64,000 nt of DNA from a virus. Positions 1 through 64,000 of this stretch are shown here, piece after piece. The position numbers and the translations under genes were made by a program. The stretch's first letter is position 1. Each line of letters opens with the position of its first letter. The notes below the pieces were generated by a model. The model was given only the letters and a program-made list of their open reading frames with translations. It made no database searches and had not been told where the DNA came from. The stretch is from the IMG/VR virus record IMGVR_UViG_3300021185_002720, positions 8,149 to 72,148 of that record; one strand, written 5' to 3'.

Positions 1-1
1 C

Positions 2-358
2 CTTGAAGAACTCGAAGAATATAGAGAAGCTTGCGAAAGGGGCGACATTGTGGAAGTTTTGGACGCTTTGTGCGACATTGCTTATGTTTCCCTTGGGAAC
101 GGTACTATGTTACACGGCCTTAAAGATAAGATATGGCCAGCATATCAAGAGGTACAAGCTTCTAATATGTCAAAAGCTTGTGAAACTGAAGAAGAAGCCA
201 TACAGAGTGTCAGCCAAAGAAGTAAGGAGCAAGGTGAGGCCTGTCATTTTGAGAAAGTTGCGGAGGGAAGGTATATTGTCTACCGATCCAGAGATATGAA
301 AGTAATGAAATCTATTAATTACTTTAGACCGGACCTTAAACAGTTCTTTAATGATTAA
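2..358 (+). CDS. MazG-like/PRA-PH family nucleoside-triphosphate pyrophosphohydrolase (5'-truncated by the window)
   Basis: Frame is open from base 2: LEELEEYREACERGDIVEVLDALCDIAYV, the EExxE...ExxDxxxD acidic helix pair of all-alpha NTP pyrophosphatases. Confidence 0.75.
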   Translation, partial: LEELEEYREACERGDIVEVLDALCDIAYVSLGNGTMLHGLKDKIWPAYQEVQASNMSKACETEEEAIQSVSQRSKEQGEACHFEKVAEGRYIVYRSRDMKVMKSINYFRPDLKQFFND

Positions 359-566
359 TTTAGAAAAACATAAAGTTACTATTGACGGCGAGGACTACTT
401 ACCGTATAATATAGTTAAAAAAGCATATTCTGAAATTTATGAATATGATAAGAATCAAAAGAAACTTGATCATGCATTAGAACTTATTGATAACTCAGTA
501 AGAACTATGTCAACACTTTTAAATACTACAAATATAGATGATAAAGATAGCACACGAGAGCCCTAA
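351..566 (+). CDS. hypothetical protein
   Basis: ORF overlapping both neighbours in a tight operon. Confidence 0.6.
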   Translation: MINLEKHKVTIDGEDYLPYNIVKKAYSEIYEYDKNQKKLDHALELIDNSVRTMSTLLNTTNIDDKDSTREP

Positions 567-1341
567 AGGTATTTTTGAAGAAGTACAAAGATTTACAGAT
601 TACGATTATGCATTAGTACACTTGTTTGAAGAAGATGAAGAATACTTACGTCAATTTAAACAAGCAGCGCTAAAAGGTAGAGAAATAATTTTAGATAACT
701 CTATTTTTGAATTAGAAGAGGCTTTCGATGCAGATAAATTTAACAAGTGGGTTAACGAACTTAAACCTACATGGTATATAGTTCCTGATGCTTTGGAAGA
801 TGCTACTAAAACTTGCGATCAAATGGAAGACTGGAATAATAAAGGTCTTGGTTATAAAGGTAGTGGTAAGATAGGAGTAGTTCAAGGTAAAACTTATGAT
901 GAAATAGTAGATTGTTATAACTATATGAATAAATCAGCAGATGTAGACATGATTGCTATCTCTTTTGATTATTCGTATTATACACATTCTGTTCCTCATG
1001 CTAACAAGTATGTTAGCTGGATGCTAGGACGTGTTAAGCTACTAGGAGACTTACTTAGAGACGGTGTAATAAATACTACAAAGCCTCATCACTTACTAGG
1101 TTGTAGTTTACCTCAAGAATTTAGTTTCTATAAGCATTCCGATTACGATTGGATATATTCACTTGATACTTCAAATCCTGTTGTACACGGTATTAAAGGT
1201 ATAACATATAGTTCAGATGGACTATGGTCTAAAGAAAGACAGAAGTTACATGAATTAATAAATTCAGATATTGACGAGCATCAGTTAGGAACTATTAGAA
1301 ATAATATTCAAAAATTTAAATGGTACACAAATGGGAACTAA
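538..1341 (+). CDS. dpdA: TGT-fold 7-deazaguanine transglycosylase-like protein (DpdA-like)
   Basis: TGT-like motifs IILDNS, IVPD, GVVQG, HHLLG, SLDTSNP; lies in the same operon as queF and a formyltransferase. Confidence 0.65.
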   Translation: MIKIAHESPKGIFEEVQRFTDYDYALVHLFEEDEEYLRQFKQAALKGREIILDNSIFELEEAFDADKFNKWVNELKPTWYIVPDALEDATKTCDQMEDWNNKGLGYKGSGKIGVVQGKTYDEIVDCYNYMNKSADVDMIAISFDYSYYTHSVPHANKYVSWMLGRVKLLGDLLRDGVINTTKPHHLLGCSLPQEFSFYKHSDYDWIYSLDTSNPVVHGIKGITYSSDGLWSKERQKLHELINSDIDEHQLGTIRNNIQKFKWYTNGN

Positions 1342-1867
1342 AGTATGGATAGCATTTTTTAGTCAGACAGGTGCTGAAATAGCTGATATAGCAGAATCAC
1401 TAGGTAGATGGCCAGATAGGATAATTACTAATGATAGACCTGAACATCTTAGAACTATTGATGAAAGAATAGAAAAGAAAGGTTACTTCACTATGAGTAA
1501 TAAACCCTCGTTAGATGAATATGAAGATACCTTAGTATACTTTCCAGAAGCATTGGTCACTTTACATGGATGGCTTAGAATAATGCCTCCTGAGATTTGT
1601 GAAAGATTTAATATAATTAATGGTCACCCAGGCCTTATAACCGAGTATCCAGAGCTTAAAGGTAAAGATCCTCAAATAAGAGCTTTTGAAGGAAAGTACC
1701 CAGTTGTTGGCACAGTATTACATAGAGTAGTAGCAGGTGTAGATGAAGGAAAAGTAATTTCTGAAGAGAGATTTAATAATTTTAATTTGGAGCTTAATGA
1801 TTTATTTCGTATCTTAAGAGATAGAGGGTTATATATGTGGTGTAACTTCCTAAAAACGGTTTTATGA
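1331..1867 (+). CDS. dpdN: PurN-like formyltransferase, probable preQ1 formyltransferase (DpdN-like)
   Basis: Formyltransferase motifs LHGWLRIMP, INGHPGL..YP.LKG, GTVLHRV..GVDEG; sits between the DpdA-like gene and queF. Confidence 0.65.
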   Translation: MGTKVWIAFFSQTGAEIADIAESLGRWPDRIITNDRPEHLRTIDERIEKKGYFTMSNKPSLDEYEDTLVYFPEALVTLHGWLRIMPPEICERFNIINGHPGLITEYPELKGKDPQIRAFEGKYPVVGTVLHRVVAGVDEGKVISEERFNNFNLELNDLFRILRDRGLYMWCNFLKTVL

Positions 1868-2385
1868 TAAAAAGAATAGCATTAGTAGGAGCAAGTAGTA
1901 CAGGTAAGACTACTGTTTATGAACTACTTAAAAATAAATTACCTAAGTATGAGTTTGTTAATGAATCTACTAGAACAGTAGGTAGTTACGGATTTCCTAT
2001 TAATGAAGAAGGAACCGATGCTACTCAATTAGCTATTAGTAGTTTTCATTTGGAAGCTTTACTTCAACCTTATAACTTAGTATTAGATAGATGTTATATG
2101 GATGTTTTAGTTTACTCTAGATTTATGAAAGGAGTAACTACATATACGAACGATTATATAGAAGATACTTGGAATAGAATAAAGAGCGAATATACTCATT
2201 ATGTTTACTTCCCTATTGAATTCGATTCAGTAGACGATGGAGTTAGAAGTGTAGATGAACAATGGAGAAAGGAAATAGATAGTGAGTTTAAAGCTGTTCT
2301 TGAAGGTGTACGTCAACCTTATTTGACGATAACTGGTTCCCCTATGCAAAGGGTAGAACAAATTTTAGATTTTATAAATGTTTAG
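1864..2385 (+). CDS. P-loop nucleoside/nucleotide kinase-like protein (AAA_28/NadR-like)
   Basis: Walker A GASSTGKTT, LDRC..D, DDGVR. Confidence 0.75.
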   Translation: MIKRIALVGASSTGKTTVYELLKNKLPKYEFVNESTRTVGSYGFPINEEGTDATQLAISSFHLEALLQPYNLVLDRCYMDVLVYSRFMKGVTTYTNDYIEDTWNRIKSEYTHYVYFPIEFDSVDDGVRSVDEQWRKEIDSEFKAVLEGVRQPYLTITGSPMQRVEQILDFINV

Positions 2386-2749
2386 ATACGGAGCAAAATT
2401 ATTAAGAGTAGTTGATGGTGACACAGCAGATGTTATGATCGACTTAGGATTCAGTACTTGGGTTAAAGCAAGGCTTAGATTCAAAGGTGTAGATACCTGG
2501 GAAAAGAGAACTAGAAATTTAGAAGAAAAAGCTAAAGGTATATTAGCTTCTGAATTTACAAAAAAACACTTAGAGCTAAATGATGGTAAGTTTATCATTC
2601 AGTCCTACGGTAAAGGTAAGTATGGAAGAGTACTTGCAGAGATTTTTATTGATCTCGATGGAGAAGAAACCTCTTTAAATAAACTATTAGTAGAAAACGG
2701 TCACGCTTATGTTTACGAAGGTGGCAAAAAACAATTATTTAAAGGATAA
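2378..2749 (+). CDS. thermonuclease (SNase) family protein
   Basis: RVVDGDT, RLRFKGVDT, KYGRVLA, LNKLLVENGHA. Confidence 0.85.
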   Translation: MFRYGAKLLRVVDGDTADVMIDLGFSTWVKARLRFKGVDTWEKRTRNLEEKAKGILASEFTKKHLELNDGKFIIQSYGKGKYGRVLAEIFIDLDGEETSLNKLLVENGHAYVYEGGKKQLFKG

Positions 2750-2753
2750 AAAT

Positions 2754-3665
2754 ATGGCAGAAGTTAAAAATTATCAAGAAGTAGTAGACATTGCGTCTAA
2801 ACACTTAGGAAAAGTAGGCGGTGATGGGTATAAAGATACCTACGCACCAGAGTTATTAGTTAAAGTACCTCGTTATTTGAATAGAGAAGGATACGGATTA
2901 ACTGATAAAGATTTTGTAGGAGTAGATACTTGGAACTGTTACGAAGTATCAGCTATTACTAAAAAAGGATTACCTGTAGCAGGTATGTTAAAAATTGTAT
3001 GTCCTTCAGATTCTGAATATCACGTAGAATCTAAGTCTATTAAGTTGTACCTAAATTCTTTTAATATGACTAGATTAGGAGAAACTTCTGTAGATTGTAT
3101 TTTAGAGATTGAAGAAAGAGTAAAAACTGATTTAGATAAGTTACTTGAAACTAATACTACTGTAAGCTTTTACACTGATTTAGACGACGGTAAAGAATTA
3201 TCTTTTGAAGGATATGAAGATTTAGGAGATATAGTAGATTTAGATCAAATAGATTTTACAGCTTTTCAGTCTGATGCTTCTCAATTACTTATAGAAGATA
3301 CCTCAGAAACCCCTAAAGAAGTAAAATTAAGATCTAACTTATTAAGATCTAACTGTAGAGTAACTAATCAACCAGATTGGGGTGATGTATTTATTAGAAT
3401 GAACGGTAAAAATTTACCTGCAGTAGATTCGGTAGCAAAATATATCGTATCTCATAGAACCGTTAGTCACTTTCATGAAGAGATTTGCGAAATGGTATTT
3501 AAGCATTTAATGGATGCATATCAACCTGATGATTTAATGGTATCATGCTTATATACTAGAAGAGGAGGATTAGATATAAATCCTATTAGAGCAACTCACT
3601 CAAGGTTCATTCCTGACTTCTTTACTGATACAGATTATAGAATTCAAAAAACATTAAGACAGTAA
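2754..3665 (+). CDS. queF: 7-cyano-7-deazaguanine (preQ0) reductase, bimodular QueF
   Basis: DTWNCYEVS, VESKSIKLYLNSF, RSNCRVTNQPDWG, FHEEICE, YTRRGGLDINP; start taken at ATG 2754. Confidence 0.92.
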   Translation: MAEVKNYQEVVDIASKHLGKVGGDGYKDTYAPELLVKVPRYLNREGYGLTDKDFVGVDTWNCYEVSAITKKGLPVAGMLKIVCPSDSEYHVESKSIKLYLNSFNMTRLGETSVDCILEIEERVKTDLDKLLETNTTVSFYTDLDDGKELSFEGYEDLGDIVDLDQIDFTAFQSDASQLLIEDTSETPKEVKLRSNLLRSNCRVTNQPDWGDVFIRMNGKNLPAVDSVAKYIVSHRTVSHFHEEICEMVFKHLMDAYQPDDLMVSCLYTRRGGLDINPIRATHSRFIPDFFTDTDYRIQKTLRQ

Positions 3666-3925
3666 TGGCTGAAATTATAATTGAAGAAGAAAAAGAGTTA
3701 ATTGCTAAAAGAAAAGCACCCGGTGATAATTGGATTCTGGAAAGAGATCAATCTACCGTTGTAGAGGGATTGGTTATGGCATTAACTATGTACATGAGAG
3801 CAACTAAATTCAAAGGTGAATACAGATTAGCTCCTTTAGACGGTAAACTTTATGCTATTAAAAAACATGAAATTGAAATCGAAGAAGAAGAACCAATGAA
3901 ATTTGACCTGTACGGGGAATACTAA
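3665..3925 (+). CDS. hypothetical protein
   Basis: Coupled ORF (TAATG junctions on both sides). Confidence 0.6.
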   Translation: MAEIIIEEEKELIAKRKAPGDNWILERDQSTVVEGLVMALTMYMRATKFKGEYRLAPLDGKLYAIKKHEIEIEEEEPMKFDLYGEY

Positions 3926-4503
3926 TGTCCAGACTGTTAAAGAAGTACTCACTTAAATACCAATACTTACAACTTGAATTAGAAGATACTCAAGAAGAGT
4001 ATGATTTACAAGAAGTAGAGTGGAAAGAGATATTTGGAAAGTACTTTAATAACATTAAAACTGAAATGTGGGTTAATCAAGAAACTGGAGAGATGCGAGA
4101 TAAACCTCCCGGTGAAGAAGAAAAAAAGAAGTCGAAAGAGAAAGCATCTAAAGTAAAGAAACTGTATCGTTCGGCTTCTAAAATAGCCCATCCAGACAGA
4201 GGAGGAAGTGAAGAGGAATTTAACAACTTAAAAAACTGTTATGAAAGTAACGACTTATTAGGGCTCATATCCTATGCTTCTGAAAAAGATATTCCTTTTG
4301 AAGTTGAGGAAGAAGATAGAGAGTTATTAGAATTAAGTTGTAAATCTGTACAAGGAAATATTCGTAAACTTCGTACATCATTAATTTGGAATTTTTTTAA
4401 CGGTGATACCCAAATGAAAACTAGGGTTATTGCTCAATTAGAATTAGAGCATAAAATTAAGATAGACTCTGCAGAGATACTCAAGGAACTTTCTAACAAA
4501 TAA
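3925..4503 (+). CDS. J-domain-containing protein
   Basis: KKLYRSASKIAHPDRGGSEEEFNNL contains the HPD motif. Confidence 0.7.
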   Translation: MSRLLKKYSLKYQYLQLELEDTQEEYDLQEVEWKEIFGKYFNNIKTEMWVNQETGEMRDKPPGEEEKKKSKEKASKVKKLYRSASKIAHPDRGGSEEEFNNLKNCYESNDLLGLISYASEKDIPFEVEEEDRELLELSCKSVQGNIRKLRTSLIWNFFNGDTQMKTRVIAQLELEHKIKIDSAEILKELSNK

Positions 4504-4563
4504 GTTGCTTCCCTGCATATTTTTTCTTATATTTAGTTATAAATAATTAGTAAAATAAAGGTT
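4503..4563 (+). promoter_or_regulatory. class I (early-type) promoter repeat AGTTG-N20-TATATTTA...AAAGGTTATG
   Basis: Motif recurs more than 15 times upstream of genes with near-constant spacing. Confidence 0.7.
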
Positions 4564-5040
4564 ATGGCGTATTACAATAATTACGAAGACGAGCGAAGAC
4601 AGAAAGCTTGGTTGGTCGATTTCATTCTAAAGATTACCAATAGAGAAAATGACGAAATACTTTCTAAAGTACTTTGGGATGTAGAAGTAGGAACATTAGC
4701 TGAAATGTTCTTTAAAAGAAAGTATAATTTACTTTCCAGCCTTACAGGTGATTATGAAGATTTTGCAAATGGTGATGATTCTAAAACGGGTACTGATCAA
4801 GATTATCAGGAGACCCATAATATGTTCCCATCTTCATATAGAATATTTTTTAGAAAATGTGGGAAAAAACACGGTGATATCAGAGGATTAGCTTTTAATA
4901 GAAGAGCAAACAGAATTGATGAATTTCATGTACCAAAAGGTTGTTTTCCTGATAATATTTCCATATCTTATAAGAAAGGAAGTAATGAAGTGTTTGGTAA
5001 ATATAAAGATAATTTAGTAAGAAGTTATATATGGGAATAG
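4564..5040 (+). CDS. hypothetical protein, possibly PD-(D/E)xK-like nuclease
   Basis: The ORF is clear; AE...DF.NGDDSK pattern only weakly suggests a nuclease. Confidence 0.5.
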   Translation: MAYYNNYEDERRQKAWLVDFILKITNRENDEILSKVLWDVEVGTLAEMFFKRKYNLLSSLTGDYEDFANGDDSKTGTDQDYQETHNMFPSSYRIFFRKCGKKHGDIRGLAFNRRANRIDEFHVPKGCFPDNISISYKKGSNEVFGKYKDNLVRSYIWE

Positions 5041-7418
5041 AAAAAAAGTATTATACAGTCCAAGACTCAGAGACTTTAAAGTTAATGTTTCAACACATAC
5101 AAGAGTCAGAAGTGATAGCAGTCGATACTGAAACGACTGGACTTAATCCTAGGAAAGATAAAATTATTGGATGGTCTATATCCGGTGATGAAGGTATAGG
5201 TTTTTACCTACCTACTTTAGTATTTGATTATGAGAAAGATGAGTTAGTTCTTCAAACTATTGATGATACTTCTACAGAGCTTTTATCAAGAAACCTACTT
5301 AAAGGGTTACTAGGAAAAAAACTTGTATTCCATAACGCTTCGTTTGACGTTCAGTTTATTAAAAATTACTTCGGTGTAGACTTACTTCCTGACGTATGGG
5401 TTGATACTGGACTACTTGTTCATACTGTTTATGAAGAAGGTGCTTTTGGTTTCGGTAATCCTTTTGGACTAAAGTCCATAGCGATAATGAACCAAAAGGC
5501 TCTAGGGCTTGATGTAGAAAAAGCTGCTAATGAAGAACAAGTTGAACTAAAAGAAAGTATTAAAAAGAATGGAGGATCCGTCACTAAAGAAAGCTTTCAG
5601 ATCTATAAAGCTGATCTGGATATTCTTAGTAAGTATGCTTCTGCTGATACCGACCTTACTCTACGTATATGTAATTTATACTTGGGAAAACTTAAAGAGG
5701 AAGGATTAGAGAAGTTTTTCTTTGAAGATGAGGTTATGCCTATCTACAGAGAAGTAACTGTGCCTATGGAAGCACAGGGAGTAGATTTAGATGTAGAGTT
5801 AATTGAAAGGATACATACTGAAATTACTGAAGATCAAGCTAAAAATAAAGAGATAGTAATGAAATCTTTACTTGACGTACCTGAGGTTAAAGCCTGGGTA
5901 GTAGATACTGCTACAGATGCTTATCCTCCGTCTCATAAAGGTAACTTTGCTCAACGACTAGTACAGCGTTATTCTCTTCCTTTACCTAAATCTGATAAAA
6001 CTGGTAAGTACTCTCTTACTCAGAAGAATATAGAAGAGTTAGAGGATTCTAAGATTAAGGAATTCTTACTTACAGGTGATTTAGAGTTAATAAACGAAGT
6101 AGAGAGAGCTAGGATATCTATGTCGCTATGGAAAGAGTCTAATGACGGTGAATACCTTAATATACAGTCTAAGAAACACTTAGGTGAGATTGTATTTAAG
6201 TACATGGGAATTAAACCTAAAGTATCAGGAGCTAATACTAAATCTGGTAGAGATAAATTTGATATGTCTATGGTAGAAGAGCTAGCAAAGACGTACCCTT
6301 GGGCTGAGAACTTACGTATATATAATAAGTTACTTAAGATAAAATCTACTTACGTAGACAGGTTTAGAGACCGTCAGGAAGACGGTAGATACTATTTCTA
6401 CTTCAAGCAAAATGGTACTGTATCTGGTCGATACGGTTCTGATGCTCAACAGTTACCGAAGCCCCTAGAAGAAGGAGAAGATGCTCCTGTAATCATGAAG
6501 TATGTGAATATAGTTAGAGAGTTCTTAGTTGCCGGACCTGGTAGAAAGGTTATTGATGCGGATTACGAATCTCTAGAACCTCACTGCTTTGCTAGCGTTA
6601 CAGGAGATAAAGCTCTTCAAGAGATCTTTAATAAAGGATGGGACTTCTATTCTACTGTAGCTATAAAAACTGAGAAGCTAAACGAGCAAAGAGATAGATT
6701 CCCTAACGGAGTCTCAGCTGATAAAAAAGCTGATAACTACCTTAAGAAGTTAGAACCTGTTGCTCGTAATAAAGCTAAAGCTTACTCATTAGGTATTGCA
6801 TACGGTATGGAAGCATATGCTCTTAAAATGACTTTAGATGTAGATCAAAAGACTGCTGAAGGACTTATTAAAGGTTACTTAGATGGTTTTCCTGAACTAG
6901 CAGCATGGAGAGAAAGATCAAGAGAAATGGTTAAGGCTTACGGTAAGATAGAAAACTATGTAGGACGTGTACGTCACTTACCTAAAGTTAAACGTATATA
7001 TGAGCAGGTTGGAGATCGTATGATGGATTGGAGATATAGAAAGCAACTAGAAACTCAGATACCTACTAAAACTAATCCAAAGACTGGTAAAATAATATCT
7101 CCTAGAGATCAAGTAACTCAAGCGTATAGAGATTATCGTAACGGACTTAATAACTGTCTTAACTTTCAATTGCAGTCATTAGCAGCTGCAGTAGTGAATA
7201 GAGCAGCTCTTGTTATTAACCGTAAAGCTAAAGAGTTAGGTATCGATGCTATATGCCAGGCACAGGTTCATGATCAATTGATAATTAACGTAGCTGAAAA
7301 AGATGCTGAAAGATTTGCTCCTTACGTTCAAGAGATAATGGAGAATACAACTAAACTACCTGGAGTAACTTTGAAAGCTCCACCAGAGATTGCTAATAAT
7401 TGGTCAGAAGGACATTAA
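5031..7418 (+). CDS. polA: family A DNA polymerase with 3'-5' exonuclease
   Basis: Exonuclease motifs DTETTG, HNASFD, YASAD; polymerase motifs TVSGR, DADYESLE, RNKAKAYSLGIAYG, VHDQL. Confidence 0.93.
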   Translation: MGIEKKYYTVQDSETLKLMFQHIQESEVIAVDTETTGLNPRKDKIIGWSISGDEGIGFYLPTLVFDYEKDELVLQTIDDTSTELLSRNLLKGLLGKKLVFHNASFDVQFIKNYFGVDLLPDVWVDTGLLVHTVYEEGAFGFGNPFGLKSIAIMNQKALGLDVEKAANEEQVELKESIKKNGGSVTKESFQIYKADLDILSKYASADTDLTLRICNLYLGKLKEEGLEKFFFEDEVMPIYREVTVPMEAQGVDLDVELIERIHTEITEDQAKNKEIVMKSLLDVPEVKAWVVDTATDAYPPSHKGNFAQRLVQRYSLPLPKSDKTGKYSLTQKNIEELEDSKIKEFLLTGDLELINEVERARISMSLWKESNDGEYLNIQSKKHLGEIVFKYMGIKPKVSGANTKSGRDKFDMSMVEELAKTYPWAENLRIYNKLLKIKSTYVDRFRDRQEDGRYYFYFKQNGTVSGRYGSDAQQLPKPLEEGEDAPVIMKYVNIVREFLVAGPGRKVIDADYESLEPHCFASVTGDKALQEIFNKGWDFYSTVAIKTEKLNEQRDRFPNGVSADKKADNYLKKLEPVARNKAKAYSLGIAYGMEAYALKMTLDVDQKTAEGLIKGYLDGFPELAAWRERSREMVKAYGKIENYVGRVRHLPKVKRIYEQVGDRMMDWRYRKQLETQIPTKTNPKTGKIISPRDQVTQAYRDYRNGLNNCLNFQLQSLAAAVVNRAALVINRKAKELGIDAICQAQVHDQLIINVAEKDAERFAPYVQEIMENTTKLPGVTLKAPPEIANNWSEGH

Positions 7419-7948
7419 TGGAAGGTATACTTATTATATCAGGTCCTAGAACTGGCAGTACTTATCTCGGTAACGAATTAAGTAAAAATTATGACTTTAA
7501 GTTCATTAGTGAACCAAGAGAGATAAAACATTTAAAGAAGGCTAAATGTATTAAATTAATACCTTTCAAAACTGTTGATTATACGTTAGATGATATAGTA
7601 GATTTTAGTAAGCGGTTTAGTAATATTATTTTACTACAACGTAAAGATAAAATTGCTCAAGCAGAATCTTGGCAAGCGCTACACGGAATGAAATACCTAA
7701 AACAAGGAGATCATTTGAAATGGCAAGCAGGAACTATAGAACCTAAATACCCTTTAGAGTTTTATGTTGATAAAGTAAAGTACTTAGATGAGAAAATAGA
7801 ATGGTTATCGGAAAAACTAAATATTCCAATCTCATTTTATGAGGATATATTCTATAAAGGTAAAGTACCTTACGATTTAATTTTTAAACCAGATCTAAGT
7901 AAGAGACTTAGACAAGAACAGAAAAAGAAAAAACAACGATATTTATAA
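7418..7948 (+). CDS. sulfotransferase-like protein
   Basis: 5'-PSB loop SGPRTGSTYL, LLQRKD...QAES, FYEDI. Confidence 0.65.
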   Translation: MEGILIISGPRTGSTYLGNELSKNYDFKFISEPREIKHLKKAKCIKLIPFKTVDYTLDDIVDFSKRFSNIILLQRKDKIAQAESWQALHGMKYLKQGDHLKWQAGTIEPKYPLEFYVDKVKYLDEKIEWLSEKLNIPISFYEDIFYKGKVPYDLIFKPDLSKRLRQEQKKKKQRYL

Positions 7949-8023
7949 TAAATGAGAAACAGCCCAGAGCGTTTTAATTTTTTTTTAACCCGACGATCTT
8001 AGGACGTCACAAATTTAAATGAT

Positions 8024-8443
8024 ATGAGTACATTAAGAAATGTAATATATGAACGTAATCCGTTCGACATCTTAGTCAGGAACTTCCTGCAAACAGCTAA
8101 CAGGTACCAACCCTTAGCAGAATCCAAATTACCTCACCCAGTAGATATTTACGAAAGAGACAACGGTCTAGGCCTCGATATAGCTTGTACCGGAATTTCT
8201 AAAGAAGATATCCAAATCCTCGTTGAGGGTAATATAATCAGAGTAAATTACGATAAACCAAAAGAAGAAGACTTAGGCGAATATATCCATAGGGGTATTG
8301 CTAAAAGATCATTCAACTTAGGTTGGAAAATAGATAGTAAGTTTGATTTAGGCAAAGCTTCGGCTGAGTTTATAAACGGACTATTGCAAGTTACTATACC
8401 TTTTGCTAAAGGTTCAGAGCCAAAAACTTTGAAAATTAGCTAA
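8024..8443 (+). CDS. small heat shock protein Hsp20
   Basis: PVDIYE, YIHRGIAKRSF, AEFINGLLQVTIP. Confidence 0.9.
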   Translation: MSTLRNVIYERNPFDILVRNFLQTANRYQPLAESKLPHPVDIYERDNGLGLDIACTGISKEDIQILVEGNIIRVNYDKPKEEDLGEYIHRGIAKRSFNLGWKIDSKFDLGKASAEFINGLLQVTIPFAKGSEPKTLKIS

Positions 8444-8507
8444 ATAAACCAGCTCTGGGTTTGTTTTTCAAATAAAAGTTCTTATATTAATATAAATAAA
8501 AAGATTT

Positions 8508-8816
8508 ATGTCAAAACAGTTATTACCAACAAATGATAGAATACTCCTTAAGCCGATCGACGAAGGAGAACAAACTTACGGAAATATTGTCATACCGGAT
8601 ATGGGTAAAGAAAAACCTGAAATGGGTGAAGTATTGGCCATTGGTCCAGGAAGACAATCCGAATTAGATCCACAAAAAGTTATTAGCGTTAGATCCTGTA
8701 AAGTAGGTGACGTAGTTTTAGTACCTAAAATTGGTACATTACGTATTGACTTTGAAGGAGATGAATACTACATCGCACAAGATAGAGAAATTTTAGCAGT
8801 TATAAAAGAAGCATAA
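8508..8816 (+). CDS. groES: co-chaperonin GroES
   Basis: PTNDRILLKP, GNIVIPD..KEKP..GEVLAIGPG, VGDVVL, REILAV. Confidence 0.93.
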   Translation: MSKQLLPTNDRILLKPIDEGEQTYGNIVIPDMGKEKPEMGEVLAIGPGRQSELDPQKVISVRSCKVGDVVLVPKIGTLRIDFEGDEYYIAQDREILAVIKEA

Positions 8817-8817
8817 T

Positions 8818-10473
8818 ATGAGTAAAGATTTAGAATTTAATCACAAAGCTAGAGTAGGACTTTCAGAAGGTATCGAAAAATTAGCAAAGACTGTTGTATG
8901 TACTTTAGGTCCAGCAGGTAGGAATGTAATTATTGAACAAACAACAGGTAATCCAATTTCTACTAAAGACGGAGTTACAGTTGCAAAGTCTATTGAATTA
9001 AAAGATCCATTAGAGAATATTGGAGCACAATTAGTTAAACAAGCATCTATTAAGACTGCAGAAGAAGCTGGTGATGGTACTACTACCTCTACACTACTAG
9101 CTAGAGAGATGTTTCAAAAAGGTTTAGGAACTATTGGAGATCATACTGCAGTACAAGTTAAGAAAGGAATAGAACTCGCTACAGAAGACGTAGTTGAGTA
9201 TTTAGAATCAGTAAGTAAAGATATAACGGACGAAGGACAGCTTAAACAGGTCGCTACTATCTCTGCCAATAACGATAATGAAGTTGGCGAATTGATTTCT
9301 ACTGCTATGGAAAAAGTAGGACAGGATGGAGTTGTGTCAATCGAAGAATCAAAGACCGGAGAAACGTATTTAGAAACAGTTGAAGGAATGCAATTCAACA
9401 GAGGTTATAAGTCTCCATACTTCGTTACAGATAACAGCACCATGACTGCTGTTCTTCGTGATCCGTTTGTATTAATTACTGATAAAAGGTTGAACCAGGT
9501 GAAGGAGTTACTTCCTGTATTAGAAGCTGTTTCTCAACAAAATAAGTCTCTGTTAGTAATTGCAGACGATATCGATGGAGAAGCATTATCTACTATGGTA
9601 GTTAATAAGATGAGAGGTATTCTTCCTGTAGCTGCAGTTAAGGCTCCTGATTTTGGAGACAGAAAGAAAGCAACGTTAGAAGATATAGCAATCATAACAG
9701 GAGGTCAAGTAATCTCATCAGATAAAGGAATGAGATTGGATAAGTTTGATCCTGCTTGGTTAGGTAAAGCTGTTAAAGCTACTGTTTCAAAAGATACCTG
9801 TACTATTATTGATGCTAAAGGAGATGAAGAAAAGATTCAAGCTAGAGTAGATGAGATCAGAACTCAGATAGACGAATCTAATTCACCTTTTGAGAAAGAA
9901 AATCTTCAAGACCGATTAGGTAAATTGATCGGCGGAGTTGCAGTGGTACACGTTGGTGGTCATACTGAAATAGAAATGAAAGAGAAGAAAGATAGAGTAG
10001 ATGATGCTCTACATGCCACCAAGGCAGCTCTAGAAGAAGGTGTTTTACCTGGAGGAGGAGTAGCATTACTTAATGCTGCTAAAAAGATTAGAGATAAGAA
10101 AGATAAAGGTAGCTACAAAGATCTTACTGCTAGTGAGCAAGTAGGAATACAGATACTTTTAGAATCAATAGAAAGACCATTCTATCAGATTCTTTTTAAC
10201 GCTGGAATTGCTGAACCAGAAATCGATGAAATAAGAAAAGCGATTGAAAAGAAAACTAAAGATAAATGGTATGGTTATAACTCAAGAGTTGAAGACTTTG
10301 CTGATATGTTTAAAGAAGGTATTATCGATCCAACTAAAGTTACTAGGTTAGCATTAGAGAATGCCGTATCAGTAGCTGGAACGATGTTAATCACTGAAGC
10401 AGTAGTATCGTTAGATAAAACTGAAGAAACAAAAGCACCATTAGACGCAGCTCAACAAATGTTACTAGGATAA
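8818..10473 (+). CDS. groEL: chaperonin GroEL
   Basis: [45 protein letters not shown]. Confidence 0.97.
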
Positions 10474-11222
10474 TGAAATATAAATTTATTACAGATTGGT
10501 TACGTAATTACAGTAAGGAAGCAAACGAAAAGACTTTTGTTGTTGGAGTAAGCGGCGGGATTGACTCCGCCGTTACCTCTACCTTATGTGCTCAAACAGG
10601 AGTACAGACATATGTAGTTTCACTTCCAATTGAGCAGAATAAAGAAGAACTTAGCAGAGCTGAAGCTCATATTGAGTGGCTCTGTAATAAGTACGATAAC
10701 GTAGTTCCTTTACAGTTTAATTTAAATGAATTATTCTGGGCATTTAAAAATGTATTTGAAAAAGAAGATAAGTTAGCATTAGCTAATTCAAGATCTAGAC
10801 TTAGGATGACTACATTGTATCATGCTGCTGCTATGGTTAATGGATTAGTAGTTGGTACAGGTAATAAGGTTGAAGACTTTGGAATAGGTTTCTATACAAA
10901 ATATGGAGACGGAGGAGTTGATATTAGCCCAATAGCTGACCTAATGAAATCAGAAGTAAAAGAAGCAGCATGTGAATTAGGACTTCTTTTAGATATCATA
11001 GAAGCAAAACCTACAGATGGTCTATGGGACGACGGAAGAACAGATGAAGATCAAATCGGATGTACTTACGATGAATTAGAATGGGCAATGACTTTTGGAG
11101 GAGATAAAAGAAAGTTAACTAAAAGAAAAAAAGAAGTATTAAAAATATTCTACGGTTTCCAACATAACAATAGGCATAAAATGGTTCCAATACCTATATG
11201 TCCAAATACTAAAGATGCATAA
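10473..11222 (+). CDS. nadE: NH3-dependent NAD+ synthetase
   Basis: GVSGGIDSAV, N.RSRLRM, GTGNKVE, GFYTKYGDGG, PTDGLW..GRTDE. Confidence 0.93.
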   Translation: MKYKFITDWLRNYSKEANEKTFVVGVSGGIDSAVTSTLCAQTGVQTYVVSLPIEQNKEELSRAEAHIEWLCNKYDNVVPLQFNLNELFWAFKNVFEKEDKLALANSRSRLRMTTLYHAAAMVNGLVVGTGNKVEDFGIGFYTKYGDGGVDISPIADLMKSEVKEAACELGLLLDIIEAKPTDGLWDDGRTDEDQIGCTYDELEWAMTFGGDKRKLTKRKKEVLKIFYGFQHNNRHKMVPIPICPNTKDA

Positions 11223-11700
11223 CCGAAAAGAAATTTTAACTTTAATGTTTGTGCTGTTAGCAGTATTTGTTAGATTGGCTCCACACCCTCCTAATTTTAC
11301 ACCTATAACAGCCTTAGCTTTATTTGGAGCTACAACATTTAGTAACAGAGTGTTAGGAACACTACTACCATTAATTGCATTAGCAATATCAGATCTTTAT
11401 TTAGGTTTCTATTCTATATCAATTTGGGTCTACAGTTCTTTCTTAGCCATCAGTTTACTAGGTCACTACTGGAAGACGATTAAGACTAAAAATATACTAA
11501 TGAGCAGTTTACTATTTTTCATTGTTACTAACTTTGGAGTATGGTTAACTGGTTATCCTAAAACTATAGAAGGGTTTGTACTTTGTTATACTTTAGCAAT
11601 TCCTTTCTTCATTAACGCAATAGCAGGAGATTTATTTTTCAGCTATATCTTAAAGTATAGTTATTCATTCACTAAATATAAATTAATTAAACAATTATGA
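11215..11700 (+). CDS. DUF6580-like membrane protein (putative ECF-type vitamin transporter S component)
   Basis: RLAPHPPNFTPITALALFG, FFIVTNFGVW, CY..AIPFF; several transmembrane segments. Confidence 0.65.
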   Translation: MHNRKEILTLMFVLLAVFVRLAPHPPNFTPITALALFGATTFSNRVLGTLLPLIALAISDLYLGFYSISIWVYSSFLAISLLGHYWKTIKTKNILMSSLLFFIVTNFGVWLTGYPKTIEGFVLCYTLAIPFFINAIAGDLFFSYILKYSYSFTKYKLIKQL

Positions 11701-11867
11701 ACAAAGAAGAATTATTCGATGAAATTGCAGAGCAATTTAACATCCTAGCTGAAAACAATAGCGGGACTACAAAAGCTTCTCAAGCAAGAGCTAGAAAAGC
11801 AGCAGGAGAGATTAAAAAGTTGATTACTCCTTACAAAAAAGCGAACATGGAGGCAACGAAGGCGTAG
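11697..11867 (+). CDS. histone H1-like (Hc1-type) small DNA-binding protein, 56 aa, missing from the ORF track
   Basis: MNKEELFDEIAEQF...GTTKASQARARKAAGEIKKLITPYKKANM. Confidence 0.7.
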   Translation: MNKEELFDEIAEQFNILAENNSGTTKASQARARKAAGEIKKLITPYKKANMEATKA

Positions 11868-11905
11868 GGGGGCGTTTCTCTCTAACCGACGAAGTCGCCA
11901 CGCGC
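11866..11905 (+). repeat. GC-rich hairpin element, copy 1 (GGGGGG-CGT-TTCTCTCT / CGAC-GAA-GTCG / CCACGCGC)
   Basis: Near-identical to 62297-62336. Confidence 0.75.
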
Positions 11906-11914
11906 GAATTTAAC

Positions 11915-11945
11915 AAACCCTGCCCTAACCGGTGGGGTTTTTTTT
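11915..11945 (+). terminator. rho-independent terminator
   Basis: aaaccctgcc-ctaacc-ggtggggttt stem-loop followed by a T run. Confidence 0.75.
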
Positions 11946-12061
11946 GTGAAATAGTTGGTAAAGTAAGAAAAAGACTGTATAGGGGAACCTTCCGGAAAAG
12001 CATAGTTGGATATTTATAATAAAAATCGTATATTGTAATATGGAATTTATTTACTTTAGTG

Positions 12062-12217
12062 ATGAGTGGAACGAAAAAAGAAAAGACGGCGATAAAACTA
12101 GAGCAGGTGGTACTCACCCACCAAGAATGGCTCCATGCTCTGCGCATGCCTACGCCAGTGAAGAACAAGAAGAAATATACCAGAAAAACAAAACACAGAA
12201 ATGATAGAGCACTTTAG
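12062..12217 (+). CDS. small basic protein with KNKKKYTRKTKH motif; an overlapping alternative ORF runs 12040-12204
   Basis: Manual translation, 51 aa, downstream of the promoter motif at 12006-12036. Confidence 0.45.
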   Translation: MSGTKKEKTAIKLEQVVLTHQEWLHALRMPTPVKNKKKYTRKTKHRNDRAL

Positions 12218-12503
12218 AAATTATATAGGCTATTATTTTATTGCAGCAGCAATTTTGCTTATAGTTGCAGGAGAATATTTTACAGGAGTCTTAATTGGGT
12301 TTGTAACCGTGTTAAAGGTACCGCCATTTGATTGGGTTGGAAGAGCAATGGACTGGTCAGCAGGAATTGGGCATAGATATGGATTGAAGCTTAAAGCCTG
12401 GAAAGAAAAGCAATCAAAACCAGTTAGGATACTGGTAACAATAATTGCTGCAATCCTGGTCTTTTTAATATGGTGGAATATGCCTGAATGTGAGTTATGT
12501 TAA
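12201..12503 (+). CDS. membrane protein
   Basis: Two hydrophobic segments. Confidence 0.6.
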   Translation: MIEHFRNYIGYYFIAAAILLIVAGEYFTGVLIGFVTVLKVPPFDWVGRAMDWSAGIGHRYGLKLKAWKEKQSKPVRILVTIIAAILVFLIWWNMPECELC

Positions 12504-12979
12504 AAGATTATATTAGAGAAGTGCCCGACTTTCCAAAAAAAGGGATTAACTATAAAGACATACAACCTTTACTTGCAGACGATAATGCATTCTTCGATGC
12601 TCTATACGACTTAGGAGAATTAGTTGATATTGAAAAAGTAGATTACTTTGTAGGGATCGAGTCGCGTGGGTTTATATTCGCGTCCGCGCTTGCCGCTATG
12701 AATATGAAAGGCTTTAAAATGATCCGTAAAGCAGGAAAATTACCTCCTGCTAATTTAGTATCTATAGAATATGGATTAGAGTACGGTAGAGATACCATAG
12801 AAATAGAAAAAGGTTTTGGAAATGTTGTAATTGTTGATGATGTATTCGCGACCGGAGGAACAATGACAGCAGCCGAAATGATCTGCGAACTTGCAGGGTA
12901 CCAAGTAGTAGATAGTATTTGCTTACTTGATATTGGAATCAACAAAAAACATACTACAAAATGCCTAATATCTTATTAG
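12497..12979 (+). CDS. apt: adenine phosphoribosyltransferase
   Basis: PDFPKKGI, GIESRGF, RKAGKLP, EYGLEYG, IVDDVFATGGT. Confidence 0.92.
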   Translation: MLKDYIREVPDFPKKGINYKDIQPLLADDNAFFDALYDLGELVDIEKVDYFVGIESRGFIFASALAAMNMKGFKMIRKAGKLPPANLVSIEYGLEYGRDTIEIEKGFGNVVIVDDVFATGGTMTAAEMICELAGYQVVDSICLLDIGINKKHTTKCLISY

Positions 12980-13494
12980 TATCAGCTACAAAGCTTGAAC
13001 ATCACGATACAGAAATAAATGGAGTGCCTATACATATAATTGGTATAGGAAAAGTTGAAGCAGCTCTCAATACCTATAAACTTATACAGAAGTATAAACC
13101 TGACCATGTAGTGAATTTTGGTTCATGTGGCAGTCTTTGTTCTGCTAGAATAGGAGAAGTTATTGAAGTTGGAGAAGTATACGATGACTTTTATGGATGT
13201 GTAGTACCAGAACATTCAAGTATAAAAGTAAGTAATACTAAAGTTAAATTATTTACTACAGATATATTTTATGACTCTTCAGCAACCTATAGTAATTCGT
13301 ATGTTGAAAATCTCCGTAAATGTGATTTAGTAGATATGGAGGGATATTCTATAGCAAAAGTTTGTTTATCTGAAAATATTTCCGTATCTTTATTTAAATG
13401 GATTAGCGACTCTGGAGACAGTACAGATTGGAGAGCTAATGCTTCAATAGGATATAATAATTTTAAAAAGGTTTTCAATGAGCGATTCAGTTAA
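12961..13494 (+). CDS. MTA/SAH nucleosidase-like protein (PNP_UDP_1 family)
   Basis: GIGKVEAA, VNFGSCG, VDMEGYSIA, KWISD. Confidence 0.8.
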   Translation: MPNILLVSATKLEHHDTEINGVPIHIIGIGKVEAALNTYKLIQKYKPDHVVNFGSCGSLCSARIGEVIEVGEVYDDFYGCVVPEHSSIKVSNTKVKLFTTDIFYDSSATYSNSYVENLRKCDLVDMEGYSIAKVCLSENISVSLFKWISDSGDSTDWRANASIGYNNFKKVFNERFS

Positions 13495-13714
13495 GAAGTA
13501 TCACGAATTAGTAGAAGAAGGAGTTTATGATAATAAACTATCTCCAGAAGAACAAAGGGATAATAAAATAATGGAACTACTTGCTAAGGCAGCTAAAGCA
13601 AATAAATTAGCACAAGTCGAAATACGAGCAGAAGAAGTTAAAAAAGAATTTGGAACAACAAGCTTGCTACTTGGTTTAGAGATAGCAGTTGATGAATTAG
13701 TTAAAGATGAGTGA
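13478..13714 (+). CDS. hypothetical protein
   Basis: Coupled ORF. Confidence 0.55.
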   Translation: MSDSVKKYHELVEEGVYDNKLSPEEQRDNKIMELLAKAAKANKLAQVEIRAEEVKKEFGTTSLLLGLEIAVDELVKDE

Positions 13715-14225
13715 TAGATATGAAATGCAGATTCATAAGAGTGAATTTAAGCCTCTGCGAATCGATAATTCATTTTCTATAAAAGTAATAGATAAATTTG
13801 AAGACGGAGAAGAACATTTCAAACAGTTTATTGAGTCAATAGATATTAACTTAAGTGATTGGGATGAAAGGCCAACTTTAAATGATGTTAAAGATAGATT
13901 AAACGGAGTATCAAAATGTACTTTATTTTTTCATGAAGATATAAAAGAGGCTATCGGATGGGGGTGGTTCTCTAGTGTGTTTACATATGACTGGGTAAAT
14001 GAAGTGCATCCTCTACCTACTGATAATTCAACATACTGGGGAGGAACATATATACGTAAAGAATTAGACATACCAAAAACTACAGGCTTACAAATGTATA
14101 ACCACGGGTTTGAATTATTTCTTAGCTTTAGTGATTATATGTACGGCTATATGGATAGCTGGAATAAAGCACCTATCAAGATTTGTCATAAGATAGGCGG
14201 CCGTGAATTTAAATTTATACAATGA
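13707..14225 (+). CDS. GNAT-like hypothetical protein
   Basis: IGWGW, YIRKE, MDSWNKAPIKI..KIG resembles the GNAT C-terminal motif. Confidence 0.45.
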   Translation: MSDRYEMQIHKSEFKPLRIDNSFSIKVIDKFEDGEEHFKQFIESIDINLSDWDERPTLNDVKDRLNGVSKCTLFFHEDIKEAIGWGWFSSVFTYDWVNEVHPLPTDNSTYWGGTYIRKELDIPKTTGLQMYNHGFELFLSFSDYMYGYMDSWNKAPIKICHKIGGREFKFIQ

Positions 14226-14731
14226 TATTAGAAATAGAACAAGACATAGTAACATTACTAGAAGAGTTTCTCGATATAGTTCCTAAGGCTGGTGAAAAGC
14301 AAATGGATAGATTAGAGAAGATAGCTCCCGGTTTAGTTCATTTCAATAGATTTACAGAAGACTCTAATGAAACAGATATTGACTTCTATTCAGTAGATAA
14401 TGAAAACTTTAATACAGCATTAGCCGCAGCTTTAAAAATAGACCTATACAACCCAATTACAATCCATAGAGTAAATTATAACGTAGGAGGTAAAGCATTA
14501 GAACATAAAGATGAAAATTCTCTTCATACTTACGTAATAATGTTGGACGATAATTTTGAAGGAGGAGATTTTTACCTTAGAGGTGAACTTACAGACTTTA
14601 GACGAAGAGGCCAAGTTGCATACTATATGGGTATGGATGCTGCTCATAGTGTATCGGAAGTAACAAAAGGCTCAAGAAAAGTACTTGTAGTATGGTACAG
14701 AGGAACAAAACCAGAATTTAAAACATTATGA
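14222..14731 (+). CDS. 2OG-Fe(II) oxygenase
   Basis: HKD, FEGGDF, H.V.EVTKGSRKVLVVW. Confidence 0.85.
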   Translation: MILEIEQDIVTLLEEFLDIVPKAGEKQMDRLEKIAPGLVHFNRFTEDSNETDIDFYSVDNENFNTALAAALKIDLYNPITIHRVNYNVGGKALEHKDENSLHTYVIMLDDNFEGGDFYLRGELTDFRRRGQVAYYMGMDAAHSVSEVTKGSRKVLVVWYRGTKPEFKTL

Positions 14732-15438
14732 GTATAAAGCTCATCAGCTGCATTGGATTAGACTACGATAGACCGTTGCTCTCCCACTTTCTCAAGCATT
14801 ATAGAGCATTGGATATTGATAGTATTCATTTGATTATACACAAAAAATCTAAATTTAATATTCAAGAGATTTATGATGAATTTGGAGATGATTTAATTTT
14901 AGAGAAATGGGTTGGACTATTTGACGGTGTTACTAAAACCAGCAAACTAAATAAAATAATAGAGAACACAGAAGAAGATTATATCATGATGGCTGATGTA
15001 GATGAACACCAGATATGGGATACACCAGTTAATGAGTATTTAAATGTGAGTAACTTTAGATGGGGTAAATTAATTGATAGAGAGTCTAAAGAAAAACAAT
15101 TAATCGAAGTTACTGATGCCCCGTTGGATGAACAGTTTCCTTTAGTGACTAATAGAACTATATGGACTGATTTATTTAAACCATGTTTATTTCCATCTAC
15201 TGATAGATTAGCTAGTCCTCATCATTTAATTATTAATCATAACAATAACAAAGATATTATAGACATACATCATTACAGATGGGTTGCTGGACGATTAGAG
15301 AAAACAAAAGAAAGAAAAGATCATTATACTGAGTTAAATAAAACAGGATACCACTTAGAAAAATCTCCATGGAAAACTATTCCTAACTGGGAAGGAGATT
15401 ACATATTAAGAATGTATAAACCGGGTAAGTTAATATGA
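14728..15438 (+). CDS. GT-A fold glycosyltransferase (GT2-like)
   Basis: LLSHFLKHY..L, MADVDE DxD motif, HHYRW. Confidence 0.65.
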   Translation: MSIKLISCIGLDYDRPLLSHFLKHYRALDIDSIHLIIHKKSKFNIQEIYDEFGDDLILEKWVGLFDGVTKTSKLNKIIENTEEDYIMMADVDEHQIWDTPVNEYLNVSNFRWGKLIDRESKEKQLIEVTDAPLDEQFPLVTNRTIWTDLFKPCLFPSTDRLASPHHLIINHNNNKDIIDIHHYRWVAGRLEKTKERKDHYTELNKTGYHLEKSPWKTIPNWEGDYILRMYKPGKLI

Positions 15439-16166
15439 AGCAAGTAACTACAGTCTTATCGGTTGTTAAGAGATTAGAGTATTTTAAATCTCAAATTGAT
15501 GCGATAGAATCTCAAACTATAGATTCAGATATATTTGTAATATGGAGAAATGCCTCTGAGTATTCATTTCCTTATCCTAGTATTATATATAAAAATGAAA
15601 CGCAACATTTCAATTCCCTATACGGTAGGTTCTATAACTCACTTCATATAAAAACACCATATACGTTTATAGTAGATGATGACATTTTACCTGGAGGAAA
15701 ATATATAGAAAGATGTATTAATTTTAGTAAAGAACATAACGATAAAGTTGTAATTGCTACATACGGGGTTAATTTTAAATCTAATACTTCTAAATATACT
15801 CCAAAAGAAAGAATAGGACCTGAGGTATTTTTAAAAGAACCTAAAAAAGTAGATATGGGAGGTCAAGGATGGTTTATGAAAACTGAACTTTTACAGCATT
15901 TCCTTTACGATAGTATATTTAACGAAGGCTCAGGGGAAGATTTACATTATTCTTATTGTTTATTCAAGAATAAAGTACCTATTTATATAATAGATAAGGA
16001 TGTTAACGACTCTAAAACTTGGCAAGACCTTACTTTAGGTAAAAGAGGGGAAGACGATCAAGCTCAATGGAAGCAAACTCAACATTTAGACATAAGAAAT
16101 AAAGTTTTAAAACACTATACTACCAAAGGATGGCTTTCCGGAAGAGGAAATTCTACCTTAATTTAG
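15435..16166 (+). CDS. GT-A fold glycosyltransferase
   Basis: QIDAIESQT, YGRF, IVDDDILPG, GEDLHYSY. Confidence 0.7.
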   Translation: MKQVTTVLSVVKRLEYFKSQIDAIESQTIDSDIFVIWRNASEYSFPYPSIIYKNETQHFNSLYGRFYNSLHIKTPYTFIVDDDILPGGKYIERCINFSKEHNDKVVIATYGVNFKSNTSKYTPKERIGPEVFLKEPKKVDMGGQGWFMKTELLQHFLYDSIFNEGSGEDLHYSYCLFKNKVPIYIIDKDVNDSKTWQDLTLGKRGEDDQAQWKQTQHLDIRNKVLKHYTTKGWLSGRGNSTLI

Positions 16167-16184
16167 TAAATGCAAATTTACCGA

Positions 16185-16192
16185 TATTTATA
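16185..16192 (+). promoter_or_regulatory. class II (late-type?) TATTTATA box
   Basis: Recurs shortly upstream of gene starts (also 7940, 18385, 24694, 29054, 33426, 44685, 46698, 56533). Confidence 0.55.
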
Positions 16193-16220
16193 AACATAAA
16201 GAGAATTATATAATACCATT

Positions 16221-17636
16221 ATGAAAGGAACACTATTATCATTCGATTACGTTAGATCACCGGAAGGAGATTTAAAGTTCATTGAGATGAACACTGATAC
16301 GACGATCGCAGCCGATCAAATAGAACCATCTATTAATTGGGACGGTTTGTTCACAGTTATGCAAGACATTAGCGCTACAAAGCTTGATGTTATTTACAAA
16401 CCAGAAATACATCAACCAATTGTAAACCACTTATCTGCATCAGCAATGTCTCCGTCAGGGAGCTTTATTACTGATTTTACACATCATAAAGAAGATTACA
16501 GAAGTATCTTCCCAACTGCTGTAGAAGATGCAGCTGATAAATTTATTTTAAGATTAGCTTACGATGATAATGCTATTTTAGATAACACATATTGTGCTAC
16601 TGGACACGCACCACTTCAATTGCTTAATGAATATAATTCTTCAAGCTTAGCAGTTCCTTTCTTTTATAGTGGTAGTGAAGGAGAAGTAGATTTATTAACA
16701 ACATCTTCTAACAGCCTTAACATTCCAGATCTTGCAGTTAAGACAAAAAGAGATACTTGGGATGCATTAAAGTTTGTAAAGGTAAGAGACTGGAGTACAG
16801 TAAAAGGAGAATTAAAAGAAGATTACTTCTTAACTAATTACTTAATTCACCCTTCTTCTGAAGATACAGAAAATGCAGTTAGTTCTTATAGATCTTATGG
16901 TATTGCTTACGGCGGAGGATTGAACTATATGCCTCTTGGAGGTTTCCAACAGTACTCTCAATTTAGTATTCCAGAGGTTCTTGATCTTGCTGATGATGGA
17001 ATGAATAAAGTACTAGATAACAAACACTACTATGAGTATTCAACTAGTACTATAAAAAGTAAGCAAAATTATAACGGAGTATTCACTACAGAGAGACTTT
17101 TAGCAGCAGATAATGGAGCTTTACAAGCTAGTGAAATAAATACTGGACAGGCAATGAAAGGTTTTCACATACCTGGCTCACCTGACACAGAAGATAAAGC
17201 TACTTACATAGCATGGAGACATGTAGGGAAATCTTTACCTGCTAATTCTGGAGTTACTTCTTCGGTAGCAGTAGCAGCTTCAAAAGTATATCCAAATATT
17301 CATAATGATCTGTTTTCAATTCATCCTTCTGGATCTACGGAACCAGTTTATATAGGAGTTGATGCTGCAATTATTACTTATAATTCAGGTTCAGATACAT
17401 GGGCATATAGAGCACCACATCAAATCAATCAAGATTTAGATTACATCTTTAACACAGATAGTGAATTAGTTCCAATCTCATCATCACAGCATATTATTCT
17501 TCATCAACCTACAGGAAGTTTCTTTACTGTCGATATTGAAACAAATGATAACTTAGTTGTTGATACAGCAGATTCGAATAATGAAATTGTAATATCTTTT
17601 CACAATCCACCAGCAAAAATTGAACCACCAAAATAA
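16221..17636 (+). CDS. ATP-grasp-like N-terminal region plus C-terminal Hint (intein-like) domain
   Basis: N-terminal SFDY...LKFIEMNT; Hint-like start GVFTTERLLAADNG...EINTGQAM and end FTVDIETNDNLVV...ISFHN, followed by 9 residues. Confidence 0.5.
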   Translation: MKGTLLSFDYVRSPEGDLKFIEMNTDTTIAADQIEPSINWDGLFTVMQDISATKLDVIYKPEIHQPIVNHLSASAMSPSGSFITDFTHHKEDYRSIFPTAVEDAADKFILRLAYDDNAILDNTYCATGHAPLQLLNEYNSSSLAVPFFYSGSEGEVDLLTTSSNSLNIPDLAVKTKRDTWDALKFVKVRDWSTVKGELKEDYFLTNYLIHPSSEDTENAVSSYRSYGIAYGGGLNYMPLGGFQQYSQFSIPEVLDLADDGMNKVLDNKHYYEYSTSTIKSKQNYNGVFTTERLLAADNGALQASEINTGQAMKGFHIPGSPDTEDKATYIAWRHVGKSLPANSGVTSSVAVAASKVYPNIHNDLFSIHPSGSTEPVYIGVDAAIITYNSGSDTWAYRAPHQINQDLDYIFNTDSELVPISSSQHIILHQPTGSFFTVDIETNDNLVVDTADSNNEIVISFHNPPAKIEPPK

Positions 17637-17645
17637 TAGTATAAT

Positions 17646-17813
17646 ATGAATAAGCCAATCGATCCTTCATTAATTTATAGATCTAAACAAACAGCTACAT
17701 CACCAACGGGTGAAGTTGAATTAGGAACTTCAAAAGTTACTTATGAAGATATACAAGAAATGAATGTTATTTCTGAAAAGATCCTTTCTTTGATTGTACA
17801 AAAACATTCATAA
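17646..17813 (+). CDS. small hypothetical protein, 55 aa, missing from the ORF track
   Basis: MNKPIDPSLIYRSKQ...LSLIVQKHS, directly after the Hint-like gene. Confidence 0.55.
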   Translation: MNKPIDPSLIYRSKQTATSPTGEVELGTSKVTYEDIQEMNVISEKILSLIVQKHS

Positions 17814-17863
17814 TTAACTAGTAAAAAAGTTGTTTTTATAAGATATATTTCTTATATTGTAAT

Positions 17864-18382
17864 ATGGTTACATCGTTAATATTACCCTATAAACCTTCGC
17901 ATGAGCTGAAGTGGTTAGAGAAATTCTTTAAGAAAGACTACTACAAGAAACCGTATGATAGATTCATGTGGTGGAGAAGCTATACCCCTAAACAGAAACC
18001 TCTTACTAATCGTCATGATTTGAGAGAACGTATCCTTAATGGAGATTTCGATGTGGCTCCCTATGCTTTCGAAGCACAGATAGTCGAACATAGAATGAAT
18101 AAGATCTTTGAGGAGTGTAAGGGATATGAAGACGTTTACAGAGAGAAGACTCAAGTAGATAAAGCAAGACGTAAGAGGCTATTAGAAGACTATGAAAAAG
18201 AAGAAGCCAGACGATTAGATGAATTGAAAAAAGCATTTGTTCTTAAGTTTAAGATGACTAAAGAGCAATACGAAAAAGAGGTAGTTAATACTAGGGCTCG
18301 TAACCTTATTAGCTTTTACGATAAAATGGAAGCAAAATACGGTACGTACTGGAAGCCTCTTAGTTATCCAAAGAAAACTTAG
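17864..18382 (+). CDS. hypothetical protein
   Basis: ORF behind the class I promoter at 17830-17860. Confidence 0.65.
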   Translation: MVTSLILPYKPSHELKWLEKFFKKDYYKKPYDRFMWWRSYTPKQKPLTNRHDLRERILNGDFDVAPYAFEAQIVEHRMNKIFEECKGYEDVYREKTQVDKARRKRLLEDYEKEEARRLDELKKAFVLKFKMTKEQYEKEVVNTRARNLISFYDKMEAKYGTYWKPLSYPKKT

Positions 18383-18423
18383 TATATTTATATAAACACA
18401 GTGTTAATCAAAATCAAAAATTC

Positions 18424-18726
18424 ATGAAACTATTTTTTATTATTTTACTTGCTGTAGCAGTAGCTGCAGTAGTAGTATGGGTAGGAACGAAGTATTTCGG
18501 ACTTGCACCAGACAAAGACAAAGACGGCATTCCAGACAAAGTTGAAGATGCAGCTGAGAAAGTAAAGGCTACAACTAAAACTGTTAAAAGAAGAGCCAAG
18601 AGAGTTAAAGAAGAAGTTAAAGATGTAGTAGAAGAGATCAAGGACGTGATTGATCAAACTAAAGACATCAAAGGAGCAGTTCAAGGTAAGCCTCGTAGAG
18701 GTAGAAAGCCAAAAGCTAAAAAATAA
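18424..18726 (+). CDS. membrane-anchored Lys-rich protein
   Basis: N-terminal TM segment, DKDKDGIPD motif, basic tail. Confidence 0.65.
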   Translation: MKLFFIILLAVAVAAVVVWVGTKYFGLAPDKDKDGIPDKVEDAAEKVKATTKTVKRRAKRVKEEVKDVVEEIKDVIDQTKDIKGAVQGKPRRGRKPKAKK

Positions 18727-18729
18727 GCT

Positions 18730-18951
18730 ATGCAGCAGCAATTAAATGTTGACTTTTCTCAAACAACTCCGGTCATATGTGAAGAATGTGCAAACCCGTT
18801 CTTTACACAAAACCTCGTCATCCGACAAGTCCCTGGACTTCTCTCAGGACAGCGAGAACCCTCATATATCCCTATCCCAGTCTTCAGCTGTACCAAATGT
18901 GGACACGTCAATGAAGCATTTCAGCCAAAAGAAGGAAAAACATTGGATTAA
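18730..18951 (+). CDS. zinc-ribbon protein
   Basis: CEEC...CTKCGH. Confidence 0.65.
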   Translation: MQQQLNVDFSQTTPVICEECANPFFTQNLVIRQVPGLLSGQREPSYIPIPVFSCTKCGHVNEAFQPKEGKTLD

Positions 18952-18986
18952 ATATTCAGGTTTACAAGGAGAGATTTATGATACAG

Positions 18987-19014
18987 AAGGGCCCAAATAA
19001 GGGTCCTTTTTTTT
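18987..19014 (+). terminator. rho-independent terminator
   Basis: aagggccc-aaataa-gggtcctt followed by a T run. Confidence 0.75.
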
Positions 19015-19189
19015 ATGCCCTTTTCTCACTAATTTAGTATAGCTTTTACTCAAACCTGTATATTTATTATTAGAATGCCGGTTAAGTCGATAAAGGTAAC
19101 CAAAAAGTCGATAAACCAATCTAATCGTTCTACATAAATTTTCTACGTTAATCGTTTTATAATTGTTGCAGTCGCAAAGCAGTAATTAT

Positions 19190-19660
19190 ATGAGACTATT
19201 ATTATTTTTATTAAGTCTCCTATTCAGTTTCTCAATCTTTGGACAAGAGATAAAAATAGGTGATGTAAGTAACAATATCGAATTAGGTAACCTAGCTGGT
19301 AACAGAGACTTAGCATTTGGTGTTAAGAATGTACTAGAAGAAGTCATCCAAGACTACGGGTATGACCTAAACCCAAACTCAAATAATATACTGGAAGTAG
19401 AATTGCTTTACTTTGATGTTCAACAGAACAATTTTCAAATAGCAGCCTACGGAAAAAATATCGATATCTATCAGATCATCGCCAGAGGCGTATATTCTAT
19501 AGACGGTAAAAAGAAGAAAAAAGCAGTAGCTAAAGGAACAGCAAAATCTATTTCTACAGCTACATTAATAATTGATAAGGGAGGTAAGTTTTCACAGGCT
19601 AACGTCTCGACAGCAATAAAAAAACTCTGTGAAGATTTAATACGTAAACTAAAACTATGA
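19190..19660 (+). CDS. exported protein (signal peptide)
   Basis: MRLLLFLLSLLFSFSIFG/Q signal peptide. Confidence 0.65.
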   Translation: MRLLLFLLSLLFSFSIFGQEIKIGDVSNNIELGNLAGNRDLAFGVKNVLEEVIQDYGYDLNPNSNNILEVELLYFDVQQNNFQIAAYGKNIDIYQIIARGVYSIDGKKKKKAVAKGTAKSISTATLIIDKGGKFSQANVSTAIKKLCEDLIRKLKL

Positions 19661-21345
19661 TGAAAAAATTATTATTTTTATTATTATTATTGCCAACGAT
19701 AGCTCTAGGACAGACCTTTGTAGTTGGTATGAACTCCGGTGCTGATGCAGACGTGGGTGAAGAAATTGAACTTAAATTTGAATTGTTTCCTGAATCAGGA
19801 CAATCAACTATGCCGGCTACATTTTTACGATTTGATGTTCAATGGAACAATAAATTACTTGAATATGTTAGCCATACATTAGATCCTTTAAATAAATTAA
19901 CTAGCGAGCAATCAGCTAGAACTCATTGGGATGGGTATAAATTTAACCAGGATATGGACTATAGTTCATCTAATTTATATAGACATTTCTTATGGTGGAA
20001 CGGAGGAGCAGCTCAAGCTGGTTCAAGTTCATACCCTACAAATAGTGACTTCTCAGTTGATAGGTTTACTATTCAAGCATCAGAAGACATTAATTTATAT
20101 GATGCTGTATTGCATATGAAATTTAAAGTATTAGATAGACAAGGTACTAACTATCAAAACTATTCTGGAGCTTTTCAAATTAACTGGGCTCAATTGGAAG
20201 ATAATAGAGATGGTACGGTACACCAACTTGGTTCTACTAATCACCAAATTGGATTAGATCCAGGAGGAGTAGGAGCAGGAGATGTTACTTTAAACTTAAC
20301 TATACCTACAGATTATAAAGCAGATTATAAATATAATATATATCTTGCAAGTCAAGTAGAGGAAACAGATTATGATGGTGATGGAACTAACGATGGATTA
20401 GAGCCTAAAGAAGGAGAGCAGCCTTTTGCTGTAGGTACCTTTAATGGCAATGGTACTGCTTCTCTTGCTACATTAACATTAGACGAGGAAGTATGGGTAC
20501 ACACTTATGTAGACGGTACTCCAGATTGGTTAGATGATGTAGTAACAGTAACAGATGTTTATAAAGCATTTCAATTCGCATTAGGTTCTACTGGTGGACC
20601 TGGAGGAGGAGCTGCTAACTGGGAGCATGAAGTACAAGCTATATTAGGAGAAGTAACTAACGATAATGTAGTAAACTTTGATGATTCTTATGAACTACTT
20701 GCTCATGTAAATGGAGTAGAGACAAGTGCTAATGTATCTTCTAAAGCAAATGGAGCTTTTAACTTCTCATCATTGATGGATAAGTACGGAGATATATCTG
20801 AATTTATGAGTGCTCGTACTTTTACTGCTACAGATGATAATAAGACATTTACTATAGGACATGGACTAAGAGGAGATTTAGATTTCTCTCACTCAACAGT
20901 TCCTACTTTTACCTCATCTGATGCTCAATCAACTTCAGCTAGAAATGCACAAGCATTTTCTATTATATCTAACAGATCAGTAGAAACAGAAACTATCGAT
21001 TTAACATCATCACTTGTCGACGGTCAAGTAATCGTAGATGTAAATTTAGACACAGCTGGACTAGTTGGATCTCAGTTTAAAATTGTATTTGATAATAACA
21101 TACTAACTTTAGATGATATCATATACGATACAGGATCTAATATGACTAACTTTGGTACGGTAAAAGGTAACGTAGTATCATTTGGTTCATTAGATTACGC
21201 TGGTGATGTATCAGTAAATACAGGAAGACCTTATAGGTTAGTCTTTACACCAAACGAAAATATAACAAACACAGCAGGACTGGTAAGCTTTAAAATCATA
21301 GAAGGAGTTAAAGCAGACGGAACTAAAGTTAAATTCCAATACTAA
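19657..21345 (+). CDS. exported cohesin/dockerin-like domain protein
   Basis: Signal peptide; cohesin-like FDVQWNNKLLEYV and QFKIVFDNNILTL; Ca-loop/dockerin-like DYDGDG, VTVTD, NDNVVNFDD. Confidence 0.55.
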   Translation: MMKKLLFLLLLLPTIALGQTFVVGMNSGADADVGEEIELKFELFPESGQSTMPATFLRFDVQWNNKLLEYVSHTLDPLNKLTSEQSARTHWDGYKFNQDMDYSSSNLYRHFLWWNGGAAQAGSSSYPTNSDFSVDRFTIQASEDINLYDAVLHMKFKVLDRQGTNYQNYSGAFQINWAQLEDNRDGTVHQLGSTNHQIGLDPGGVGAGDVTLNLTIPTDYKADYKYNIYLASQVEETDYDGDGTNDGLEPKEGEQPFAVGTFNGNGTASLATLTLDEEVWVHTYVDGTPDWLDDVVTVTDVYKAFQFALGSTGGPGGGAANWEHEVQAILGEVTNDNVVNFDDSYELLAHVNGVETSANVSSKANGAFNFSSLMDKYGDISEFMSARTFTATDDNKTFTIGHGLRGDLDFSHSTVPTFTSSDAQSTSARNAQAFSIISNRSVETETIDLTSSLVDGQVIVDVNLDTAGLVGSQFKIVFDNNILTLDDIIYDTGSNMTNFGTVKGNVVSFGSLDYAGDVSVNTGRPYRLVFTPNENITNTAGLVSFKIIEGVKADGTKVKFQY

Positions 21346-21350
21346 ATAAT

Positions 21351-21725
21351 ATGAAAAAAATAACAACATTACTAGCATTACTTGTCCTATTAGGATGTGC
21401 TAAAGACGAATTAGAATTTGAAGCACCTTTTAACGAAGTACCAGATGCATTGCAAATATTAGATCCAATCGGTCTAAAATTAGAAAGCGCTATTGTAACT
21501 AACAAAGTAGCAATCAATGCTAAGTTTGACGTAGAAGGTAGCTATAGAATAAAGATAATTGATATAAGTGGTAAAGTAGTATCACAGGATAAAATTACAG
21601 CAACAGCTGGTGATAACTTACTTAACATTTATACTACAGCTCTTGATAAAAGTTCTTATCAAGTCTATATAACAGATAACTTTAATAATGTATTAGGAAT
21701 AGAGTCCTTTACTATGATAGATTAA
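21351..21725 (+). CDS. lipoprotein with T9SS C-terminal-domain-like fold
   Basis: Lipobox LLGC; YRIKIIDISGKVV...NIYTTALDKSSYQVYI. Confidence 0.55.
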   Translation: MKKITTLLALLVLLGCAKDELEFEAPFNEVPDALQILDPIGLKLESAIVTNKVAINAKFDVEGSYRIKIIDISGKVVSQDKITATAGDNLLNIYTTALDKSSYQVYITDNFNNVLGIESFTMID

Positions 21726-21727
21726 CT

Positions 21728-21991
21728 ATGGCAGAAAAAGATAACACATTTGGAGAAATAAAAAAAGCAATAATAGGGGTCGTAACCCTAGCTATTACTA
21801 CTGCAGGTGGACTTTTTATTGCTAATATGGAAAATATCTTCAAATCAGAAGATAAGAAAGAAATTGTAACTGATGTAGATACTAACGAATCTACAAAAGA
21901 TACGATTGTTGTATTCTCGCAGCAAAAAAAGGAACCTGAAGTTGTCGCAAAACCTCAGGCTCCCGTAAAAGAGGAAAAATACGAGTGGTAA
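21728..21991 (+). CDS. single-TM protein
   Basis: Hydrophobic segment AIIGVVTLAITTAGGLFI. Confidence 0.6.
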   Translation: MAEKDNTFGEIKKAIIGVVTLAITTAGGLFIANMENIFKSEDKKEIVTDVDTNESTKDTIVVFSQQKKEPEVVAKPQAPVKEEKYEW

Positions 21992-22010
21992 CCTTTAAAA
22001 ATTAAAAACT

Positions 22011-22238
22011 ATGATTAACGTAATTAACTTTTTCGCATCTCCCTTCATATCAATATATGAAGAAATATTCGAACAGCCAACTTTATTATGGAAAATTTGG
22101 CATTCTTTTTTGCTACTATGGGTAAGTAGCTTATTTTTATTATTCGTTGTTGGATGGACTTTTTTGGTATTTAACTTAATAACCAATCCTAGTTCATTCG
22201 AAAACGCTACGTTCGGGGTCTTCGATACACTTGGTTAA
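22011..22238 (+). CDS. membrane protein
   Basis: Hydrophobic ORF within the operon. Confidence 0.5.
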   Translation: MINVINFFASPFISIYEEIFEQPTLLWKIWHSFLLLWVSSLFLLFVVGWTFLVFNLITNPSSFENATFGVFDTLG

Positions 22239-22947
22239 GAAGATACTTCTTGTACTATTACTAAGTACAGGATTTATAAATGGACAAGTCGTAGGAAAGA
22301 CCACTACTGAGGATTATCAGGCTGAATTCGAAAGACAGGCCTCGTTATTTTCGATACCAGAATACTTTGGTGATCCAGTACCAGTAGCTCTACTCAACGT
22401 AGGTATTACAGATGATATATTAATTCAGTATCCTGAACTAGGAGACTATAGAGTTGGACTAGGTTTAACAAATATAACTGTTGCTTTCTTAGATGAAACA
22501 TTCAGATTTGAATTTGTTGAAACTAAAGATGCTATCAAAGAAAGAATGATAGTTCAATTCAAAGCTTCCCAGAAAGGGTTTACTGCTAATGAGATTGAGA
22601 TTAGAGGAAAGATAACTCTTGCAGCATATTTTGCTTATGTAGAGATATATGATTTTTCTATATCTGAAGATGAAACTATTAATTTAAAAGACGGAGTAAA
22701 AAATACTCTTGTGACCAGACTTGGACTTCAAGTTAAAATGGTCGATGCACAAACCGGACTATATATGACAGGCTCCGGATTAGGACTCGCAACAACTACT
22801 AGAGAGGTAACTCTCCTTAATGATCAAAACTTAGATGAAGTTCAGTTTAATTCCTCATCAATTGGAATTAGTACTAGAAAGGCATTAGAGACAGCAGTTG
22901 CTAAAATAGTGAAGCGTATGATACGCAAGAAAATATTTGATCACTAA
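22231..22947 (+). CDS. CsgG/HfaB-like outer-membrane channel family protein
   Basis: Signal peptide; LDETFRFEFVE, EIYDFSISE, RLGLQVKMVDAQTG resemble CsgG-family motifs. Confidence 0.6.
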   Translation: MVKKILLVLLLSTGFINGQVVGKTTTEDYQAEFERQASLFSIPEYFGDPVPVALLNVGITDDILIQYPELGDYRVGLGLTNITVAFLDETFRFEFVETKDAIKERMIVQFKASQKGFTANEIEIRGKITLAAYFAYVEIYDFSISEDETINLKDGVKNTLVTRLGLQVKMVDAQTGLYMTGSGLGLATTTREVTLLNDQNLDEVQFNSSSIGISTRKALETAVAKIVKRMIRKKIFDH

Positions 22948-22952
22948 GGGTT

Positions 22953-24689
22953 ATGAGATGGTTACTATTCATAGTAATTGCTGCGATGGGGATGTTCGAG
23001 GGTCATAGTCAGACCCTCGTTCAAACCTATACTGATAGATGTACCGGAGAGGTAAAAGTATTCTCTGTTCAAATGGGAGGCCAAACAGTGGTCGCTTATT
23101 ATAATAAATCGAGAGTATTTACTTCTACTGAATTTACTAACGGTACTTTACAAGCATGGCTAGAAGAAACTTATTCTTGGTTTCAAGCTTTATCACCATG
23201 CTCCTCTGGGAATGCTAATTCTCAAACAACTCAACAGACAACAAATCAAGCAACAACAAATGCTACAAATGCAGCTAATAACGCTACATCTGGAGCAACT
23301 CAAAATACCGGAACAACAAATACCGGAACAACAAATACTAACACAGGCAATGGAAGCACAGGAAATACAGGATCAAGTGGAGGAACAGGAGGTTCTTCTG
23401 GATCAGGCAATTCAGGAAGCAGCGGAAGCAGCTCCGGTAATAACGGAGGAGGATCAGGCTCTGGGGGCAGCGATGGCTCAGGAGGCAATTCAGGATCTTC
23501 TGACAACAGTGGCTCAGGAGGAAATGATTCCGGAAACGGTGGAGGAGGAGACTCTTCTGGCGGCAGCGATTCAGGAGGGAGTGACGATTCAGGTGGGTCT
23601 GATAGCTCGGGTGATAACGGTGGTTCGTCAGATTCAGATAACTCTTCTGGGGATGGAGATAGCAGCGATGATAATTCGTCAGGAGGAGAAGAAAGCGATT
23701 CAGGCGGTGAAGGAGAAGAAAATAAAGACGATTCGAAAAATGAGGAAAGTAAGGATGAAAAGTCTGATGAAAAGTCTGAAGAGAAATCTGAAGAAAAAGA
23801 AAAAGAAGAAGAAGTAGAAGAAGAAAAGAAAGAAGAAAAAGAAGAGGAAAAAGAAGAAGAAAAGAAAGAAGATAAAGAAGAAGAAGAGGAAGAGGAAAAA
23901 AAGGAAGATAGTAAAGAAGAGGAAGAGGAAGAAGAAGAGGAGGAGAAAGAAAAGACTTTAGCACCACCAATCGTAACTGCTAATTTAGTTACTATGCAAA
24001 TGATGGATGGTGTATTGCAACAAGCAGCTTCATTTGGATACTCACAATCTTCTTTAACCGGAAGAGAAACATACTCAGCTAATGCTATGGTATGGTCTAA
24101 CCTTAAGCAATTTAGTTTAAACCTTTCACAGAGTACTGTATACTTTAATTACGATAGAGAAGTTCCTGTAATGGTACTGGATCCTGAAACAGGAAAGAAG
24201 TATAAATTTGGTAGCTATATGGACAAAGGATCCATAATGATGGTACAATCAGTCTCAGCTGGCTATATGAAGATGTTTTCAACTCATGTTGTTACAGCAG
24301 GTATAAGTAATGTATATTTAGGTCAGAAAGAAAATGGTTGGAAAGGATTCGTAGGTGGATTTGCTTTAACTAGTATGGGAGTATTTTTAGAAGGCGGTGA
24401 AAAAATAGCTACTATGTCAATTACTGGATTTGCTACTAAACCATTTAACGTTAAAGATAGAGTAGTAATATCCCCTATGGTAGCCTATTCTCATTCTCCT
24501 ATGACTTATGCTGTAAAAGCTAAAACAGCAACTTGGACTGAATACGGTACATATATTTTAGGTAGTAACTTTGACTTTAAACTTTCTCAGAGGTTTAATG
24601 CAAATATAGGAGGAACAGTTATTGGAAATACTCAACCAGGTATACCAATGTCTTATGCTATAACCGTTGGATCACGATTTCAATTCTAA
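22953..24689 (+). CDS. exported protein with G/S/N- and E/K-rich linker and C-terminal beta-barrel-like domain
   Basis: Signal peptide, long low-complexity stalk, amphipathic strands ending in GSRFQF (terminal Phe). Confidence 0.6.
   Translation: MRWLLFIVIAAMGMFEGHSQTLVQTYTDRCTGEVKVFSVQMGGQTVVAYYNKSRVFTSTEFTNGTLQAWLEETYSWFQALSPCSSGNANSQTTQQTTNQATTNATNAANNATSGATQNTGTTNTGTTNTNTGNGSTGNTGSSGGTGGSSGSGNSGSSGSSSGNNGGGSGSGGSDGSGGNSGSSDNSGSGGNDSGNGGGGDSSGGSDSGGSDDSGGSDSSGDNGGSSDSDNSSGDGDSSDDNSSGGEESDSGGEGEENKDDSKNEESKDEKSDEKSEEKSEEKEKEEEVEEEKKEEKEEEKEEEKKEDKEEEEEEEKKEDSKEEEEEEEEEEKEKTLAPPIVTANLVTMQMMDGVLQQAASFGYSQSSLTGRETYSANAMVWSNLKQFSLNLSQSTVYFNYDREVPVMVLDPETGKKYKFGSYMDKGSIMMVQSVSAGYMKMFSTHVVTAGISNVYLGQKENGWKGFVGGFALTSMGVFLEGGEKIATMSITGFATKPFNVKDRVVISPMVAYSHSPMTYAVKAKTATWTEYGTYILGSNFDFKLSQRFNANIGGTVIGNTQPGIPMSYAITVGSRFQF
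23220..23955 (+). repeat. low-complexity coding tract (T/N-rich, then G/S/D-rich, then GAA-rich E/K)
   Basis: Directly visible in DNA and translation. Confidence 0.85.
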
Positions 24690-24731
24690 CAACTATTTAT
24701 ATAAAAGAACGTTTCACTTAAATTGTTATTT

Positions 24732-24989
24732 ATGTTTAAAAATTTAAAACGTAAATGGATGGCTTTTAAAGACATATTCAAAGATGAAAATGATATCAAC
24801 GAAAAATCAGTAGTTGGTTTCGCAGCATTTGTAATAATGGTATTATTCGCATGTGCTGATTTATTAACTGGTTATCTAGGTAAAGACCTAGTTATAAATG
24901 AATTTATCTATAACTCCTTTGTATGGGTAGTTTTAGGTGCTTTCGGAATTGCTGAAGCTGGTAAAGCATTCGGGCAAAGAAATAAATAA
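24732..24989 (+). CDS. holin-like membrane protein
   Basis: Two TM segments, immediately upstream of the putative endolysin; alternative ATG at 24759. Confidence 0.5.
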   Translation: MFKNLKRKWMAFKDIFKDENDINEKSVVGFAAFVIMVLFACADLLTGYLGKDLVINEFIYNSFVWVVLGAFGIAEAGKAFGQRNK

Positions 24990-24991
24990 GT

Positions 24992-25600
24992 ATGTATACA
25001 TTAGAACAAATAAAAAAAGCAGTTAGATCAAAAGGATATGTTTGGTTTGACTCTACGAAAGGATACGATGTAAATATCGTAGGAGTAAGAAACTCATCAA
25101 CTAATAATAGAATTACAAATAGATTTGACGATCATGTAACTATATCATTTGTTGATTTCGATGGTAACTGGCAGTTTAAATGCTATGAAGCAACTACTGA
25201 TCCAGGAACACATTGGACAGAAAATTTACTAAACCCTGATGGAGTAGCTATTCTTAAACCTGGACAATATAGAGGTTCACATAAGATTAGATTACACGCA
25301 GGTAAGTATGAAGCATTAGGTCAGAAGAAACCATTAAAAGTATATAGAGATGGTGATAAAGATAATGAGTATGACTTAATTGAAGAGAATGTTAAGGAAG
25401 GTATCTACGGAATTAATATTCATAGAGCTACTGCTAAGGAAGGTGGTAAATCTATTAGAGTAGACAAATGGTCTGCTGGGTGTCAAGTAATTGCAGCTAA
25501 TTCTGATTTCAAAGAATTTATGGAAATCTGTCATGAAGCTAAGAATATATGGGGGAACTCATTTACTTACACATTAATAGAATCGAAAGATATCGTCTAA
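24992..25600 (+). CDS. putative endolysin (YkuD/L,D-transpeptidase-like catalytic motif)
   Basis: TTDPG, PGQY, GINIH...WSAGCQV (His...Ser-x-Gly-Cys). Confidence 0.6.
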   Translation: MYTLEQIKKAVRSKGYVWFDSTKGYDVNIVGVRNSSTNNRITNRFDDHVTISFVDFDGNWQFKCYEATTDPGTHWTENLLNPDGVAILKPGQYRGSHKIRLHAGKYEALGQKKPLKVYRDGDKDNEYDLIEENVKEGIYGINIHRATAKEGGKSIRVDKWSAGCQVIAANSDFKEFMEICHEAKNIWGNSFTYTLIESKDIV

Positions 25601-25638
25601 TAGTTGCTCGTTTAAATTAAATTTCTTATATTGTAGTT

Positions 25639-26010
25639 ATGAATGTACAACGACCACAAGGTTTACAAGGTTATCTATTGTTTGCTATCCTAGGAGGATT
25701 TGTAGCTTGGATGGTTTGGGGACAACCTAAAATAGAAGTAGACGTTGAATCTTATCAGCTTAAAATTGAGCTGTTAGAGAGGAAGATAGATTCCATTAAG
25801 GTAGAGAACTCAGGATTAAAAGTAGAAGCTGACTCTCTTAACCTTAAGATAGGAGAATACGATAGTAAAATCAAAAAATTAAATTCAAGAATTTATGTTA
25901 TTAAAAAGGAGACTAAGCAAAAGCTTGACGCTGTTGATAATCTTGTCGATGATGAGCTTCAAAGCTTTTTCACAGAACGCTACCGACAGTACCAGGATTC
26001 AATTAACTAA
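25639..26010 (+). CDS. TM plus coiled-coil protein (i-spanin-like)
   Basis: N-terminal TM, heptad repeats, located after the lysin. Confidence 0.5.
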   Translation: MNVQRPQGLQGYLLFAILGGFVAWMVWGQPKIEVDVESYQLKIELLERKIDSIKVENSGLKVEADSLNLKIGEYDSKIKKLNSRIYVIKKETKQKLDAVDNLVDDELQSFFTERYRQYQDSIN

Positions 26011-26323
26011 GCCTATAGCTAAGTTAGTTATTAAAGATCTTATACAGTTCGATGGTTTGTCTACTGAAATGCAAACTATGCAAACTATTCTATCAGAGAC
26101 TAACAATAAACTAGTAACGCAGAACCAATTAGTAGTTAATTTACAGCTACAAAACAATAATTTAGAGTCTGTAATTAGAGAATTAAACAAAAAATACGAT
26201 ACTCAATCTTCATTAACTAAAGATTTTGAAGTGGCTCTTAAGCGGCAAAAGAGACAATCAACTATTTATAAGATAGGAACTACTGTTGGAGCAGTAGCGA
26301 CTCTTTTATTATTAGTGCAATGA
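25895..26323 (+). CDS. exported coiled-coil protein overlapping the previous gene (spanin-like partner)
   Basis: Signal peptide-like N-terminus, coiled coil, hydrophobic C-terminus. Confidence 0.45.
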   Translation: MLLKRRLSKSLTLLIILSMMSFKAFSQNATDSTRIQLTKPIAKLVIKDLIQFDGLSTEMQTMQTILSETNNKLVTQNQLVVNLQLQNNNLESVIRELNKKYDTQSSLTKDFEVALKRQKRQSTIYKIGTTVGAVATLLLLVQ

Positions 26324-27501
26324 TAAACAAAATCAGACGTAATTTTTTTCCGTCGATAATAGCATTATCTGCTTTATCGGTGTCTGCCTCTGCTGCCTTT
26401 TATTCGGTAAGTGGGCTAAGTAAACTATTTGCTGGAGCTACATTTGAGGTAATAATTATGGCTGGTTCTTTAGAGGTGGCTAAACTAGTCACTGCTTCTC
26501 TTCTATATCAGCACTGGAATACTATAAATAAACTTCTTAGAACGTATCTCTCCATTGCTACTATTATATTAGTACTAATTACTAGTATGGGTATATACGG
26601 CTTTCTAAGTGCAGCATATCAAGAAACTTATCAAAAGTTAACTGTACAAGAGAATCAAATAGAATTCTTAGAAAACAAAGCTAAATTTTATGAAGATGAT
26701 GTTACAAGGTATGATCAAGAACTTGAAAGAATCTCTAATAACATTTCTACTCTCAGTGGTGCTAAGGCAACCTCAATCCAGGTACGGGACACATCGGCTG
26801 TGGGCGGTGTTAGATCCACAGTATCCACAGCTGAGTTACGCTTGGCACAAAGTCGTATCAATGTTGAAGAAGAAAATAGGACGGCTGTTAATGTGAAAAG
26901 AACTGTAGCTGCTGACAGCTTACAGACAATTAAGTTAGAGATACTATCTTTACAGAACAATGCGGATACAGTAGGAGAATTAGGTCCTTTACAGTATCTA
27001 TCAGGTCTTACAGGTACTCCTATGGATAAGATCATTAACATCCTACTTCTTATTATTATATTTGTCTTTGATCCTTTAGCTATATCCTTAGTTATAGCAG
27101 CTAACTTTGCATTCGATCAAGCTAATAGAAAGAATCTATATGATGAGTATGAAGATGAGATAGAAGATGACTTGTGGGACGATGATCCGTATGATGATAT
27201 TAATGATATAGAGGTTGACACTGAAGAAGTACTTCCAGATGAAGCAAGAGGGGTTAAACCTCCTAAAGAAGATCCTTTATCAAATTACGATGAAGAAGCT
27301 GAAAGAAGAATGGACATAGTTGGGCAAAACGGTAATGAAGGAGAACATTATGACGAGGAAGTTATCGTAGTCGATTCTAAAGACGGTCCTGCACAACCTG
27401 TTAAAATCTTACAGAAAGGTCCTTCAATACACAGAGTACTCTTTAGCGATGGCTCTGAAAAAAAAGTTAATAAAGATGATAATATTATTAGATACCTGTA
27501 G
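26320..27501 (+). CDS. multi-TM coiled-coil membrane protein
   Basis: AAFYSVSGL, LEVAKLV, GIYGFLS, IIFVFDPLA; acidic tail. Confidence 0.7.
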   Translation: MINKIRRNFFPSIIALSALSVSASAAFYSVSGLSKLFAGATFEVIIMAGSLEVAKLVTASLLYQHWNTINKLLRTYLSIATIILVLITSMGIYGFLSAAYQETYQKLTVQENQIEFLENKAKFYEDDVTRYDQELERISNNISTLSGAKATSIQVRDTSAVGGVRSTVSTAELRLAQSRINVEEENRTAVNVKRTVAADSLQTIKLEILSLQNNADTVGELGPLQYLSGLTGTPMDKIINILLLIIIFVFDPLAISLVIAANFAFDQANRKNLYDEYEDEIEDDLWDDDPYDDINDIEVDTEEVLPDEARGVKPPKEDPLSNYDEEAERRMDIVGQNGNEGEHYDEEVIVVDSKDGPAQPVKILQKGPSIHRVLFSDGSEKKVNKDDNIIRYL

Positions 27502-27550
27502 GTTATCTTAAATATTTTTCTTATCTTTATATAAACACTAAATTTTTGTT

Positions 27551-27769
27551 ATGGCACAATACAGAGTTATTAAGATGCTTCGAAAGACCTTTGAAGCACA
27601 GAAAGAAAAGGCACTTATGACATTCGATCTTCTTACAGAAAGCCCAGCAGGGATAGGAGATCATTCTACTACAGATTTTTATAACAACGCAGAAGAAGCA
27701 GCTAGAGCATTAGCTGAAGCTGATGACGTATTACAAACCCTTGAAAGATATTACAGCAACAATGAGTGA
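27551..27769 (+). CDS. conserved small phage protein
   Basis: PAGIGDHS helical-hairpin motif. Confidence 0.6.
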   Translation: MAQYRVIKMLRKTFEAQKEKALMTFDLLTESPAGIGDHSTTDFYNNAEEAARALAEADDVLQTLERYYSNNE

Positions 27770-28133
27770 TAGAGAAATAATGAATGCTAAGAATCCTCCT
27801 TCAGCAAGAGAAATTCTAAAAGAAGAGTACCCTACAATCTATAACGGCTATCAGTCTATTATCGATGAACAGTTTGAACTATTTGCCAGAAAGCATCTAG
27901 ACTATGGTATGCATAATGTAAGTGCAGGCACCAATCTAGATAACTCCGACGAAGTAGAATTTGCAATGACTGGTTTATGGTATAGACTTTCAGATAAGAT
28001 TAACAGATGGAAGAATATGATCATTTCAGGTCGTAAAGCTCAAAACGAAACACTAATAGATACTTTTCAAGACGTTACTAACTACGGTATCATAGCTCAG
28101 TTAGTTAAGAGAGGTATGTGGAAAAACGATTAA
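27762..28133 (+). CDS. nucleotide modification-associated domain 1 (DUF1599-like) protein
   Basis: FARKHLDYG, RLSDKINR, ETLIDTFQDVTNYGII. Confidence 0.75.
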   Translation: MSDREIMNAKNPPSAREILKEEYPTIYNGYQSIIDEQFELFARKHLDYGMHNVSAGTNLDNSDEVEFAMTGLWYRLSDKINRWKNMIISGRKAQNETLIDTFQDVTNYGIIAQLVKRGMWKND

Positions 28134-29048
28134 ATGGCGAAAAAGCTCAAAGGTCTTGTAAAAAAGGTATGGGAGAGTAAAATCAAACAAACACCTTCTA
28201 AATATACTCATGTATCCTATAGTTCGGTTAGTACTTATAATAAGTGCCCCAAGCTATGGGAGATGCAGTATCTTCGGAAAGAAATACCTTTTACTCAAAA
28301 TATATATACATGCTTCGGTACTGCAATGCATGAAACTATGCAAGAGTGGTTAACAGTAATGTATCATGATAAAGTTAAGACTGCTAATGAGATAGATTTA
28401 GGTCAACTGTTATACGTTAATATGGTCAAAGCATATAAGAGAGGAAGAGCTCAAATGGAAGGTCAACATTTCTCTAATATGGATGAAATGACTCAATTTT
28501 GGTTAGACGGAAAACATATATTAGAGTACCTAACTAAAAAGAGAGCAGCATACTTTAGTACTAAAACAGCTATGCTTGCAGGAGTAGAAACATTACTCTA
28601 TCAGGAAATTAAACCAGGAGTAGCATTTAAAGGATTAATTGATCTAGTATTCTATCACCCTACTACTGATAGATGGACTGTTGTAGATATTAAAACCTCT
28701 ACCTCTGGATGGAGAGACCATCAAAAGAAGAACCCTAACCTTACTGCTCAGGTAGTAATGTATAAAGAGTACTTCTCTAAACAATTTGATATCGATAAAG
28801 ATAAAATCGACGTACAGTACTTTATAGTTAAACGGAGAGTACCAGCAGAAGCAGAATTTGCTATTATGCAAAGAAGAGTTCAGGAATTTAGCCCTCCAGC
28901 TGGACCTAGAAAGACTAAGGAAGTTATGACGAAGATGAATAATTTTATAGATAACGTACTTGATTCAACAGGAGCATACATTGATAAAGAACATAAATGT
29001 ACTAATCCTTTTGGAAAATGTGAACATTGTTCTCCTTTTCTGAATTAA
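28134..29048 (+). CDS. PD-(D/E)xK exonuclease (RecB/AddB/Cas4-like)
   Basis: SYSS...CP, FGTAMHE, GLIDLV, VVDIKT, C-terminal Cys cluster. Confidence 0.85.
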   Translation: MAKKLKGLVKKVWESKIKQTPSKYTHVSYSSVSTYNKCPKLWEMQYLRKEIPFTQNIYTCFGTAMHETMQEWLTVMYHDKVKTANEIDLGQLLYVNMVKAYKRGRAQMEGQHFSNMDEMTQFWLDGKHILEYLTKKRAAYFSTKTAMLAGVETLLYQEIKPGVAFKGLIDLVFYHPTTDRWTVVDIKTSTSGWRDHQKKNPNLTAQVVMYKEYFSKQFDIDKDKIDVQYFIVKRRVPAEAEFAIMQRRVQEFSPPAGPRKTKEVMTKMNNFIDNVLDSTGAYIDKEHKCTNPFGKCEHCSPFLN

Positions 29049-29079
29049 GTATATATTTATATAAAGATATATTAAAGTT

Positions 29080-29265
29080 ATGAAACACGATGAACACCTT
29101 ACTTCGGTAAAAATTACAAAACCATTATTCGATAAATTTAAGCATGCATGTTTAGAAGATAATTTTTCTTTTAAAAAGCTTGCTGATAGAGCAATTTTTC
29201 TCTATCTTACTAATAATGAGTTTAGAGAAAAAATACATAAGATTAACAACATAAAAATTAAATAA
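29080..29265 (+). CDS. small ribbon-helix-helix-like protein
   Basis: LTSVKI...FDKFK...SFKKLADRAIFLYL. Confidence 0.55.
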   Translation: MKHDEHLTSVKITKPLFDKFKHACLEDNFSFKKLADRAIFLYLTNNEFREKIHKINNIKIK

Positions 29266-29270
29266 GGTTG

Positions 29271-30707
29271 ATGGAAGGTTATATTAAAAAAGAAGATAGG
29301 AAAAAGATACTCCTACTATGTGATGATATTCGAATGCATTCTGGAATAGCTACAATGGCTAGAGAGTTTGTAGTCAATAATGGTCATCGATACAATTGGT
29401 TTAACGTAGGTGCTGCAGTCAATCATGCAGATAAAGGTAAGGTATTAGATCTATCAGCCGATATTAATAAACAATTAAATATAGAAGATGCAGATGTAAG
29501 GATACTCCCTTACAATGGATACGGAGATGCTCAGTTAGTTAGAGACATTATGAAGAGAGAAAAGCCAGATGCTATTTTTATCTTTACTGATCCAAGATAT
29601 TGGACTTGGCTATTCGAAATTGAAAGAGAAGTAAGAAGTCAAGTTCCAATCATCTGGTTAAATATTTGGGATGAATTTCCTTCACCTAAATACAATGAAC
29701 ATTTTTACGATTCAGTAGATGCTTTGTTAAGTATCTCTAAACAAACTAAACTGATAAACGAATTAGTATTAGGGAATAAAGCTGATGATAAGGTATTAAA
29801 GTATATTCCTCATGGAATAGATAACGATATATTTAGACCTATAGAAGATCCTGAGAATAATAAAGAGTTCCAAGGATTTAAAAAAGGAGTATTTAACAAT
29901 AAAGATTATGAATTCGTCGCTTTCTTTAACTCTAGAAACATTCAACGTAAAAGACCAGCAGATGTTATGCTAGCTTTTAAGCTCTTCTGTGATAGTATAG
30001 GTAAAGAGAAAGCTAAGAAATGTGCTTTAGTAATGCATACTGCTCCTGTAGACCAACACGGAACTGATCTAAATGCAGTTAAGAATGCAATATGTGATCC
30101 TGAATATGTAAACGTATTTTTCTCTACTACTAAAATTAATCCTATTCAAATGAACGGGATGTATAATTTAGCAGATGTAACTATGTTGATATCGTCTAAC
30201 GAAGGATGGGGATTATCATTAACTGAGTCTATGTTAGCAGGTACAATGACAATCTCAAACGTAACAGGAGGAATGCAAGACCAAAGTAGATTTGTAGATG
30301 AAAACGGAGAATGGTTTACTCCATCAGCTGATATACCTTCTAACCATAGAGGTACATATAAAGAACATGGTGAATGGAACCTACCGGTATTCCCATCTAA
30401 TATTTCTTTAGCAGGTTCAGTACCTACTCCTTATATTTTTGACGATAGATGTTCACCAGAAGAAGTAGCTCAAGCGTTAGAGGTAATCTACGACATGAGT
30501 CCTGAGGAAAGAAATGAAAGAGGTTTAAAAGGAAGAGAATGGGCTATGTCTGAAGAAGCAGGACTTACAGCTAAAATAATGAGTGATAGAATAGCAGAAG
30601 CTATTGATGAAACTTTAGAGAGCTTTGTTCCAAGACCTAGATACGATCTTTTAAAAGTAGAAGATAAACCAAGTAAATTAATTGAACACAAATTAACAGG
30701 TTATTAA
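29271..30707 (+). CDS. GT4 glycosyltransferase
   Basis: SGIATMARE, IPHGID, RNIQRKR, NEGWGLSLTESM. Confidence 0.85.
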   Translation: MEGYIKKEDRKKILLLCDDIRMHSGIATMAREFVVNNGHRYNWFNVGAAVNHADKGKVLDLSADINKQLNIEDADVRILPYNGYGDAQLVRDIMKREKPDAIFIFTDPRYWTWLFEIEREVRSQVPIIWLNIWDEFPSPKYNEHFYDSVDALLSISKQTKLINELVLGNKADDKVLKYIPHGIDNDIFRPIEDPENNKEFQGFKKGVFNNKDYEFVAFFNSRNIQRKRPADVMLAFKLFCDSIGKEKAKKCALVMHTAPVDQHGTDLNAVKNAICDPEYVNVFFSTTKINPIQMNGMYNLADVTMLISSNEGWGLSLTESMLAGTMTISNVTGGMQDQSRFVDENGEWFTPSADIPSNHRGTYKEHGEWNLPVFPSNISLAGSVPTPYIFDDRCSPEEVAQALEVIYDMSPEERNERGLKGREWAMSEEAGLTAKIMSDRIAEAIDETLESFVPRPRYDLLKVEDKPSKLIEHKLTGY

Positions 30708-30708
30708 T

Positions 30709-31989
30709 ATGAGTAAATCAACATTAGTTATTAGCTGCCCTATTGATACTTATTCAGGATATGGAGCAAGATCAAGAGACCTAGTAAAAGCTATCATAGC
30801 AACAGGTAAATATAACGTAAACATAATTGGACAACGATGGGGTAATACTAGATTCGGTTACTTAGATGATCATAAAGAAACTGATCTCAAAAGCCTAATC
30901 ATACCTGGACTACAGACTCAACCTGATATATGGATACAAGTTACTGTACCTAACGAATTTCAAAAGGTAGGTAAATATAATATCGGTGTTACAGCTGGAA
31001 TAGAGACTGACCAATGTCACGGTAGTTGGATAGAGGGTTGTAATAGAATGGACCTTATACTAACCTCATCAGAGCACTCTAAAAAGGTATTCGTTAATAC
31101 TATAGTAGATGCTATGGATCAAAAGACCGGTCAGAAAATTAAAGAAATTAAACTAGAAAAACCAGTCGAAGTATTATTTGAAGGGGTAGATACAACTAAG
31201 TACTTTCAAACTAAAACATCAGCTAAGACAGAGTTTACTTTAGACATCAACACTATACCAGAATCATTTTGCTACCTTAGTGTAGGACATTGGATGCAAG
31301 GAGATTTTGGACACGATAGAAAGAATATAGGGTATACTGTTAAGACATTTTTAGAGACTTTTAAAACTAAGAAAAATCCTCCTGCTTTAATACTTAAATG
31401 TAGTACAGCTTCTACATCTATTTTAGATAGAGAAAGGATTTTAGATAAGATAGATGCTATTAGAAAGACCATTAAAGGTGGTAGGTTAGCTAATATCTAT
31501 TTGCTTCATGGAGAGATAACAGATGGAGAAATGAATGATCTATATAACCATCCTAAAGTTAAAGTAATGGTTAGTCATACTAAAGGAGAAGGATATGGAA
31601 GACCCCTTGCTGAGTTTGCTGTTACAGGAAAGCCTATCATTGCATCAGGATGGTCCGGTCATACAGACTTTTTAGATAAAGATCTTTCTATACTACTCGG
31701 TGGTACAATAGATAGAGTTCATCCATCGTCTGTTCTCAAAGATATGATCATTACAGAAGCTAGTTGGTTTACACCTAGTGATCCAGATACTTCTAAAGCA
31801 TATAAGAAAACATTTAAACATTACAAGGACTGTATACCTGGAGCTAGAAAACAGAGAAGAGTTATATTAGACAACTTTACATACGAAGATATGTGCAAGA
31901 GAGTTGATAACATATTAGAGAGTAATATTCCAGACTTTCCTAAGCAAATACAATTAACATTACCTAAATTAGATTTACCAAAATTATAA
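30709..31989 (+). CDS. GT4 glycosyltransferase
   Basis: SGYGARSR, DRKN, KGEGYGRPLAE, WSGHTDF. Confidence 0.85.
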   Translation: MSKSTLVISCPIDTYSGYGARSRDLVKAIIATGKYNVNIIGQRWGNTRFGYLDDHKETDLKSLIIPGLQTQPDIWIQVTVPNEFQKVGKYNIGVTAGIETDQCHGSWIEGCNRMDLILTSSEHSKKVFVNTIVDAMDQKTGQKIKEIKLEKPVEVLFEGVDTTKYFQTKTSAKTEFTLDINTIPESFCYLSVGHWMQGDFGHDRKNIGYTVKTFLETFKTKKNPPALILKCSTASTSILDRERILDKIDAIRKTIKGGRLANIYLLHGEITDGEMNDLYNHPKVKVMVSHTKGEGYGRPLAEFAVTGKPIIASGWSGHTDFLDKDLSILLGGTIDRVHPSSVLKDMIITEASWFTPSDPDTSKAYKKTFKHYKDCIPGARKQRRVILDNFTYEDMCKRVDNILESNIPDFPKQIQLTLPKLDLPKL

Positions 31990-31992
31990 GTT

Positions 31993-32463
31993 ATGATAGA
32001 TAAAGATTCATTAGTAGAGGGACCATTTGGAAGTGATGCATGTTATGAAACATCATTTGAACAAGAAGGAAAAACAATAACAACGTGGCTATGTTTCGGT
32101 AGTGGCTTTACTACTTCAACAATAATGACTGAAGGTTCATCAGCAGTAAGTAATTTACTAGAAACAGCTCCTTCGTTGTATAAAGATTTACTCCATACAG
32201 ATAAAGATAAAAAAGTATGGTTACCTGCTACGATTACTTTACCAGAAAAAGGTATGGTATTTTTAGACGGTACTAATACTGATAACTGGAACTGGACTGC
32301 TGTAAAAGCAGCAAGGTTAACAAAAGAAGATAAAGAGTCTGGTAAGTTTCCTGAAGGTAATGAATGGAAAATGGAGATGAAAAATAAGAAAGTATTTGGT
32401 CAAACCGATTTCATGGATGCTATGGATCATATTGGCTTCTTTGCTTTAGAACCTCAAGTATGA
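31993..32463 (+). CDS. hypothetical protein
   Basis: ORF within the glycosyltransferase operon. Confidence 0.65.
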   Translation: MIDKDSLVEGPFGSDACYETSFEQEGKTITTWLCFGSGFTTSTIMTEGSSAVSNLLETAPSLYKDLLHTDKDKKVWLPATITLPEKGMVFLDGTNTDNWNWTAVKAARLTKEDKESGKFPEGNEWKMEMKNKKVFGQTDFMDAMDHIGFFALEPQV

Positions 32464-33083
32464 AAATAAGCTATGCCATAACGGTTTGTAATGAATTCGA
32501 AGAGATTCAAAAACTTGTATCTACACTAATGTTAAATATTAGAGAAGAAGATGAAGTTATAATTCTATTCGATAAACGTAACGGCACAGCAGAGGTATGG
32601 GACTACCTAGTAGGTCTACAGAGCCAAAACCTAGTACTTACATTTCCTGAAACGTTTAAAGGGCACTTTGCTGATTGGAAAAATAAACTTACCTCTTTAT
32701 GTGGCGGGGATTATATCTTTCAGATAGATGCAGATGAAGTACCTAACGAAGCTTTGATAGCTAATCTTCCAGGCATATTAGAATCTAATCCTGATAATGA
32801 AGTTTACTTAGTTCCTAGAGTTAACACTGTTGATGGATTAACAGATGAACATATTAATAAATGGGGTTGGAATATAAATGATTCAGGTTGGGTTAACTGG
32901 CCTGATTATCAATGGAGAATCTATAAAAACTCAGATGATATAAGCTGGGTTAATAAGGTGCATGAAAGGCTTGAAGGGTTCAAGACGTATGCTCCATTGC
33001 CTCAAATAGAATCTATGGCACTTTACCACCCTAAAGACATAGAGAGGCAAGAAAAGCAAAACCAATATTACGAAACATTATGA
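32460..33083 (+). CDS. GT2 glycosyltransferase
   Basis: ISYAITVCNE, FQIDADE, PDYQWRIY, VHE. Confidence 0.85.
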   Translation: MKISYAITVCNEFEEIQKLVSTLMLNIREEDEVIILFDKRNGTAEVWDYLVGLQSQNLVLTFPETFKGHFADWKNKLTSLCGGDYIFQIDADEVPNEALIANLPGILESNPDNEVYLVPRVNTVDGLTDEHINKWGWNINDSGWVNWPDYQWRIYKNSDDISWVNKVHERLEGFKTYAPLPQIESMALYHPKDIERQEKQNQYYETL

Positions 33084-33262
33084 AAAAGAAACTAATATCA
33101 ATAGCTTTAGTTAGTACATTATTAATCGGCTGTGGCTCTTCAAAGGCATCAGCTAATACTACTACACAGACAGAAGTTATTAGTCAAGAAAATGATCCTC
33201 TGATGAAATTATTAATATCAGGATTAATTATATATACAGTTCAATTACTATTTGCAAGATAA
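33080..33262 (+). CDS. small lipoprotein-like protein
   Basis: Lipobox LIGC. Confidence 0.5.
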   Translation: MKKKLISIALVSTLLIGCGSSKASANTTTQTEVISQENDPLMKLLISGLIIYTVQLLFAR

Positions 33263-33263
33263 C

Positions 33264-33422
33264 ATGATTAAGATAGATGTCAAAGTAGGAGATACTATCA
33301 TGGTTGGTAGATTTAAAAATAAAAGAGTTAAGGTTAAGACTATAGAGTATGATGAATTTGGAATGCCGATGATAAATGGAAAGCCTGGCTGTAATTTTAG
33401 ATTGGTACCTAATCCAAGATAA
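33264..33422 (+). CDS. small hypothetical protein, 52 aa, missing from the ORF track
   Basis: MIKIDVKVGDTIMVGRFKNKRVKVKTI... Confidence 0.6.
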   Translation: MIKIDVKVGDTIMVGRFKNKRVKVKTIEYDEFGMPMINGKPGCNFRLVPNPR

Positions 33423-33436
33423 ACCTATTTATAAAT

Positions 33437-34024
33437 ATGGAATATAAAGACGCACTTAAATTAGCAGATGCAGTACCTGGATCTCTGATAGAATTAGGAT
33501 TTGGTAGAGGTAATAGTTTGAAAGAATTTATTTCCTATATGAATAATATTGAAATAAATAAAAGGAACATATGGATATATGAATCCTTTGACGGTTATAA
33601 TAACCCTACCCCTGAAGATAATAAAGCGTTTAAGAAAGGAGACTTTAAAAGACCTCCACAACCAGCTTATGATATTAGAAATACTATCAACACTAAAGTT
33701 GAGTTAGTTAAAGGCTACATAGAAGAGACATTACCAGCTAAGTATGATAAGTCTCCAGTTTCTATTGTGCACTCACATTTAATAAGCTATTCAAGTACTT
33801 TACATGGGTTAGAGAATTTCGAAAAATACATGCCTCCTGGTAGTGTAATTATAGTTACCGACTATCAAGCATTCGAAGGAACCAAACAAGCAGTAGATGA
33901 GTTTTTAATTAAGTTTGCTCCTAAATTTAAAACTATAGAAGTAAACGATACATTTATAGTTCTACAGACACAAAAGGTTCAAACATTAACTAATAAAGTA
34001 TTAAGAACTAGATCAGAATTTTAG
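33437..34024 (+). CDS. TylF/MycF-like O-methyltransferase
   Basis: PGSLIELGFGRG, YESFDG, LVKGYIEETLP, GTKQAVDEF; several canonical Asp residues are substituted. Confidence 0.7.
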   Translation: MEYKDALKLADAVPGSLIELGFGRGNSLKEFISYMNNIEINKRNIWIYESFDGYNNPTPEDNKAFKKGDFKRPPQPAYDIRNTINTKVELVKGYIEETLPAKYDKSPVSIVHSHLISYSSTLHGLENFEKYMPPGSVIIVTDYQAFEGTKQAVDEFLIKFAPKFKTIEVNDTFIVLQTQKVQTLTNKVLRTRSEF

Positions 34025-34027
34025 TTA

Positions 34028-34498
34028 ATGCATAGTATTCCAGAGCATTTAGAATATCATCTTAAAACTATTCTTTATCATACGGAAGATGCTTACATAG
34101 GAGGAAGTATAGAAGATTATTTCCTTTTAGGTTTCTCTGATAAGGTAATTAACGATGTAGATGTATTTACATATGACCATAAAGACCTTGAGAGACTTAT
34201 GGATTATTATGGAGAACCATTAGAAGTAGTTAAGAATAAAAAGAGAGCAGCTTTGATAGGAGATGTTTCTCATTTATATAAGTATAAAGATGTAGACATA
34301 CATTATATTGAGAGTTCAACATACCCTCATGAATTTATGACTACCAGATATAAAGATATGGTAATCACTCATCATACCTTAAAAAGTAAAAAAGGTATAG
34401 CAAAAATAGAAAGTGATTGGTTCCTGAAAAATGGAATAGAACTAGAGAAAGGAAAATCAATAGAAAGGATTTTAAAAACACAAAATAAGTTGCTTTAA
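34028..34498 (+). CDS. nucleotidyltransferase-like protein
   Basis: YIGGS...NDVDVF. Confidence 0.5.
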   Translation: MHSIPEHLEYHLKTILYHTEDAYIGGSIEDYFLLGFSDKVINDVDVFTYDHKDLERLMDYYGEPLEVVKNKKRAALIGDVSHLYKYKDVDIHYIESSTYPHEFMTTRYKDMVITHHTLKSKKGIAKIESDWFLKNGIELEKGKSIERILKTQNKLL

Positions 34499-34523
34499 CA
34501 AGTTATTTTTCTTATATTTAATT

Positions 34524-34835
34524 ATGGTTATATATGTAGATATCGATGATACGATTGCTGATTACGATGTAAATGACAGCAGTACTGATTATTATAAAGC
34601 ACGTCCTATATCAATTAATATAGATAAGATTAATAATCTCTACGACGAAGGTAATACCATAATTTACTATACAGCTAGAGGTTCTCTCAATACTCATAGA
34701 AAAGAAGAGTATACTGAGTTAACTAAAAGACAGCTTAAAGAATGGGGCGCTAAATACCATGAAGTAAGTGTAGGTGATAAACCTGCTTATGATTTATTAA
34801 TTTGTGATAAAAGTAAAAGAATAGAAGAGTTATGA
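34524..34835 (+). CDS. HAD-family phosphatase (capsule biosynthesis-type)
   Basis: YVDIDDTI, YTARG, KP.YD...DK. Confidence 0.8.
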   Translation: MVIYVDIDDTIADYDVNDSSTDYYKARPISINIDKINNLYDEGNTIIYYTARGSLNTHRKEEYTELTKRQLKEWGAKYHEVSVGDKPAYDLLICDKSKRIEEL

Positions 34836-35683
34836 AAAAAACGTACATTATTGGAGAGATTGGAATAAATCATCAAGGAAATTTAGAGATTGCAAAAAAG
34901 TTAATTGATATTGCAGCCGCAGCAGGCTGTGATGCAGTAAAGTTTCAAAAGAGAAACCCAGACGTTTGTGTTCCAGAAGCACAAAAAAACAAACCGAGAA
35001 GCTGGCAAGGAGTAGATATGACTTATCTTGAATACAAACATAAAGTTGAGTTTGGTAAAGAAGAGTATGATGAGATAGATCGTTACTGCAAGCAACAGAA
35101 GATTGCCTGGTCAGCTTCACCCTGGGATATGGATTCAGTAGAGTTTTTGAGACAGTACAACATACCATTCATTAAACTACCTTCTGCATCTTTAACTGAC
35201 GATGAGTTACTTACTGCTTGTGTGGAGAAATTTCCAAGGGTTATTTTTTCAACTGGTATGTCTACCGAAGATGAAGTCGATCATGCAGTAGACACATTAA
35301 GAATAGCTAAGGCATATTATAATAAGAAAGAGCCTATAGGGTTACTACATTGCAATTCTACTTACCCAGCTCCTGTTAATGAGTTAAATCTATCAGCTAT
35401 CAAAACCTTAGCAAATAAGTATCCTGATTTTGAAATAGGATATTCAGGACATGAAATGTTGTTAGGTACTACAGTAGCATCAGTCTTATTAGGAGCAAGT
35501 ATTATTGAGAGACATATTACATTAGACAGAACTATGGAAGGTTCAGATCATAGTGCTTCAGTTACACCTCATGGATTATTTAAATTAGTATCTGGCATTA
35601 GAGAGTTAGAACAAGCATACGGTGACGGTAACATAGTTGTTACTGAGTCAGAAAAGCCTGTTAGAGAAAAACTAAGAGGTTAA
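34832..35683 (+). CDS. neuB: N-acetylneuraminate/nonulosonate synthase lacking the SAF domain
   Basis: IGEIGINHQG, DAVKFQKR, LHCNSTYP, GYSGHE, IERHITLDR..GSDH. Confidence 0.92.
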   Translation: MKKTYIIGEIGINHQGNLEIAKKLIDIAAAAGCDAVKFQKRNPDVCVPEAQKNKPRSWQGVDMTYLEYKHKVEFGKEEYDEIDRYCKQQKIAWSASPWDMDSVEFLRQYNIPFIKLPSASLTDDELLTACVEKFPRVIFSTGMSTEDEVDHAVDTLRIAKAYYNKKEPIGLLHCNSTYPAPVNELNLSAIKTLANKYPDFEIGYSGHEMLLGTTVASVLLGASIIERHITLDRTMEGSDHSASVTPHGLFKLVSGIRELEQAYGDGNIVVTESEKPVREKLRG

Positions 35684-36780
35684 TGCATAGCATATTAGTA
35701 CTTAATGATACAATAAGGAGCAAAAACTTTGGTTGTCAACTAGTAAGCCATTCCCTCAGAAAGACTTTAAATGAAGTTTACCCAGACAGTAACGTAACTT
35801 TTGTTCCAGTAAACGATAAAGGATTCAGACCTGAACTAGGATACGATTTGGTAATTGTAAATGGAGAAGGAAGCTTTGGTCACCATTATAAAATGCCTGA
35901 CGGCTTTCCAAACAATGGTCCAATAATGAGATGGTATATGGATCGAGGAGTAGATGTTTATTTAGTAAACCTATCTATTCAATGTAGCTTAGATATGTTA
36001 AAAGCTCATGAGGAGTTTTTATCTAGATGTAAGTTGGTAACATTACGAGAGCCAATATCATATCTATTTCTGTTAAAGAATACTTCACTTACTAATATTA
36101 AACTTTACCCTGATTTAGGTACTAATTACTTTGAAGATGAAAAAGTAGAAAAGGATTTAGATTTCTGTTTCGGCTTTGGAGCATTAGCTAAAGAACATGA
36201 ATCAATAGGACCTCAAATAAATGCTTACTTTAAAGCAATCAATGTTATAAAAGAAGAAGGATACTCAGCAAAGTATTTAGGCTTCCCTGGTAATCCTTTT
36301 AGTGATGGAGAACTAGCTACCGATAAACTAGACGATATAGTAATCGAAGAAGGCACTTTTGAACAGTATTATCATTCAGTTAAGAGAGCTAAAATTAACG
36401 TTACAGGTAGGCACCATGGGGCAATAATGTCCTTCCTAGGTAAGACTCCATTTTTTACTTTTAATGCTAATATGTGGAAAACAGAAGGAGATCAAATACT
36501 ATATGGTCCTTATGATTACTTTAATTTTAGACATTTAAACACAGGACAGCTTGTAGACTATCTAAAAAATTCGTATATTAATTATAATAAACAATCAGCT
36601 TTTTTAGAAAAGAGATATGAGGAACTAGCTCCAATGTTTGATGCTCATATAAGATGTACTAAAGAAGATGTAAAAGACGTAATTGAAAGAGGAATTCTTA
36701 CTCCTGAATATATCAGTAGATGTGTACAAGAGTTAAGCTATATAGATTTAAACAAATATGGACTTTCAGAAAAAGTATAA
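35683..36780 (+). CDS. polysaccharide pyruvyl transferase-like protein
   Basis: NFGCQLV, VNGEGS, LREPIS, PDL, TGRHHG. Confidence 0.7.
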   Translation: MHSILVLNDTIRSKNFGCQLVSHSLRKTLNEVYPDSNVTFVPVNDKGFRPELGYDLVIVNGEGSFGHHYKMPDGFPNNGPIMRWYMDRGVDVYLVNLSIQCSLDMLKAHEEFLSRCKLVTLREPISYLFLLKNTSLTNIKLYPDLGTNYFEDEKVEKDLDFCFGFGALAKEHESIGPQINAYFKAINVIKEEGYSAKYLGFPGNPFSDGELATDKLDDIVIEEGTFEQYYHSVKRAKINVTGRHHGAIMSFLGKTPFFTFNANMWKTEGDQILYGPYDYFNFRHLNTGQLVDYLKNSYINYNKQSAFLEKRYEELAPMFDAHIRCTKEDVKDVIERGILTPEYISRCVQELSYIDLNKYGLSEKV

Positions 36781-37504
36781 CAATAAAGAGATATTAGTTA
36801 TTGGAGGAGGAACATCTACCTTGGATGTTAAATGGGAAGGCGTTATTAATCCAGATACTTACATATGGACCTGTAATGACTTTTATAGGAATGAAAGAGT
36901 TAGATCACAGAACATAGATCTATACCAATTAGGTTATCAAACAGACTTAACTAATATCATACTAAAAGATAAACTAAGAACTAATAAACCTTTTGCTTAT
37001 TTTGAACCTGAGCATTATAGAGGTAAACAAAACTCACAGGAGTTTAAAAAGTTTGTTGAAGATATAGGGTACGGAGTCTATAATATGGATATTGATTATA
37101 GTAATTTATTTGAAACAAAAAGCAGATATACTCTCGATGGATATAAATATAGTTATAGACCAGCACAAAAGTCTGGAGCTATACTTAGATTGATTATACT
37201 TGCTTTATCTACAAGAGCACGTAAAGTATACTTTGTAGGTTTTGATGGATTCAATAAAGACTTTTCTAATAAACATGCATTTACTGGCCATGTAGGATTA
37301 AAAGACTCAGATCAAAGAAGAGACTGGGATAAGACTCCTATGTCGTATGTAGGTGTATTTGAAGATGCTTATAGACTTCTAGCAAGCAGAGAAGATAATA
37401 AAAGATTACAGAACTTAGGTGAAGGTTTTGATTATAACTTAGGCACTAGACTAAGTAAAGAGTATTTTAAACTAACAGACGAAACTTATGAAGCCATTAG
37501 ATAG
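36758..37504 (+). CDS. GT42/Maf-like (sialyltransferase-like) protein
   Basis: LVIGGGTS, TCNDFY, SGA...AL...KVYFVGFDG. Confidence 0.55.
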   Translation: MDFQKKYNNKEILVIGGGTSTLDVKWEGVINPDTYIWTCNDFYRNERVRSQNIDLYQLGYQTDLTNIILKDKLRTNKPFAYFEPEHYRGKQNSQEFKKFVEDIGYGVYNMDIDYSNLFETKSRYTLDGYKYSYRPAQKSGAILRLIILALSTRARKVYFVGFDGFNKDFSNKHAFTGHVGLKDSDQRRDWDKTPMSYVGVFEDAYRLLASREDNKRLQNLGEGFDYNLGTRLSKEYFKLTDETYEAIR

Positions 37505-38174
37505 CGTAGCAATTATAGTTCAAGCAAGACTGAACAGTCAAAGAGTTCCACAGAAAATGATCAGACCTTTTTATGGGACTACATTATTTGATTTAGTATT
37601 AGAAAAAATTAAAGAAGCCTTGCCAAGTAAACAAGACAATATATGGGCTTCAGTATACGAACCTGAGTTAGTTGATATAGCTAAAAAGCAAGGAGTAAAT
37701 ATATTCAATAGAAGTAGAGCATCAGCTAATAATGATAACTCTCTTCAAATGATATACGAATGGCATGATAAGCTTCCGGAAAATTATAAGTATGTTATGT
37801 TAGTATCAGGGTGTAATCCTTTATTAGAACCTAAAACTATAAGAGACTTCTACAATACCTTTAACATGCAAGAAGAAGAAAACCTATTTGCAGTAATGGA
37901 GAAGAAACAATACTATTGGAATAAAGAAGGTTCTTTAGTTACCCCTTGGCCTGAAGGTCAAACTATTATGAATACAAAAGCAGTAGAGCCTACTTATGAA
38001 GCAGCTCATGTTCTGTATGCCTCAAGATTAGATCTCATTAAACAAGATAAGTTTATGGGAGACTTTGAAGCACCAGGAGGAATAAAACTATTCCAAATGC
38101 CTGAGTTAGAAGCATTCGATATTGATTACGAATGGCAATTTAAAGTAGCAGAAAAATTATTTGAAACATTATGA
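37488..38174 (+). CDS. neuA: CMP-nonulosonic acid synthetase
   Basis: QARLNSQRVPQKMIRPF, NPLL, FDIDYEWQF. Confidence 0.85.
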   Translation: MKPLDSVAIIVQARLNSQRVPQKMIRPFYGTTLFDLVLEKIKEALPSKQDNIWASVYEPELVDIAKKQGVNIFNRSRASANNDNSLQMIYEWHDKLPENYKYVMLVSGCNPLLEPKTIRDFYNTFNMQEEENLFAVMEKKQYYWNKEGSLVTPWPEGQTIMNTKAVEPTYEAAHVLYASRLDLIKQDKFMGDFEAPGGIKLFQMPELEAFDIDYEWQFKVAEKLFETL

Positions 38175-38608
38175 TATATTGGTTTACAGGCCAGCCAGGA
38201 GCTGGTAAGACAACATTAGCAAAGATGCTAAAGAAAGCATTACCTCATTCATTCCATATAGATGGAGATGATTTAAGAGCATTAACTACAAATAAAGACT
38301 ATTCTATTAACGGTAGAGTTAACAACGTAAACACAGCACAAAAGATAGCACACTACTTACATAATCAGGGGAGTGTTGTTATAGTTTCCGTAGTAGCTCC
38401 TTACATAGATCAGAGAGAAGAATTTAAAAAATTGATAGGGGATGATATTAGAGAGTTCTATGTTCATACAACTCAAGAAAGAGAAAGAGATCATTTTAAA
38501 ACTGATGCTTATGTTCCTCCTAAGGAGAATTTTATTGATATAGATACAACATACGAGAGTCCAGAGGGAACATATAACATAATAGAACATTTAGTATTTG
38601 GTATATGA
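38171..38608 (+). CDS. cysC: adenylylsulfate kinase
   Basis: WFTGQPGAGKTT, IDGDDLR, YS..GR..N, VAPY...R. Confidence 0.85.
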   Translation: MIYWFTGQPGAGKTTLAKMLKKALPHSFHIDGDDLRALTTNKDYSINGRVNNVNTAQKIAHYLHNQGSVVIVSVVAPYIDQREEFKKLIGDDIREFYVHTTQERERDHFKTDAYVPPKENFIDIDTTYESPEGTYNIIEHLVFGI

Positions 38609-38943
38609 TTAAAAAGAAAACATTTTTTTGTGATATAGATGGTACATTAATAAAGTATCGTGAATTTGTAACGTATCAGACTAATCCTGCAGTTCCAATT
38701 GAAAGTACTATAAACTATATTACTGAGCAGTTTAATGATGGTCATATGATTATACTAACTACAGCTAGACCTGAAGAGTTAAGAAGGCATACAGAATTAG
38801 AATTAGAGATGAATCATATTCCTTTTCATAGATTGATAATGGGAATAGAAAGAGGACCTAGATACTTAATAAATGATATGTCTCCTAATGAACCAGGTGA
38901 AAGAGCAATAGGTATTAATTTAGTAAGAGATCAAGGCATATGA
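38605..38943 (+). CDS. HAD-family phosphatase
   Basis: FCDIDGTL, TTARP, R.LIND. Confidence 0.75.
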   Translation: MIKKKTFFCDIDGTLIKYREFVTYQTNPAVPIESTINYITEQFNDGHMIILTTARPEELRRHTELELEMNHIPFHRLIMGIERGPRYLINDMSPNEPGERAIGINLVRDQGI

Positions 38944-39338
38944 AAAAGTATTTAGCACAAGCAGCTTTCCAGTCATCATACAATCCAAATAAATTCTCTA
39001 TGTATATAGGAAGGTGGCAGCCTTGGCATGGAGGTCATAGATGGTTAATAGACCAGAGGTTAGAAGAAGGTAAGAATGTATGGATCGCTATTAGAGATAT
39101 TCCACCTGATGAGAAGAATCCTTGGACAGCTCAAGAGGTTTTAGTTAACTTAGGACATGAGCTTAAAGAGTTAATTGAACAAGGAAGAGTAAAATGTACT
39201 ATTGTTCCTGATATCGAATCAATTAATATAGGTAGAGGAGTAGGTTATGACGTCATAGAGCATTGCCCTCCTGATGATGTTAAGAATATATCAGCTACTA
39301 AAATTAGGGAACAGATGAAAAAAGACGGTAAATTATAA
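38940..39338 (+). CDS. HIGH-motif nucleotidyltransferase (candidate minimal sulfate adenylyltransferase)
   Basis: GRWQPWHGGH, ISATKIR; in the cysC cluster. Confidence 0.7.
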   Translation: MKKYLAQAAFQSSYNPNKFSMYIGRWQPWHGGHRWLIDQRLEEGKNVWIAIRDIPPDEKNPWTAQEVLVNLGHELKELIEQGRVKCTIVPDIESINIGRGVGYDVIEHCPPDDVKNISATKIREQMKKDGKL

Positions 39339-39339
39339 A

Positions 39340-39921
39340 ATGAAGACTTTAATTATCAACGCTTGTAGAACAGGTTCAACTACTCTGTATAACAATTTGC
39401 TAAAGGAAAGAAATTGCAAAGGGTATTTTAACCCATGGGCTACAGGTAAGGAAGATGATATACTTTGGTCTTTAGAGTCATTTGTTTTAAAGTGTGGAGT
39501 AATGTATAATCCTATTAGGCTTACTGAAGGTGGAAGTAAGGTTTACTTTCTACAGCAACAAGTTAATTGGTTTAAAGAATTAGCTGAAAAGTTTGATGAA
39601 GTAATATTACTCTCAAGAAAAAATACTACAGCTCATATTGAAAGCTTTATGCATTTGATTACTCACAGCACTCCAGACCAATATGAAGCAGCAGTAAAAG
39701 GAGATCCTTTAGCTCATACCTCTACGAGTCAATGGGTATATAATAAAGATGACTATGATAAAGATACTATAAGTAGAGCTCATGTAGATATATCAGATCA
39801 AAATAAAGTATTAAGAATGTTATCTAAGCAATTAGATATTCCTCTTAGTTACTATGAAGATTACTTTGACCCTAATGGTCCAAATAGATATAGGAAAATA
39901 AAAGGTAAGACCTTAATATAA
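39340..39921 (+). CDS. sulfotransferase-like protein
   Basis: NACRTGSTTL, LLSRKN...ES, YYED. Confidence 0.6.
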   Translation: MKTLIINACRTGSTTLYNNLLKERNCKGYFNPWATGKEDDILWSLESFVLKCGVMYNPIRLTEGGSKVYFLQQQVNWFKELAEKFDEVILLSRKNTTAHIESFMHLITHSTPDQYEAAVKGDPLAHTSTSQWVYNKDDYDKDTISRAHVDISDQNKVLRMLSKQLDIPLSYYEDYFDPNGPNRYRKIKGKTLI

Positions 39922-40145
39922 TGGTAAGTAGAAAAAGACATATACTTAAAACAGTTAGTTGGAGAATAATAGGAACAGTTGATACAATTGTTCTCTCTGG
40001 TTTTATAACAGGTTCGTGGAAATTTGGACTTGCTATAGGAGGAGTAGAAGTTATAACAAAAATGGTTCTTTATTATTTTCATGAAAGAGCCTGGTATAAA
40101 TTTAGTCGTTATGGAGTTAAAGGAAAAAATAAGTCAAGTAACTGA
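39921..40145 (+). CDS. DUF2061 family membrane protein
   Basis: RHILKTVSWRIIGTVDT, YYFHERAW. Confidence 0.85.
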   Translation: MVSRKRHILKTVSWRIIGTVDTIVLSGFITGSWKFGLAIGGVEVITKMVLYYFHERAWYKFSRYGVKGKNKSSN

Positions 40146-40902
40146 TAGTTACGAAAGAATTAAACTGTTAAAAGATGCTTGTAAAGGTGAAACAATTTAC
40201 CTAGTTACTTGTGGACCTTCTTTAACTACTCACAATAGAGAAAAACTTTTAGAAAAGCTAGACGGTAAGATAGTATTAGCAGCAAAGCAAGCTTACGAAT
40301 ATGTAAAAGAAGTAGCTACATTTCATTTGATGTCTGCATATTCATACCAACCTTACGAATACTATTCAGAAGATACAATCGTTCATTGGCAGCTAACAGC
40401 TATGAATATACCTGGTGAGTTAGAGAGAATAAATAATGAATGGAAACATAAAATGGATATTGCTATTCCTTGTTACTCTACTCCTTGGGTTGATATGAAT
40501 AATACAACAGCGTTTAGCAGAAGAATAGATCAGTTTGAAAAGTATAGCGAAGGACAGATTATTTGGGGTCCTGGTATAATGTATGAGTCTGGATTTCCTT
40601 TGGCTATGCATCTTGGTGCTAAAGAAATTGTTACTATAGGATGGGACATAGGAGATATATCTAAGTTTGAAAAGAAACATGGATACAAATTAGGGGATGA
40701 TAACTGGATAAAAGAACATGCAGATTCTTTATACAAAACTCATGCTGGATCTGGTCCTGATTATACTGAGTTGAGAGAAACTATAGACTGTACGAAAGAA
40801 ATGTATGATTATTTCTTGGATAAGAACATAAAAGTTCGTATCTTATCTAATAGTAACCCAGCTGATAAACGCTTTGAACGTATAACTTTAGATGAATTAT
40901 AA
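40111..40902 (+). CDS. Maf/DUF115-like glycosyltransferase
   Basis: YLVTCGPSL, LAMHLGAKEIVTIGWD. Confidence 0.55.
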   Translation: MELKEKISQVTDSYERIKLLKDACKGETIYLVTCGPSLTTHNREKLLEKLDGKIVLAAKQAYEYVKEVATFHLMSAYSYQPYEYYSEDTIVHWQLTAMNIPGELERINNEWKHKMDIAIPCYSTPWVDMNNTTAFSRRIDQFEKYSEGQIIWGPGIMYESGFPLAMHLGAKEIVTIGWDIGDISKFEKKHGYKLGDDNWIKEHADSLYKTHAGSGPDYTELRETIDCTKEMYDYFLDKNIKVRILSNSNPADKRFERITLDEL

Positions 40903-41707
40903 ACTAGCATTATATTGTAAAACATACCCAGGCGATTTTGATAGAGTCGCAGTGCTTATAGAGAGTATCAATAAACACAATGTAGATAATATACCTCTAT
41001 TTATTTCCTGTGAAGGTAAATTTAAAGATTTATTAGAAGCTAAGATAGGTACTGAAGCATATACCTTTATTGCTGATGAAGATTTATATATTCCTTCTAG
41101 ACAGATGGCAGGATGGGAACATCAAATGCTTGTTAAACTTAATGCATTCGAAGGTATAGCAACTGATAACCTATTAATATTAGATTCAGATGCATACTTT
41201 ATTAGAGACTTTTATGAAGCTGATTTTATAGCTTACGATAGTATCCCTTATACTATCATTCACGAAAACGTACAAGTATCAGAATATGAAGCTCTTTTAA
41301 AAGGAGGAGATTATTCTAAGACTGGATACGCAAAAGCTGTTCAAGCCTATAGGAGTATTTTTGGAGGTAAGTCAAATAGAGTTTATGACTATGGACCTAA
41401 TCCTCATTTATGGAATAGAAAAGTAATAGAAGACTTTAAAGTAAACTACTTACAACATAATAATTTATCTTTAGATGATTTTTGCTTTGGTATTAAACAG
41501 CAATTTGGTATACATTTTAGAGAGACTCTTACTTATGGAGAATATTTACTTGCTACTAAGGTAATAGATATAGTCCCTTGTGGTCCTTTATTTAAAGTTT
41601 ACCATTGGAAAGAGTTATATGATTTTGAATCTAAATTAGATTGGGTTAAAGAAGAAGAAATAAAGAAAACTTACTTAGGAATAATTAAACAAAGTAACTG
41701 GTCATGA
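40892..41707 (+). CDS. GT-A-like protein (DUF6492-like)
   Basis: KTYPGDFDR, GWEHQMLVKL, ILDSDAYFIR. Confidence 0.6.
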   Translation: MNYKLALYCKTYPGDFDRVAVLIESINKHNVDNIPLFISCEGKFKDLLEAKIGTEAYTFIADEDLYIPSRQMAGWEHQMLVKLNAFEGIATDNLLILDSDAYFIRDFYEADFIAYDSIPYTIIHENVQVSEYEALLKGGDYSKTGYAKAVQAYRSIFGGKSNRVYDYGPNPHLWNRKVIEDFKVNYLQHNNLSLDDFCFGIKQQFGIHFRETLTYGEYLLATKVIDIVPCGPLFKVYHWKELYDFESKLDWVKEEEIKKTYLGIIKQSNWS

Positions 41708-42582
41708 TAGTATATCAAGTACACCATATGTGGTATGAGTCTAACATGATTGATGAGTGTTGGCATTCACTACTAAATGCATTAAGAGCAGCACCAGACG
41801 TTGAAGTAAAGATAAAGATATGTTTTAACTTCCAAACTTATATAGAAGAACCTGAGGTAGAAGAGTTTGAATATATGCTTAAGAAGCATACTACACATCC
41901 TTTGTTTAGAGATTATAAACCTGAAGTTACAATTAAGACTAATGATGATCCATTTTACAATATAGCGGATTGGAGAAGAGAAGTATACGATACTAATGCT
42001 AAGTATACAGTATGGGGAGAAACAGATACAATATTACCTAGAGATATATTTGCAATACTAAACTCAGTTAATATAGATCAACCTCATGCTTTAACATTTG
42101 CTGGAAGACCAATGTGGGATGATAGTTGGGATGTAGTTACTCATGAAAAGTTAAGAGGGTATAGTAAACCTTGCCAATGTAATCCTCATAAAGATGATTG
42201 TATAGAATTATTAGAATCACCATGGAAGTATAAAGACTATATAACTCAAGAGGAGCTAGATAAATTTAACGATGAATCTGGTGATATAAAAATACAACAA
42301 GTACCTCACAAGTTAGACGGTAGCACTGTATGTCTATCAGGAGGAATAGAAACACCTTTTATAGCTCCTGGAATGCATTTTGTTAGAGAAGATACTTGTT
42401 TAGAGTATTTTTTAAGAGCTAAAGGTATCCCTCAAGTATGTATCACGACAAGACTTAAGGGGCATAATTACAAACACCCTCATAAAAGAGTTGGAACAAA
42501 TGCTACTAGAAACGATGAGGTATTTAAAAAGTACGCTGATGAATCAATAAAAGCGATGAATAAATTTTTAAGTGAACTATGA
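41704..42582 (+). CDS. putative glycosyltransferase
   Basis: WGETD and REDT motifs; position in the GT cluster. Confidence 0.5.
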   Translation: MIVYQVHHMWYESNMIDECWHSLLNALRAAPDVEVKIKICFNFQTYIEEPEVEEFEYMLKKHTTHPLFRDYKPEVTIKTNDDPFYNIADWRREVYDTNAKYTVWGETDTILPRDIFAILNSVNIDQPHALTFAGRPMWDDSWDVVTHEKLRGYSKPCQCNPHKDDCIELLESPWKYKDYITQEELDKFNDESGDIKIQQVPHKLDGSTVCLSGGIETPFIAPGMHFVREDTCLEYFLRAKGIPQVCITTRLKGHNYKHPHKRVGTNATRNDEVFKKYADESIKAMNKFLSEL

Positions 42583-43412
42583 TAACATTTTGTATAAGTA
42601 CATATAATAATCTACCATACCTTAAACTAGCAGTACAGTCTGTTAGAGCTCATTCATATTGGAAAGATGCTCCATTTATTATTCATGCTGAAAACTGTAC
42701 TGACGGTACTAATGAATGGTTAAGAGCTATGGCCGATCAATACAATTTAACTTACTATGTAGATGAGAATGATAATCCTAAAGGTATAGGAGGAGGAATG
42801 AACTTCTGTGCTGAGAAAGTTAAGACAGAATACATAATGTTTCTTCATTCAGACTTCTATGTTACTCCTAATTGGGATTTAGAGCTGATGAAAGTTCATG
42901 AAAAGTATGATGATGAAAAGCTATGGGTTAATTCATTTAGGATTGAACCTAATATGTTTAACGACTCAGATAGACCGGGTACTCATTTCGTACCTAAAGA
43001 AGCATTTGGAGCTTACCATGATGAGTTTAAAGATAAAGAATTAATAGAGTATGCTAGACAAATTGCAGAAGCTAATGACTTTGAAATCGCTAAAGGAGAA
43101 GGTGTTTCCGGACTTGTTAGAAAGTCTTGGTGGGATCATATTGGTGGCAACGATCCTTTATTTGCTCCTACTTCATGGGATGACTATGATTTGTTCCTCA
43201 GGATGTTAAACGAAGGAGGTAGGTTCTTAATGCCTACTAAATCTATAGTATGGCACTTTGGTGCTAGAGGTTCTCATAGGTTAGAAGAAAATAATAATAA
43301 ATCATCTGATAGGCAGCAAAAAGCTGAAGCAGCAAATGCTCAAAAGTTCTACAACAAATGGGGTGGAATGCCTAAAAAAGATATAAACGGAATGATATGC
43401 GGCATACAGTAA
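42579..43412 (+). CDS. GT2 glycosyltransferase
   Basis: ISTYNN, TDGT.EWL, FLHSD, GGNDPLF, DDYDLFLR. Confidence 0.85.
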   Translation: MITFCISTYNNLPYLKLAVQSVRAHSYWKDAPFIIHAENCTDGTNEWLRAMADQYNLTYYVDENDNPKGIGGGMNFCAEKVKTEYIMFLHSDFYVTPNWDLELMKVHEKYDDEKLWVNSFRIEPNMFNDSDRPGTHFVPKEAFGAYHDEFKDKELIEYARQIAEANDFEIAKGEGVSGLVRKSWWDHIGGNDPLFAPTSWDDYDLFLRMLNEGGRFLMPTKSIVWHFGARGSHRLEENNNKSSDRQQKAEAANAQKFYNKWGGMPKKDINGMICGIQ

Positions 43413-44530
43413 TTATACCTTCATATAATACATTACCTCATCTTAAAAATACTTACGAAAGTATCAAGCTTTGGGGTAAAGACGCAACTATAATTATTAT
43501 AGATGATGCATCAGAGGATGGTACTGCTGAATGGTTAGGTACCTTAAGAGATAAAATGCTTAAGATTATCATTAGCAAAGAGAGAAAAGGACATACATAT
43601 TGGTACGATGAAGGAATGAGGTTAGCTGAAACAGATATAGTTTCTATACTTCATTCAGATATGATTATAGGTCCAAATTACTTTGAGAACTTATTCAAAC
43701 ATTTAGAGAGAGGTAAAGTAGTATGTGCTACTAGAATAGAACCTCCTATTCATCCTGCTGGTAGAGAAAAGATAGTAAGAAACTTTGGTGATGAAGCTCA
43801 TAACTTTATGTGGGATGCTTTTAAGAAGTTTGTTATTCAGGAAAAAGCTGATAGTGTTAATGATACTACAAGAGGTATATTTGCTCCTTGGATGCTATAT
43901 AAAGAAGATCATTTATCAATAGGAGGACATGATCAAAGGTTCGCCCCATTTGGATACGAAGACTCAGACATTTTTAATAGATGGATTAATAATGGATATG
44001 AAATGATTCAATCTAGAGACTCATTAGTCTATCATATGACTTGTAGAGGACATAAATGGAACGCAGGAGTAGGAATAGAGAATCATGACTATAGAGAGAT
44101 AATGACTCGTTGTGAAAGAGAGTACCAACGTAAGTGGGGTGATTGGATACAAAATGATAATTACCAATACCCTATCATTTATCCAAAATATGATAAAGGA
44201 ATTATAATAAAGAATTGTAAACCAGAACTGATAGGACAGTTGGAACCTTGGGCGGATAATTTATATGTTGATATAGATTATAAATCTTATATAGAAACAG
44301 AGCAAACACGCACAGTCACAGACTTATACGATAGAATAAAGCCTTTCGATAATGAGAAACAAAACCATATATTAATCGAAGTAGACGGTAATACATTTAC
44401 GCAGCAGGATTATATTTATATTAGACAGTTAAGTGCTATTCTAAAACAAAATCAACCTAAGCCTGGAAGTGTTACATTAGGAAACCTTAACATTAACATT
44501 ATTAATTATGAAGAAAAAATACTTAGTTGA
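43397..44530 (+). CDS. GT2 glycosyltransferase
   Basis: IIPSYN, IDDASEDGT, LHSDM, GGHD.RF...EDSD. Confidence 0.85.
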   Translation: MRHTVIIPSYNTLPHLKNTYESIKLWGKDATIIIIDDASEDGTAEWLGTLRDKMLKIIISKERKGHTYWYDEGMRLAETDIVSILHSDMIIGPNYFENLFKHLERGKVVCATRIEPPIHPAGREKIVRNFGDEAHNFMWDAFKKFVIQEKADSVNDTTRGIFAPWMLYKEDHLSIGGHDQRFAPFGYEDSDIFNRWINNGYEMIQSRDSLVYHMTCRGHKWNAGVGIENHDYREIMTRCEREYQRKWGDWIQNDNYQYPIIYPKYDKGIIIKNCKPELIGQLEPWADNLYVDIDYKSYIETEQTRTVTDLYDRIKPFDNEKQNHILIEVDGNTFTQQDYIYIRQLSAILKQNQPKPGSVTLGNLNINIINYEEKILS

Positions 44531-44684
44531 GTTTACGTACGCAAGCGGAGACGTAGAAAAAATTGAATTAGAGACTGATAACATCGAATGGAGTATCAAT
44601 CAATTTACTCGAAACAGACATATTGTCAAGCATGAAATTATTAACGAAGGTAGTGCCAATAGTAAACAAATGCTATTCGGTTGA
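44508..44684 (+). CDS. small hypothetical protein, 58 aa, missing from the ORF track
   Basis: MKKKYLVEFTY...SKQMLFG. Confidence 0.55.
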   Translation: MKKKYLVEFTYASGDVEKIELETDNIEWSINQFTRNRHIVKHEIINEGSANSKQMLFG

Positions 44685-44707
44685 TATTTATATAAAAGAC
44701 TATAACA

Positions 44708-45085
44708 ATGAAAAAAATTGAAAAGTATATTAAGTCTCTTCTTTCTGAAGCAGCAAAGATTAATTTTGCAGGACATACATTTGTTCTTAAAATAGATACT
44801 AATGAAGATCCTCAAAAGAAAGGAGTAAAAGTACAATTTCTTCCTACCAAATTTGGCTCAATCACTTCTACAGAGCAGAATGATATTGCAATTGAGCTAG
44901 AAAAAAGACTAGAAGCTGGATTAGCAGAGTATGAACTTAGAGTAGAAAGAGATAGAAATTTAAAAGATAAAACAATTATAGGTTTTTTCATCTACATAGA
45001 GTATTTTGATAAGATAATTAGAAAAGCATTATCAGGTCAAAACCCAAGAACAGATATAGAAGAAACTCCAGGATCAGAAATCTAA
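44708..45085 (+). CDS. hypothetical protein (possible virion protein)
   Basis: TATTTATA box upstream; N-terminal IKSLLSE. Confidence 0.6.
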   Translation: MKKIEKYIKSLLSEAAKINFAGHTFVLKIDTNEDPQKKGVKVQFLPTKFGSITSTEQNDIAIELEKRLEAGLAEYELRVERDRNLKDKTIIGFFIYIEYFDKIIRKALSGQNPRTDIEETPGSEI

Positions 45086-45092
45086 AAAATAT

Positions 45093-45251
45093 ATGGCAGG
45101 TTATAAATTTTATGTTAAGAACGATATTAAGAAAGAAGCTATTACCTCTTGGCCAGCAGAAAGTAAAGAACATGCAATAGCTAACTTTGCTAAAATGAAA
45201 CAGATGTCAATTGAAAGCTTCAATAAAATTTTTGAAGTAGAAAAGATATGA
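45093..45251 (+). CDS. small hypothetical protein, 52 aa, missing from the ORF track
   Basis: MAGYKFYVKND...AIANFAKMKQMSIESFNKIFEV. Confidence 0.55.
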   Translation: MAGYKFYVKNDIKKEAITSWPAESKEHAIANFAKMKQMSIESFNKIFEVEKI

Positions 45252-45652
45252 AGGAACCAAAAAAAGTATTACGAGCAACTTTATATTCAATACATAAACT
45301 AGGATATAGAATTAAAACTATAACTCCAGACAAAGTTACTATGACTAAATTAGCATTTATTAGAATAATGAGACATCTGAAAGATATCGAGGATAGGAGA
45401 GATTTTATGAGTGCAGAAATAGGAATGGATATGACTACATACGAAGATAAATTCTTTTCAGTTATAGAAGACCTATTGAAATTAGTATTCAATAAAGAGC
45501 AATTAGGACTTATCCAAATGTATCTATTCCAATTGCATCCTGATAAAGATTGGGATGGTACTATTACTATACAAAAAGGAAAACAAGAGAAGGTTGTTGC
45601 CTTTAAAACACCTGAACAAGTATGGGATGTTATTAGCGAAATAGCTAGTTAA
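45248..45652 (+). CDS. hypothetical protein
   Basis: Coupled ORF. Confidence 0.6.
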   Translation: MKEPKKVLRATLYSIHKLGYRIKTITPDKVTMTKLAFIRIMRHLKDIEDRRDFMSAEIGMDMTTYEDKFFSVIEDLLKLVFNKEQLGLIQMYLFQLHPDKDWDGTITIQKGKQEKVVAFKTPEQVWDVISEIAS

Positions 45653-45654
45653 AA

Positions 45655-45709
45655 AGTTGCCTCCCTGCGTATTTTTTCTTATATTTAGTATAAATAAAAT
45701 AAAAGTTAT
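45655..45709 (+). promoter_or_regulatory. class I promoter, AGTTGCCTCCCTGCGT subfamily
   Basis: TTG 45657, TATATTTA 45680; identical core at 54804 and 57091. Confidence 0.75.
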
Positions 45710-46066
45710 ATGAATCTACAAAATCTAAAAATGATTCCATGCCCGAAGTGTGGAGATCCCTACCCTGAGTTAAGGAAAACTAAATACGGATACAACTTCT
45801 GTGTTAATTGTTCAACAGTAGAATCTGTTGTTGGTATTACTACTGTCGAAGGTACAGGGGATCATACCTATAATGATATAATCATTATGGATGCAGCAAA
45901 AGCTAGAAGAATAGCCGCTGCAGAAGCTGAAATGAAAGGAGATAAAAAAGGTCTGCTTGAAATTTTAGACTATGATGAAGTAGATAGAGATGAGAATGCT
46001 GTCTCACAATCAATTAAAGACAACGTAGCTGCAAATCAAGACCCCGACTTAGGCGAAAACTTCTAA
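45710..46066 (+). CDS. C4 zinc-finger protein (DksA/TraR-like finger)
   Basis: CPKCG..YP.LR......FCVNC. Confidence 0.6.
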   Translation: MNLQNLKMIPCPKCGDPYPELRKTKYGYNFCVNCSTVESVVGITTVEGTGDHTYNDIIIMDAAKARRIAAAEAEMKGDKKGLLEILDYDEVDRDENAVSQSIKDNVAANQDPDLGENF

Positions 46067-46696
46067 ATGGCTAGACCTTCCAAGATAATAACAAAGGAAG
46101 ATATCCTTAGAGCTCAGAAGATGACTCGATCTAATATGGCAGCAGCCAGGTACCTTCATGTATCTTATAATCATTATAAGAAGTACGCAAAAATGTACAA
46201 GAATGAAGAAGGAGTTAATCTTCTGGAAGCTCATAAGAATCAAGCTGGTGAAGGTATTCCTAAATTTGCTTTAGCTGGTAAGGATAAAATTCCTTTAATG
46301 GATTTGTTAGAAGGTAGAGTTCCAATAGAACATTTTGATGCTAGAAAGATAAAACAGAGACTAATCTTTGAAGGTCTTATAGAAGAGAAATGTAATAGAT
46401 GTGGATTCTCAGAAAGAAGAGTTACAGACTTAAAAGTACCAATTATACTTAATTTTAAAGATAAAAATAAAAAAAATTGGAATCTTGATAACATTGAGTT
46501 TCTCTGTTACAATTGCTCCTTCCTATATGGCGAATCGCCTATCGAAGAGAAACAAGCAGAGGCAATGGAAGACTACGTCAAAACTAAGAAAGATGAACCT
46601 GATTGGGAGATGAATCAAGCTCATATAGATCACTTAAAAGATTTAGGGTTATATGACGAAGAAGAAGACGGAAGTGAATATATCTCAAGGCTTTAA
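46067..46696 (+). CDS. HNH-like zinc-binding protein with N-terminal HTH-like region
   Basis: CNRCG...LNFKDKNKKNW.LDNIEFLCYNC; the catalytic His appears replaced. Confidence 0.6.
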   Translation: MARPSKIITKEDILRAQKMTRSNMAAARYLHVSYNHYKKYAKMYKNEEGVNLLEAHKNQAGEGIPKFALAGKDKIPLMDLLEGRVPIEHFDARKIKQRLIFEGLIEEKCNRCGFSERRVTDLKVPIILNFKDKNKKNWNLDNIEFLCYNCSFLYGESPIEEKQAEAMEDYVKTKKDEPDWEMNQAHIDHLKDLGLYDEEEDGSEYISRL

Positions 46697-46708
46697 CTAT
46701 TTATAATC

Positions 46709-46861
46709 ATGGCTAAGAAAAAAAATAATAAATTTTCTACCTGGAAAAAGAAGAAACCCCTCGAAAGAAAAGTTGCTGATGACCTTGTAAAGCAACATGA
46801 ACGTAATGAAAAGTTACGAGAAAAAAGGATAGGAACTAGCTTCCTCGATATGTTTAACTAA
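46709..46861 (+). CDS. small basic protein, 50 aa, missing from the ORF track
   Basis: MAKKKNNKF...; TATTTATA box immediately upstream. Confidence 0.55.
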   Translation: MAKKKNNKFSTWKKKKPLERKVADDLVKQHERNEKLREKRIGTSFLDMFN

Positions 46862-46870
46862 AACTATTAT

Positions 46871-47464
46871 ATGAATAAATTTCGAACAATTATTTTGTGT
46901 GCTATAACTATGTTTAGTGTTATGGCTTTCACTACAGTAAAGAAGCGATTTGCAATCATCAAACCAATAGAATTAGAACCACAACCTGCAATCATAATAG
47001 AAAATAAAATCCCAGAAGTAGAACTAGAAATAGTCATCAAAGGACATGAAGAGTTCCTTGAAGCTATTGGTCATAGAGAATCTGGTAATAGATATACTAT
47101 TGTAAATAAGTATGGGTATATGGGTAGGTATCAATTTGGTAAATCGACTCTAAAAGGACTAGGATTTAAAGTAACGAAGGATGAATTCCTTAACAGTCCG
47201 TACATACAGGAAAAGGCTATGCAAAAACTTTTGTTGCATAATCGAAAAAGACTTCGTAAATTAATAGATGAACACTGTGGAACTGTAGTACATGGAGTGT
47301 ACATAACAGAATCAGGGTTACTTGCTGCAGCTCATTTAGGAGGAGCAGGAAGTGTTAGAAAATGGTTTAGAACTGGAAAAGTTAGAAAAGATGGATTTGG
47401 TACAAAGATTACCTCTTACATGATCCAGTTCAACGGTTATACATTAGATTTAAATGGAGTATAA
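46871..47464 (+). CDS. lysozyme-like/lytic transglycosylase with N-terminal membrane anchor
   Basis: AIGHRESGNRY, GYMGRYQFG, LAAAHLGGAG. Confidence 0.75.
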   Translation: MNKFRTIILCAITMFSVMAFTTVKKRFAIIKPIELEPQPAIIIENKIPEVELEIVIKGHEEFLEAIGHRESGNRYTIVNKYGYMGRYQFGKSTLKGLGFKVTKDEFLNSPYIQEKAMQKLLLHNRKRLRKLIDEHCGTVVHGVYITESGLLAAAHLGGAGSVRKWFRTGKVRKDGFGTKITSYMIQFNGYTLDLNGV

Positions 47465-48191
47465 AAGAGTAATAATTTTAGGAGACTCACATGCTAGAGG
47501 AGATGGAGCTGAATGGCCAGGAATATATGGTCATTTAGGTCCTATTCCTCATGAGTATAGAGCAAATACATGGAAATTAAAAGTAAAAACAGCTAAACCA
47601 GAGGAGTACCCTAAACTTCATCAAGAGTTTTACGGTGCTCTGTATGAAAAGTTAGTAAAGAATAGTGAAGAAGTACTTAAGTTACGTAAGACTCAATCGT
47701 GGGGAGCACATTTTGCTAAGCTTATACCTAATTGTAAGTATGAAAATTACAGTACTAAAGATAATGAAATAGAATCAGTACTTCCTTTCTTCAAAGGCAA
47801 CTGTGAAGATATGGACTTGAGAGATAGTTTAGTTATTTTAGGAGTTGGTAACTCTGGTGCTAACATAACATTCAGACAAAATGGAACTAAACTAAAAAAT
47901 ATAAGTGTAGTACATATTGCTCAATCGATTATGCTTATAAAGGAGTTTGTAGAAAATAGAGGAGGTCATTTAGTTGTAATACATCCAGAAGAGTTTCCAG
48001 AAAGCTTATATGACCCAGAACTTAATCCCTATTGGATAGACTTAAGTCCTTTACTAATACATGAGGGTAATTTTGAATCGATGTTAGGTACAGGTTTGTA
48101 TTGGAGAAGATTTGATGGAAGACATTATGATGCAGGAGTACAGAAAGTTTTAGGGCAGAATATCTTCAATTTAGTTGCAGATATGCATTAA
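47454..48191 (+). CDS. SGNH/GDSL-like protein
   Basis: ILGDSHARG at the N-terminus, DGRH near the C-terminus. Confidence 0.55.
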   Translation: MEYKRVIILGDSHARGDGAEWPGIYGHLGPIPHEYRANTWKLKVKTAKPEEYPKLHQEFYGALYEKLVKNSEEVLKLRKTQSWGAHFAKLIPNCKYENYSTKDNEIESVLPFFKGNCEDMDLRDSLVILGVGNSGANITFRQNGTKLKNISVVHIAQSIMLIKEFVENRGGHLVVIHPEEFPESLYDPELNPYWIDLSPLLIHEGNFESMLGTGLYWRRFDGRHYDAGVQKVLGQNIFNLVADMH

Positions 48192-48222
48192 TTTTCTTAT
48201 ATTTAGATATAAAATAAAGGTT

Positions 48223-48552
48223 ATGGCAGAAAAAAGAGGACATTTAGAAAAGATGCGATATGACTTTCCTACTGAAGCAGTACTGGAAGTTAAGATTAAA
48301 GATAAATGGTATAGAACTACCTCTAGAGAATTTAGATCTTTCGATGGTCATAGACGATACACTAAACCAGAACGTCAACCAGGTTTAGGTATGAAAGATA
48401 TGAAAGATATTAAATGGATAACTGTTGACTGTGATAATCTTCCGCTCTATATGTTCGGTACTAATATTGCAGTAGAGAGAGAATGGAATGAAAAGATAGT
48501 TAACAGTCCATATTACGAAGAAACTAACGCAACATCAGCAAGCAGAGGGTAA
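48223..48552 (+). CDS. hypothetical protein
   Basis: Starts at AAAGGTTATG behind the class I promoter at 48175-48205. Confidence 0.65.
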   Translation: MAEKRGHLEKMRYDFPTEAVLEVKIKDKWYRTTSREFRSFDGHRRYTKPERQPGLGMKDMKDIKWITVDCDNLPLYMFGTNIAVEREWNEKIVNSPYYEETNATSASRG

Positions 48553-48851
48553 TGAAAAAGATACAATTTGAAAACGCAGCAGAGTTTGAAACATTATTCA
48601 AAAGAAAAACTGAAGAAGTAACAGATGCTATAGTAGAGTCTATTGAACAAGCTATTACAGATAGAAAAAAAGTAGCTGATTTGTTTGAAGTAAGCTTCGT
48701 TAACGTTGAAGAGGCATTTATTATTTCACTTAACCGCTCGCAATGGGTTACAGCTTTAAATTCCTGCTTAGATCACTACCATGAAAACTCTAGTGATCCA
48801 GACAAAGCTATTGATACATGGAAGTTATTAGAAATAGCTAAGGTATATTAA
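48552..48851 (+). CDS. hypothetical protein
   Basis: Coupled ORF. Confidence 0.6.
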   Translation: MKKIQFENAAEFETLFKRKTEEVTDAIVESIEQAITDRKKVADLFEVSFVNVEEAFIISLNRSQWVTALNSCLDHYHENSSDPDKAIDTWKLLEIAKVY

Positions 48852-50053
48852 TGAGTGGAATAAAAGCCATACAGAGCTTCGTTAACTTCGGTACTCCGAA
48901 TAGTACTTTTCCTTTAAATAAAGACTATGCTTATATTGCTAAGCTAAGTAGTCTACTCTTAAAAGAACATTATGGAGAGGTTACCCTTTATACAAACAAG
49001 TATCATAAGAGTGCCTTTGAACTAATGAACTTCCCATATGAATACGATACTAATGTACTTTCAAAAGAGAAAGCAAAGATATTTTCTGAGGTAAAGCTAC
49101 AAGCATTTGCAGCACAAGATAAACCTTATATACATTTTGATTTAGATACTATAGTTGGTACGAAGCTAGACATTTATAGTAAGACATCTCCTTTTATATT
49201 CTCTCATCCTGATAAAAATAGAATAGGATTTAGAAAAGATGGAAAGATCAAAGGAGGAAAGAAGCATAAAGTTCTGCACTCTTTTCTAAACGATAGATGG
49301 TTTCATGATATATTCTCTACGTACTTTAAGTATCTTTGGACCTTAAAACTACCTAAAGACTGGCCTACTCATCTTATATTTCCAGAATTAATTCCTAATA
49401 TGAATATCGTTGGAGTTAAAGATCCTACTACGTTTAATAAAGCTGTAGAGAAAGCATTATGGATTGCTAATAACAATAGAGATAAGCTTACAGATTGGGA
49501 ATCAGCCTGCTTTATAGAACAATTAGTTATACCTCTTTACCTTTCGTTTATTAGCCCTGAGTATAGAGAAGCACAGAAAGCTCATAAGAATAAAATAGGT
49601 ATAGATTCTTTCTTACTAGCTAACTATGAGCTTAATGAAGTCCCTTCGATAAATTTAAAAGGTGATTACGATGAGAGTATATACCATACAACTCCTCTGA
49701 AGTTTCCTTATAAGTATATTAATAATTATTCTTGCTCTGAATGCTCAGACTTCCATAAAAGAGAGTATGAGATAAACTCTGATGAAGATTTAGTTAAAAT
49801 TTTAGACTTAAAAGATTATAAGTTAACACACATTGGTGGGTTTAATAAATCAGTTATAATCTATCAGGTAATGGTTCTTTACACACTTAAGAAATACTTT
49901 GGTGATGATGCAATTTTGGATGTAACGAAAGCTTATTTAGGTAAGAGAAAGAAAGCTAGACTGTCGCCTGGTGAAGCAGAATATGAAAGACTAACAGGTG
50001 ATTATTTATTTACAGATTTTTATGGTTTTCCAAGAAAAAAACTGTTACTTTAG
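48851..50053 (+). CDS. GT-A-like protein (DUF6734-like)
   Basis: VTLYTN, KL......PYIHFDLD, NMNIVG, FIEQ. Confidence 0.55.
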   Translation: MSGIKAIQSFVNFGTPNSTFPLNKDYAYIAKLSSLLLKEHYGEVTLYTNKYHKSAFELMNFPYEYDTNVLSKEKAKIFSEVKLQAFAAQDKPYIHFDLDTIVGTKLDIYSKTSPFIFSHPDKNRIGFRKDGKIKGGKKHKVLHSFLNDRWFHDIFSTYFKYLWTLKLPKDWPTHLIFPELIPNMNIVGVKDPTTFNKAVEKALWIANNNRDKLTDWESACFIEQLVIPLYLSFISPEYREAQKAHKNKIGIDSFLLANYELNEVPSINLKGDYDESIYHTTPLKFPYKYINNYSCSECSDFHKREYEINSDEDLVKILDLKDYKLTHIGGFNKSVIIYQVMVLYTLKKYFGDDAILDVTKAYLGKRKKARLSPGEAEYERLTGDYLFTDFYGFPRKKLLL

Positions 50054-50126
50054 TTGCCTAGGAACTTAATTTTTCTTATATTTAAGTATAAATAAGTTAC
50101 TAATATAAATTAAAAAGGTTATTATT
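50051..50126 (+). promoter_or_regulatory. class I promoter, TAGTTGCCTAGGAACTTA subfamily
   Basis: TTG 50054, TATATTTA 50077; identical core at 58049 and 59255. Confidence 0.75.
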
Positions 50127-50969
50127 ATGTCAGATGTAATGTTAAATTTTCAAGGTGAGCAAACTTATATGAATAAGGAACAGCTCAAAGAAGTATGCCC
50201 TTTGGCATTCGCAACAGAAGCTACTAATCCAAAAGTTAGTGGTAGGTATTTATTCGTTAATACGGAAACGATTATTGACGATTTAGATAAGTTAGGCTGG
50301 AAGCCAGTTCAAGCTGCTCAAAGAAAAGGTAGAGGTAAGTCTACTATATTCAGTAAGCATATGATTGCTTTCCAAAATCCTGAATTAAAGATTAAAGGTA
50401 AAGATGGAGACGATTCTTTTCCTAGAATTATCATGACTAACTCTCATGACGGTATGCAAGCGTTTAAGTTTAGCGTTGGTATCTTTAGATTAGTTTGTTC
50501 TAATGGTTTAGTTGTTGCTGATGAGCAGTTTTCTGATTTTAAGATCAAACATAAAGGTTATACTTTCGAAGAGCTTAGAGGAGTTGTTAATCAAGCTGTT
50601 GAAGATCTTCCGAATAAAGTTGAGGTTCTTAATCAAATGAAGAATAGAATCTTAACTCAAGAAGAGAAGAATAAGTTAGCTTTAGATGCTATGTTAGTAA
50701 GAGCTGGTATAACTCCAGGTTCAGATAAGGCTAAGAAGTTCAACTACGATGATGAAACTATTATCGACATCTTAGATCCTAAAAGGAAAGAAGATGAAGG
50801 AAGTGATCTATGGAAAGTTTTTAACGTTATCCAGGAGAAGATTACTCAAGGAGACTTTCATGCTGCTTTAACTGGAGCTAAAGTTAGAAAGGTTAGAAAG
50901 ATTAAGTCTTTTGAAAAAGATCTTAAGGTCAATAAAGAGTTATTTAAACTAGCAACTGCTTTAGTATAA
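50127..50969 (+). CDS. DUF932/DUF945 family protein
   Basis: SKHMIAF, NSHDG..AFKF..GIFRLVCSNGLV, DLWKVFNVIQE. Confidence 0.85.
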   Translation: MSDVMLNFQGEQTYMNKEQLKEVCPLAFATEATNPKVSGRYLFVNTETIIDDLDKLGWKPVQAAQRKGRGKSTIFSKHMIAFQNPELKIKGKDGDDSFPRIIMTNSHDGMQAFKFSVGIFRLVCSNGLVVADEQFSDFKIKHKGYTFEELRGVVNQAVEDLPNKVEVLNQMKNRILTQEEKNKLALDAMLVRAGITPGSDKAKKFNYDDETIIDILDPKRKEDEGSDLWKVFNVIQEKITQGDFHAALTGAKVRKVRKIKSFEKDLKVNKELFKLATALV

Positions 50970-51166
50970 TGGAGCTTTATAACGTACCTAGAAATAGTAG
51001 GATTAAAGTAGTGGGGGACATAAAAGTCCCTCCTGCTTCCCCTATGGTAGAGGGAGGAGAAATTCTGAACTTTAGAAGTATAGACGGAATGTACAGTTAC
51101 TGTACTAGAGATGATGGTGAAGTAGTTCACTTAGCTGCTTGGACTGAAGTTGAGGTAATCGATTGA
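50969..51166 (+). CDS. hypothetical protein
   Basis: IDGMYSYC motif; coupled ORF. Confidence 0.6.
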   Translation: MELYNVPRNSRIKVVGDIKVPPASPMVEGGEILNFRSIDGMYSYCTRDDGEVVHLAAWTEVEVID

Positions 51167-51179
51167 TATTTATTATTCT

Positions 51180-51347
51180 ATGATTGAAGTAATTAAACAC
51201 ACACTTGGATTCTGTGGAGAACACTGGCATCCTAATATATGGACAGCAATGGCAGGATCGCCATTGATAGCAACAACTGCTTATTGGATTAAATGTAAAT
51301 GTGGCGGTTGGTTTAACAAACACGATAAAAACTGTAAGCATGACTAG
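51180..51347 (+). CDS. small Cys/His-rich membrane peptide, 55 aa, missing from the ORF track
   Basis: MIEVIKHTLGFCGEHWHPNIW... Confidence 0.55.
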   Translation: MIEVIKHTLGFCGEHWHPNIWTAMAGSPLIATTAYWIKCKCGGWFNKHDKNCKHD

Positions 51348-51609
51348 AGCAAAAAAATGGTGGAGATCAGTCCTCAAGCAAATGGTTAGAGATAAAAGAC
51401 TAACCCCTGCTCAAAGACTAGGAACTAGGATAGGTTATATGGGAGTAGGATTCTTAATTGCTGGTCAATGGACATTAGAACCAGCTCTTTATATGCTAGG
51501 CTTTGGATGCGTACTCATTCAAGTATCAGTCCGAAGACAATGGAATCTAGTAGCCTTACAGCTTAACGGTCTAGTAGCTTGGACAATACATTTCTTTACT
51601 AATGGTTAA
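51340..51609 (+). CDS. membrane protein
   Basis: Hydrophobic; start taken at ATG 51340. Confidence 0.55.
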   Translation: MTRAKKWWRSVLKQMVRDKRLTPAQRLGTRIGYMGVGFLIAGQWTLEPALYMLGFGCVLIQVSVRRQWNLVALQLNGLVAWTIHFFTNG

Positions 51610-52009
51610 AGGAGTTATTGCAGGAAACTTTGACGTATTACATCCAGGTTATATTGAGATGTTTAAGGAAATGAAGGAAAACTGTACTTGCTTAATAGTA
51701 TTATTACATACAGATCCTTCAATTGAAAGACCTCATAAACTTAGACCTATCCTTTCTTCTAAAGAAAGAAAAGAGATGTTAGAAAGTATTAGATATGTAG
51801 ATGATGTGATCAGATATACCTATGAAGAACAATTGCTGGATTTACTTAAAGTAGGTGAGTTTGATATTAGATTCTTAGGTGATGATTACATCAATAAGCC
51901 ATTCACTGGTGATAACTTAAAGATACCTATTCACTATATGAGTAGAGATCATGGTTGGTCTACAACTAAATTTAAAAGATTAATAGCAGAAAGTTTGACT
52001 TCTGCATAA
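51602..52009 (+). CDS. cytidylyltransferase (TagD/GCT-like)
   Basis: GNFDVLHPGY, ER.EML.SIRYVD, LGDDY, R.HGWSTT. Confidence 0.85.
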   Translation: MVKGVIAGNFDVLHPGYIEMFKEMKENCTCLIVLLHTDPSIERPHKLRPILSSKERKEMLESIRYVDDVIRYTYEEQLLDLLKVGEFDIRFLGDDYINKPFTGDNLKIPIHYMSRDHGWSTTKFKRLIAESLTSA

Positions 52010-52050
52010 ATTTTCTTATCTTTATTATTAATAAATTAAACAAATGTTAT

Positions 52051-52239
52051 ATGATTGAAAAGTATTTTTTATCCCGATTAAAGATCAACGCAAAAACTTC
52101 TGAGTTAGTAATTCCTGGTGAACATATCAACATGGATGGCTATACCTATGAACAACTATCAAGACGACCAAAAGGTAGAACTATCTTTAGAAAGTTAATC
52201 AACGAAAAAACTAACGAAAGATTTACCGTGTATGCTTAA
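52051..52239 (+). CDS. hypothetical protein
   Basis: ORF behind the promoter at 51995-52024. Confidence 0.5.
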   Translation: MIEKYFLSRLKINAKTSELVIPGEHINMDGYTYEQLSRRPKGRTIFRKLINEKTNERFTVYA

Positions 52240-52600
52240 ACTTACTGACTTAGCATTTGGATGCCTAGCGTTCTTAGGTGCTCATTTGCTCACTTTCTAC
52301 CAACTGAATGGACAGTTTTTAAAATCAACAGATTGGTTTAGAAAGAATGAATTTTGGGTAGCAGCAGCAGGAATACTTCTATCGTATTTTTACATTTATG
52401 GAACTAAGTATACCGTTTCCGGAATGGGAGGATTGTTGTGGCCAGCTAGATTTATAGGGTTTAGTATTGGAATGTTTCTTTATGCTCTGATGGTTAATTA
52501 TCACTTTGCTGAAGGAATGAATGCTAAAACTTGGGTTAGCTTAGCTTTATGTATGCTTCTAATCTGCATTCAGGTATTTTGGAAAACAACAACAGCATAA
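52232..52600 (+). CDS. multi-TM membrane protein
   Basis: YQLNGQF, WPARFIGF; four hydrophobic segments. Confidence 0.65.
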   Translation: MLKLTDLAFGCLAFLGAHLLTFYQLNGQFLKSTDWFRKNEFWVAAAGILLSYFYIYGTKYTVSGMGGLLWPARFIGFSIGMFLYALMVNYHFAEGMNAKTWVSLALCMLLICIQVFWKTTTA

Positions 52601-52603
52601 TAT

Positions 52604-53365
52604 ATGACTATATACGGGTACGGAGATAGCTTTACAGCAGGAGATGGAACTAGAGTTCCCTTAACAATAGATAAAAAGGATTATGACCTTCCAAACCCTA
52701 AGGGGTATAAGTTCTGGCTAGATGCTTTAGGTGATAATTTTAAAGCTGATAAAGTAGTTAATGAAGGAGTAGGAGGATTGTCTAATGATGTAGTTCTATA
52801 TAAACTACTAGCAGATTTAGGTAAGTTTGAAAAAGGAGATATGGTTATCGTAAGTGTAGGTTTTATTGAACGTACAGACTTCGTTTATGACGATGCTTCC
52901 AGAGAAACTCTAACCTCAGTAAAAGAAGTATCTGGCTGTGATGGCAGTCCTACATACTGTTGCACTACTAGTGTTCCTACCTACTATCCACAAGATTCAC
53001 CTGGACCTCAATATTTTCAAATATTTCAAGACACAGAACAATTAAATAAGTTCCGTGAAGAAATGCTTCACAATCATGGTAGAACACCAGAAGATATGTT
53101 GACTGCTGTGTACAATTATAATGCTAATTATAAAGCACCTAACAATAAGTACATTAGAGCTGAACATACCTTCAGAGTTAAATTAGTAACGGAGTATCTA
53201 GAATCAAAAGGAGTGAAGTGTTTGGTATGGGACTTACCTTCTATTGCTTTTAAGTATGAGACAATTGATACTGCAACGAGAGGTAAGGTAAAAGATTATC
53301 ATTGGAGCTGGAAAGGTAATAATCAATTTGCTCAATATTTAACTAAAAAACTAAAAAGTCTATGA
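52604..53365 (+). CDS. SGNH/GDSL-like protein
   Basis: YGDSFTAG, N.GVGG.SN, DYHWS..GN. Confidence 0.7.
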   Translation: MTIYGYGDSFTAGDGTRVPLTIDKKDYDLPNPKGYKFWLDALGDNFKADKVVNEGVGGLSNDVVLYKLLADLGKFEKGDMVIVSVGFIERTDFVYDDASRETLTSVKEVSGCDGSPTYCCTTSVPTYYPQDSPGPQYFQIFQDTEQLNKFREEMLHNHGRTPEDMLTAVYNYNANYKAPNNKYIRAEHTFRVKLVTEYLESKGVKCLVWDLPSIAFKYETIDTATRGKVKDYHWSWKGNNQFAQYLTKKLKSL

Positions 53366-53562
53366 TTTATATTATATCTAAAATATTAATATACATTCTG
53401 ATTGGAATGGTATGGAAGGATTGGTTAGAGTATTATACCAATAAACATTTTGAAGGTAGAATGGGTGAGAGGTTTACACTTCGTGAAACTTTAACACAAG
53501 TTTTCCTCTGGCCTGTATTCGTATTAATATTTATCACAGAATTCATAAGAAACATTTTATAA
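53362..53562 (+). CDS. membrane protein
   Basis: Two hydrophobic segments, LWPV. Confidence 0.55.
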   Translation: MIYIISKILIYILIGMVWKDWLEYYTNKHFEGRMGERFTLRETLTQVFLWPVFVLIFITEFIRNIL

Positions 53563-54287
53563 TGAACGTAGCTGTATTAGTAGACATAATTAAAGAAACA
53601 AAAATGAATTGGAGGTTTATATTTGAATCTCCTCTTTATGATAATATCAATTTCATACCTGGTCAATTAGTACAGATAGGTATTCCCTGGAATGAAAAAT
53701 GGGGCTCTGGAGGAGATTGGCTTACTAGAAATTACTCTGTAGCTTCCTACCCTGACAATACTAATAAGTTTGAACTTATAGTGACTTATCTTCCTGGAGG
53801 TAAAATGTCAGATTACTTATTTAATGAAGCTAAGATTGGAGACGAAATTATTTATAGAGGTCCTATGGGAGTATTTACTCTGCCTGATAATCTACTAGAG
53901 AGAGATATATTTTTAGTATCAACAGGTTCAGGAGTTAGTCCTTTTCGTTCTATGATTAATAATATTTACAATAAGAACATACCTTTTAAGAAAATTAATC
54001 TTTATTTTGGTACTAGAAAAGAATCTGATTTACTGTATCGACAAGAGTTTGAAAAGATAGCTAAAGAGTTACCTAACTTTAACTATAGACCTACTCTGTC
54101 ACAAGAAGATAAACTAGGTTTTAGGAAAGGACACGTTCACGAACATTACCTAAATGATATCAATACTGATGATAAACCATTAGTCTACTTCTGTGGATGG
54201 GATCGAATGATTACTGAGGGAAGGATAAAATTAGATGCAATGGGATTCAAAATGCAAAAAGATATTAGAGTAGAAATATTCGGTTAA
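53562..54287 (+). CDS. FAD/NAD(P)-binding oxidoreductase (ferredoxin-NADP reductase family)
   Basis: PGQ, RNYSVAS, GKMS.YL, GPMG.F, TGSGVSPFRSM, FCGW. Confidence 0.9.
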   Translation: MNVAVLVDIIKETKMNWRFIFESPLYDNINFIPGQLVQIGIPWNEKWGSGGDWLTRNYSVASYPDNTNKFELIVTYLPGGKMSDYLFNEAKIGDEIIYRGPMGVFTLPDNLLERDIFLVSTGSGVSPFRSMINNIYNKNIPFKKINLYFGTRKESDLLYRQEFEKIAKELPNFNYRPTLSQEDKLGFRKGHVHEHYLNDINTDDKPLVYFCGWDRMITEGRIKLDAMGFKMQKDIRVEIFG

Positions 54288-54805
54288 TGGAAGAGCAATT
54301 ATTATTTACAGAAGAAGAATGTAATTGGTTATTAGATCATGCTACTGATTACCACGATAGTACTGTTTCTTATGATTGGAATAGAACACCTGAGCTGCAA
54401 AGGATAAAGAACGATAAAGAGAGAATATCAGAGCAATGTGAACTAGGTCAACCAGAAGGTCCATTAAAAGACTTTCTATTAGAGAAATTAAAACCTTTAG
54501 GATTTCAAAACTTAGATGGAGCATTCTTAAACTACGTAAGGTATTTCAAAGGAGGGTTTTTTACCAAACATATAGATGGTCCTGAAAGACATAAGACTTG
54601 TATTATTCAATTAACTCCTGAAGAAGTTTATAAAGGAGGTGATTTAATCGTTAGAGATAAAATAGTAAGTAAAGAAGTTGGTACAACTGTAATATTCGGT
54701 TCTAATGTTCCTCATGAGCTAACTCTAGTAGAAGAAGGTTATAGAAACTGCTTAGTTGTATGGACGAAAAAAGGTAATTTAATTGAAAAAAATACATTGA
54801 TTTAG
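54287..54805 (+). CDS. 2OG-Fe(II) oxygenase
   Basis: FTEEEC, HID, YKGGDL, HEL..V.EG.RNCLVVW. Confidence 0.85.
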   Translation: MEEQLLFTEEECNWLLDHATDYHDSTVSYDWNRTPELQRIKNDKERISEQCELGQPEGPLKDFLLEKLKPLGFQNLDGAFLNYVRYFKGGFFTKHIDGPERHKTCIIQLTPEEVYKGGDLIVRDKIVSKEVGTTVIFGSNVPHELTLVEEGYRNCLVVWTKKGNLIEKNTLI

Positions 54806-54865
54806 TTGCCTCCCTGCGTTATTCTTCTTATATTAAGGTATAATTAAAAAGGTAAAATAAAGGTT
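54803..54865 (+). promoter_or_regulatory. class I promoter
   Basis: TTG 54806, TATATTAA 54829. Confidence 0.75.
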
Positions 54866-55633
54866 ATGACAAAAGCACAGATTTTAGATCAAATTATTGA
54901 AAAGAAGAGCCAAGAGCTCAAAGAGCTTACTAAGACTTATGTTGAAGTAGAAAAGAAGAGAGACTCTAAGTACTTCGAAATTATTCAAGAGTATTTCGGA
55001 GGAGAGTTTACTCTAGATGATGTATACTTTCATCATGATTACAGTACTAGCTTTGTAGTTAAACGTCCTCATAAGGAATATAACTATGACAAAGAAATGA
55101 TTACTCTTAGGTTTAGAGATGATTGGAAGACTGGAGAGTTTACTGACATCGAAACTAGTATGTACTCTACTAATGATAATTCTCAGTGGGAACTAGAAAG
55201 ATTATTTACTGCTGGTGAGGTAGCTAAAGTATTATTGGATCATGGAGATGATATTCTTGCTAAGTTTAATACTTATAAAGAGACTTTTGCTAATGAGTAT
55301 AAAGATGCTAGAGATGCTAAGTGGAAGTGTGAAAGTGAGATTCAAAAGTTAAAAGATGAGAAAAATGAAACTTATTTATCTCAAGCTGAAACTTTACTTG
55401 AAGGAGAAGGATTAACGTTTGAAGGAAAGGATAAAGGTTCTATCGATCTTAGATGGGATTGGACGTTGAGAGGTATTACTTCTGCTAAGATTCTTTCTAA
55501 AACTGCTTCCGGAAAGTCTGCTGATATAGAGATTAGTACTTACGGAGAAACTCCTAGAGTATACGAAAAAGTAAGAATGAGTAATATCGATGTCCTTAAA
55601 TGGCAGTATAGAGATTACGTTATTAAAGCATAA
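54866..55633 (+). CDS. hypothetical early protein
   Basis: ORF behind the class I promoter at 54806-54836. Confidence 0.65.
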   Translation: MTKAQILDQIIEKKSQELKELTKTYVEVEKKRDSKYFEIIQEYFGGEFTLDDVYFHHDYSTSFVVKRPHKEYNYDKEMITLRFRDDWKTGEFTDIETSMYSTNDNSQWELERLFTAGEVAKVLLDHGDDILAKFNTYKETFANEYKDARDAKWKCESEIQKLKDEKNETYLSQAETLLEGEGLTFEGKDKGSIDLRWDWTLRGITSAKILSKTASGKSADIEISTYGETPRVYEKVRMSNIDVLKWQYRDYVIKA

Positions 55634-55694
55634 AGATTCATAACCTGGAGATGGGGGCGTCCTGCCCCCTGATCCTAACCTTAATTCAAAAGCA

Positions 55695-55955
55695 ATGAGA
55701 ATAAAAAATATAGGTTTTATACAACACCCAACTATTAAAAAAGCTATTATGGCTCATGTGATTACTGACGAAGGTAAACGCATTTCCATAGTATGTGGAG
55801 AGGGTATGTACAGTTCATCAAGAGCTGGGAATCGAGCAGAGTGTACAAGCATAGAAGATGCTTCAAGCTTTGAGGTCCTTGTTGATGGAGAAGATGATGT
55901 AAGAGGATGGCAGTCAAGAGAAGATATAGATAAACTCTTGGCAGAGAACTTCTAA
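55695..55955 (+). CDS. hypothetical protein
   Basis: ORF with ISIVCG..MY...FEV...DVRGW. Confidence 0.6.
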   Translation: MRIKNIGFIQHPTIKKAIMAHVITDEGKRISIVCGEGMYSSSRAGNRAECTSIEDASSFEVLVDGEDDVRGWQSREDIDKLLAENF

Positions 55956-55961
55956 CAACAT

Positions 55962-56035
55962 GGATCAGTAGCTCAGCTGGATAGAGCATTAGCCTTCTAA
56001 GCTAACGGTCGTAGGTTCGAATCCTACCTGATTCA
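55962..56035 (+). tRNA. tRNA-Arg (anticodon UCU), CCA not encoded
   Basis: Acceptor ggatcag/ctgattc, D-arm gctc..gagc, anticodon arm ttagc-cTTCTaa-gctaa, T-loop ggttcgaatcc. Confidence 0.95.
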
Positions 56036-56044
56036 CAAAGAAAA

Positions 56045-56095
56045 AGTTGCTAGTCTGCGTTTTTTTTCATATATTTAGGTATAAAAGGTTACGAT
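56045..56095 (+). promoter_or_regulatory. class I promoter
   Basis: TTG 56047, TATATTTA 56070. Confidence 0.7.
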
Positions 56096-56569
56096 ATGAA
56101 TGTTTGGTATTTACATGGTTTAGAGTCTGCTGTCGGAGGTCCGAAGGTAGAGTTTCTGTGTGAAAATGCTGATAAAGTATTTGCTCCTTATATGAACTAC
56201 AATGACCTTGCATTGTTTGAATCGTTATTAAAGTTAGCTAAGTTAGATAAGCCTGACTTAATTATAGGTTCTTCTATGGGTGGTTATTTTGCTGATGCAT
56301 TAGGTAGTCATATAGATACGGAGGTACTTCTCTTTAATCCTGCTCTTCATAGTAGATCTATGGAACCTGAAGGAGTTACTTATGGTGAAACTAATTGGGA
56401 AAGAAACTTTGTAGTAGGGACTGAGGATGATGTTATTGATCCTAAAGCTACTAGAGTGTATAAGGATCTAGCTAAGAGTTGGACTGAAGTAGAGGGGATG
56501 GGTCATAGAACTGATCTTAATACATTTAAAGCTATTTATAAGAAAGTAGTAAAGAATGAAACTAACTAG
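56096..56569 (+). CDS. alpha/beta hydrolase (YqiA/UPF0227-like esterase)
   Basis: YLHGLES, GSSMGG, FNPAL, DDVI, GH. Confidence 0.85.
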   Translation: MNVWYLHGLESAVGGPKVEFLCENADKVFAPYMNYNDLALFESLLKLAKLDKPDLIIGSSMGGYFADALGSHIDTEVLLFNPALHSRSMEPEGVTYGETNWERNFVVGTEDDVIDPKATRVYKDLAKSWTEVEGMGHRTDLNTFKAIYKKVVKNETN

Positions 56570-57080
56570 AATATTATTAGAAAATGATTGGAGACCTTTA
56601 ACTTCAGCAGAAGTTCAAGATGGTAAAGATGATCTTTTTAAAATGATAGATAATGCATATGCTCCTCTAGGAGGTCATCCTAATGTAAAAAATGCAGACG
56701 ATGTTAAATCAGCAGCAGATGGATATGAAGTTATAGATTTAGATGATGATCCAGAAGACGATGCTGCTATAATGACTAAGCAAAGAGCTGGAGGAACTAA
56801 GTTAGTAGGTATGGGTCATGATGGATCTAAACCAGCTAGATCAGCAGCAGTAGCTAAAACAGTTAGTACTTTAAATAAAAAGGGTTATTACATAGAAGTT
56901 TCCGGAAAGATATTAGATATTCTTAAAGCTAAAGGAGTTGCAATAGTAAATGATGAGGAAACAGTCAGAAATGCTCTTAAAGGTAAGGATATCAAATGGC
57001 ATGGGGACGGATCTTATGATAGGAATTTAGGAGGAACAGTACACCGAAAGGTAATGATGGGGAAACCTAATACAAAATAA
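56556..57080 (+). CDS. hypothetical protein (possible virion-packaged protein)
   Basis: N-terminal MKLTRILLE; TATTTATA box upstream. Confidence 0.6.
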   Translation: MKLTRILLENDWRPLTSAEVQDGKDDLFKMIDNAYAPLGGHPNVKNADDVKSAADGYEVIDLDDDPEDDAAIMTKQRAGGTKLVGMGHDGSKPARSAAVAKTVSTLNKKGYYIEVSGKILDILKAKGVAIVNDEETVRNALKGKDIKWHGDGSYDRNLGGTVHRKVMMGKPNTK

Positions 57081-57089
57081 CTTAGTAAG

Positions 57090-57142
57090 TAGTTGCCTCC
57101 CTGCGTTATTTTTCTTATATTTAAGTATAAATAATAAAGGTT
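57090..57142 (+). promoter_or_regulatory. class I promoter
   Basis: TTG 57093, TATATTTA 57116. Confidence 0.75.
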
Positions 57143-57325
57143 ATGGTATTAAGTGATATGAAAGTTGGTGATGAATTTTACATGGATGGGCTCAGCTTCC
57201 CAGATAATAATCCTGTAAAAACTATATGTACTCTTATAGAATATAAAGGAATGAATCGATACGTTATCGATACGGAGGACTGTTTAGTTCTTGCTGATGG
57301 TGACGATAAAGTTTATTCGATATGA
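57143..57325 (+). CDS. hypothetical protein
   Basis: Behind the class I promoter at 57093-57123. Confidence 0.55.
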   Translation: MVLSDMKVGDEFYMDGLSFPDNNPVKTICTLIEYKGMNRYVIDTEDCLVLADGDDKVYSI

Positions 57326-57564
57326 GAAATCTAACTACTGATTATGTGATATCGGAGATACTAGATACTGTATCTTTAATGCAATTGAATAAGGAAGATG
57401 TCCCTATTATAGAAAATACTCAGATAGATGAAATCGCTGATAGATTCTTATTTGAGTGGAATGAGGTCGGTGACTATGAAGCTGACTTTAGTAGAACTCT
57501 TCTAGAGTATTTGAGAGATGAGTTTGTTATTAATAAAATAAATTATAAAGGTTATGCAAGATAA
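57322..57564 (+). CDS. hypothetical protein
   Basis: Coupled ORF. Confidence 0.55.
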   Translation: MRNLTTDYVISEILDTVSLMQLNKEDVPIIENTQIDEIADRFLFEWNEVGDYEADFSRTLLEYLRDEFVINKINYKGYAR

Positions 57565-57784
57565 AAAACGTTATGTGGTTACTATGGACATGTATGTCTA
57601 TGCTGAGAATGATTATATGGCTCGTAAAAGAGCTCATAAAATGAAGAACTCTCTCGATAATTATAATCGAAGACCTTCTATTACTGAGATAGGAGAGCAG
57701 CCCTTTGCCTCCATGAGCTATAGAAAGCTAGAAGATATCTCAGAACCTACCTCTAAAGTTAAAGACGCACCTTTACCATTTTAA
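57554..57784 (+). CDS. hypothetical protein
   Basis: Starts at AAAGGTTATG. Confidence 0.55.
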   Translation: MQDKKRYVVTMDMYVYAENDYMARKRAHKMKNSLDNYNRRPSITEIGEQPFASMSYRKLEDISEPTSKVKDAPLPF

Positions 57785-57785
57785 T

Positions 57786-58022
57786 ATGAATTGTTGTAAA
57801 TGTACTAAGGAGATAAATCCGTTAAGGTTGAAAGCTTTACCTGATACTAAGACTTGTGTCAATTGTTCTGATACTTCTCGATGGTATGTAAGGAATATAA
57901 TTTCAGGTAAAACTACTTATTGTGAAACTGAAGTGATTAAAGATCCAGAAGCTGCTAAAACTATTGCTGCTATGGACCGAAGAACTGGTTGGGGATCGAA
58001 TCTCCATAAGGTAAGAAAGTAA
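57786..58022 (+). CDS. DksA/TraR-type C4 zinc-finger protein
   Basis: CCKCTKEINPLRLKALPDTKTCVNC. Confidence 0.75.
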   Translation: MNCCKCTKEINPLRLKALPDTKTCVNCSDTSRWYVRNIISGKTTYCETEVIKDPEAAKTIAAMDRRTGWGSNLHKVRK

Positions 58023-58048
58023 AACTTTCCGGAAAATAACTGTGGGAA

Positions 58049-58108
58049 TAGTTGCCTAGGAACTTAATTATTCATATATTTAGGTATAAAGGTTAAAGGT
58101 TATAAATT
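58049..58108 (+). promoter_or_regulatory. class I promoter
   Basis: TTG 58052, TATATTTA 58075. Confidence 0.75.
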
Positions 58109-58864
58109 ATGAATACAAAGGTTATGAATTTAAAAACAGTAAAAATGTCGGATCTTACTTTTGATCCGCAATTGTTCCGTCCTATGAAATCTGGACGTGT
58201 TATCGATGCTCACTTCTCTTCTGAAGGTGGATTGATGAAAGGTACTAACTATGCAATCGTAGGTGATCCTGGAATTGGTAAGACTACAGTAATGCTTGAT
58301 ATGCTTGCTGACTTACAAGAGAAAGGTCAAAAGGTTTTATTTATCTCTGGTGAGATGAATCAGATCGATATGTTTGGATATGTAAAACGTTTTCCTAAGT
58401 TTGGTCAATTACCTATTTTGTTTATGGGTGACTACTGTGAGGATAATGCATTGGATGTTGTTAAGTCAATCTTATCAGAAGGATGGGATACTGTACTTAT
58501 CGATTCAATGGCAGAGATTCAGAATGCTGTAGTTGATACTACTAAAGGTTGGATGTCTGGAAAGAAAGCTGAAACTGAATTGCTTAACTTATTTGAGAAG
58601 CATAACATGGGTGAGAATGATTCTGAGATCAATACTTCATTCTTAGTTATTCAGCAGGTTACTAAAGGCGGAGAGTTCGCTGGTAGTAATAGATTCAAGC
58701 ATATGATGACTGGTATGGCTCATATGAAATGGACTAAAGAAGGTGATAGAACTTTCTTCTTCTCAAAGAACCGAAGAGGTGGAGATATGTCTGTTAGAAT
58801 GTTTAACCTTAGTACTCCTAATAGAGTTGGTTGGATGGGTACTTTAGCAGCTGGTCAAGAGTAA
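58109..58864 (+). CDS. RecA-superfamily ATPase (RadA/Sms-like ATPase domain)
   Basis: GDPGIGKTT, LFISGEM, LIDS, QVTKGGEFAG...KHM, KNRRG. Confidence 0.8.
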   Translation: MNTKVMNLKTVKMSDLTFDPQLFRPMKSGRVIDAHFSSEGGLMKGTNYAIVGDPGIGKTTVMLDMLADLQEKGQKVLFISGEMNQIDMFGYVKRFPKFGQLPILFMGDYCEDNALDVVKSILSEGWDTVLIDSMAEIQNAVVDTTKGWMSGKKAETELLNLFEKHNMGENDSEINTSFLVIQQVTKGGEFAGSNRFKHMMTGMAHMKWTKEGDRTFFFSKNRRGGDMSVRMFNLSTPNRVGWMGTLAAGQE

Positions 58865-59265
58865 TGGCGCTGTGGAATGTAAATGGAGAGATTGTTTATT
58901 CGGAAGGAGCACTTTCAGTAAGCAATCCTCCATCTAACCTTTGGGTTAAGCGACATGTGTATGAGGTGCCTTATAGTAATGTTGGAAAAGGAGGCTTTAT
59001 AATGAAAGATGGAAAGAAACTACATACTCCTTCTTGGACTGAAGTTCATCCCGAGACTACTCATGATGATATAGTCGTAAAGAAGAATCCTTTCGAAGAG
59101 TTATTCGTTGAGGAGAAGCAATGGAAGTTTAAATCAGGCTCTAGTAATAAAGAATATACCGTAAGGCATAATGCTAAAGGTAATCTGAGCTGTGATTGTA
59201 TGGGGTATATTGCTCATAGAAAGTGTAAACATATACGGGAAGTATCTAGTGAAATAGTTGCCTAG
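58864..59265 (+). CDS. SWIM zinc-finger protein
   Basis: YTV......SCDCMGY....KCKHI. Confidence 0.75.
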   Translation: MALWNVNGEIVYSEGALSVSNPPSNLWVKRHVYEVPYSNVGKGGFIMKDGKKLHTPSWTEVHPETTHDDIVVKKNPFEELFVEEKQWKFKSGSSNKEYTVRHNAKGNLSCDCMGYIAHRKCKHIREVSSEIVA

Positions 59266-59314
59266 GAACTTATTTATTCGTATATTTAAGTATAATTAAA
59301 AACAAATAAAGGTT
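59255..59314 (+). promoter_or_regulatory. class I promoter
   Basis: TTG 59258, TATATTTA 59281. Confidence 0.75.
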
Positions 59315-59818
59315 ATGTATTTATCAGTAAACAAAAATTATTCAAAGACAGATTGTAAAATTGCTAAGGCAGAAAAGAATGACTGTGTTGTCAGATCTAT
59401 TGCTGCTGCTACCGGCGTTAGTTACAGAACAGCTCATGCTTTTTGTAAAGAAGAGTTGGGTAGAGAAGATAAGAAAGGAACTAATAATATGCTTCTTTCT
59501 ACTACGTTCCTGAAAGCTCAGGACGATGGCTTAAAGTTAGGTAATAAAGTATTCGATGTTTACGGACTTAAGAAAGAAGAAGTAAAGAATAAATATAAGC
59601 TTAAAGGCGAAGAGATTTGGAGACAGAAGACTCTTAAAAGCTTTATTCAATCTCATCCTAAAGGTACTTTTATGGTACTAGTTGCTAGACATGCTCTTGT
59701 AGTTAAAGATGGAGAGTTGTTAGATTGGGAGAATAATAAGTTCGAACCTACTCGTAAGGTTATGGGTGCTTATAAAATTACTGAGAAGAGTTCTGTAACT
59801 CAATTAAGCTTATTTTAA
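59315..59818 (+). CDS. hypothetical protein ending in QLSLF
   Basis: NDCVVRSIAAATG...HPKG.F.V.V..H; class I promoter upstream. Confidence 0.65.
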   Translation: MYLSVNKNYSKTDCKIAKAEKNDCVVRSIAAATGVSYRTAHAFCKEELGREDKKGTNNMLLSTTFLKAQDDGLKLGNKVFDVYGLKKEEVKNKYKLKGEEIWRQKTLKSFIQSHPKGTFMVLVARHALVVKDGELLDWENNKFEPTRKVMGAYKITEKSSVTQLSLF

Positions 59819-59819
59819 T

Positions 59820-60053
59820 ATGGGACCTAATATATTTGAAACGTATAGAAAAGCAAAGAAGGTAGTTGCATCATGTGACTCCTTCTTGCACTATAGGACT
59901 GCTCAAAAGTATATATCTCTATGGTTTAAACAGCATAGCGTTTATCATACTAAAACCAGAACCTATTCAGCAGAACCTCTTCAACAGGAGTTATATGCTA
60001 AGTTACAATCACTATTGTATTTAAAGAAGTATGAATTAAAAAAGAAAAGCTAA
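59820..60053 (+). CDS. hypothetical protein
   Basis: KAKKVVASC motif. Confidence 0.55.
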   Translation: MGPNIFETYRKAKKVVASCDSFLHYRTAQKYISLWFKQHSVYHTKTRTYSAEPLQQELYAKLQSLLYLKKYELKKKS

Positions 60054-60214
60054 TGAACAATCACTGGTATAACGAAGGTAAGGAGATTATCAATCAAGGA
60101 CGGACTAGACGCCAAACAGAAGGTAACTATAAAGTAATGGGTATAGTACTTGTTGCTTTAGTAGTAGGAATTATAATTACACTTGTATGTGGCGTCTTTG
60201 GGCAAGGGCTTTAG
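60053..60214 (+). CDS. small membrane protein, 53 aa, missing from the ORF track
   Basis: MNNHWYNEG...QGRTRRQ followed by a TM segment. Confidence 0.5.
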   Translation: MNNHWYNEGKEIINQGRTRRQTEGNYKVMGIVLVALVVGIIITLVCGVFGQGL

Positions 60215-60345
60215 GAGAGAAGATAGGTGCTACCAAGAAGGAAGCAGATGCAGTAGCTAGGTTTAGAACCATTATAGTTGCTCAAGCAGTAATAACGAAT
60301 ATATTAATCGCAGTAAATATTATAATCAATTGGTTAAAGAATTAA
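60187..60345 (+). CDS. small membrane protein, 52 aa, missing from the ORF track
   Basis: MWRLWARALGEK...EADAVARFRT..., a pattern recalled from aquatic phages. Confidence 0.6.
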   Translation: MWRLWARALGEKIGATKKEADAVARFRTIIVAQAVITNILIAVNIIINWLKN

Positions 60346-61253
60346 ATAAATTTATATACGAGAGTAAGATAAACGTTCCAGTTGATCCTACCTTTGAACT
60401 AAGACCTGGAGTCTATGGATGGTGTGGTTCAGATGATCCTGAAACGTTTGAGAAGAATATTACATCAGATGTAAGAAGAAAGTATCTTGAAGAGTATATA
60501 GATAAACCAATAGAGTATAAACTTAATAAGCAGATGCTAAGATGTGATCTCGATATAGAAGAGATTAGAGATAAACCTGTTGACCTATACTTAGGATGTT
60601 CACATACATTCGGTACTGGACATTATAAAGAGAATACCTGGCCTTACCAAATGTCTAAGTATACCGGTAATATAGAAGTTAATCTAGGAAGACCTGGAGG
60701 TGATATAGAAGCTTCATATATGAGATTACTTCAGTACGTTAGGAGATTAAATGTAGCTAACGTATTTCATCTACAACCTCCTTATTATAGGTATGGCTAT
60801 AGGACGCATAATACTCATTCTACCTGGATGGTATGGAATGCTGAGAAAGAGATGAAAGACTTCTATGGTCAAGATTACGTTTGGAATAACTACCTCACAG
60901 ATGGTGCTAGAGAGTATAACTATATGAAATACCTAAACCTTATCAGGTATGAATGTAACAAACTAAACATTCCTTATTACCATTCTAACATTCGTAATAT
61001 AGAAGAAGCAGATACTGATTATATTCTAAAAGAGTATAAAAAGCTATGGACTGAAGAAGAGACTATGGAGGAAGCATTAGACTTTACTAAGTACGGAGAT
61101 GTACCTGCAAGAGATCTAATGCATTACCCAGTGAGTATAATGAAGAGAGCAAGTAGAATGTTCATAGATCTTTACGATGAGTATGAAGAAGGTCATGTTA
61201 ACGAAGCATTCGATACTGAGAAAGCATTAACCTATAACAATACATTAATATGA
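60330..61253 (+). CDS. SGNH-like protein
   Basis: LGCSHTFG, WP, NLGRPGG, ARDLMHY. Confidence 0.6.
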   Translation: MVKELNKFIYESKINVPVDPTFELRPGVYGWCGSDDPETFEKNITSDVRRKYLEEYIDKPIEYKLNKQMLRCDLDIEEIRDKPVDLYLGCSHTFGTGHYKENTWPYQMSKYTGNIEVNLGRPGGDIEASYMRLLQYVRRLNVANVFHLQPPYYRYGYRTHNTHSTWMVWNAEKEMKDFYGQDYVWNNYLTDGAREYNYMKYLNLIRYECNKLNIPYYHSNIRNIEEADTDYILKEYKKLWTEEETMEEALDFTKYGDVPARDLMHYPVSIMKRASRMFIDLYDEYEEGHVNEAFDTEKALTYNNTLI

Positions 61254-61801
61254 GTTCATTAGCATTTTATCCTATGCTCACTCCTAGAGAGGTAATAGAA
61301 GCAGGAGCGTTTGGAGGTTGTTACTTCGGTCTACCGATAGAAGAGTATACTAACTTCGAGTATCAAGAGTTATTCGATTATCATTTCGATGGCTTAGACA
61401 TGAGCTTATACTTAGGAGAAACGTATAAACCTCGTATGAATAAGTTTAAGATTAGATCTGGAATGGACTATGAGTACTGGAAGCGTATGAAATGGATGCA
61501 TGAAAGAGATCCATATGGTTGGTTTGAATGGTACTGTAAGTACAGTATGGGCTATAGAGGAGAGGATGATGATAGACAGATAAGACGTTGGCAGGACTTC
61601 TGTGGTGATAAAGGTAGATGGCGTAATAGAATCTATACTAGAATAGAAGAGACTGATGACTGGGAAGTAAGCCCGCGCATTCAACAATCATTACTCCATT
61701 GGGGTTATAGAGTTAATAAAGAAGATTACGAACAGTATAAAGCATATAAACATTATAGAAATGAACCAGAATATAATTCCTATAGCAGTAGTATATACTA
61801 A
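61250..61801 (+). CDS. conserved hypothetical protein
   Basis: LTPREV..GAFGG.YF, DPYGWFEWYC, DDRQI.RW, SPRIQQSLLHWG. Confidence 0.7.
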   Translation: MSSLAFYPMLTPREVIEAGAFGGCYFGLPIEEYTNFEYQELFDYHFDGLDMSLYLGETYKPRMNKFKIRSGMDYEYWKRMKWMHERDPYGWFEWYCKYSMGYRGEDDDRQIRRWQDFCGDKGRWRNRIYTRIEETDDWEVSPRIQQSLLHWGYRVNKEDYEQYKAYKHYRNEPEYNSYSSSIY

Positions 61802-61964
61802 AGGAGCAGGTATAAAGAAGTACCTAAAGGTATTTAACAACATAAGGCTTGTAGATAAGATAATAGCTCCTAGAAGCAAAGTACTTCCAGACAATGCTGT
61901 TATAGTAGATATAGGACAGGGTAGTGACTTTGAAGAGAAGTATAAGAAGAAGCATAAGTTATGA
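61761..61964 (+). CDS. hypothetical protein
   Basis: Coupled ORF. Confidence 0.5.
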   Translation: MNQNIIPIAVVYTKGAGIKKYLKVFNNIRLVDKIIAPRSKVLPDNAVIVDIGQGSDFEEKYKKKHKL

Positions 61965-62149
61965 TCAATAGCGGAAGAGAATGGGATTGGATGGATGAGC
62001 CTAAGGAGTTAGACTATAGTAAGGCATGGGAGGTATTCCAGAAGGACTATGGAGGACTATCATATGAGGACTTTAAAGCAAATGTATTCGCATATGATGA
62101 ATTAAAAGAAGAGTATGTGTTTAAAGATTTAATCAAGTTAATCAAATAA
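61961..62149 (+). CDS. hypothetical protein
   Basis: MINSGREWDWMD N-terminus. Confidence 0.5.
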   Translation: MINSGREWDWMDEPKELDYSKAWEVFQKDYGGLSYEDFKANVFAYDELKEEYVFKDLIKLIK

Positions 62150-62160
62150 ATAAATAAGTT

Positions 62161-62430
62161 ATGTGTACAAGTGGAATAATGTATGAGTTCGAAGATGAAC
62201 AAATAGAAGATTGTAGAATACAAAAAGACATTGAAGCGTCTATGGTAGAGGATTTAGAGGGATGGGGCTTTGATATGGAACGCTTGAGGGAGAGTGAGGG
62301 GGGTCGTCTCTCTCTCGACCGAAGGTCGCCACGCGCATTTTCGACGAATGTCTCAAATGATACCACCATCCAAACTACCAACCGTTGTAGTTATTCCGGT
62401 CTTAGGAGTACCTCTTCATATATGGAGTAA
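62161..62430 (+). CDS. hypothetical protein containing the in-frame hairpin element
   Basis: ORF ending CSYSGLRS..SY; the element at 62297-62336 is read in frame. Confidence 0.45.
   Translation: MCTSGIMYEFEDEQIEDCRIQKDIEASMVEDLEGWGFDMERLRESEGGRLSLDRRSPRAFSTNVSNDTTIQTTNRCSYSGLRSTSSYME
62297..62336 (+). repeat. GC-rich hairpin element, copy 2 (CGACC-GAA-GGTCG / CCACGCGC)
   Basis: Near-identical to 11866-11905. Confidence 0.75.
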
Positions 62431-62717
62431 TAGTGTCTAAGGTAGTGTACGGCTGAGGCTACACATAGATATTAATCATATAAGATATAGGGAGAGACTA
62501 AGGGTATCATATGTAGATCCTACGTAGAATGACCTATTATCCAATGAAGCCTATTAATAATAGCGAGTGTATATATTCATATAAAGATATAGCTATATAA
62601 ACCTATATAATGTATAGAGATAAACGTAGGTAATGTATGTATTTTAAGATAGGAACATCAGGCTTGGCCCTACCCCTGTTCTTTTTTTCTCTCTATATAG
62701 CAAAATAACCAGTGAAA

Positions 62718-62769
62718 TAGTTGGATCCTATTGTTTTTTTTCTTATATTAAGGTATAATAATAAAGGTT
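62718..62769 (+). promoter_or_regulatory. class I promoter
   Basis: TTG 62721, TATATTAA 62744. Confidence 0.7.
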
Positions 62770-63072
62770 ATGACATATACAGACAAGGTAAAAGGCTCTA
62801 AGGCAGTCCTTACGGCCATCCAATCACTTAAGAATGAAGAGAAGTTAAAGGTACAATATGGTACAGGCTATAAAGGCAAGCCTAACATATATACCATACA
62901 TGCCTATAGTGGTAGTAAAGGAGATATGTCCTATAGTATCTGGAGTAGCTTTAGTGGTATGAATATAGACTCTTTGGGTCCTACTATGGCTAAGGCCTAT
63001 ACCTTTGACATGATGTCACAGAAGACTAGCTATAACTTCCCATTATACCAGATGGAGATAGTTAGTGAATAA
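62770..63072 (+). CDS. hypothetical early protein
   Basis: Behind the class I promoter at 62721-62751, with AAAGGTTATG start. Confidence 0.65.
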   Translation: MTYTDKVKGSKAVLTAIQSLKNEEKLKVQYGTGYKGKPNIYTIHAYSGSKGDMSYSIWSSFSGMNIDSLGPTMAKAYTFDMMSQKTSYNFPLYQMEIVSE

Positions 63073-63124
63073 GTTGGTAGTCTGAATTATTATTCGTATA
63101 TTGTATATATAAAGAGAGATAGAT

Positions 63125-63331
63125 ATGGACAAGTTAATTAGATATACCGGCCTTACAGTACTAACCCTATTGGTACTTAGCATAGGTATAGCTGCCATAC
63201 ATGGCATTATCTGGATAGGAGTAAGAGGCTTAGGTCTAATGCTCAACTACCCACTAGAGGCCTTTGCCTTGACTTCGGTCCTAACTATCCTTATGTTGCT
63301 ACCTTGGGACAGGAATCCTTCCGGAAGCTAG
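63125..63331 (+). CDS. membrane protein
   Basis: Behind the promoter at 63074-63104; hydrophobic. Confidence 0.5.
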   Translation: MDKLIRYTGLTVLTLLVLSIGIAAIHGIIWIGVRGLGLMLNYPLEAFALTSVLTILMLLPWDRNPSGS

Positions 63332-63469
63332 ACGGCAGGTTGCCCTAACCTTGCCATAACACTGACGGTATAGTTCCCTTATAGGTACGCTATCGGCATG
63401 GCTGCGCCATACTAAGTTGCATATTTCTTATGATTTTTATGGGTATAGGTAATATATATTTATATATTG

Positions 63470-63937
63470 TTATAATAATGAGTTATTACCTTGTGGTACC
63501 GTCCATAGGTTTAAAGCTATTCGCGAGCCATTAGAGACTTTCTCTACACCGTGTAATATCTTACCGCCATTTAACACTATAGTATCTCCTTTAGCCATCT
63601 CTATATATGTCTTCTTCTTTATAACGAATCTTCCTCCTGTATAACCATCATTGAGTGCTGAGATTATAGTATAGTTGCTAGCTTTAGCGTCTCTATGGTG
63701 GGCTAATCCTTCTCCAATATTGTATTCATTTATATTCATCCACCTTTCGTTGAATTTCCAGGGAACTAGGGGAGAAAAAAATTCCAAAATTTTCGTATAT
63801 AGGGGGCCTTTGTTTAAGGTATATGGATATGTATCCCATTCTCCTCTTATATCTTCATATCCTTCGTTCTTATATGTAGAGACAATCTCATCACATAGAT
63901 CATTTGGTACGAAATTCTTATATATCTTATATTCCAT
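63470..63937 (-). CDS. 2OG-Fe(II) oxygenase
   Basis: HRD, YTGGRF, HGVEKV..G.RIALNLW. Confidence 0.85.
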   Translation of the reverse strand: MEYKIYKNFVPNDLCDEIVSTYKNEGYEDIRGEWDTYPYTLNKGPLYTKILEFFSPLVPWKFNERWMNINEYNIGEGLAHHRDAKASNYTIISALNDGYTGGRFVIKKKTYIEMAKGDTIVLNGGKILHGVEKVSNGSRIALNLWTVPQGNNSLL

Positions 63938-64000
63938 TATAGTGAATGTTGCTTGTACATGTATATATCATCTATTAGATAATCTATCTTCTGTATAGCA

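Follow-up and report, generated by a model that had tools for sequence, protein, structure and literature searches.

A virus-restricted protein family fusing a predicted ATP-grasp domain to a Hint-derived domain, encoded beside a conserved small peptide

A gene in the 64,000-nt stretch of viral DNA analysed here (positions 8,149 to 72,148 of IMG/VR record IMGVR_UViG_3300021185_002720; the window) encodes a protein in which, judging by its predicted structure, an ATP-grasp domain is fused to a Hint-derived domain that has lost its N-terminal nucleophile. The fusion is found in all 232 full-length members of the protein's family, no member without the Hint-derived domain was seen, and a small ORF with a conserved C-terminus typically follows the gene. 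The family is restricted to viruses, and we regard the protein as a candidate peptide ligase.

The features of the locus are collected in Table 1. The 471-aa ORF (N-terminus MKGTLLSFDYVRSPEGDLKFIEMNTDT, C-terminus FTVDIETNDNLVVDTADSNNEIVISFHNPPAKIEPPK) with its motifs and terminal His-Asn, the ORFs upstream of it and the 55-aa ORF are all present as an earlier sequence-only reading of this DNA had described them. The His461-Asn462 codons are followed by nine more, the first encoding proline, and by a TAA stop codon at 17634-17636; the 55-aa ORF starts 9 nt past this stop. The …EPPK ending of the focal protein is common to the short-form clade. The AF2 model of the protein, on which the structural comparisons below were made, has a pLDDT of 85.4 and a pTM of 0.75.

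Table 1. Features of the focal locus, in window coordinates.
Feature	Position	Strand	Description and basis
GNAT-like protein	13707..14225	+	no Pfam match; weak GNAT matches by profile against PDB
2OG-Fe(II) oxygenase	14222..14731	+	Pfam PF13640 (2OG-FeII_Oxy_3), E 2.3e-5, just below curated cut-off
GT2-like gene	14728-15438		weak GT2 match, E 0.0026
Glyco_transf_64 gene	15435-16166		23.7 bits, above cut-off
Focal gene	16221..17636	+	471 aa: ATP-grasp-like ligase domain, Hint-derived domain and nine-residue tail
ATP-grasp domain (predicted)	16221..17060	+	residues 1-280, glutathione-synthetase/GSP_synth branch; VIA-align, Foldseek
Mg/ATP-binding hairpin (predicted)	16245..16298	+	residues 9-26: D9...K19..E22-x-N24-T-D26; hhalign
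Hint-derived domain (predicted)	17076..17606	+	residues 286-462; hhalign, structural superposition
His461-Asn462, intein block-G dipeptide	17601..17606	+	residue counts in 232 members
Nine-residue tail PPAKIEPPK	17607..17633	+	disordered in model (pLDDT <50, residues 462-471)
Partner peptide gene	17646..17813	+	55 aa; positional search and conservation

Homologs of the focal protein form 229 clusters at 90% identity, from which 226 representatives were taken. The family is abundant in aquatic viral metagenomes: IMG/VR has 116 stretches with it, the largest of the contigs reaching 326 kb. A single contig was binned as Cyanobium, a lead towards picocyanobacteria as hosts. Among the genomes of 185,579 cellular species and among 50,697 deposited phage records the family was effectively missing, and a tblastn search with the focal protein against the latter gave no match. 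Neither the focal protein nor the 55-aa peptide matched any Pfam or PHROGs family, and in BFVD only the Hint part found matches, with no entry of the same two-domain architecture. No description of the family or of the ligase-Hint fusion was found in the literature searched, which covered papers apart from their supplementary files. In what follows, conservation percentages refer to 170 non-redundant members, residue and tail counts to 232 full-length members, and neighbour counts to 80 or 81 related loci or sources.

Structural comparison placed the N-terminal domain among the glutathione synthetases (GS) and their relatives. In VIA-align, residues 1-273 of the model aligned with residues 94-378 of ADP-bound YgiC (7uka; Z 9.9, rmsd 3.8, 204 aligned), and further matches were a GS-like protein (5oeu, Z 9.8), GspS (2io7, Z 9.4), Trypanosoma brucei GS (2wyo, Z 9.2), trypanothione synthetase (2vpm, Z 8.5) and Cp1B (Z 8.4); with a stated background of Z 7-8, a Z of ~10 is moderately above it. 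Foldseek likewise returned human GS (E 1.2e-5) and YgiC/YjfC (E 1e-4). At the sequence level, hhalign placed the focal hairpin on DdlB 257-282 (P 8e-4) and on YgiC 101-141, 'lDla.dg.g..KllEnNADT' (P 1.4e-3, Prob 17.6%, ~41 columns), so that D9, E22 and N24 align with D102, E115 and N117 of YgiC. We take these three to be the metal-binding residues of the ATP-grasp hairpin; they are conserved in 97-98% of members, and R111, K174, K187 and R224 in 89-98%. Sequence similarity to YgiC is limited to those ~41 columns, and a forced global hhalign alignment was mis-registered (Prob 0.02); the YgiC family profile held only relatives of at least 77% identity, and profile-profile comparison gained little. 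The GSP_synth model (PF03738) weakly matched three of 32 aligned members, the best at E 0.11 and below the curated cut-off, and other weak, independent sequence leads pointed to the same glutathione-synthetase/GSP_synth branch. The RimK Pfam model found no match in the contig, and control genomes likewise gave no loci.

Together, the modelled fold and the hairpin alignments show residues 1 to ~280 to be a predicted ATP-grasp domain of the GS/GSP_synth (YgiC/YjfC/GspS) branch that starts at the Mg-binding hairpin. They bear out the earlier proposal of an ATP-grasp-like N-terminal part with a D...E-x-N motif at its very start. The first ~93 residues of YgiC are missing from the focal protein, whose model begins at YgiC residue 94, and homologs' matches to the focal N-terminus start almost always at their own residue 1. 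YgiC R100, which is identical in YgiC, YjfC and Gss and lies two residues before the first Asp of the motif, corresponds to Ser7 here, with Ser in 80% of members; R111 or R224 might stand in for it. The motif's position had also been read as a sign of circular permutation. Only with classical ATP-grasps, which reached no more than Z 6.5, does the domain align in permuted register; it is collinear with YgiC, GspS and the glutathione synthetases. A novel permutation was therefore rejected, because the chain order in VIA-align is the ordinary order of the GS/GSP_synth branch. The permuted order of glutathione synthetases relative to classical ATP-grasps is already known.

The second domain belongs, by its modelled structure, with BIL-type Hint domains. 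The best structural matches of residues ~283-462 were BIL2 (6y75, Z 16.9) and 2lwy (Z 16.5, 138/138 aligned, rmsd 1.8 Å); Hedgehog (1at0) gave Z 14.7 and many inteins Z 11-16. In hhalign, the domain matched a set of 205 canonical Hint units, taken from the focal family's own tails, over 135 columns (Prob 98.3, E 1.2e-14). Gly286 superposes on intein residue 1, the Cys1 position, where Gly is found in 199 of 232 members and Cys in none. No conserved Thr or His of the block B T-x-x-H motif was found in the aligned residues 376-384, and the block-F His is replaced by Asp. The C-terminal end is kept: E440, D443, H461 and N462, each conserved in 224-228 of 232 members, are among the best-conserved residues of the protein, with His in 224, Asn in 228 and the complete dipeptide in 222. 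The conservation of this His-Asn, like that of D9, E22 and N24, is far beyond chance. The domain also has an insertion of ~35 residues (~317-350) that is specific to the family and carries conserved W332, G-x-P-D and LPSGS..TSS motifs.

Superposition and profile alignment thus show residues 286-462 to be a predicted BIL-type Hint domain without an N-terminal nucleophile or block B. A splicing intein was rejected, because position 286 has no nucleophile, the +1 residue is Pro463 and the domain is present in 232 of 232 relatives; it cannot be called an insertion either, being common to all members with no allele that lacks it. An active Hint domain in those members with Ser, Thr or His at position 286 was rejected as well, because block B is absent; most of these members belong to a divergent clade with Cys-rich tails. 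The sequence-only reading had proposed a C-terminal Hint domain that lacks an N-terminal nucleophile, ends in His-Asn and is distinct from a splicing intein, and each of these points was supported. We looked at the folds and at the dipeptide's conservation, the two matters on which that reading depended: the model contains both an ATP-grasp and a Hint fold, and the dipeptide is conserved.

What follows His-Asn differs widely among the 232 members. In 163 it is followed by canonical Hint units of the BIL type, from one to three of them, in 9 by a Peptidase_S74 self-cleaving module and in 16 by a Cys-rich tail, and 42 have a short tail, among them the focal protein, in which Pfam found no Peptidase_S74 domain. 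BIL2 is the nearest match of the appended Hint units (E 3.8e-24). In a screen of members with a following self-cleaving module, His-Asn was followed after 0-2 residues by Cys1 in 96 of 156; the segment between them is x-Pro (AP, SP, NP or GP) in 61 members and Cys-rich in 11. Were this segment to be cut out with its amine free and its carboxyl activated, cyclic dipeptides or cyclic Cys-rich peptides might arise by a ribosomal route. In the HNK forms a single Lys follows His-Asn, yet the dipeptide is conserved, for which cleavage is no obvious explanation. At one locus (L070), a Hint unit is separated as an ORF of its own.

The Hint-derived domain and the BIL units could be functionless relics or selfish passengers, the former having decayed in place and the latter having been duplicated or inserted behind it. 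Such an origin would account for the loss of Cys1 and block B, for at least 16 changes of tail type on a tree of 191 bodies, for a number of Hint units that ranges from 0 to 3 and for the separated unit at L070. However, a relic would not be expected to keep E440, D443, H461 and N462 in nearly all members, the conserved insertion points to selection on the domain, and no family member has dispensed with it. We consider this explanation unlikely.

The 55-aa ORF proved to be a genuine conserved partner, as had been proposed. In 70 of 80 loci an ORF of 45-63 aa lies directly downstream of the focal homolog, at a median gap of 7.5 nt, and in the other 10 sources no peptide ORF was detectable. A BLAST search had found the ORF in only 4 of 80 loci and made it appear rare, a result overturned by this positional search. 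Substitutions in the ORF concentrate at the third codon position, showing that it evolves as coding sequence. In the peptide, Tyr11 is invariant and a Lys-His-x C-terminus almost so (Lys53-His54-Ser in the focal peptide); lysines are conserved as well. A search for the peptide family found 261 members; of the 120 listed, 117 end in Lys-His plus 0-2 residues. The N-terminal half of the modelled peptide is flexible and residues 33-54 form a C-terminal helix. The peptide gene co-occurs with every tail type of the focal family.

The proposed neighbourhood of tailoring enzymes held in part. The 2OG-Fe(II) oxygenase family, often in several copies, is present in 65 of 81 sources and is the family's most frequent enzyme neighbour, and the GNAT-like family recurs in 20 of 81. 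The profile of the latter matched an acetyltransferase in the PDB (3c26, E 0.002), and about 17 of its 26 weak matches are GNATs. SET genes occur in 26 of 81 sources, and at the second position downstream no gene is more frequent (25 loci). The glycosyltransferases upstream of the focal gene do not recur: for each of the two, homologs turned up in just 2 of the 80 related loci, and a functional link to them was therefore rejected. Nor was the C-terminal tail said to be common to the oxygenase and the two glycosyltransferases convincing, their endings (…KPEFKTL for the oxygenase, …YKPGKLI and …GNSTLI for the glycosyltransferases) being unlike by inspection.

By analogy with its closest relatives, we suggest, with about even confidence, that the focal protein may be an ATP-dependent ligase acting on the C-terminus of a peptide, probably that of the partner peptide, in a scaffold-peptide or peptide-tag pathway. 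The N-terminal domain would use ATP to phosphorylate the peptide's C-terminal carboxylate before coupling it to an amine, as those relatives do. Both glutathionylspermidine synthase and glutathione synthetase work by activating the carboxylate at the C-terminus of a peptide (bioRxiv 10.1101/2024.03.12.584671), and PMC12568646 cites YgiC/YjfC as peptidylpolyamine synthetases. The most likely carboxylate substrate would be the conserved C-terminus of the partner peptide, and the neighbouring oxygenases, together with methyl- or acyl-transferases where present, may tailor the ligase product. With its N-terminal nucleophile lost (Gly286), the Hint-derived domain is no longer able to make a thioester. 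Its cluster of E440, D443, H461 and N462 could cut off the sequence after Asn462 through Asn cyclisation, or could form a docking surface. Since the position after His-Asn holds self-removing modules in most relatives, the mature protein would, whatever its form, end at or just after His-Asn. In the focal protein itself, any Asn cyclisation would have to proceed with Pro at +1.

A ligase of the glutathione, polyamine or E-64 type, joining a metabolite carboxylate to an amine while the peptide serves as a regulator or chaperone or is unrelated, would fit the small molecules and short peptides used by the characterised structural relatives (GS, GspS, trypanothione synthetase, YgiC/YjfC and Cp1B; PMC12568646). 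Cp1B also acts alongside an Fe/2OG oxygenase, in a pathway for a small molecule, and conventional gss homologs are encoded by phages (PMC9992855). A small-molecule ligase nevertheless leaves unexplained both a near-universal, tightly coupled ORF of ~50 aa with a conserved C-terminus and the Hint-derived fusion in all full-length members, and we regard it as improbable, though a contender. A bolder reading, which we consider rather doubtful, is a phage conjugation system like ubiquitin or Pup, assembled from components that are not known to act in concert. The peptide would be the tag or scaffold; the GSP_synth-like domain would use ATP to activate its Lys-His-x end for attachment to an amine or to a lysine of a protein, with the disabled Hint domain as holder of the substrate, and the BIL2-like units of long forms would conjugate or release the enzyme's C-terminus without ATP.

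Less probable again is that the focal protein's own C-terminus is conjugated to a target lysine, through a BIL thioester in the long forms (cf. Tetrahymena BUBL) and through the ATP-grasp domain in the short ones. BIL2, the nearest relative of the appended units, sets a precedent, forming Lys isopeptide bonds to the C-terminus of its upstream domain without ATP (PMC8616854). The strict conservation of the body's end, the short distance to Cys1 in most screened members and the lysines of the partner peptide are in keeping with such a reaction. However, since the ATP-grasp domain and its invariant triad persist in the long forms, one activation route does not stand in for the other; a thioester route is also at odds with S74 modules and with Cys-rich tails, and the target is purely hypothetical. 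A structural role in the virion, as a fibre or spike with C-terminal assembly-chaperone modules, suggested by the few relatives that end in Peptidase_S74, an intramolecular chaperone typical of phage fibres and tailspikes, is highly improbable given the enzyme fold, the conserved metal-binding triad, the lack of matches to structural PHROGs and neighbours that are metabolic and tailoring genes, not structural ones.

Each domain of the focal protein comes from a well-studied superfamily, and their fusion was not found in any library or paper searched; as phage biology, the family is extensive and has gone without annotation. Should the peptide be modified by the ligase, the pair would represent a peptide-tagging or scaffold-peptide pathway new to phages, and protein engineering would gain new ligases and self-cleaving modules from it. 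Behind one conserved His-Asn junction, moreover, Hint units, an S74 protease and Cys-rich cargo have been swapped, and this natural series makes the family useful for studying the evolution of self-processing modules.

Among known systems, YgiC/YjfC and the synthetase domain of GspS (GSP_synth, PF03738) resemble the focal N-terminal domain in fold and chain order, and YgiC shares its hairpin signature, D-x9-K-x-x-E-x-N-(A/T)-D-T. The expected chemistry is also alike, in that ATP activates the carboxylate at a peptide's C-terminus and an amine then attacks it. Unlike YgiC, the focal protein lacks the N-terminal ~93 residues, has Ser for Arg100 and shows no Pfam-level match; unlike all three, it has a Hint domain joined to its ligase domain and a gene for a 50-aa peptide as its partner. 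Eukaryotic glutathione synthetases (human 2hgs/8fbz, yeast 1m0w and soybean 3kak) match residues 1-277 of the model (Foldseek E 1e-5 to 3e-4, VIA Z 7.8-9.8), but they are much larger enzymes of ~450-480 aa, have extra lid and substrate domains and are specific for forming a tripeptide.

The Hint-derived domain shares the terminal His-Asn with BILs (Clostridium thermocellum 2lwy; Tetrahymena BUBL BIL2, 6y75/6tmm), which the units appended in long relatives match by sequence (E ~1e-24). It differs from them in having Gly for Cys1, no block B, Asp for the block-F His and the ~35-residue insertion, and whereas BILs use a thioester, it cannot make one. Inteins and Hedgehog proteins have the Hint fold in common with it, but the focal domain is without either an N-terminal or a +1 nucleophile, the latter position being Pro.

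Systems in which a ligase acts with a small carrier or tag (LysX/ArgX-LysW, RimK-S6, PEARL, Pup-PafA and the graspetides) resemble the focal locus in that a carboxylate-amine ligase is paired with a peptide of ~50 aa and conserved C-terminus. The pairing of a ligase with a small peptide is the known logic of the LysW, RimK, Pup and graspetide systems, and ArgX/LysX-LysW complexes were among the structural matches of the N-terminal domain (Z 6.2-6.5). The scaffold-peptide logic of PEARL is described in bioRxiv 10.1101/2024.03.12.584671. The focal ligase belongs, by its predicted fold, to a different ATP-grasp branch from these systems, and whereas their carrier or tag peptides have acidic or Gly/Gly-Gly-type C-termini, the focal partner peptide ends in Lys-His-x.

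The 471-aa focal protein was exactly as the sequence-only reading had described it, with the N-terminal segment SFDY...KFIEMNTDT and a C-terminus of ISFHN-PPAKIEPPK in which the +1 residue is Pro, and the 55-aa ORF indeed begins 9 nt past its stop codon. The window (G+C 31-38%, nearly all ORFs on the + strand) belongs to a viral contig of 72 kb with an estimated completeness of ~44%. Its genes include a family A DNA polymerase, a Cpn60-type chaperonin, QueF, NAD synthase and a large NeuB/cytidylyltransferase/glycosyltransferase block, and the source is therefore a large uncultured phage. The QueF-like reductase and the two ORFs grouped with it might be members of a 7-deazaguanine pathway, and the glycan block suggests phage-encoded nonulosonic-acid glycan synthesis.

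Features of the window (positions in the window; strand where reported)
Position	Strand	Feature	Details
1331-3665		Formyltransferase-like ORF, AAA_28 ORF and QueF-like nitrile reductase, grouped	QueF_N + QueF
8818-10473		Phage Cpn60/GroEL-type chaperonin	551 aa; PF00118, E 5e-72
12497-13494		Phosphoribosyltransferase ORF, overlapped by PNP_UDP_1 nucleoside phosphorylase-like ORF	PF00156
16221-17636	+	Focal gene	471 aa
17646-17813	+	Partner peptide	55 aa
17864-18382		ORF in second downstream slot	172 aa
19163-21345		Two ORFs in succession, hydrophobic signal-peptide-like N-termini	165 and 562 aa; no Pfam match
29268-44530		Large glycan-biosynthesis block	GT1, several GT2s, TylF-type methyltransferase, polysaccharide pyruvyl transferase, CTP_transf_3 cytidylyltransferase
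34832-35683		NeuB, within the glycan block	
55962-56036		tRNA-Arg(TCT)	Sole tRNA gene of the window

The focal protein matched neither Pfam nor PHROGs. Its homologs formed 229 clusters at E <= 0.001, and an exhaustive search returned 226 representatives, 88 of them at E <= 1e-30. Relatives were encoded in 116 of 249 pattern-matching IMG/VR stretches, on contigs of up to 326 kb; none was found among 50,697 deposited phage records, and the genomes of 185,579 species gave a single match, on a 2.8-kb contig (L086) that is probably phage DNA and whose binning with a Cyanobium MAG is a possible clue to the host. Close relatives have ~470 aa and most members 600-900 aa; the query was aligned with the 231 relatives that have 430 aa or more (full-length members, n=232).

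A Hint fold had been proposed for the C-terminal part and was found there. The profile of residues 280-462 matched 205 canonical Hint units taken from tails within the family (hhalign probability 98.3%, E 1.2e-14; 135 columns, template 3-148 of 148), and an AlphaFold2 model (32-sequence alignment, pLDDT 85.4, pTM 0.75, residues 462-471 disordered) resembled BIL2 (Z 16.9, rmsd 1.8 A), the C. thermocellum BIL (Z 16.5, rmsd 1.8 A, 138/138 residues aligned), Hedgehog (Z 14.7) and dozens of inteins (Z 11-16). Model residue 286, which superposes on intein residue 1, is Gly in 199/232 members and Cys in none, and the block-B T-x-x-H is missing, so that the domain cannot form an N-terminal thioester and is no splicing intein, as the sequence-only reading had held from the absent nucleophile. 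E440 (kept in 226/232) and D443 (228/232) are, with H461 and N462, among the protein's best-conserved residues, and a family-specific conserved insertion lies at about residues 317-350. The residues kept are those that inteins use in C-terminal Asn cyclisation. The domain may have retained cleavage by Asn cyclisation or may serve in docking; it may also be a relic, but a pure relic is disfavoured by the strong conservation of E440, D443, H461 and N462.

The terminal His-Asn is a feature of the whole family, since the conserved two-domain body ends in it in 222/232 members (His461 kept in 224/232, Asn462 in 228/232). What follows varies: in a refined classification of the 232 members, the tail consisted of one to three canonical Hint units in 163, of a short stretch of <= 20 residues in 42 (query included), of Cys-rich sequence only in 16, of a Peptidase_S74 self-cleaving chaperone module in 9 and of other sequence in 2. 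The canonical units start C-F-x-A-G-T, contain T..HP and end NHNFxAN..LVHN plus 1-3 residues, and they matched solved BIL domains (6y75/6tmm, 2lwy) at E about 1e-24. A junction screen detected a self-cleaving module after the body in 156 members, the linker being 0-2 residues long in 96 of these and 'AP' in 49, and found a Cys-rich stretch between both cleavage sites in 11 members. Stretches of this kind, ~25-100 residues between His-Asn and the next Hint or S74 module, were seen in the relatives P0246, P0235, P0239, P0245, P0258 and others and might be cut out to give free Cys-rich peptides; a divergent subclade bears Cys-rich tails only. In a tree built from 191 non-redundant bodies the tail type switches at least 16 times, compared with a mean of 56.6 for shuffled labels, which argues that modules are inherited within clades yet exchanged repeatedly. 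At one relative's locus (L070:6001-8170) the gene lies in two ORFs, of 596 aa and then 125 aa, the latter beginning just ahead of a Hint-unit start, and this is either a separately encoded Hint unit or a broken gene.

For the N-terminal domain, sequence evidence by itself was weak and consistent. The family profile matched biotin-carboxylase-type enzymes at their E-x-N region (E 0.35-0.54), Pfam GSP_synth was seen in 3/32 members (best E 0.11), and language-model neighbours, which are leads only, comprised clusters of GshA, GSH synthase and GSP_synth (scores 0.82-0.87). With hhalign, residues 9-34 aligned to DdlB 257-282 (P 8e-4) and residues 8-49 to YgiC 101-141 (P 1.4e-3), the latter pairing the family consensus 'aDFVkD..gn.klLEiNTDT' with YgiC 'lDla.dg.g..KllEnNADTpT'. 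The closest structures were YgiC-ADP (7uka; Z 9.9, 204 residues aligned, model 1-273 to chain 94-378), a GS-like protein (5oeu, Z 9.8), GspS (2io7, Z 9.4), T. brucei GS (2wyo, Z 9.2), trypanothione synthetase (2vpm, Z 8.5) and Cp1B (9cjn, Z 8.4), and Foldseek was concordant (human GS E 1.2e-5, YgiC/YjfC E 1e-4). The predicted structure thus settles the suspected ATP-grasp fold and places it in the GS/GSP_synth branch; Z of about 10 is only moderately above the tool's stated background of 7-8, but the call is backed by the coherence of the same-branch matches and the agreement of independent sequence leads. Classical ATP-grasps (ArgX, LysX, RimK, DcsG, GAR synthetase) reached Z <= 6.5, with model ~53-277 on their own N-termini. 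The suggested circular permutation holds in that the hairpin-first order is permuted relative to these enzymes, but it is ordinary for the GS/GSP_synth branch and marks no new event. Of 170 non-redundant members, 97-98% retain D9, E22 and N24, and 89-98% retain R111, K174, K187 and R224.

The 55-aa ORF had been put forward as a partner of the focal gene, and the relatives' loci uphold it. BLAST found homologs in 4/80 loci only; a positional screen, which demanded that [KRQ][HQ] and no more than two further residues end the peptide, found a 45-63-aa ORF after the focal stop in 70/80 sources (79 loci and the window), starting -17 to +99 nt from it (median 7.5), and 2 of the 10 misses carry a similar ORF ending ...SQS. 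It occurs alongside all the architectures (short 8/8, one Hint 30/38, two Hints 16/16, three Hints 9/10, other 7/8), in one copy in the contig. Tyr11 and Lys53-His54 are invariant across 46 distinct peptides, and close pairs differ mostly at third codon positions. A profile search gave 261 unnamed proteins of 45-64 aa; among the 120 listed, Tyr-Lys/Arg lies close to the start in 118, and KH plus 0-2 residues ends 117 (KH plus exactly one, 109), counts that may be biased because the profile was derived from the pattern-selected set itself. In the peptide's model the N-terminal half is flexible, and a single confidently predicted helix, 33-54, reaches the C-terminus.

Among neighbouring ORFs, called mechanically, a 2OG-Fe(II) oxygenase family recurred in 65/81 sources, commonly in multiple copies, and a second oxygenase family in 23/81. 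A SET-domain family (26/81) occupies the second downstream slot in 25 loci, where it is the commonest gene (e.g., L046:5736-6170 in a relative, right after the partner peptide; 145 aa, PF00856, 24.2 bits, over the cut-off); the window has an unrelated ORF there. The family of the window ORF at 13707 (20/81) gave weak PDB matches, about 17/26 of them GNAT acetyltransferases (best E 0.002). A weak radical-SAM-like family was found in 28 sources, PhoH in 21 and a carbamoyltransferase in 15. The proposed link to the two upstream glycosyltransferases fell away, each recurring in only 2/80 loci.

A preprint describes glutathionylspermidine synthase and glutathione synthetase as phosphorylating a peptide's C-terminal carboxylate and then coupling it to an amine (bioRxiv 10.1101/2024.03.12.584671), and PMC12568646 cites YgiC and YjfC as peptidylpolyamine synthetases. 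By analogy with these, its closest characterised relatives, the N-terminal domain would phosphorylate the C-terminal carboxylate of the partner peptide and couple it to an amine, and tailoring would fall to the oxygenase, methyltransferase-like and acyltransferase-like neighbours. We give this scheme about an even chance; the peptide's C-terminus would be the simplest substrate because of the enzyme type, the tight coupling and the almost invariant peptide C-terminus. BIL2 is the closest match of the units appended in relatives; according to PMC8616854 it joins the C-terminus of its upstream domain to a lysine without ATP, so a conjugation role of these units is possible in the long forms.

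Compared with YgiC, the focal protein is without the first ~93 residues and is detected by no curated model, and it has Ser at the Arg100 common to YgiC, YjfC and Gss. Conventional phage gss homologs are known, without a Hint fusion (PMC9992855); BFVD holds many phage Hint proteins and none of this two-domain architecture, and no description of the family was found in the literature searched. Both domains are of known kinds; new are the ligase-Hint fusion, the selective Hint decay, the interchangeable self-cleaving tails and the partner peptide across the family.
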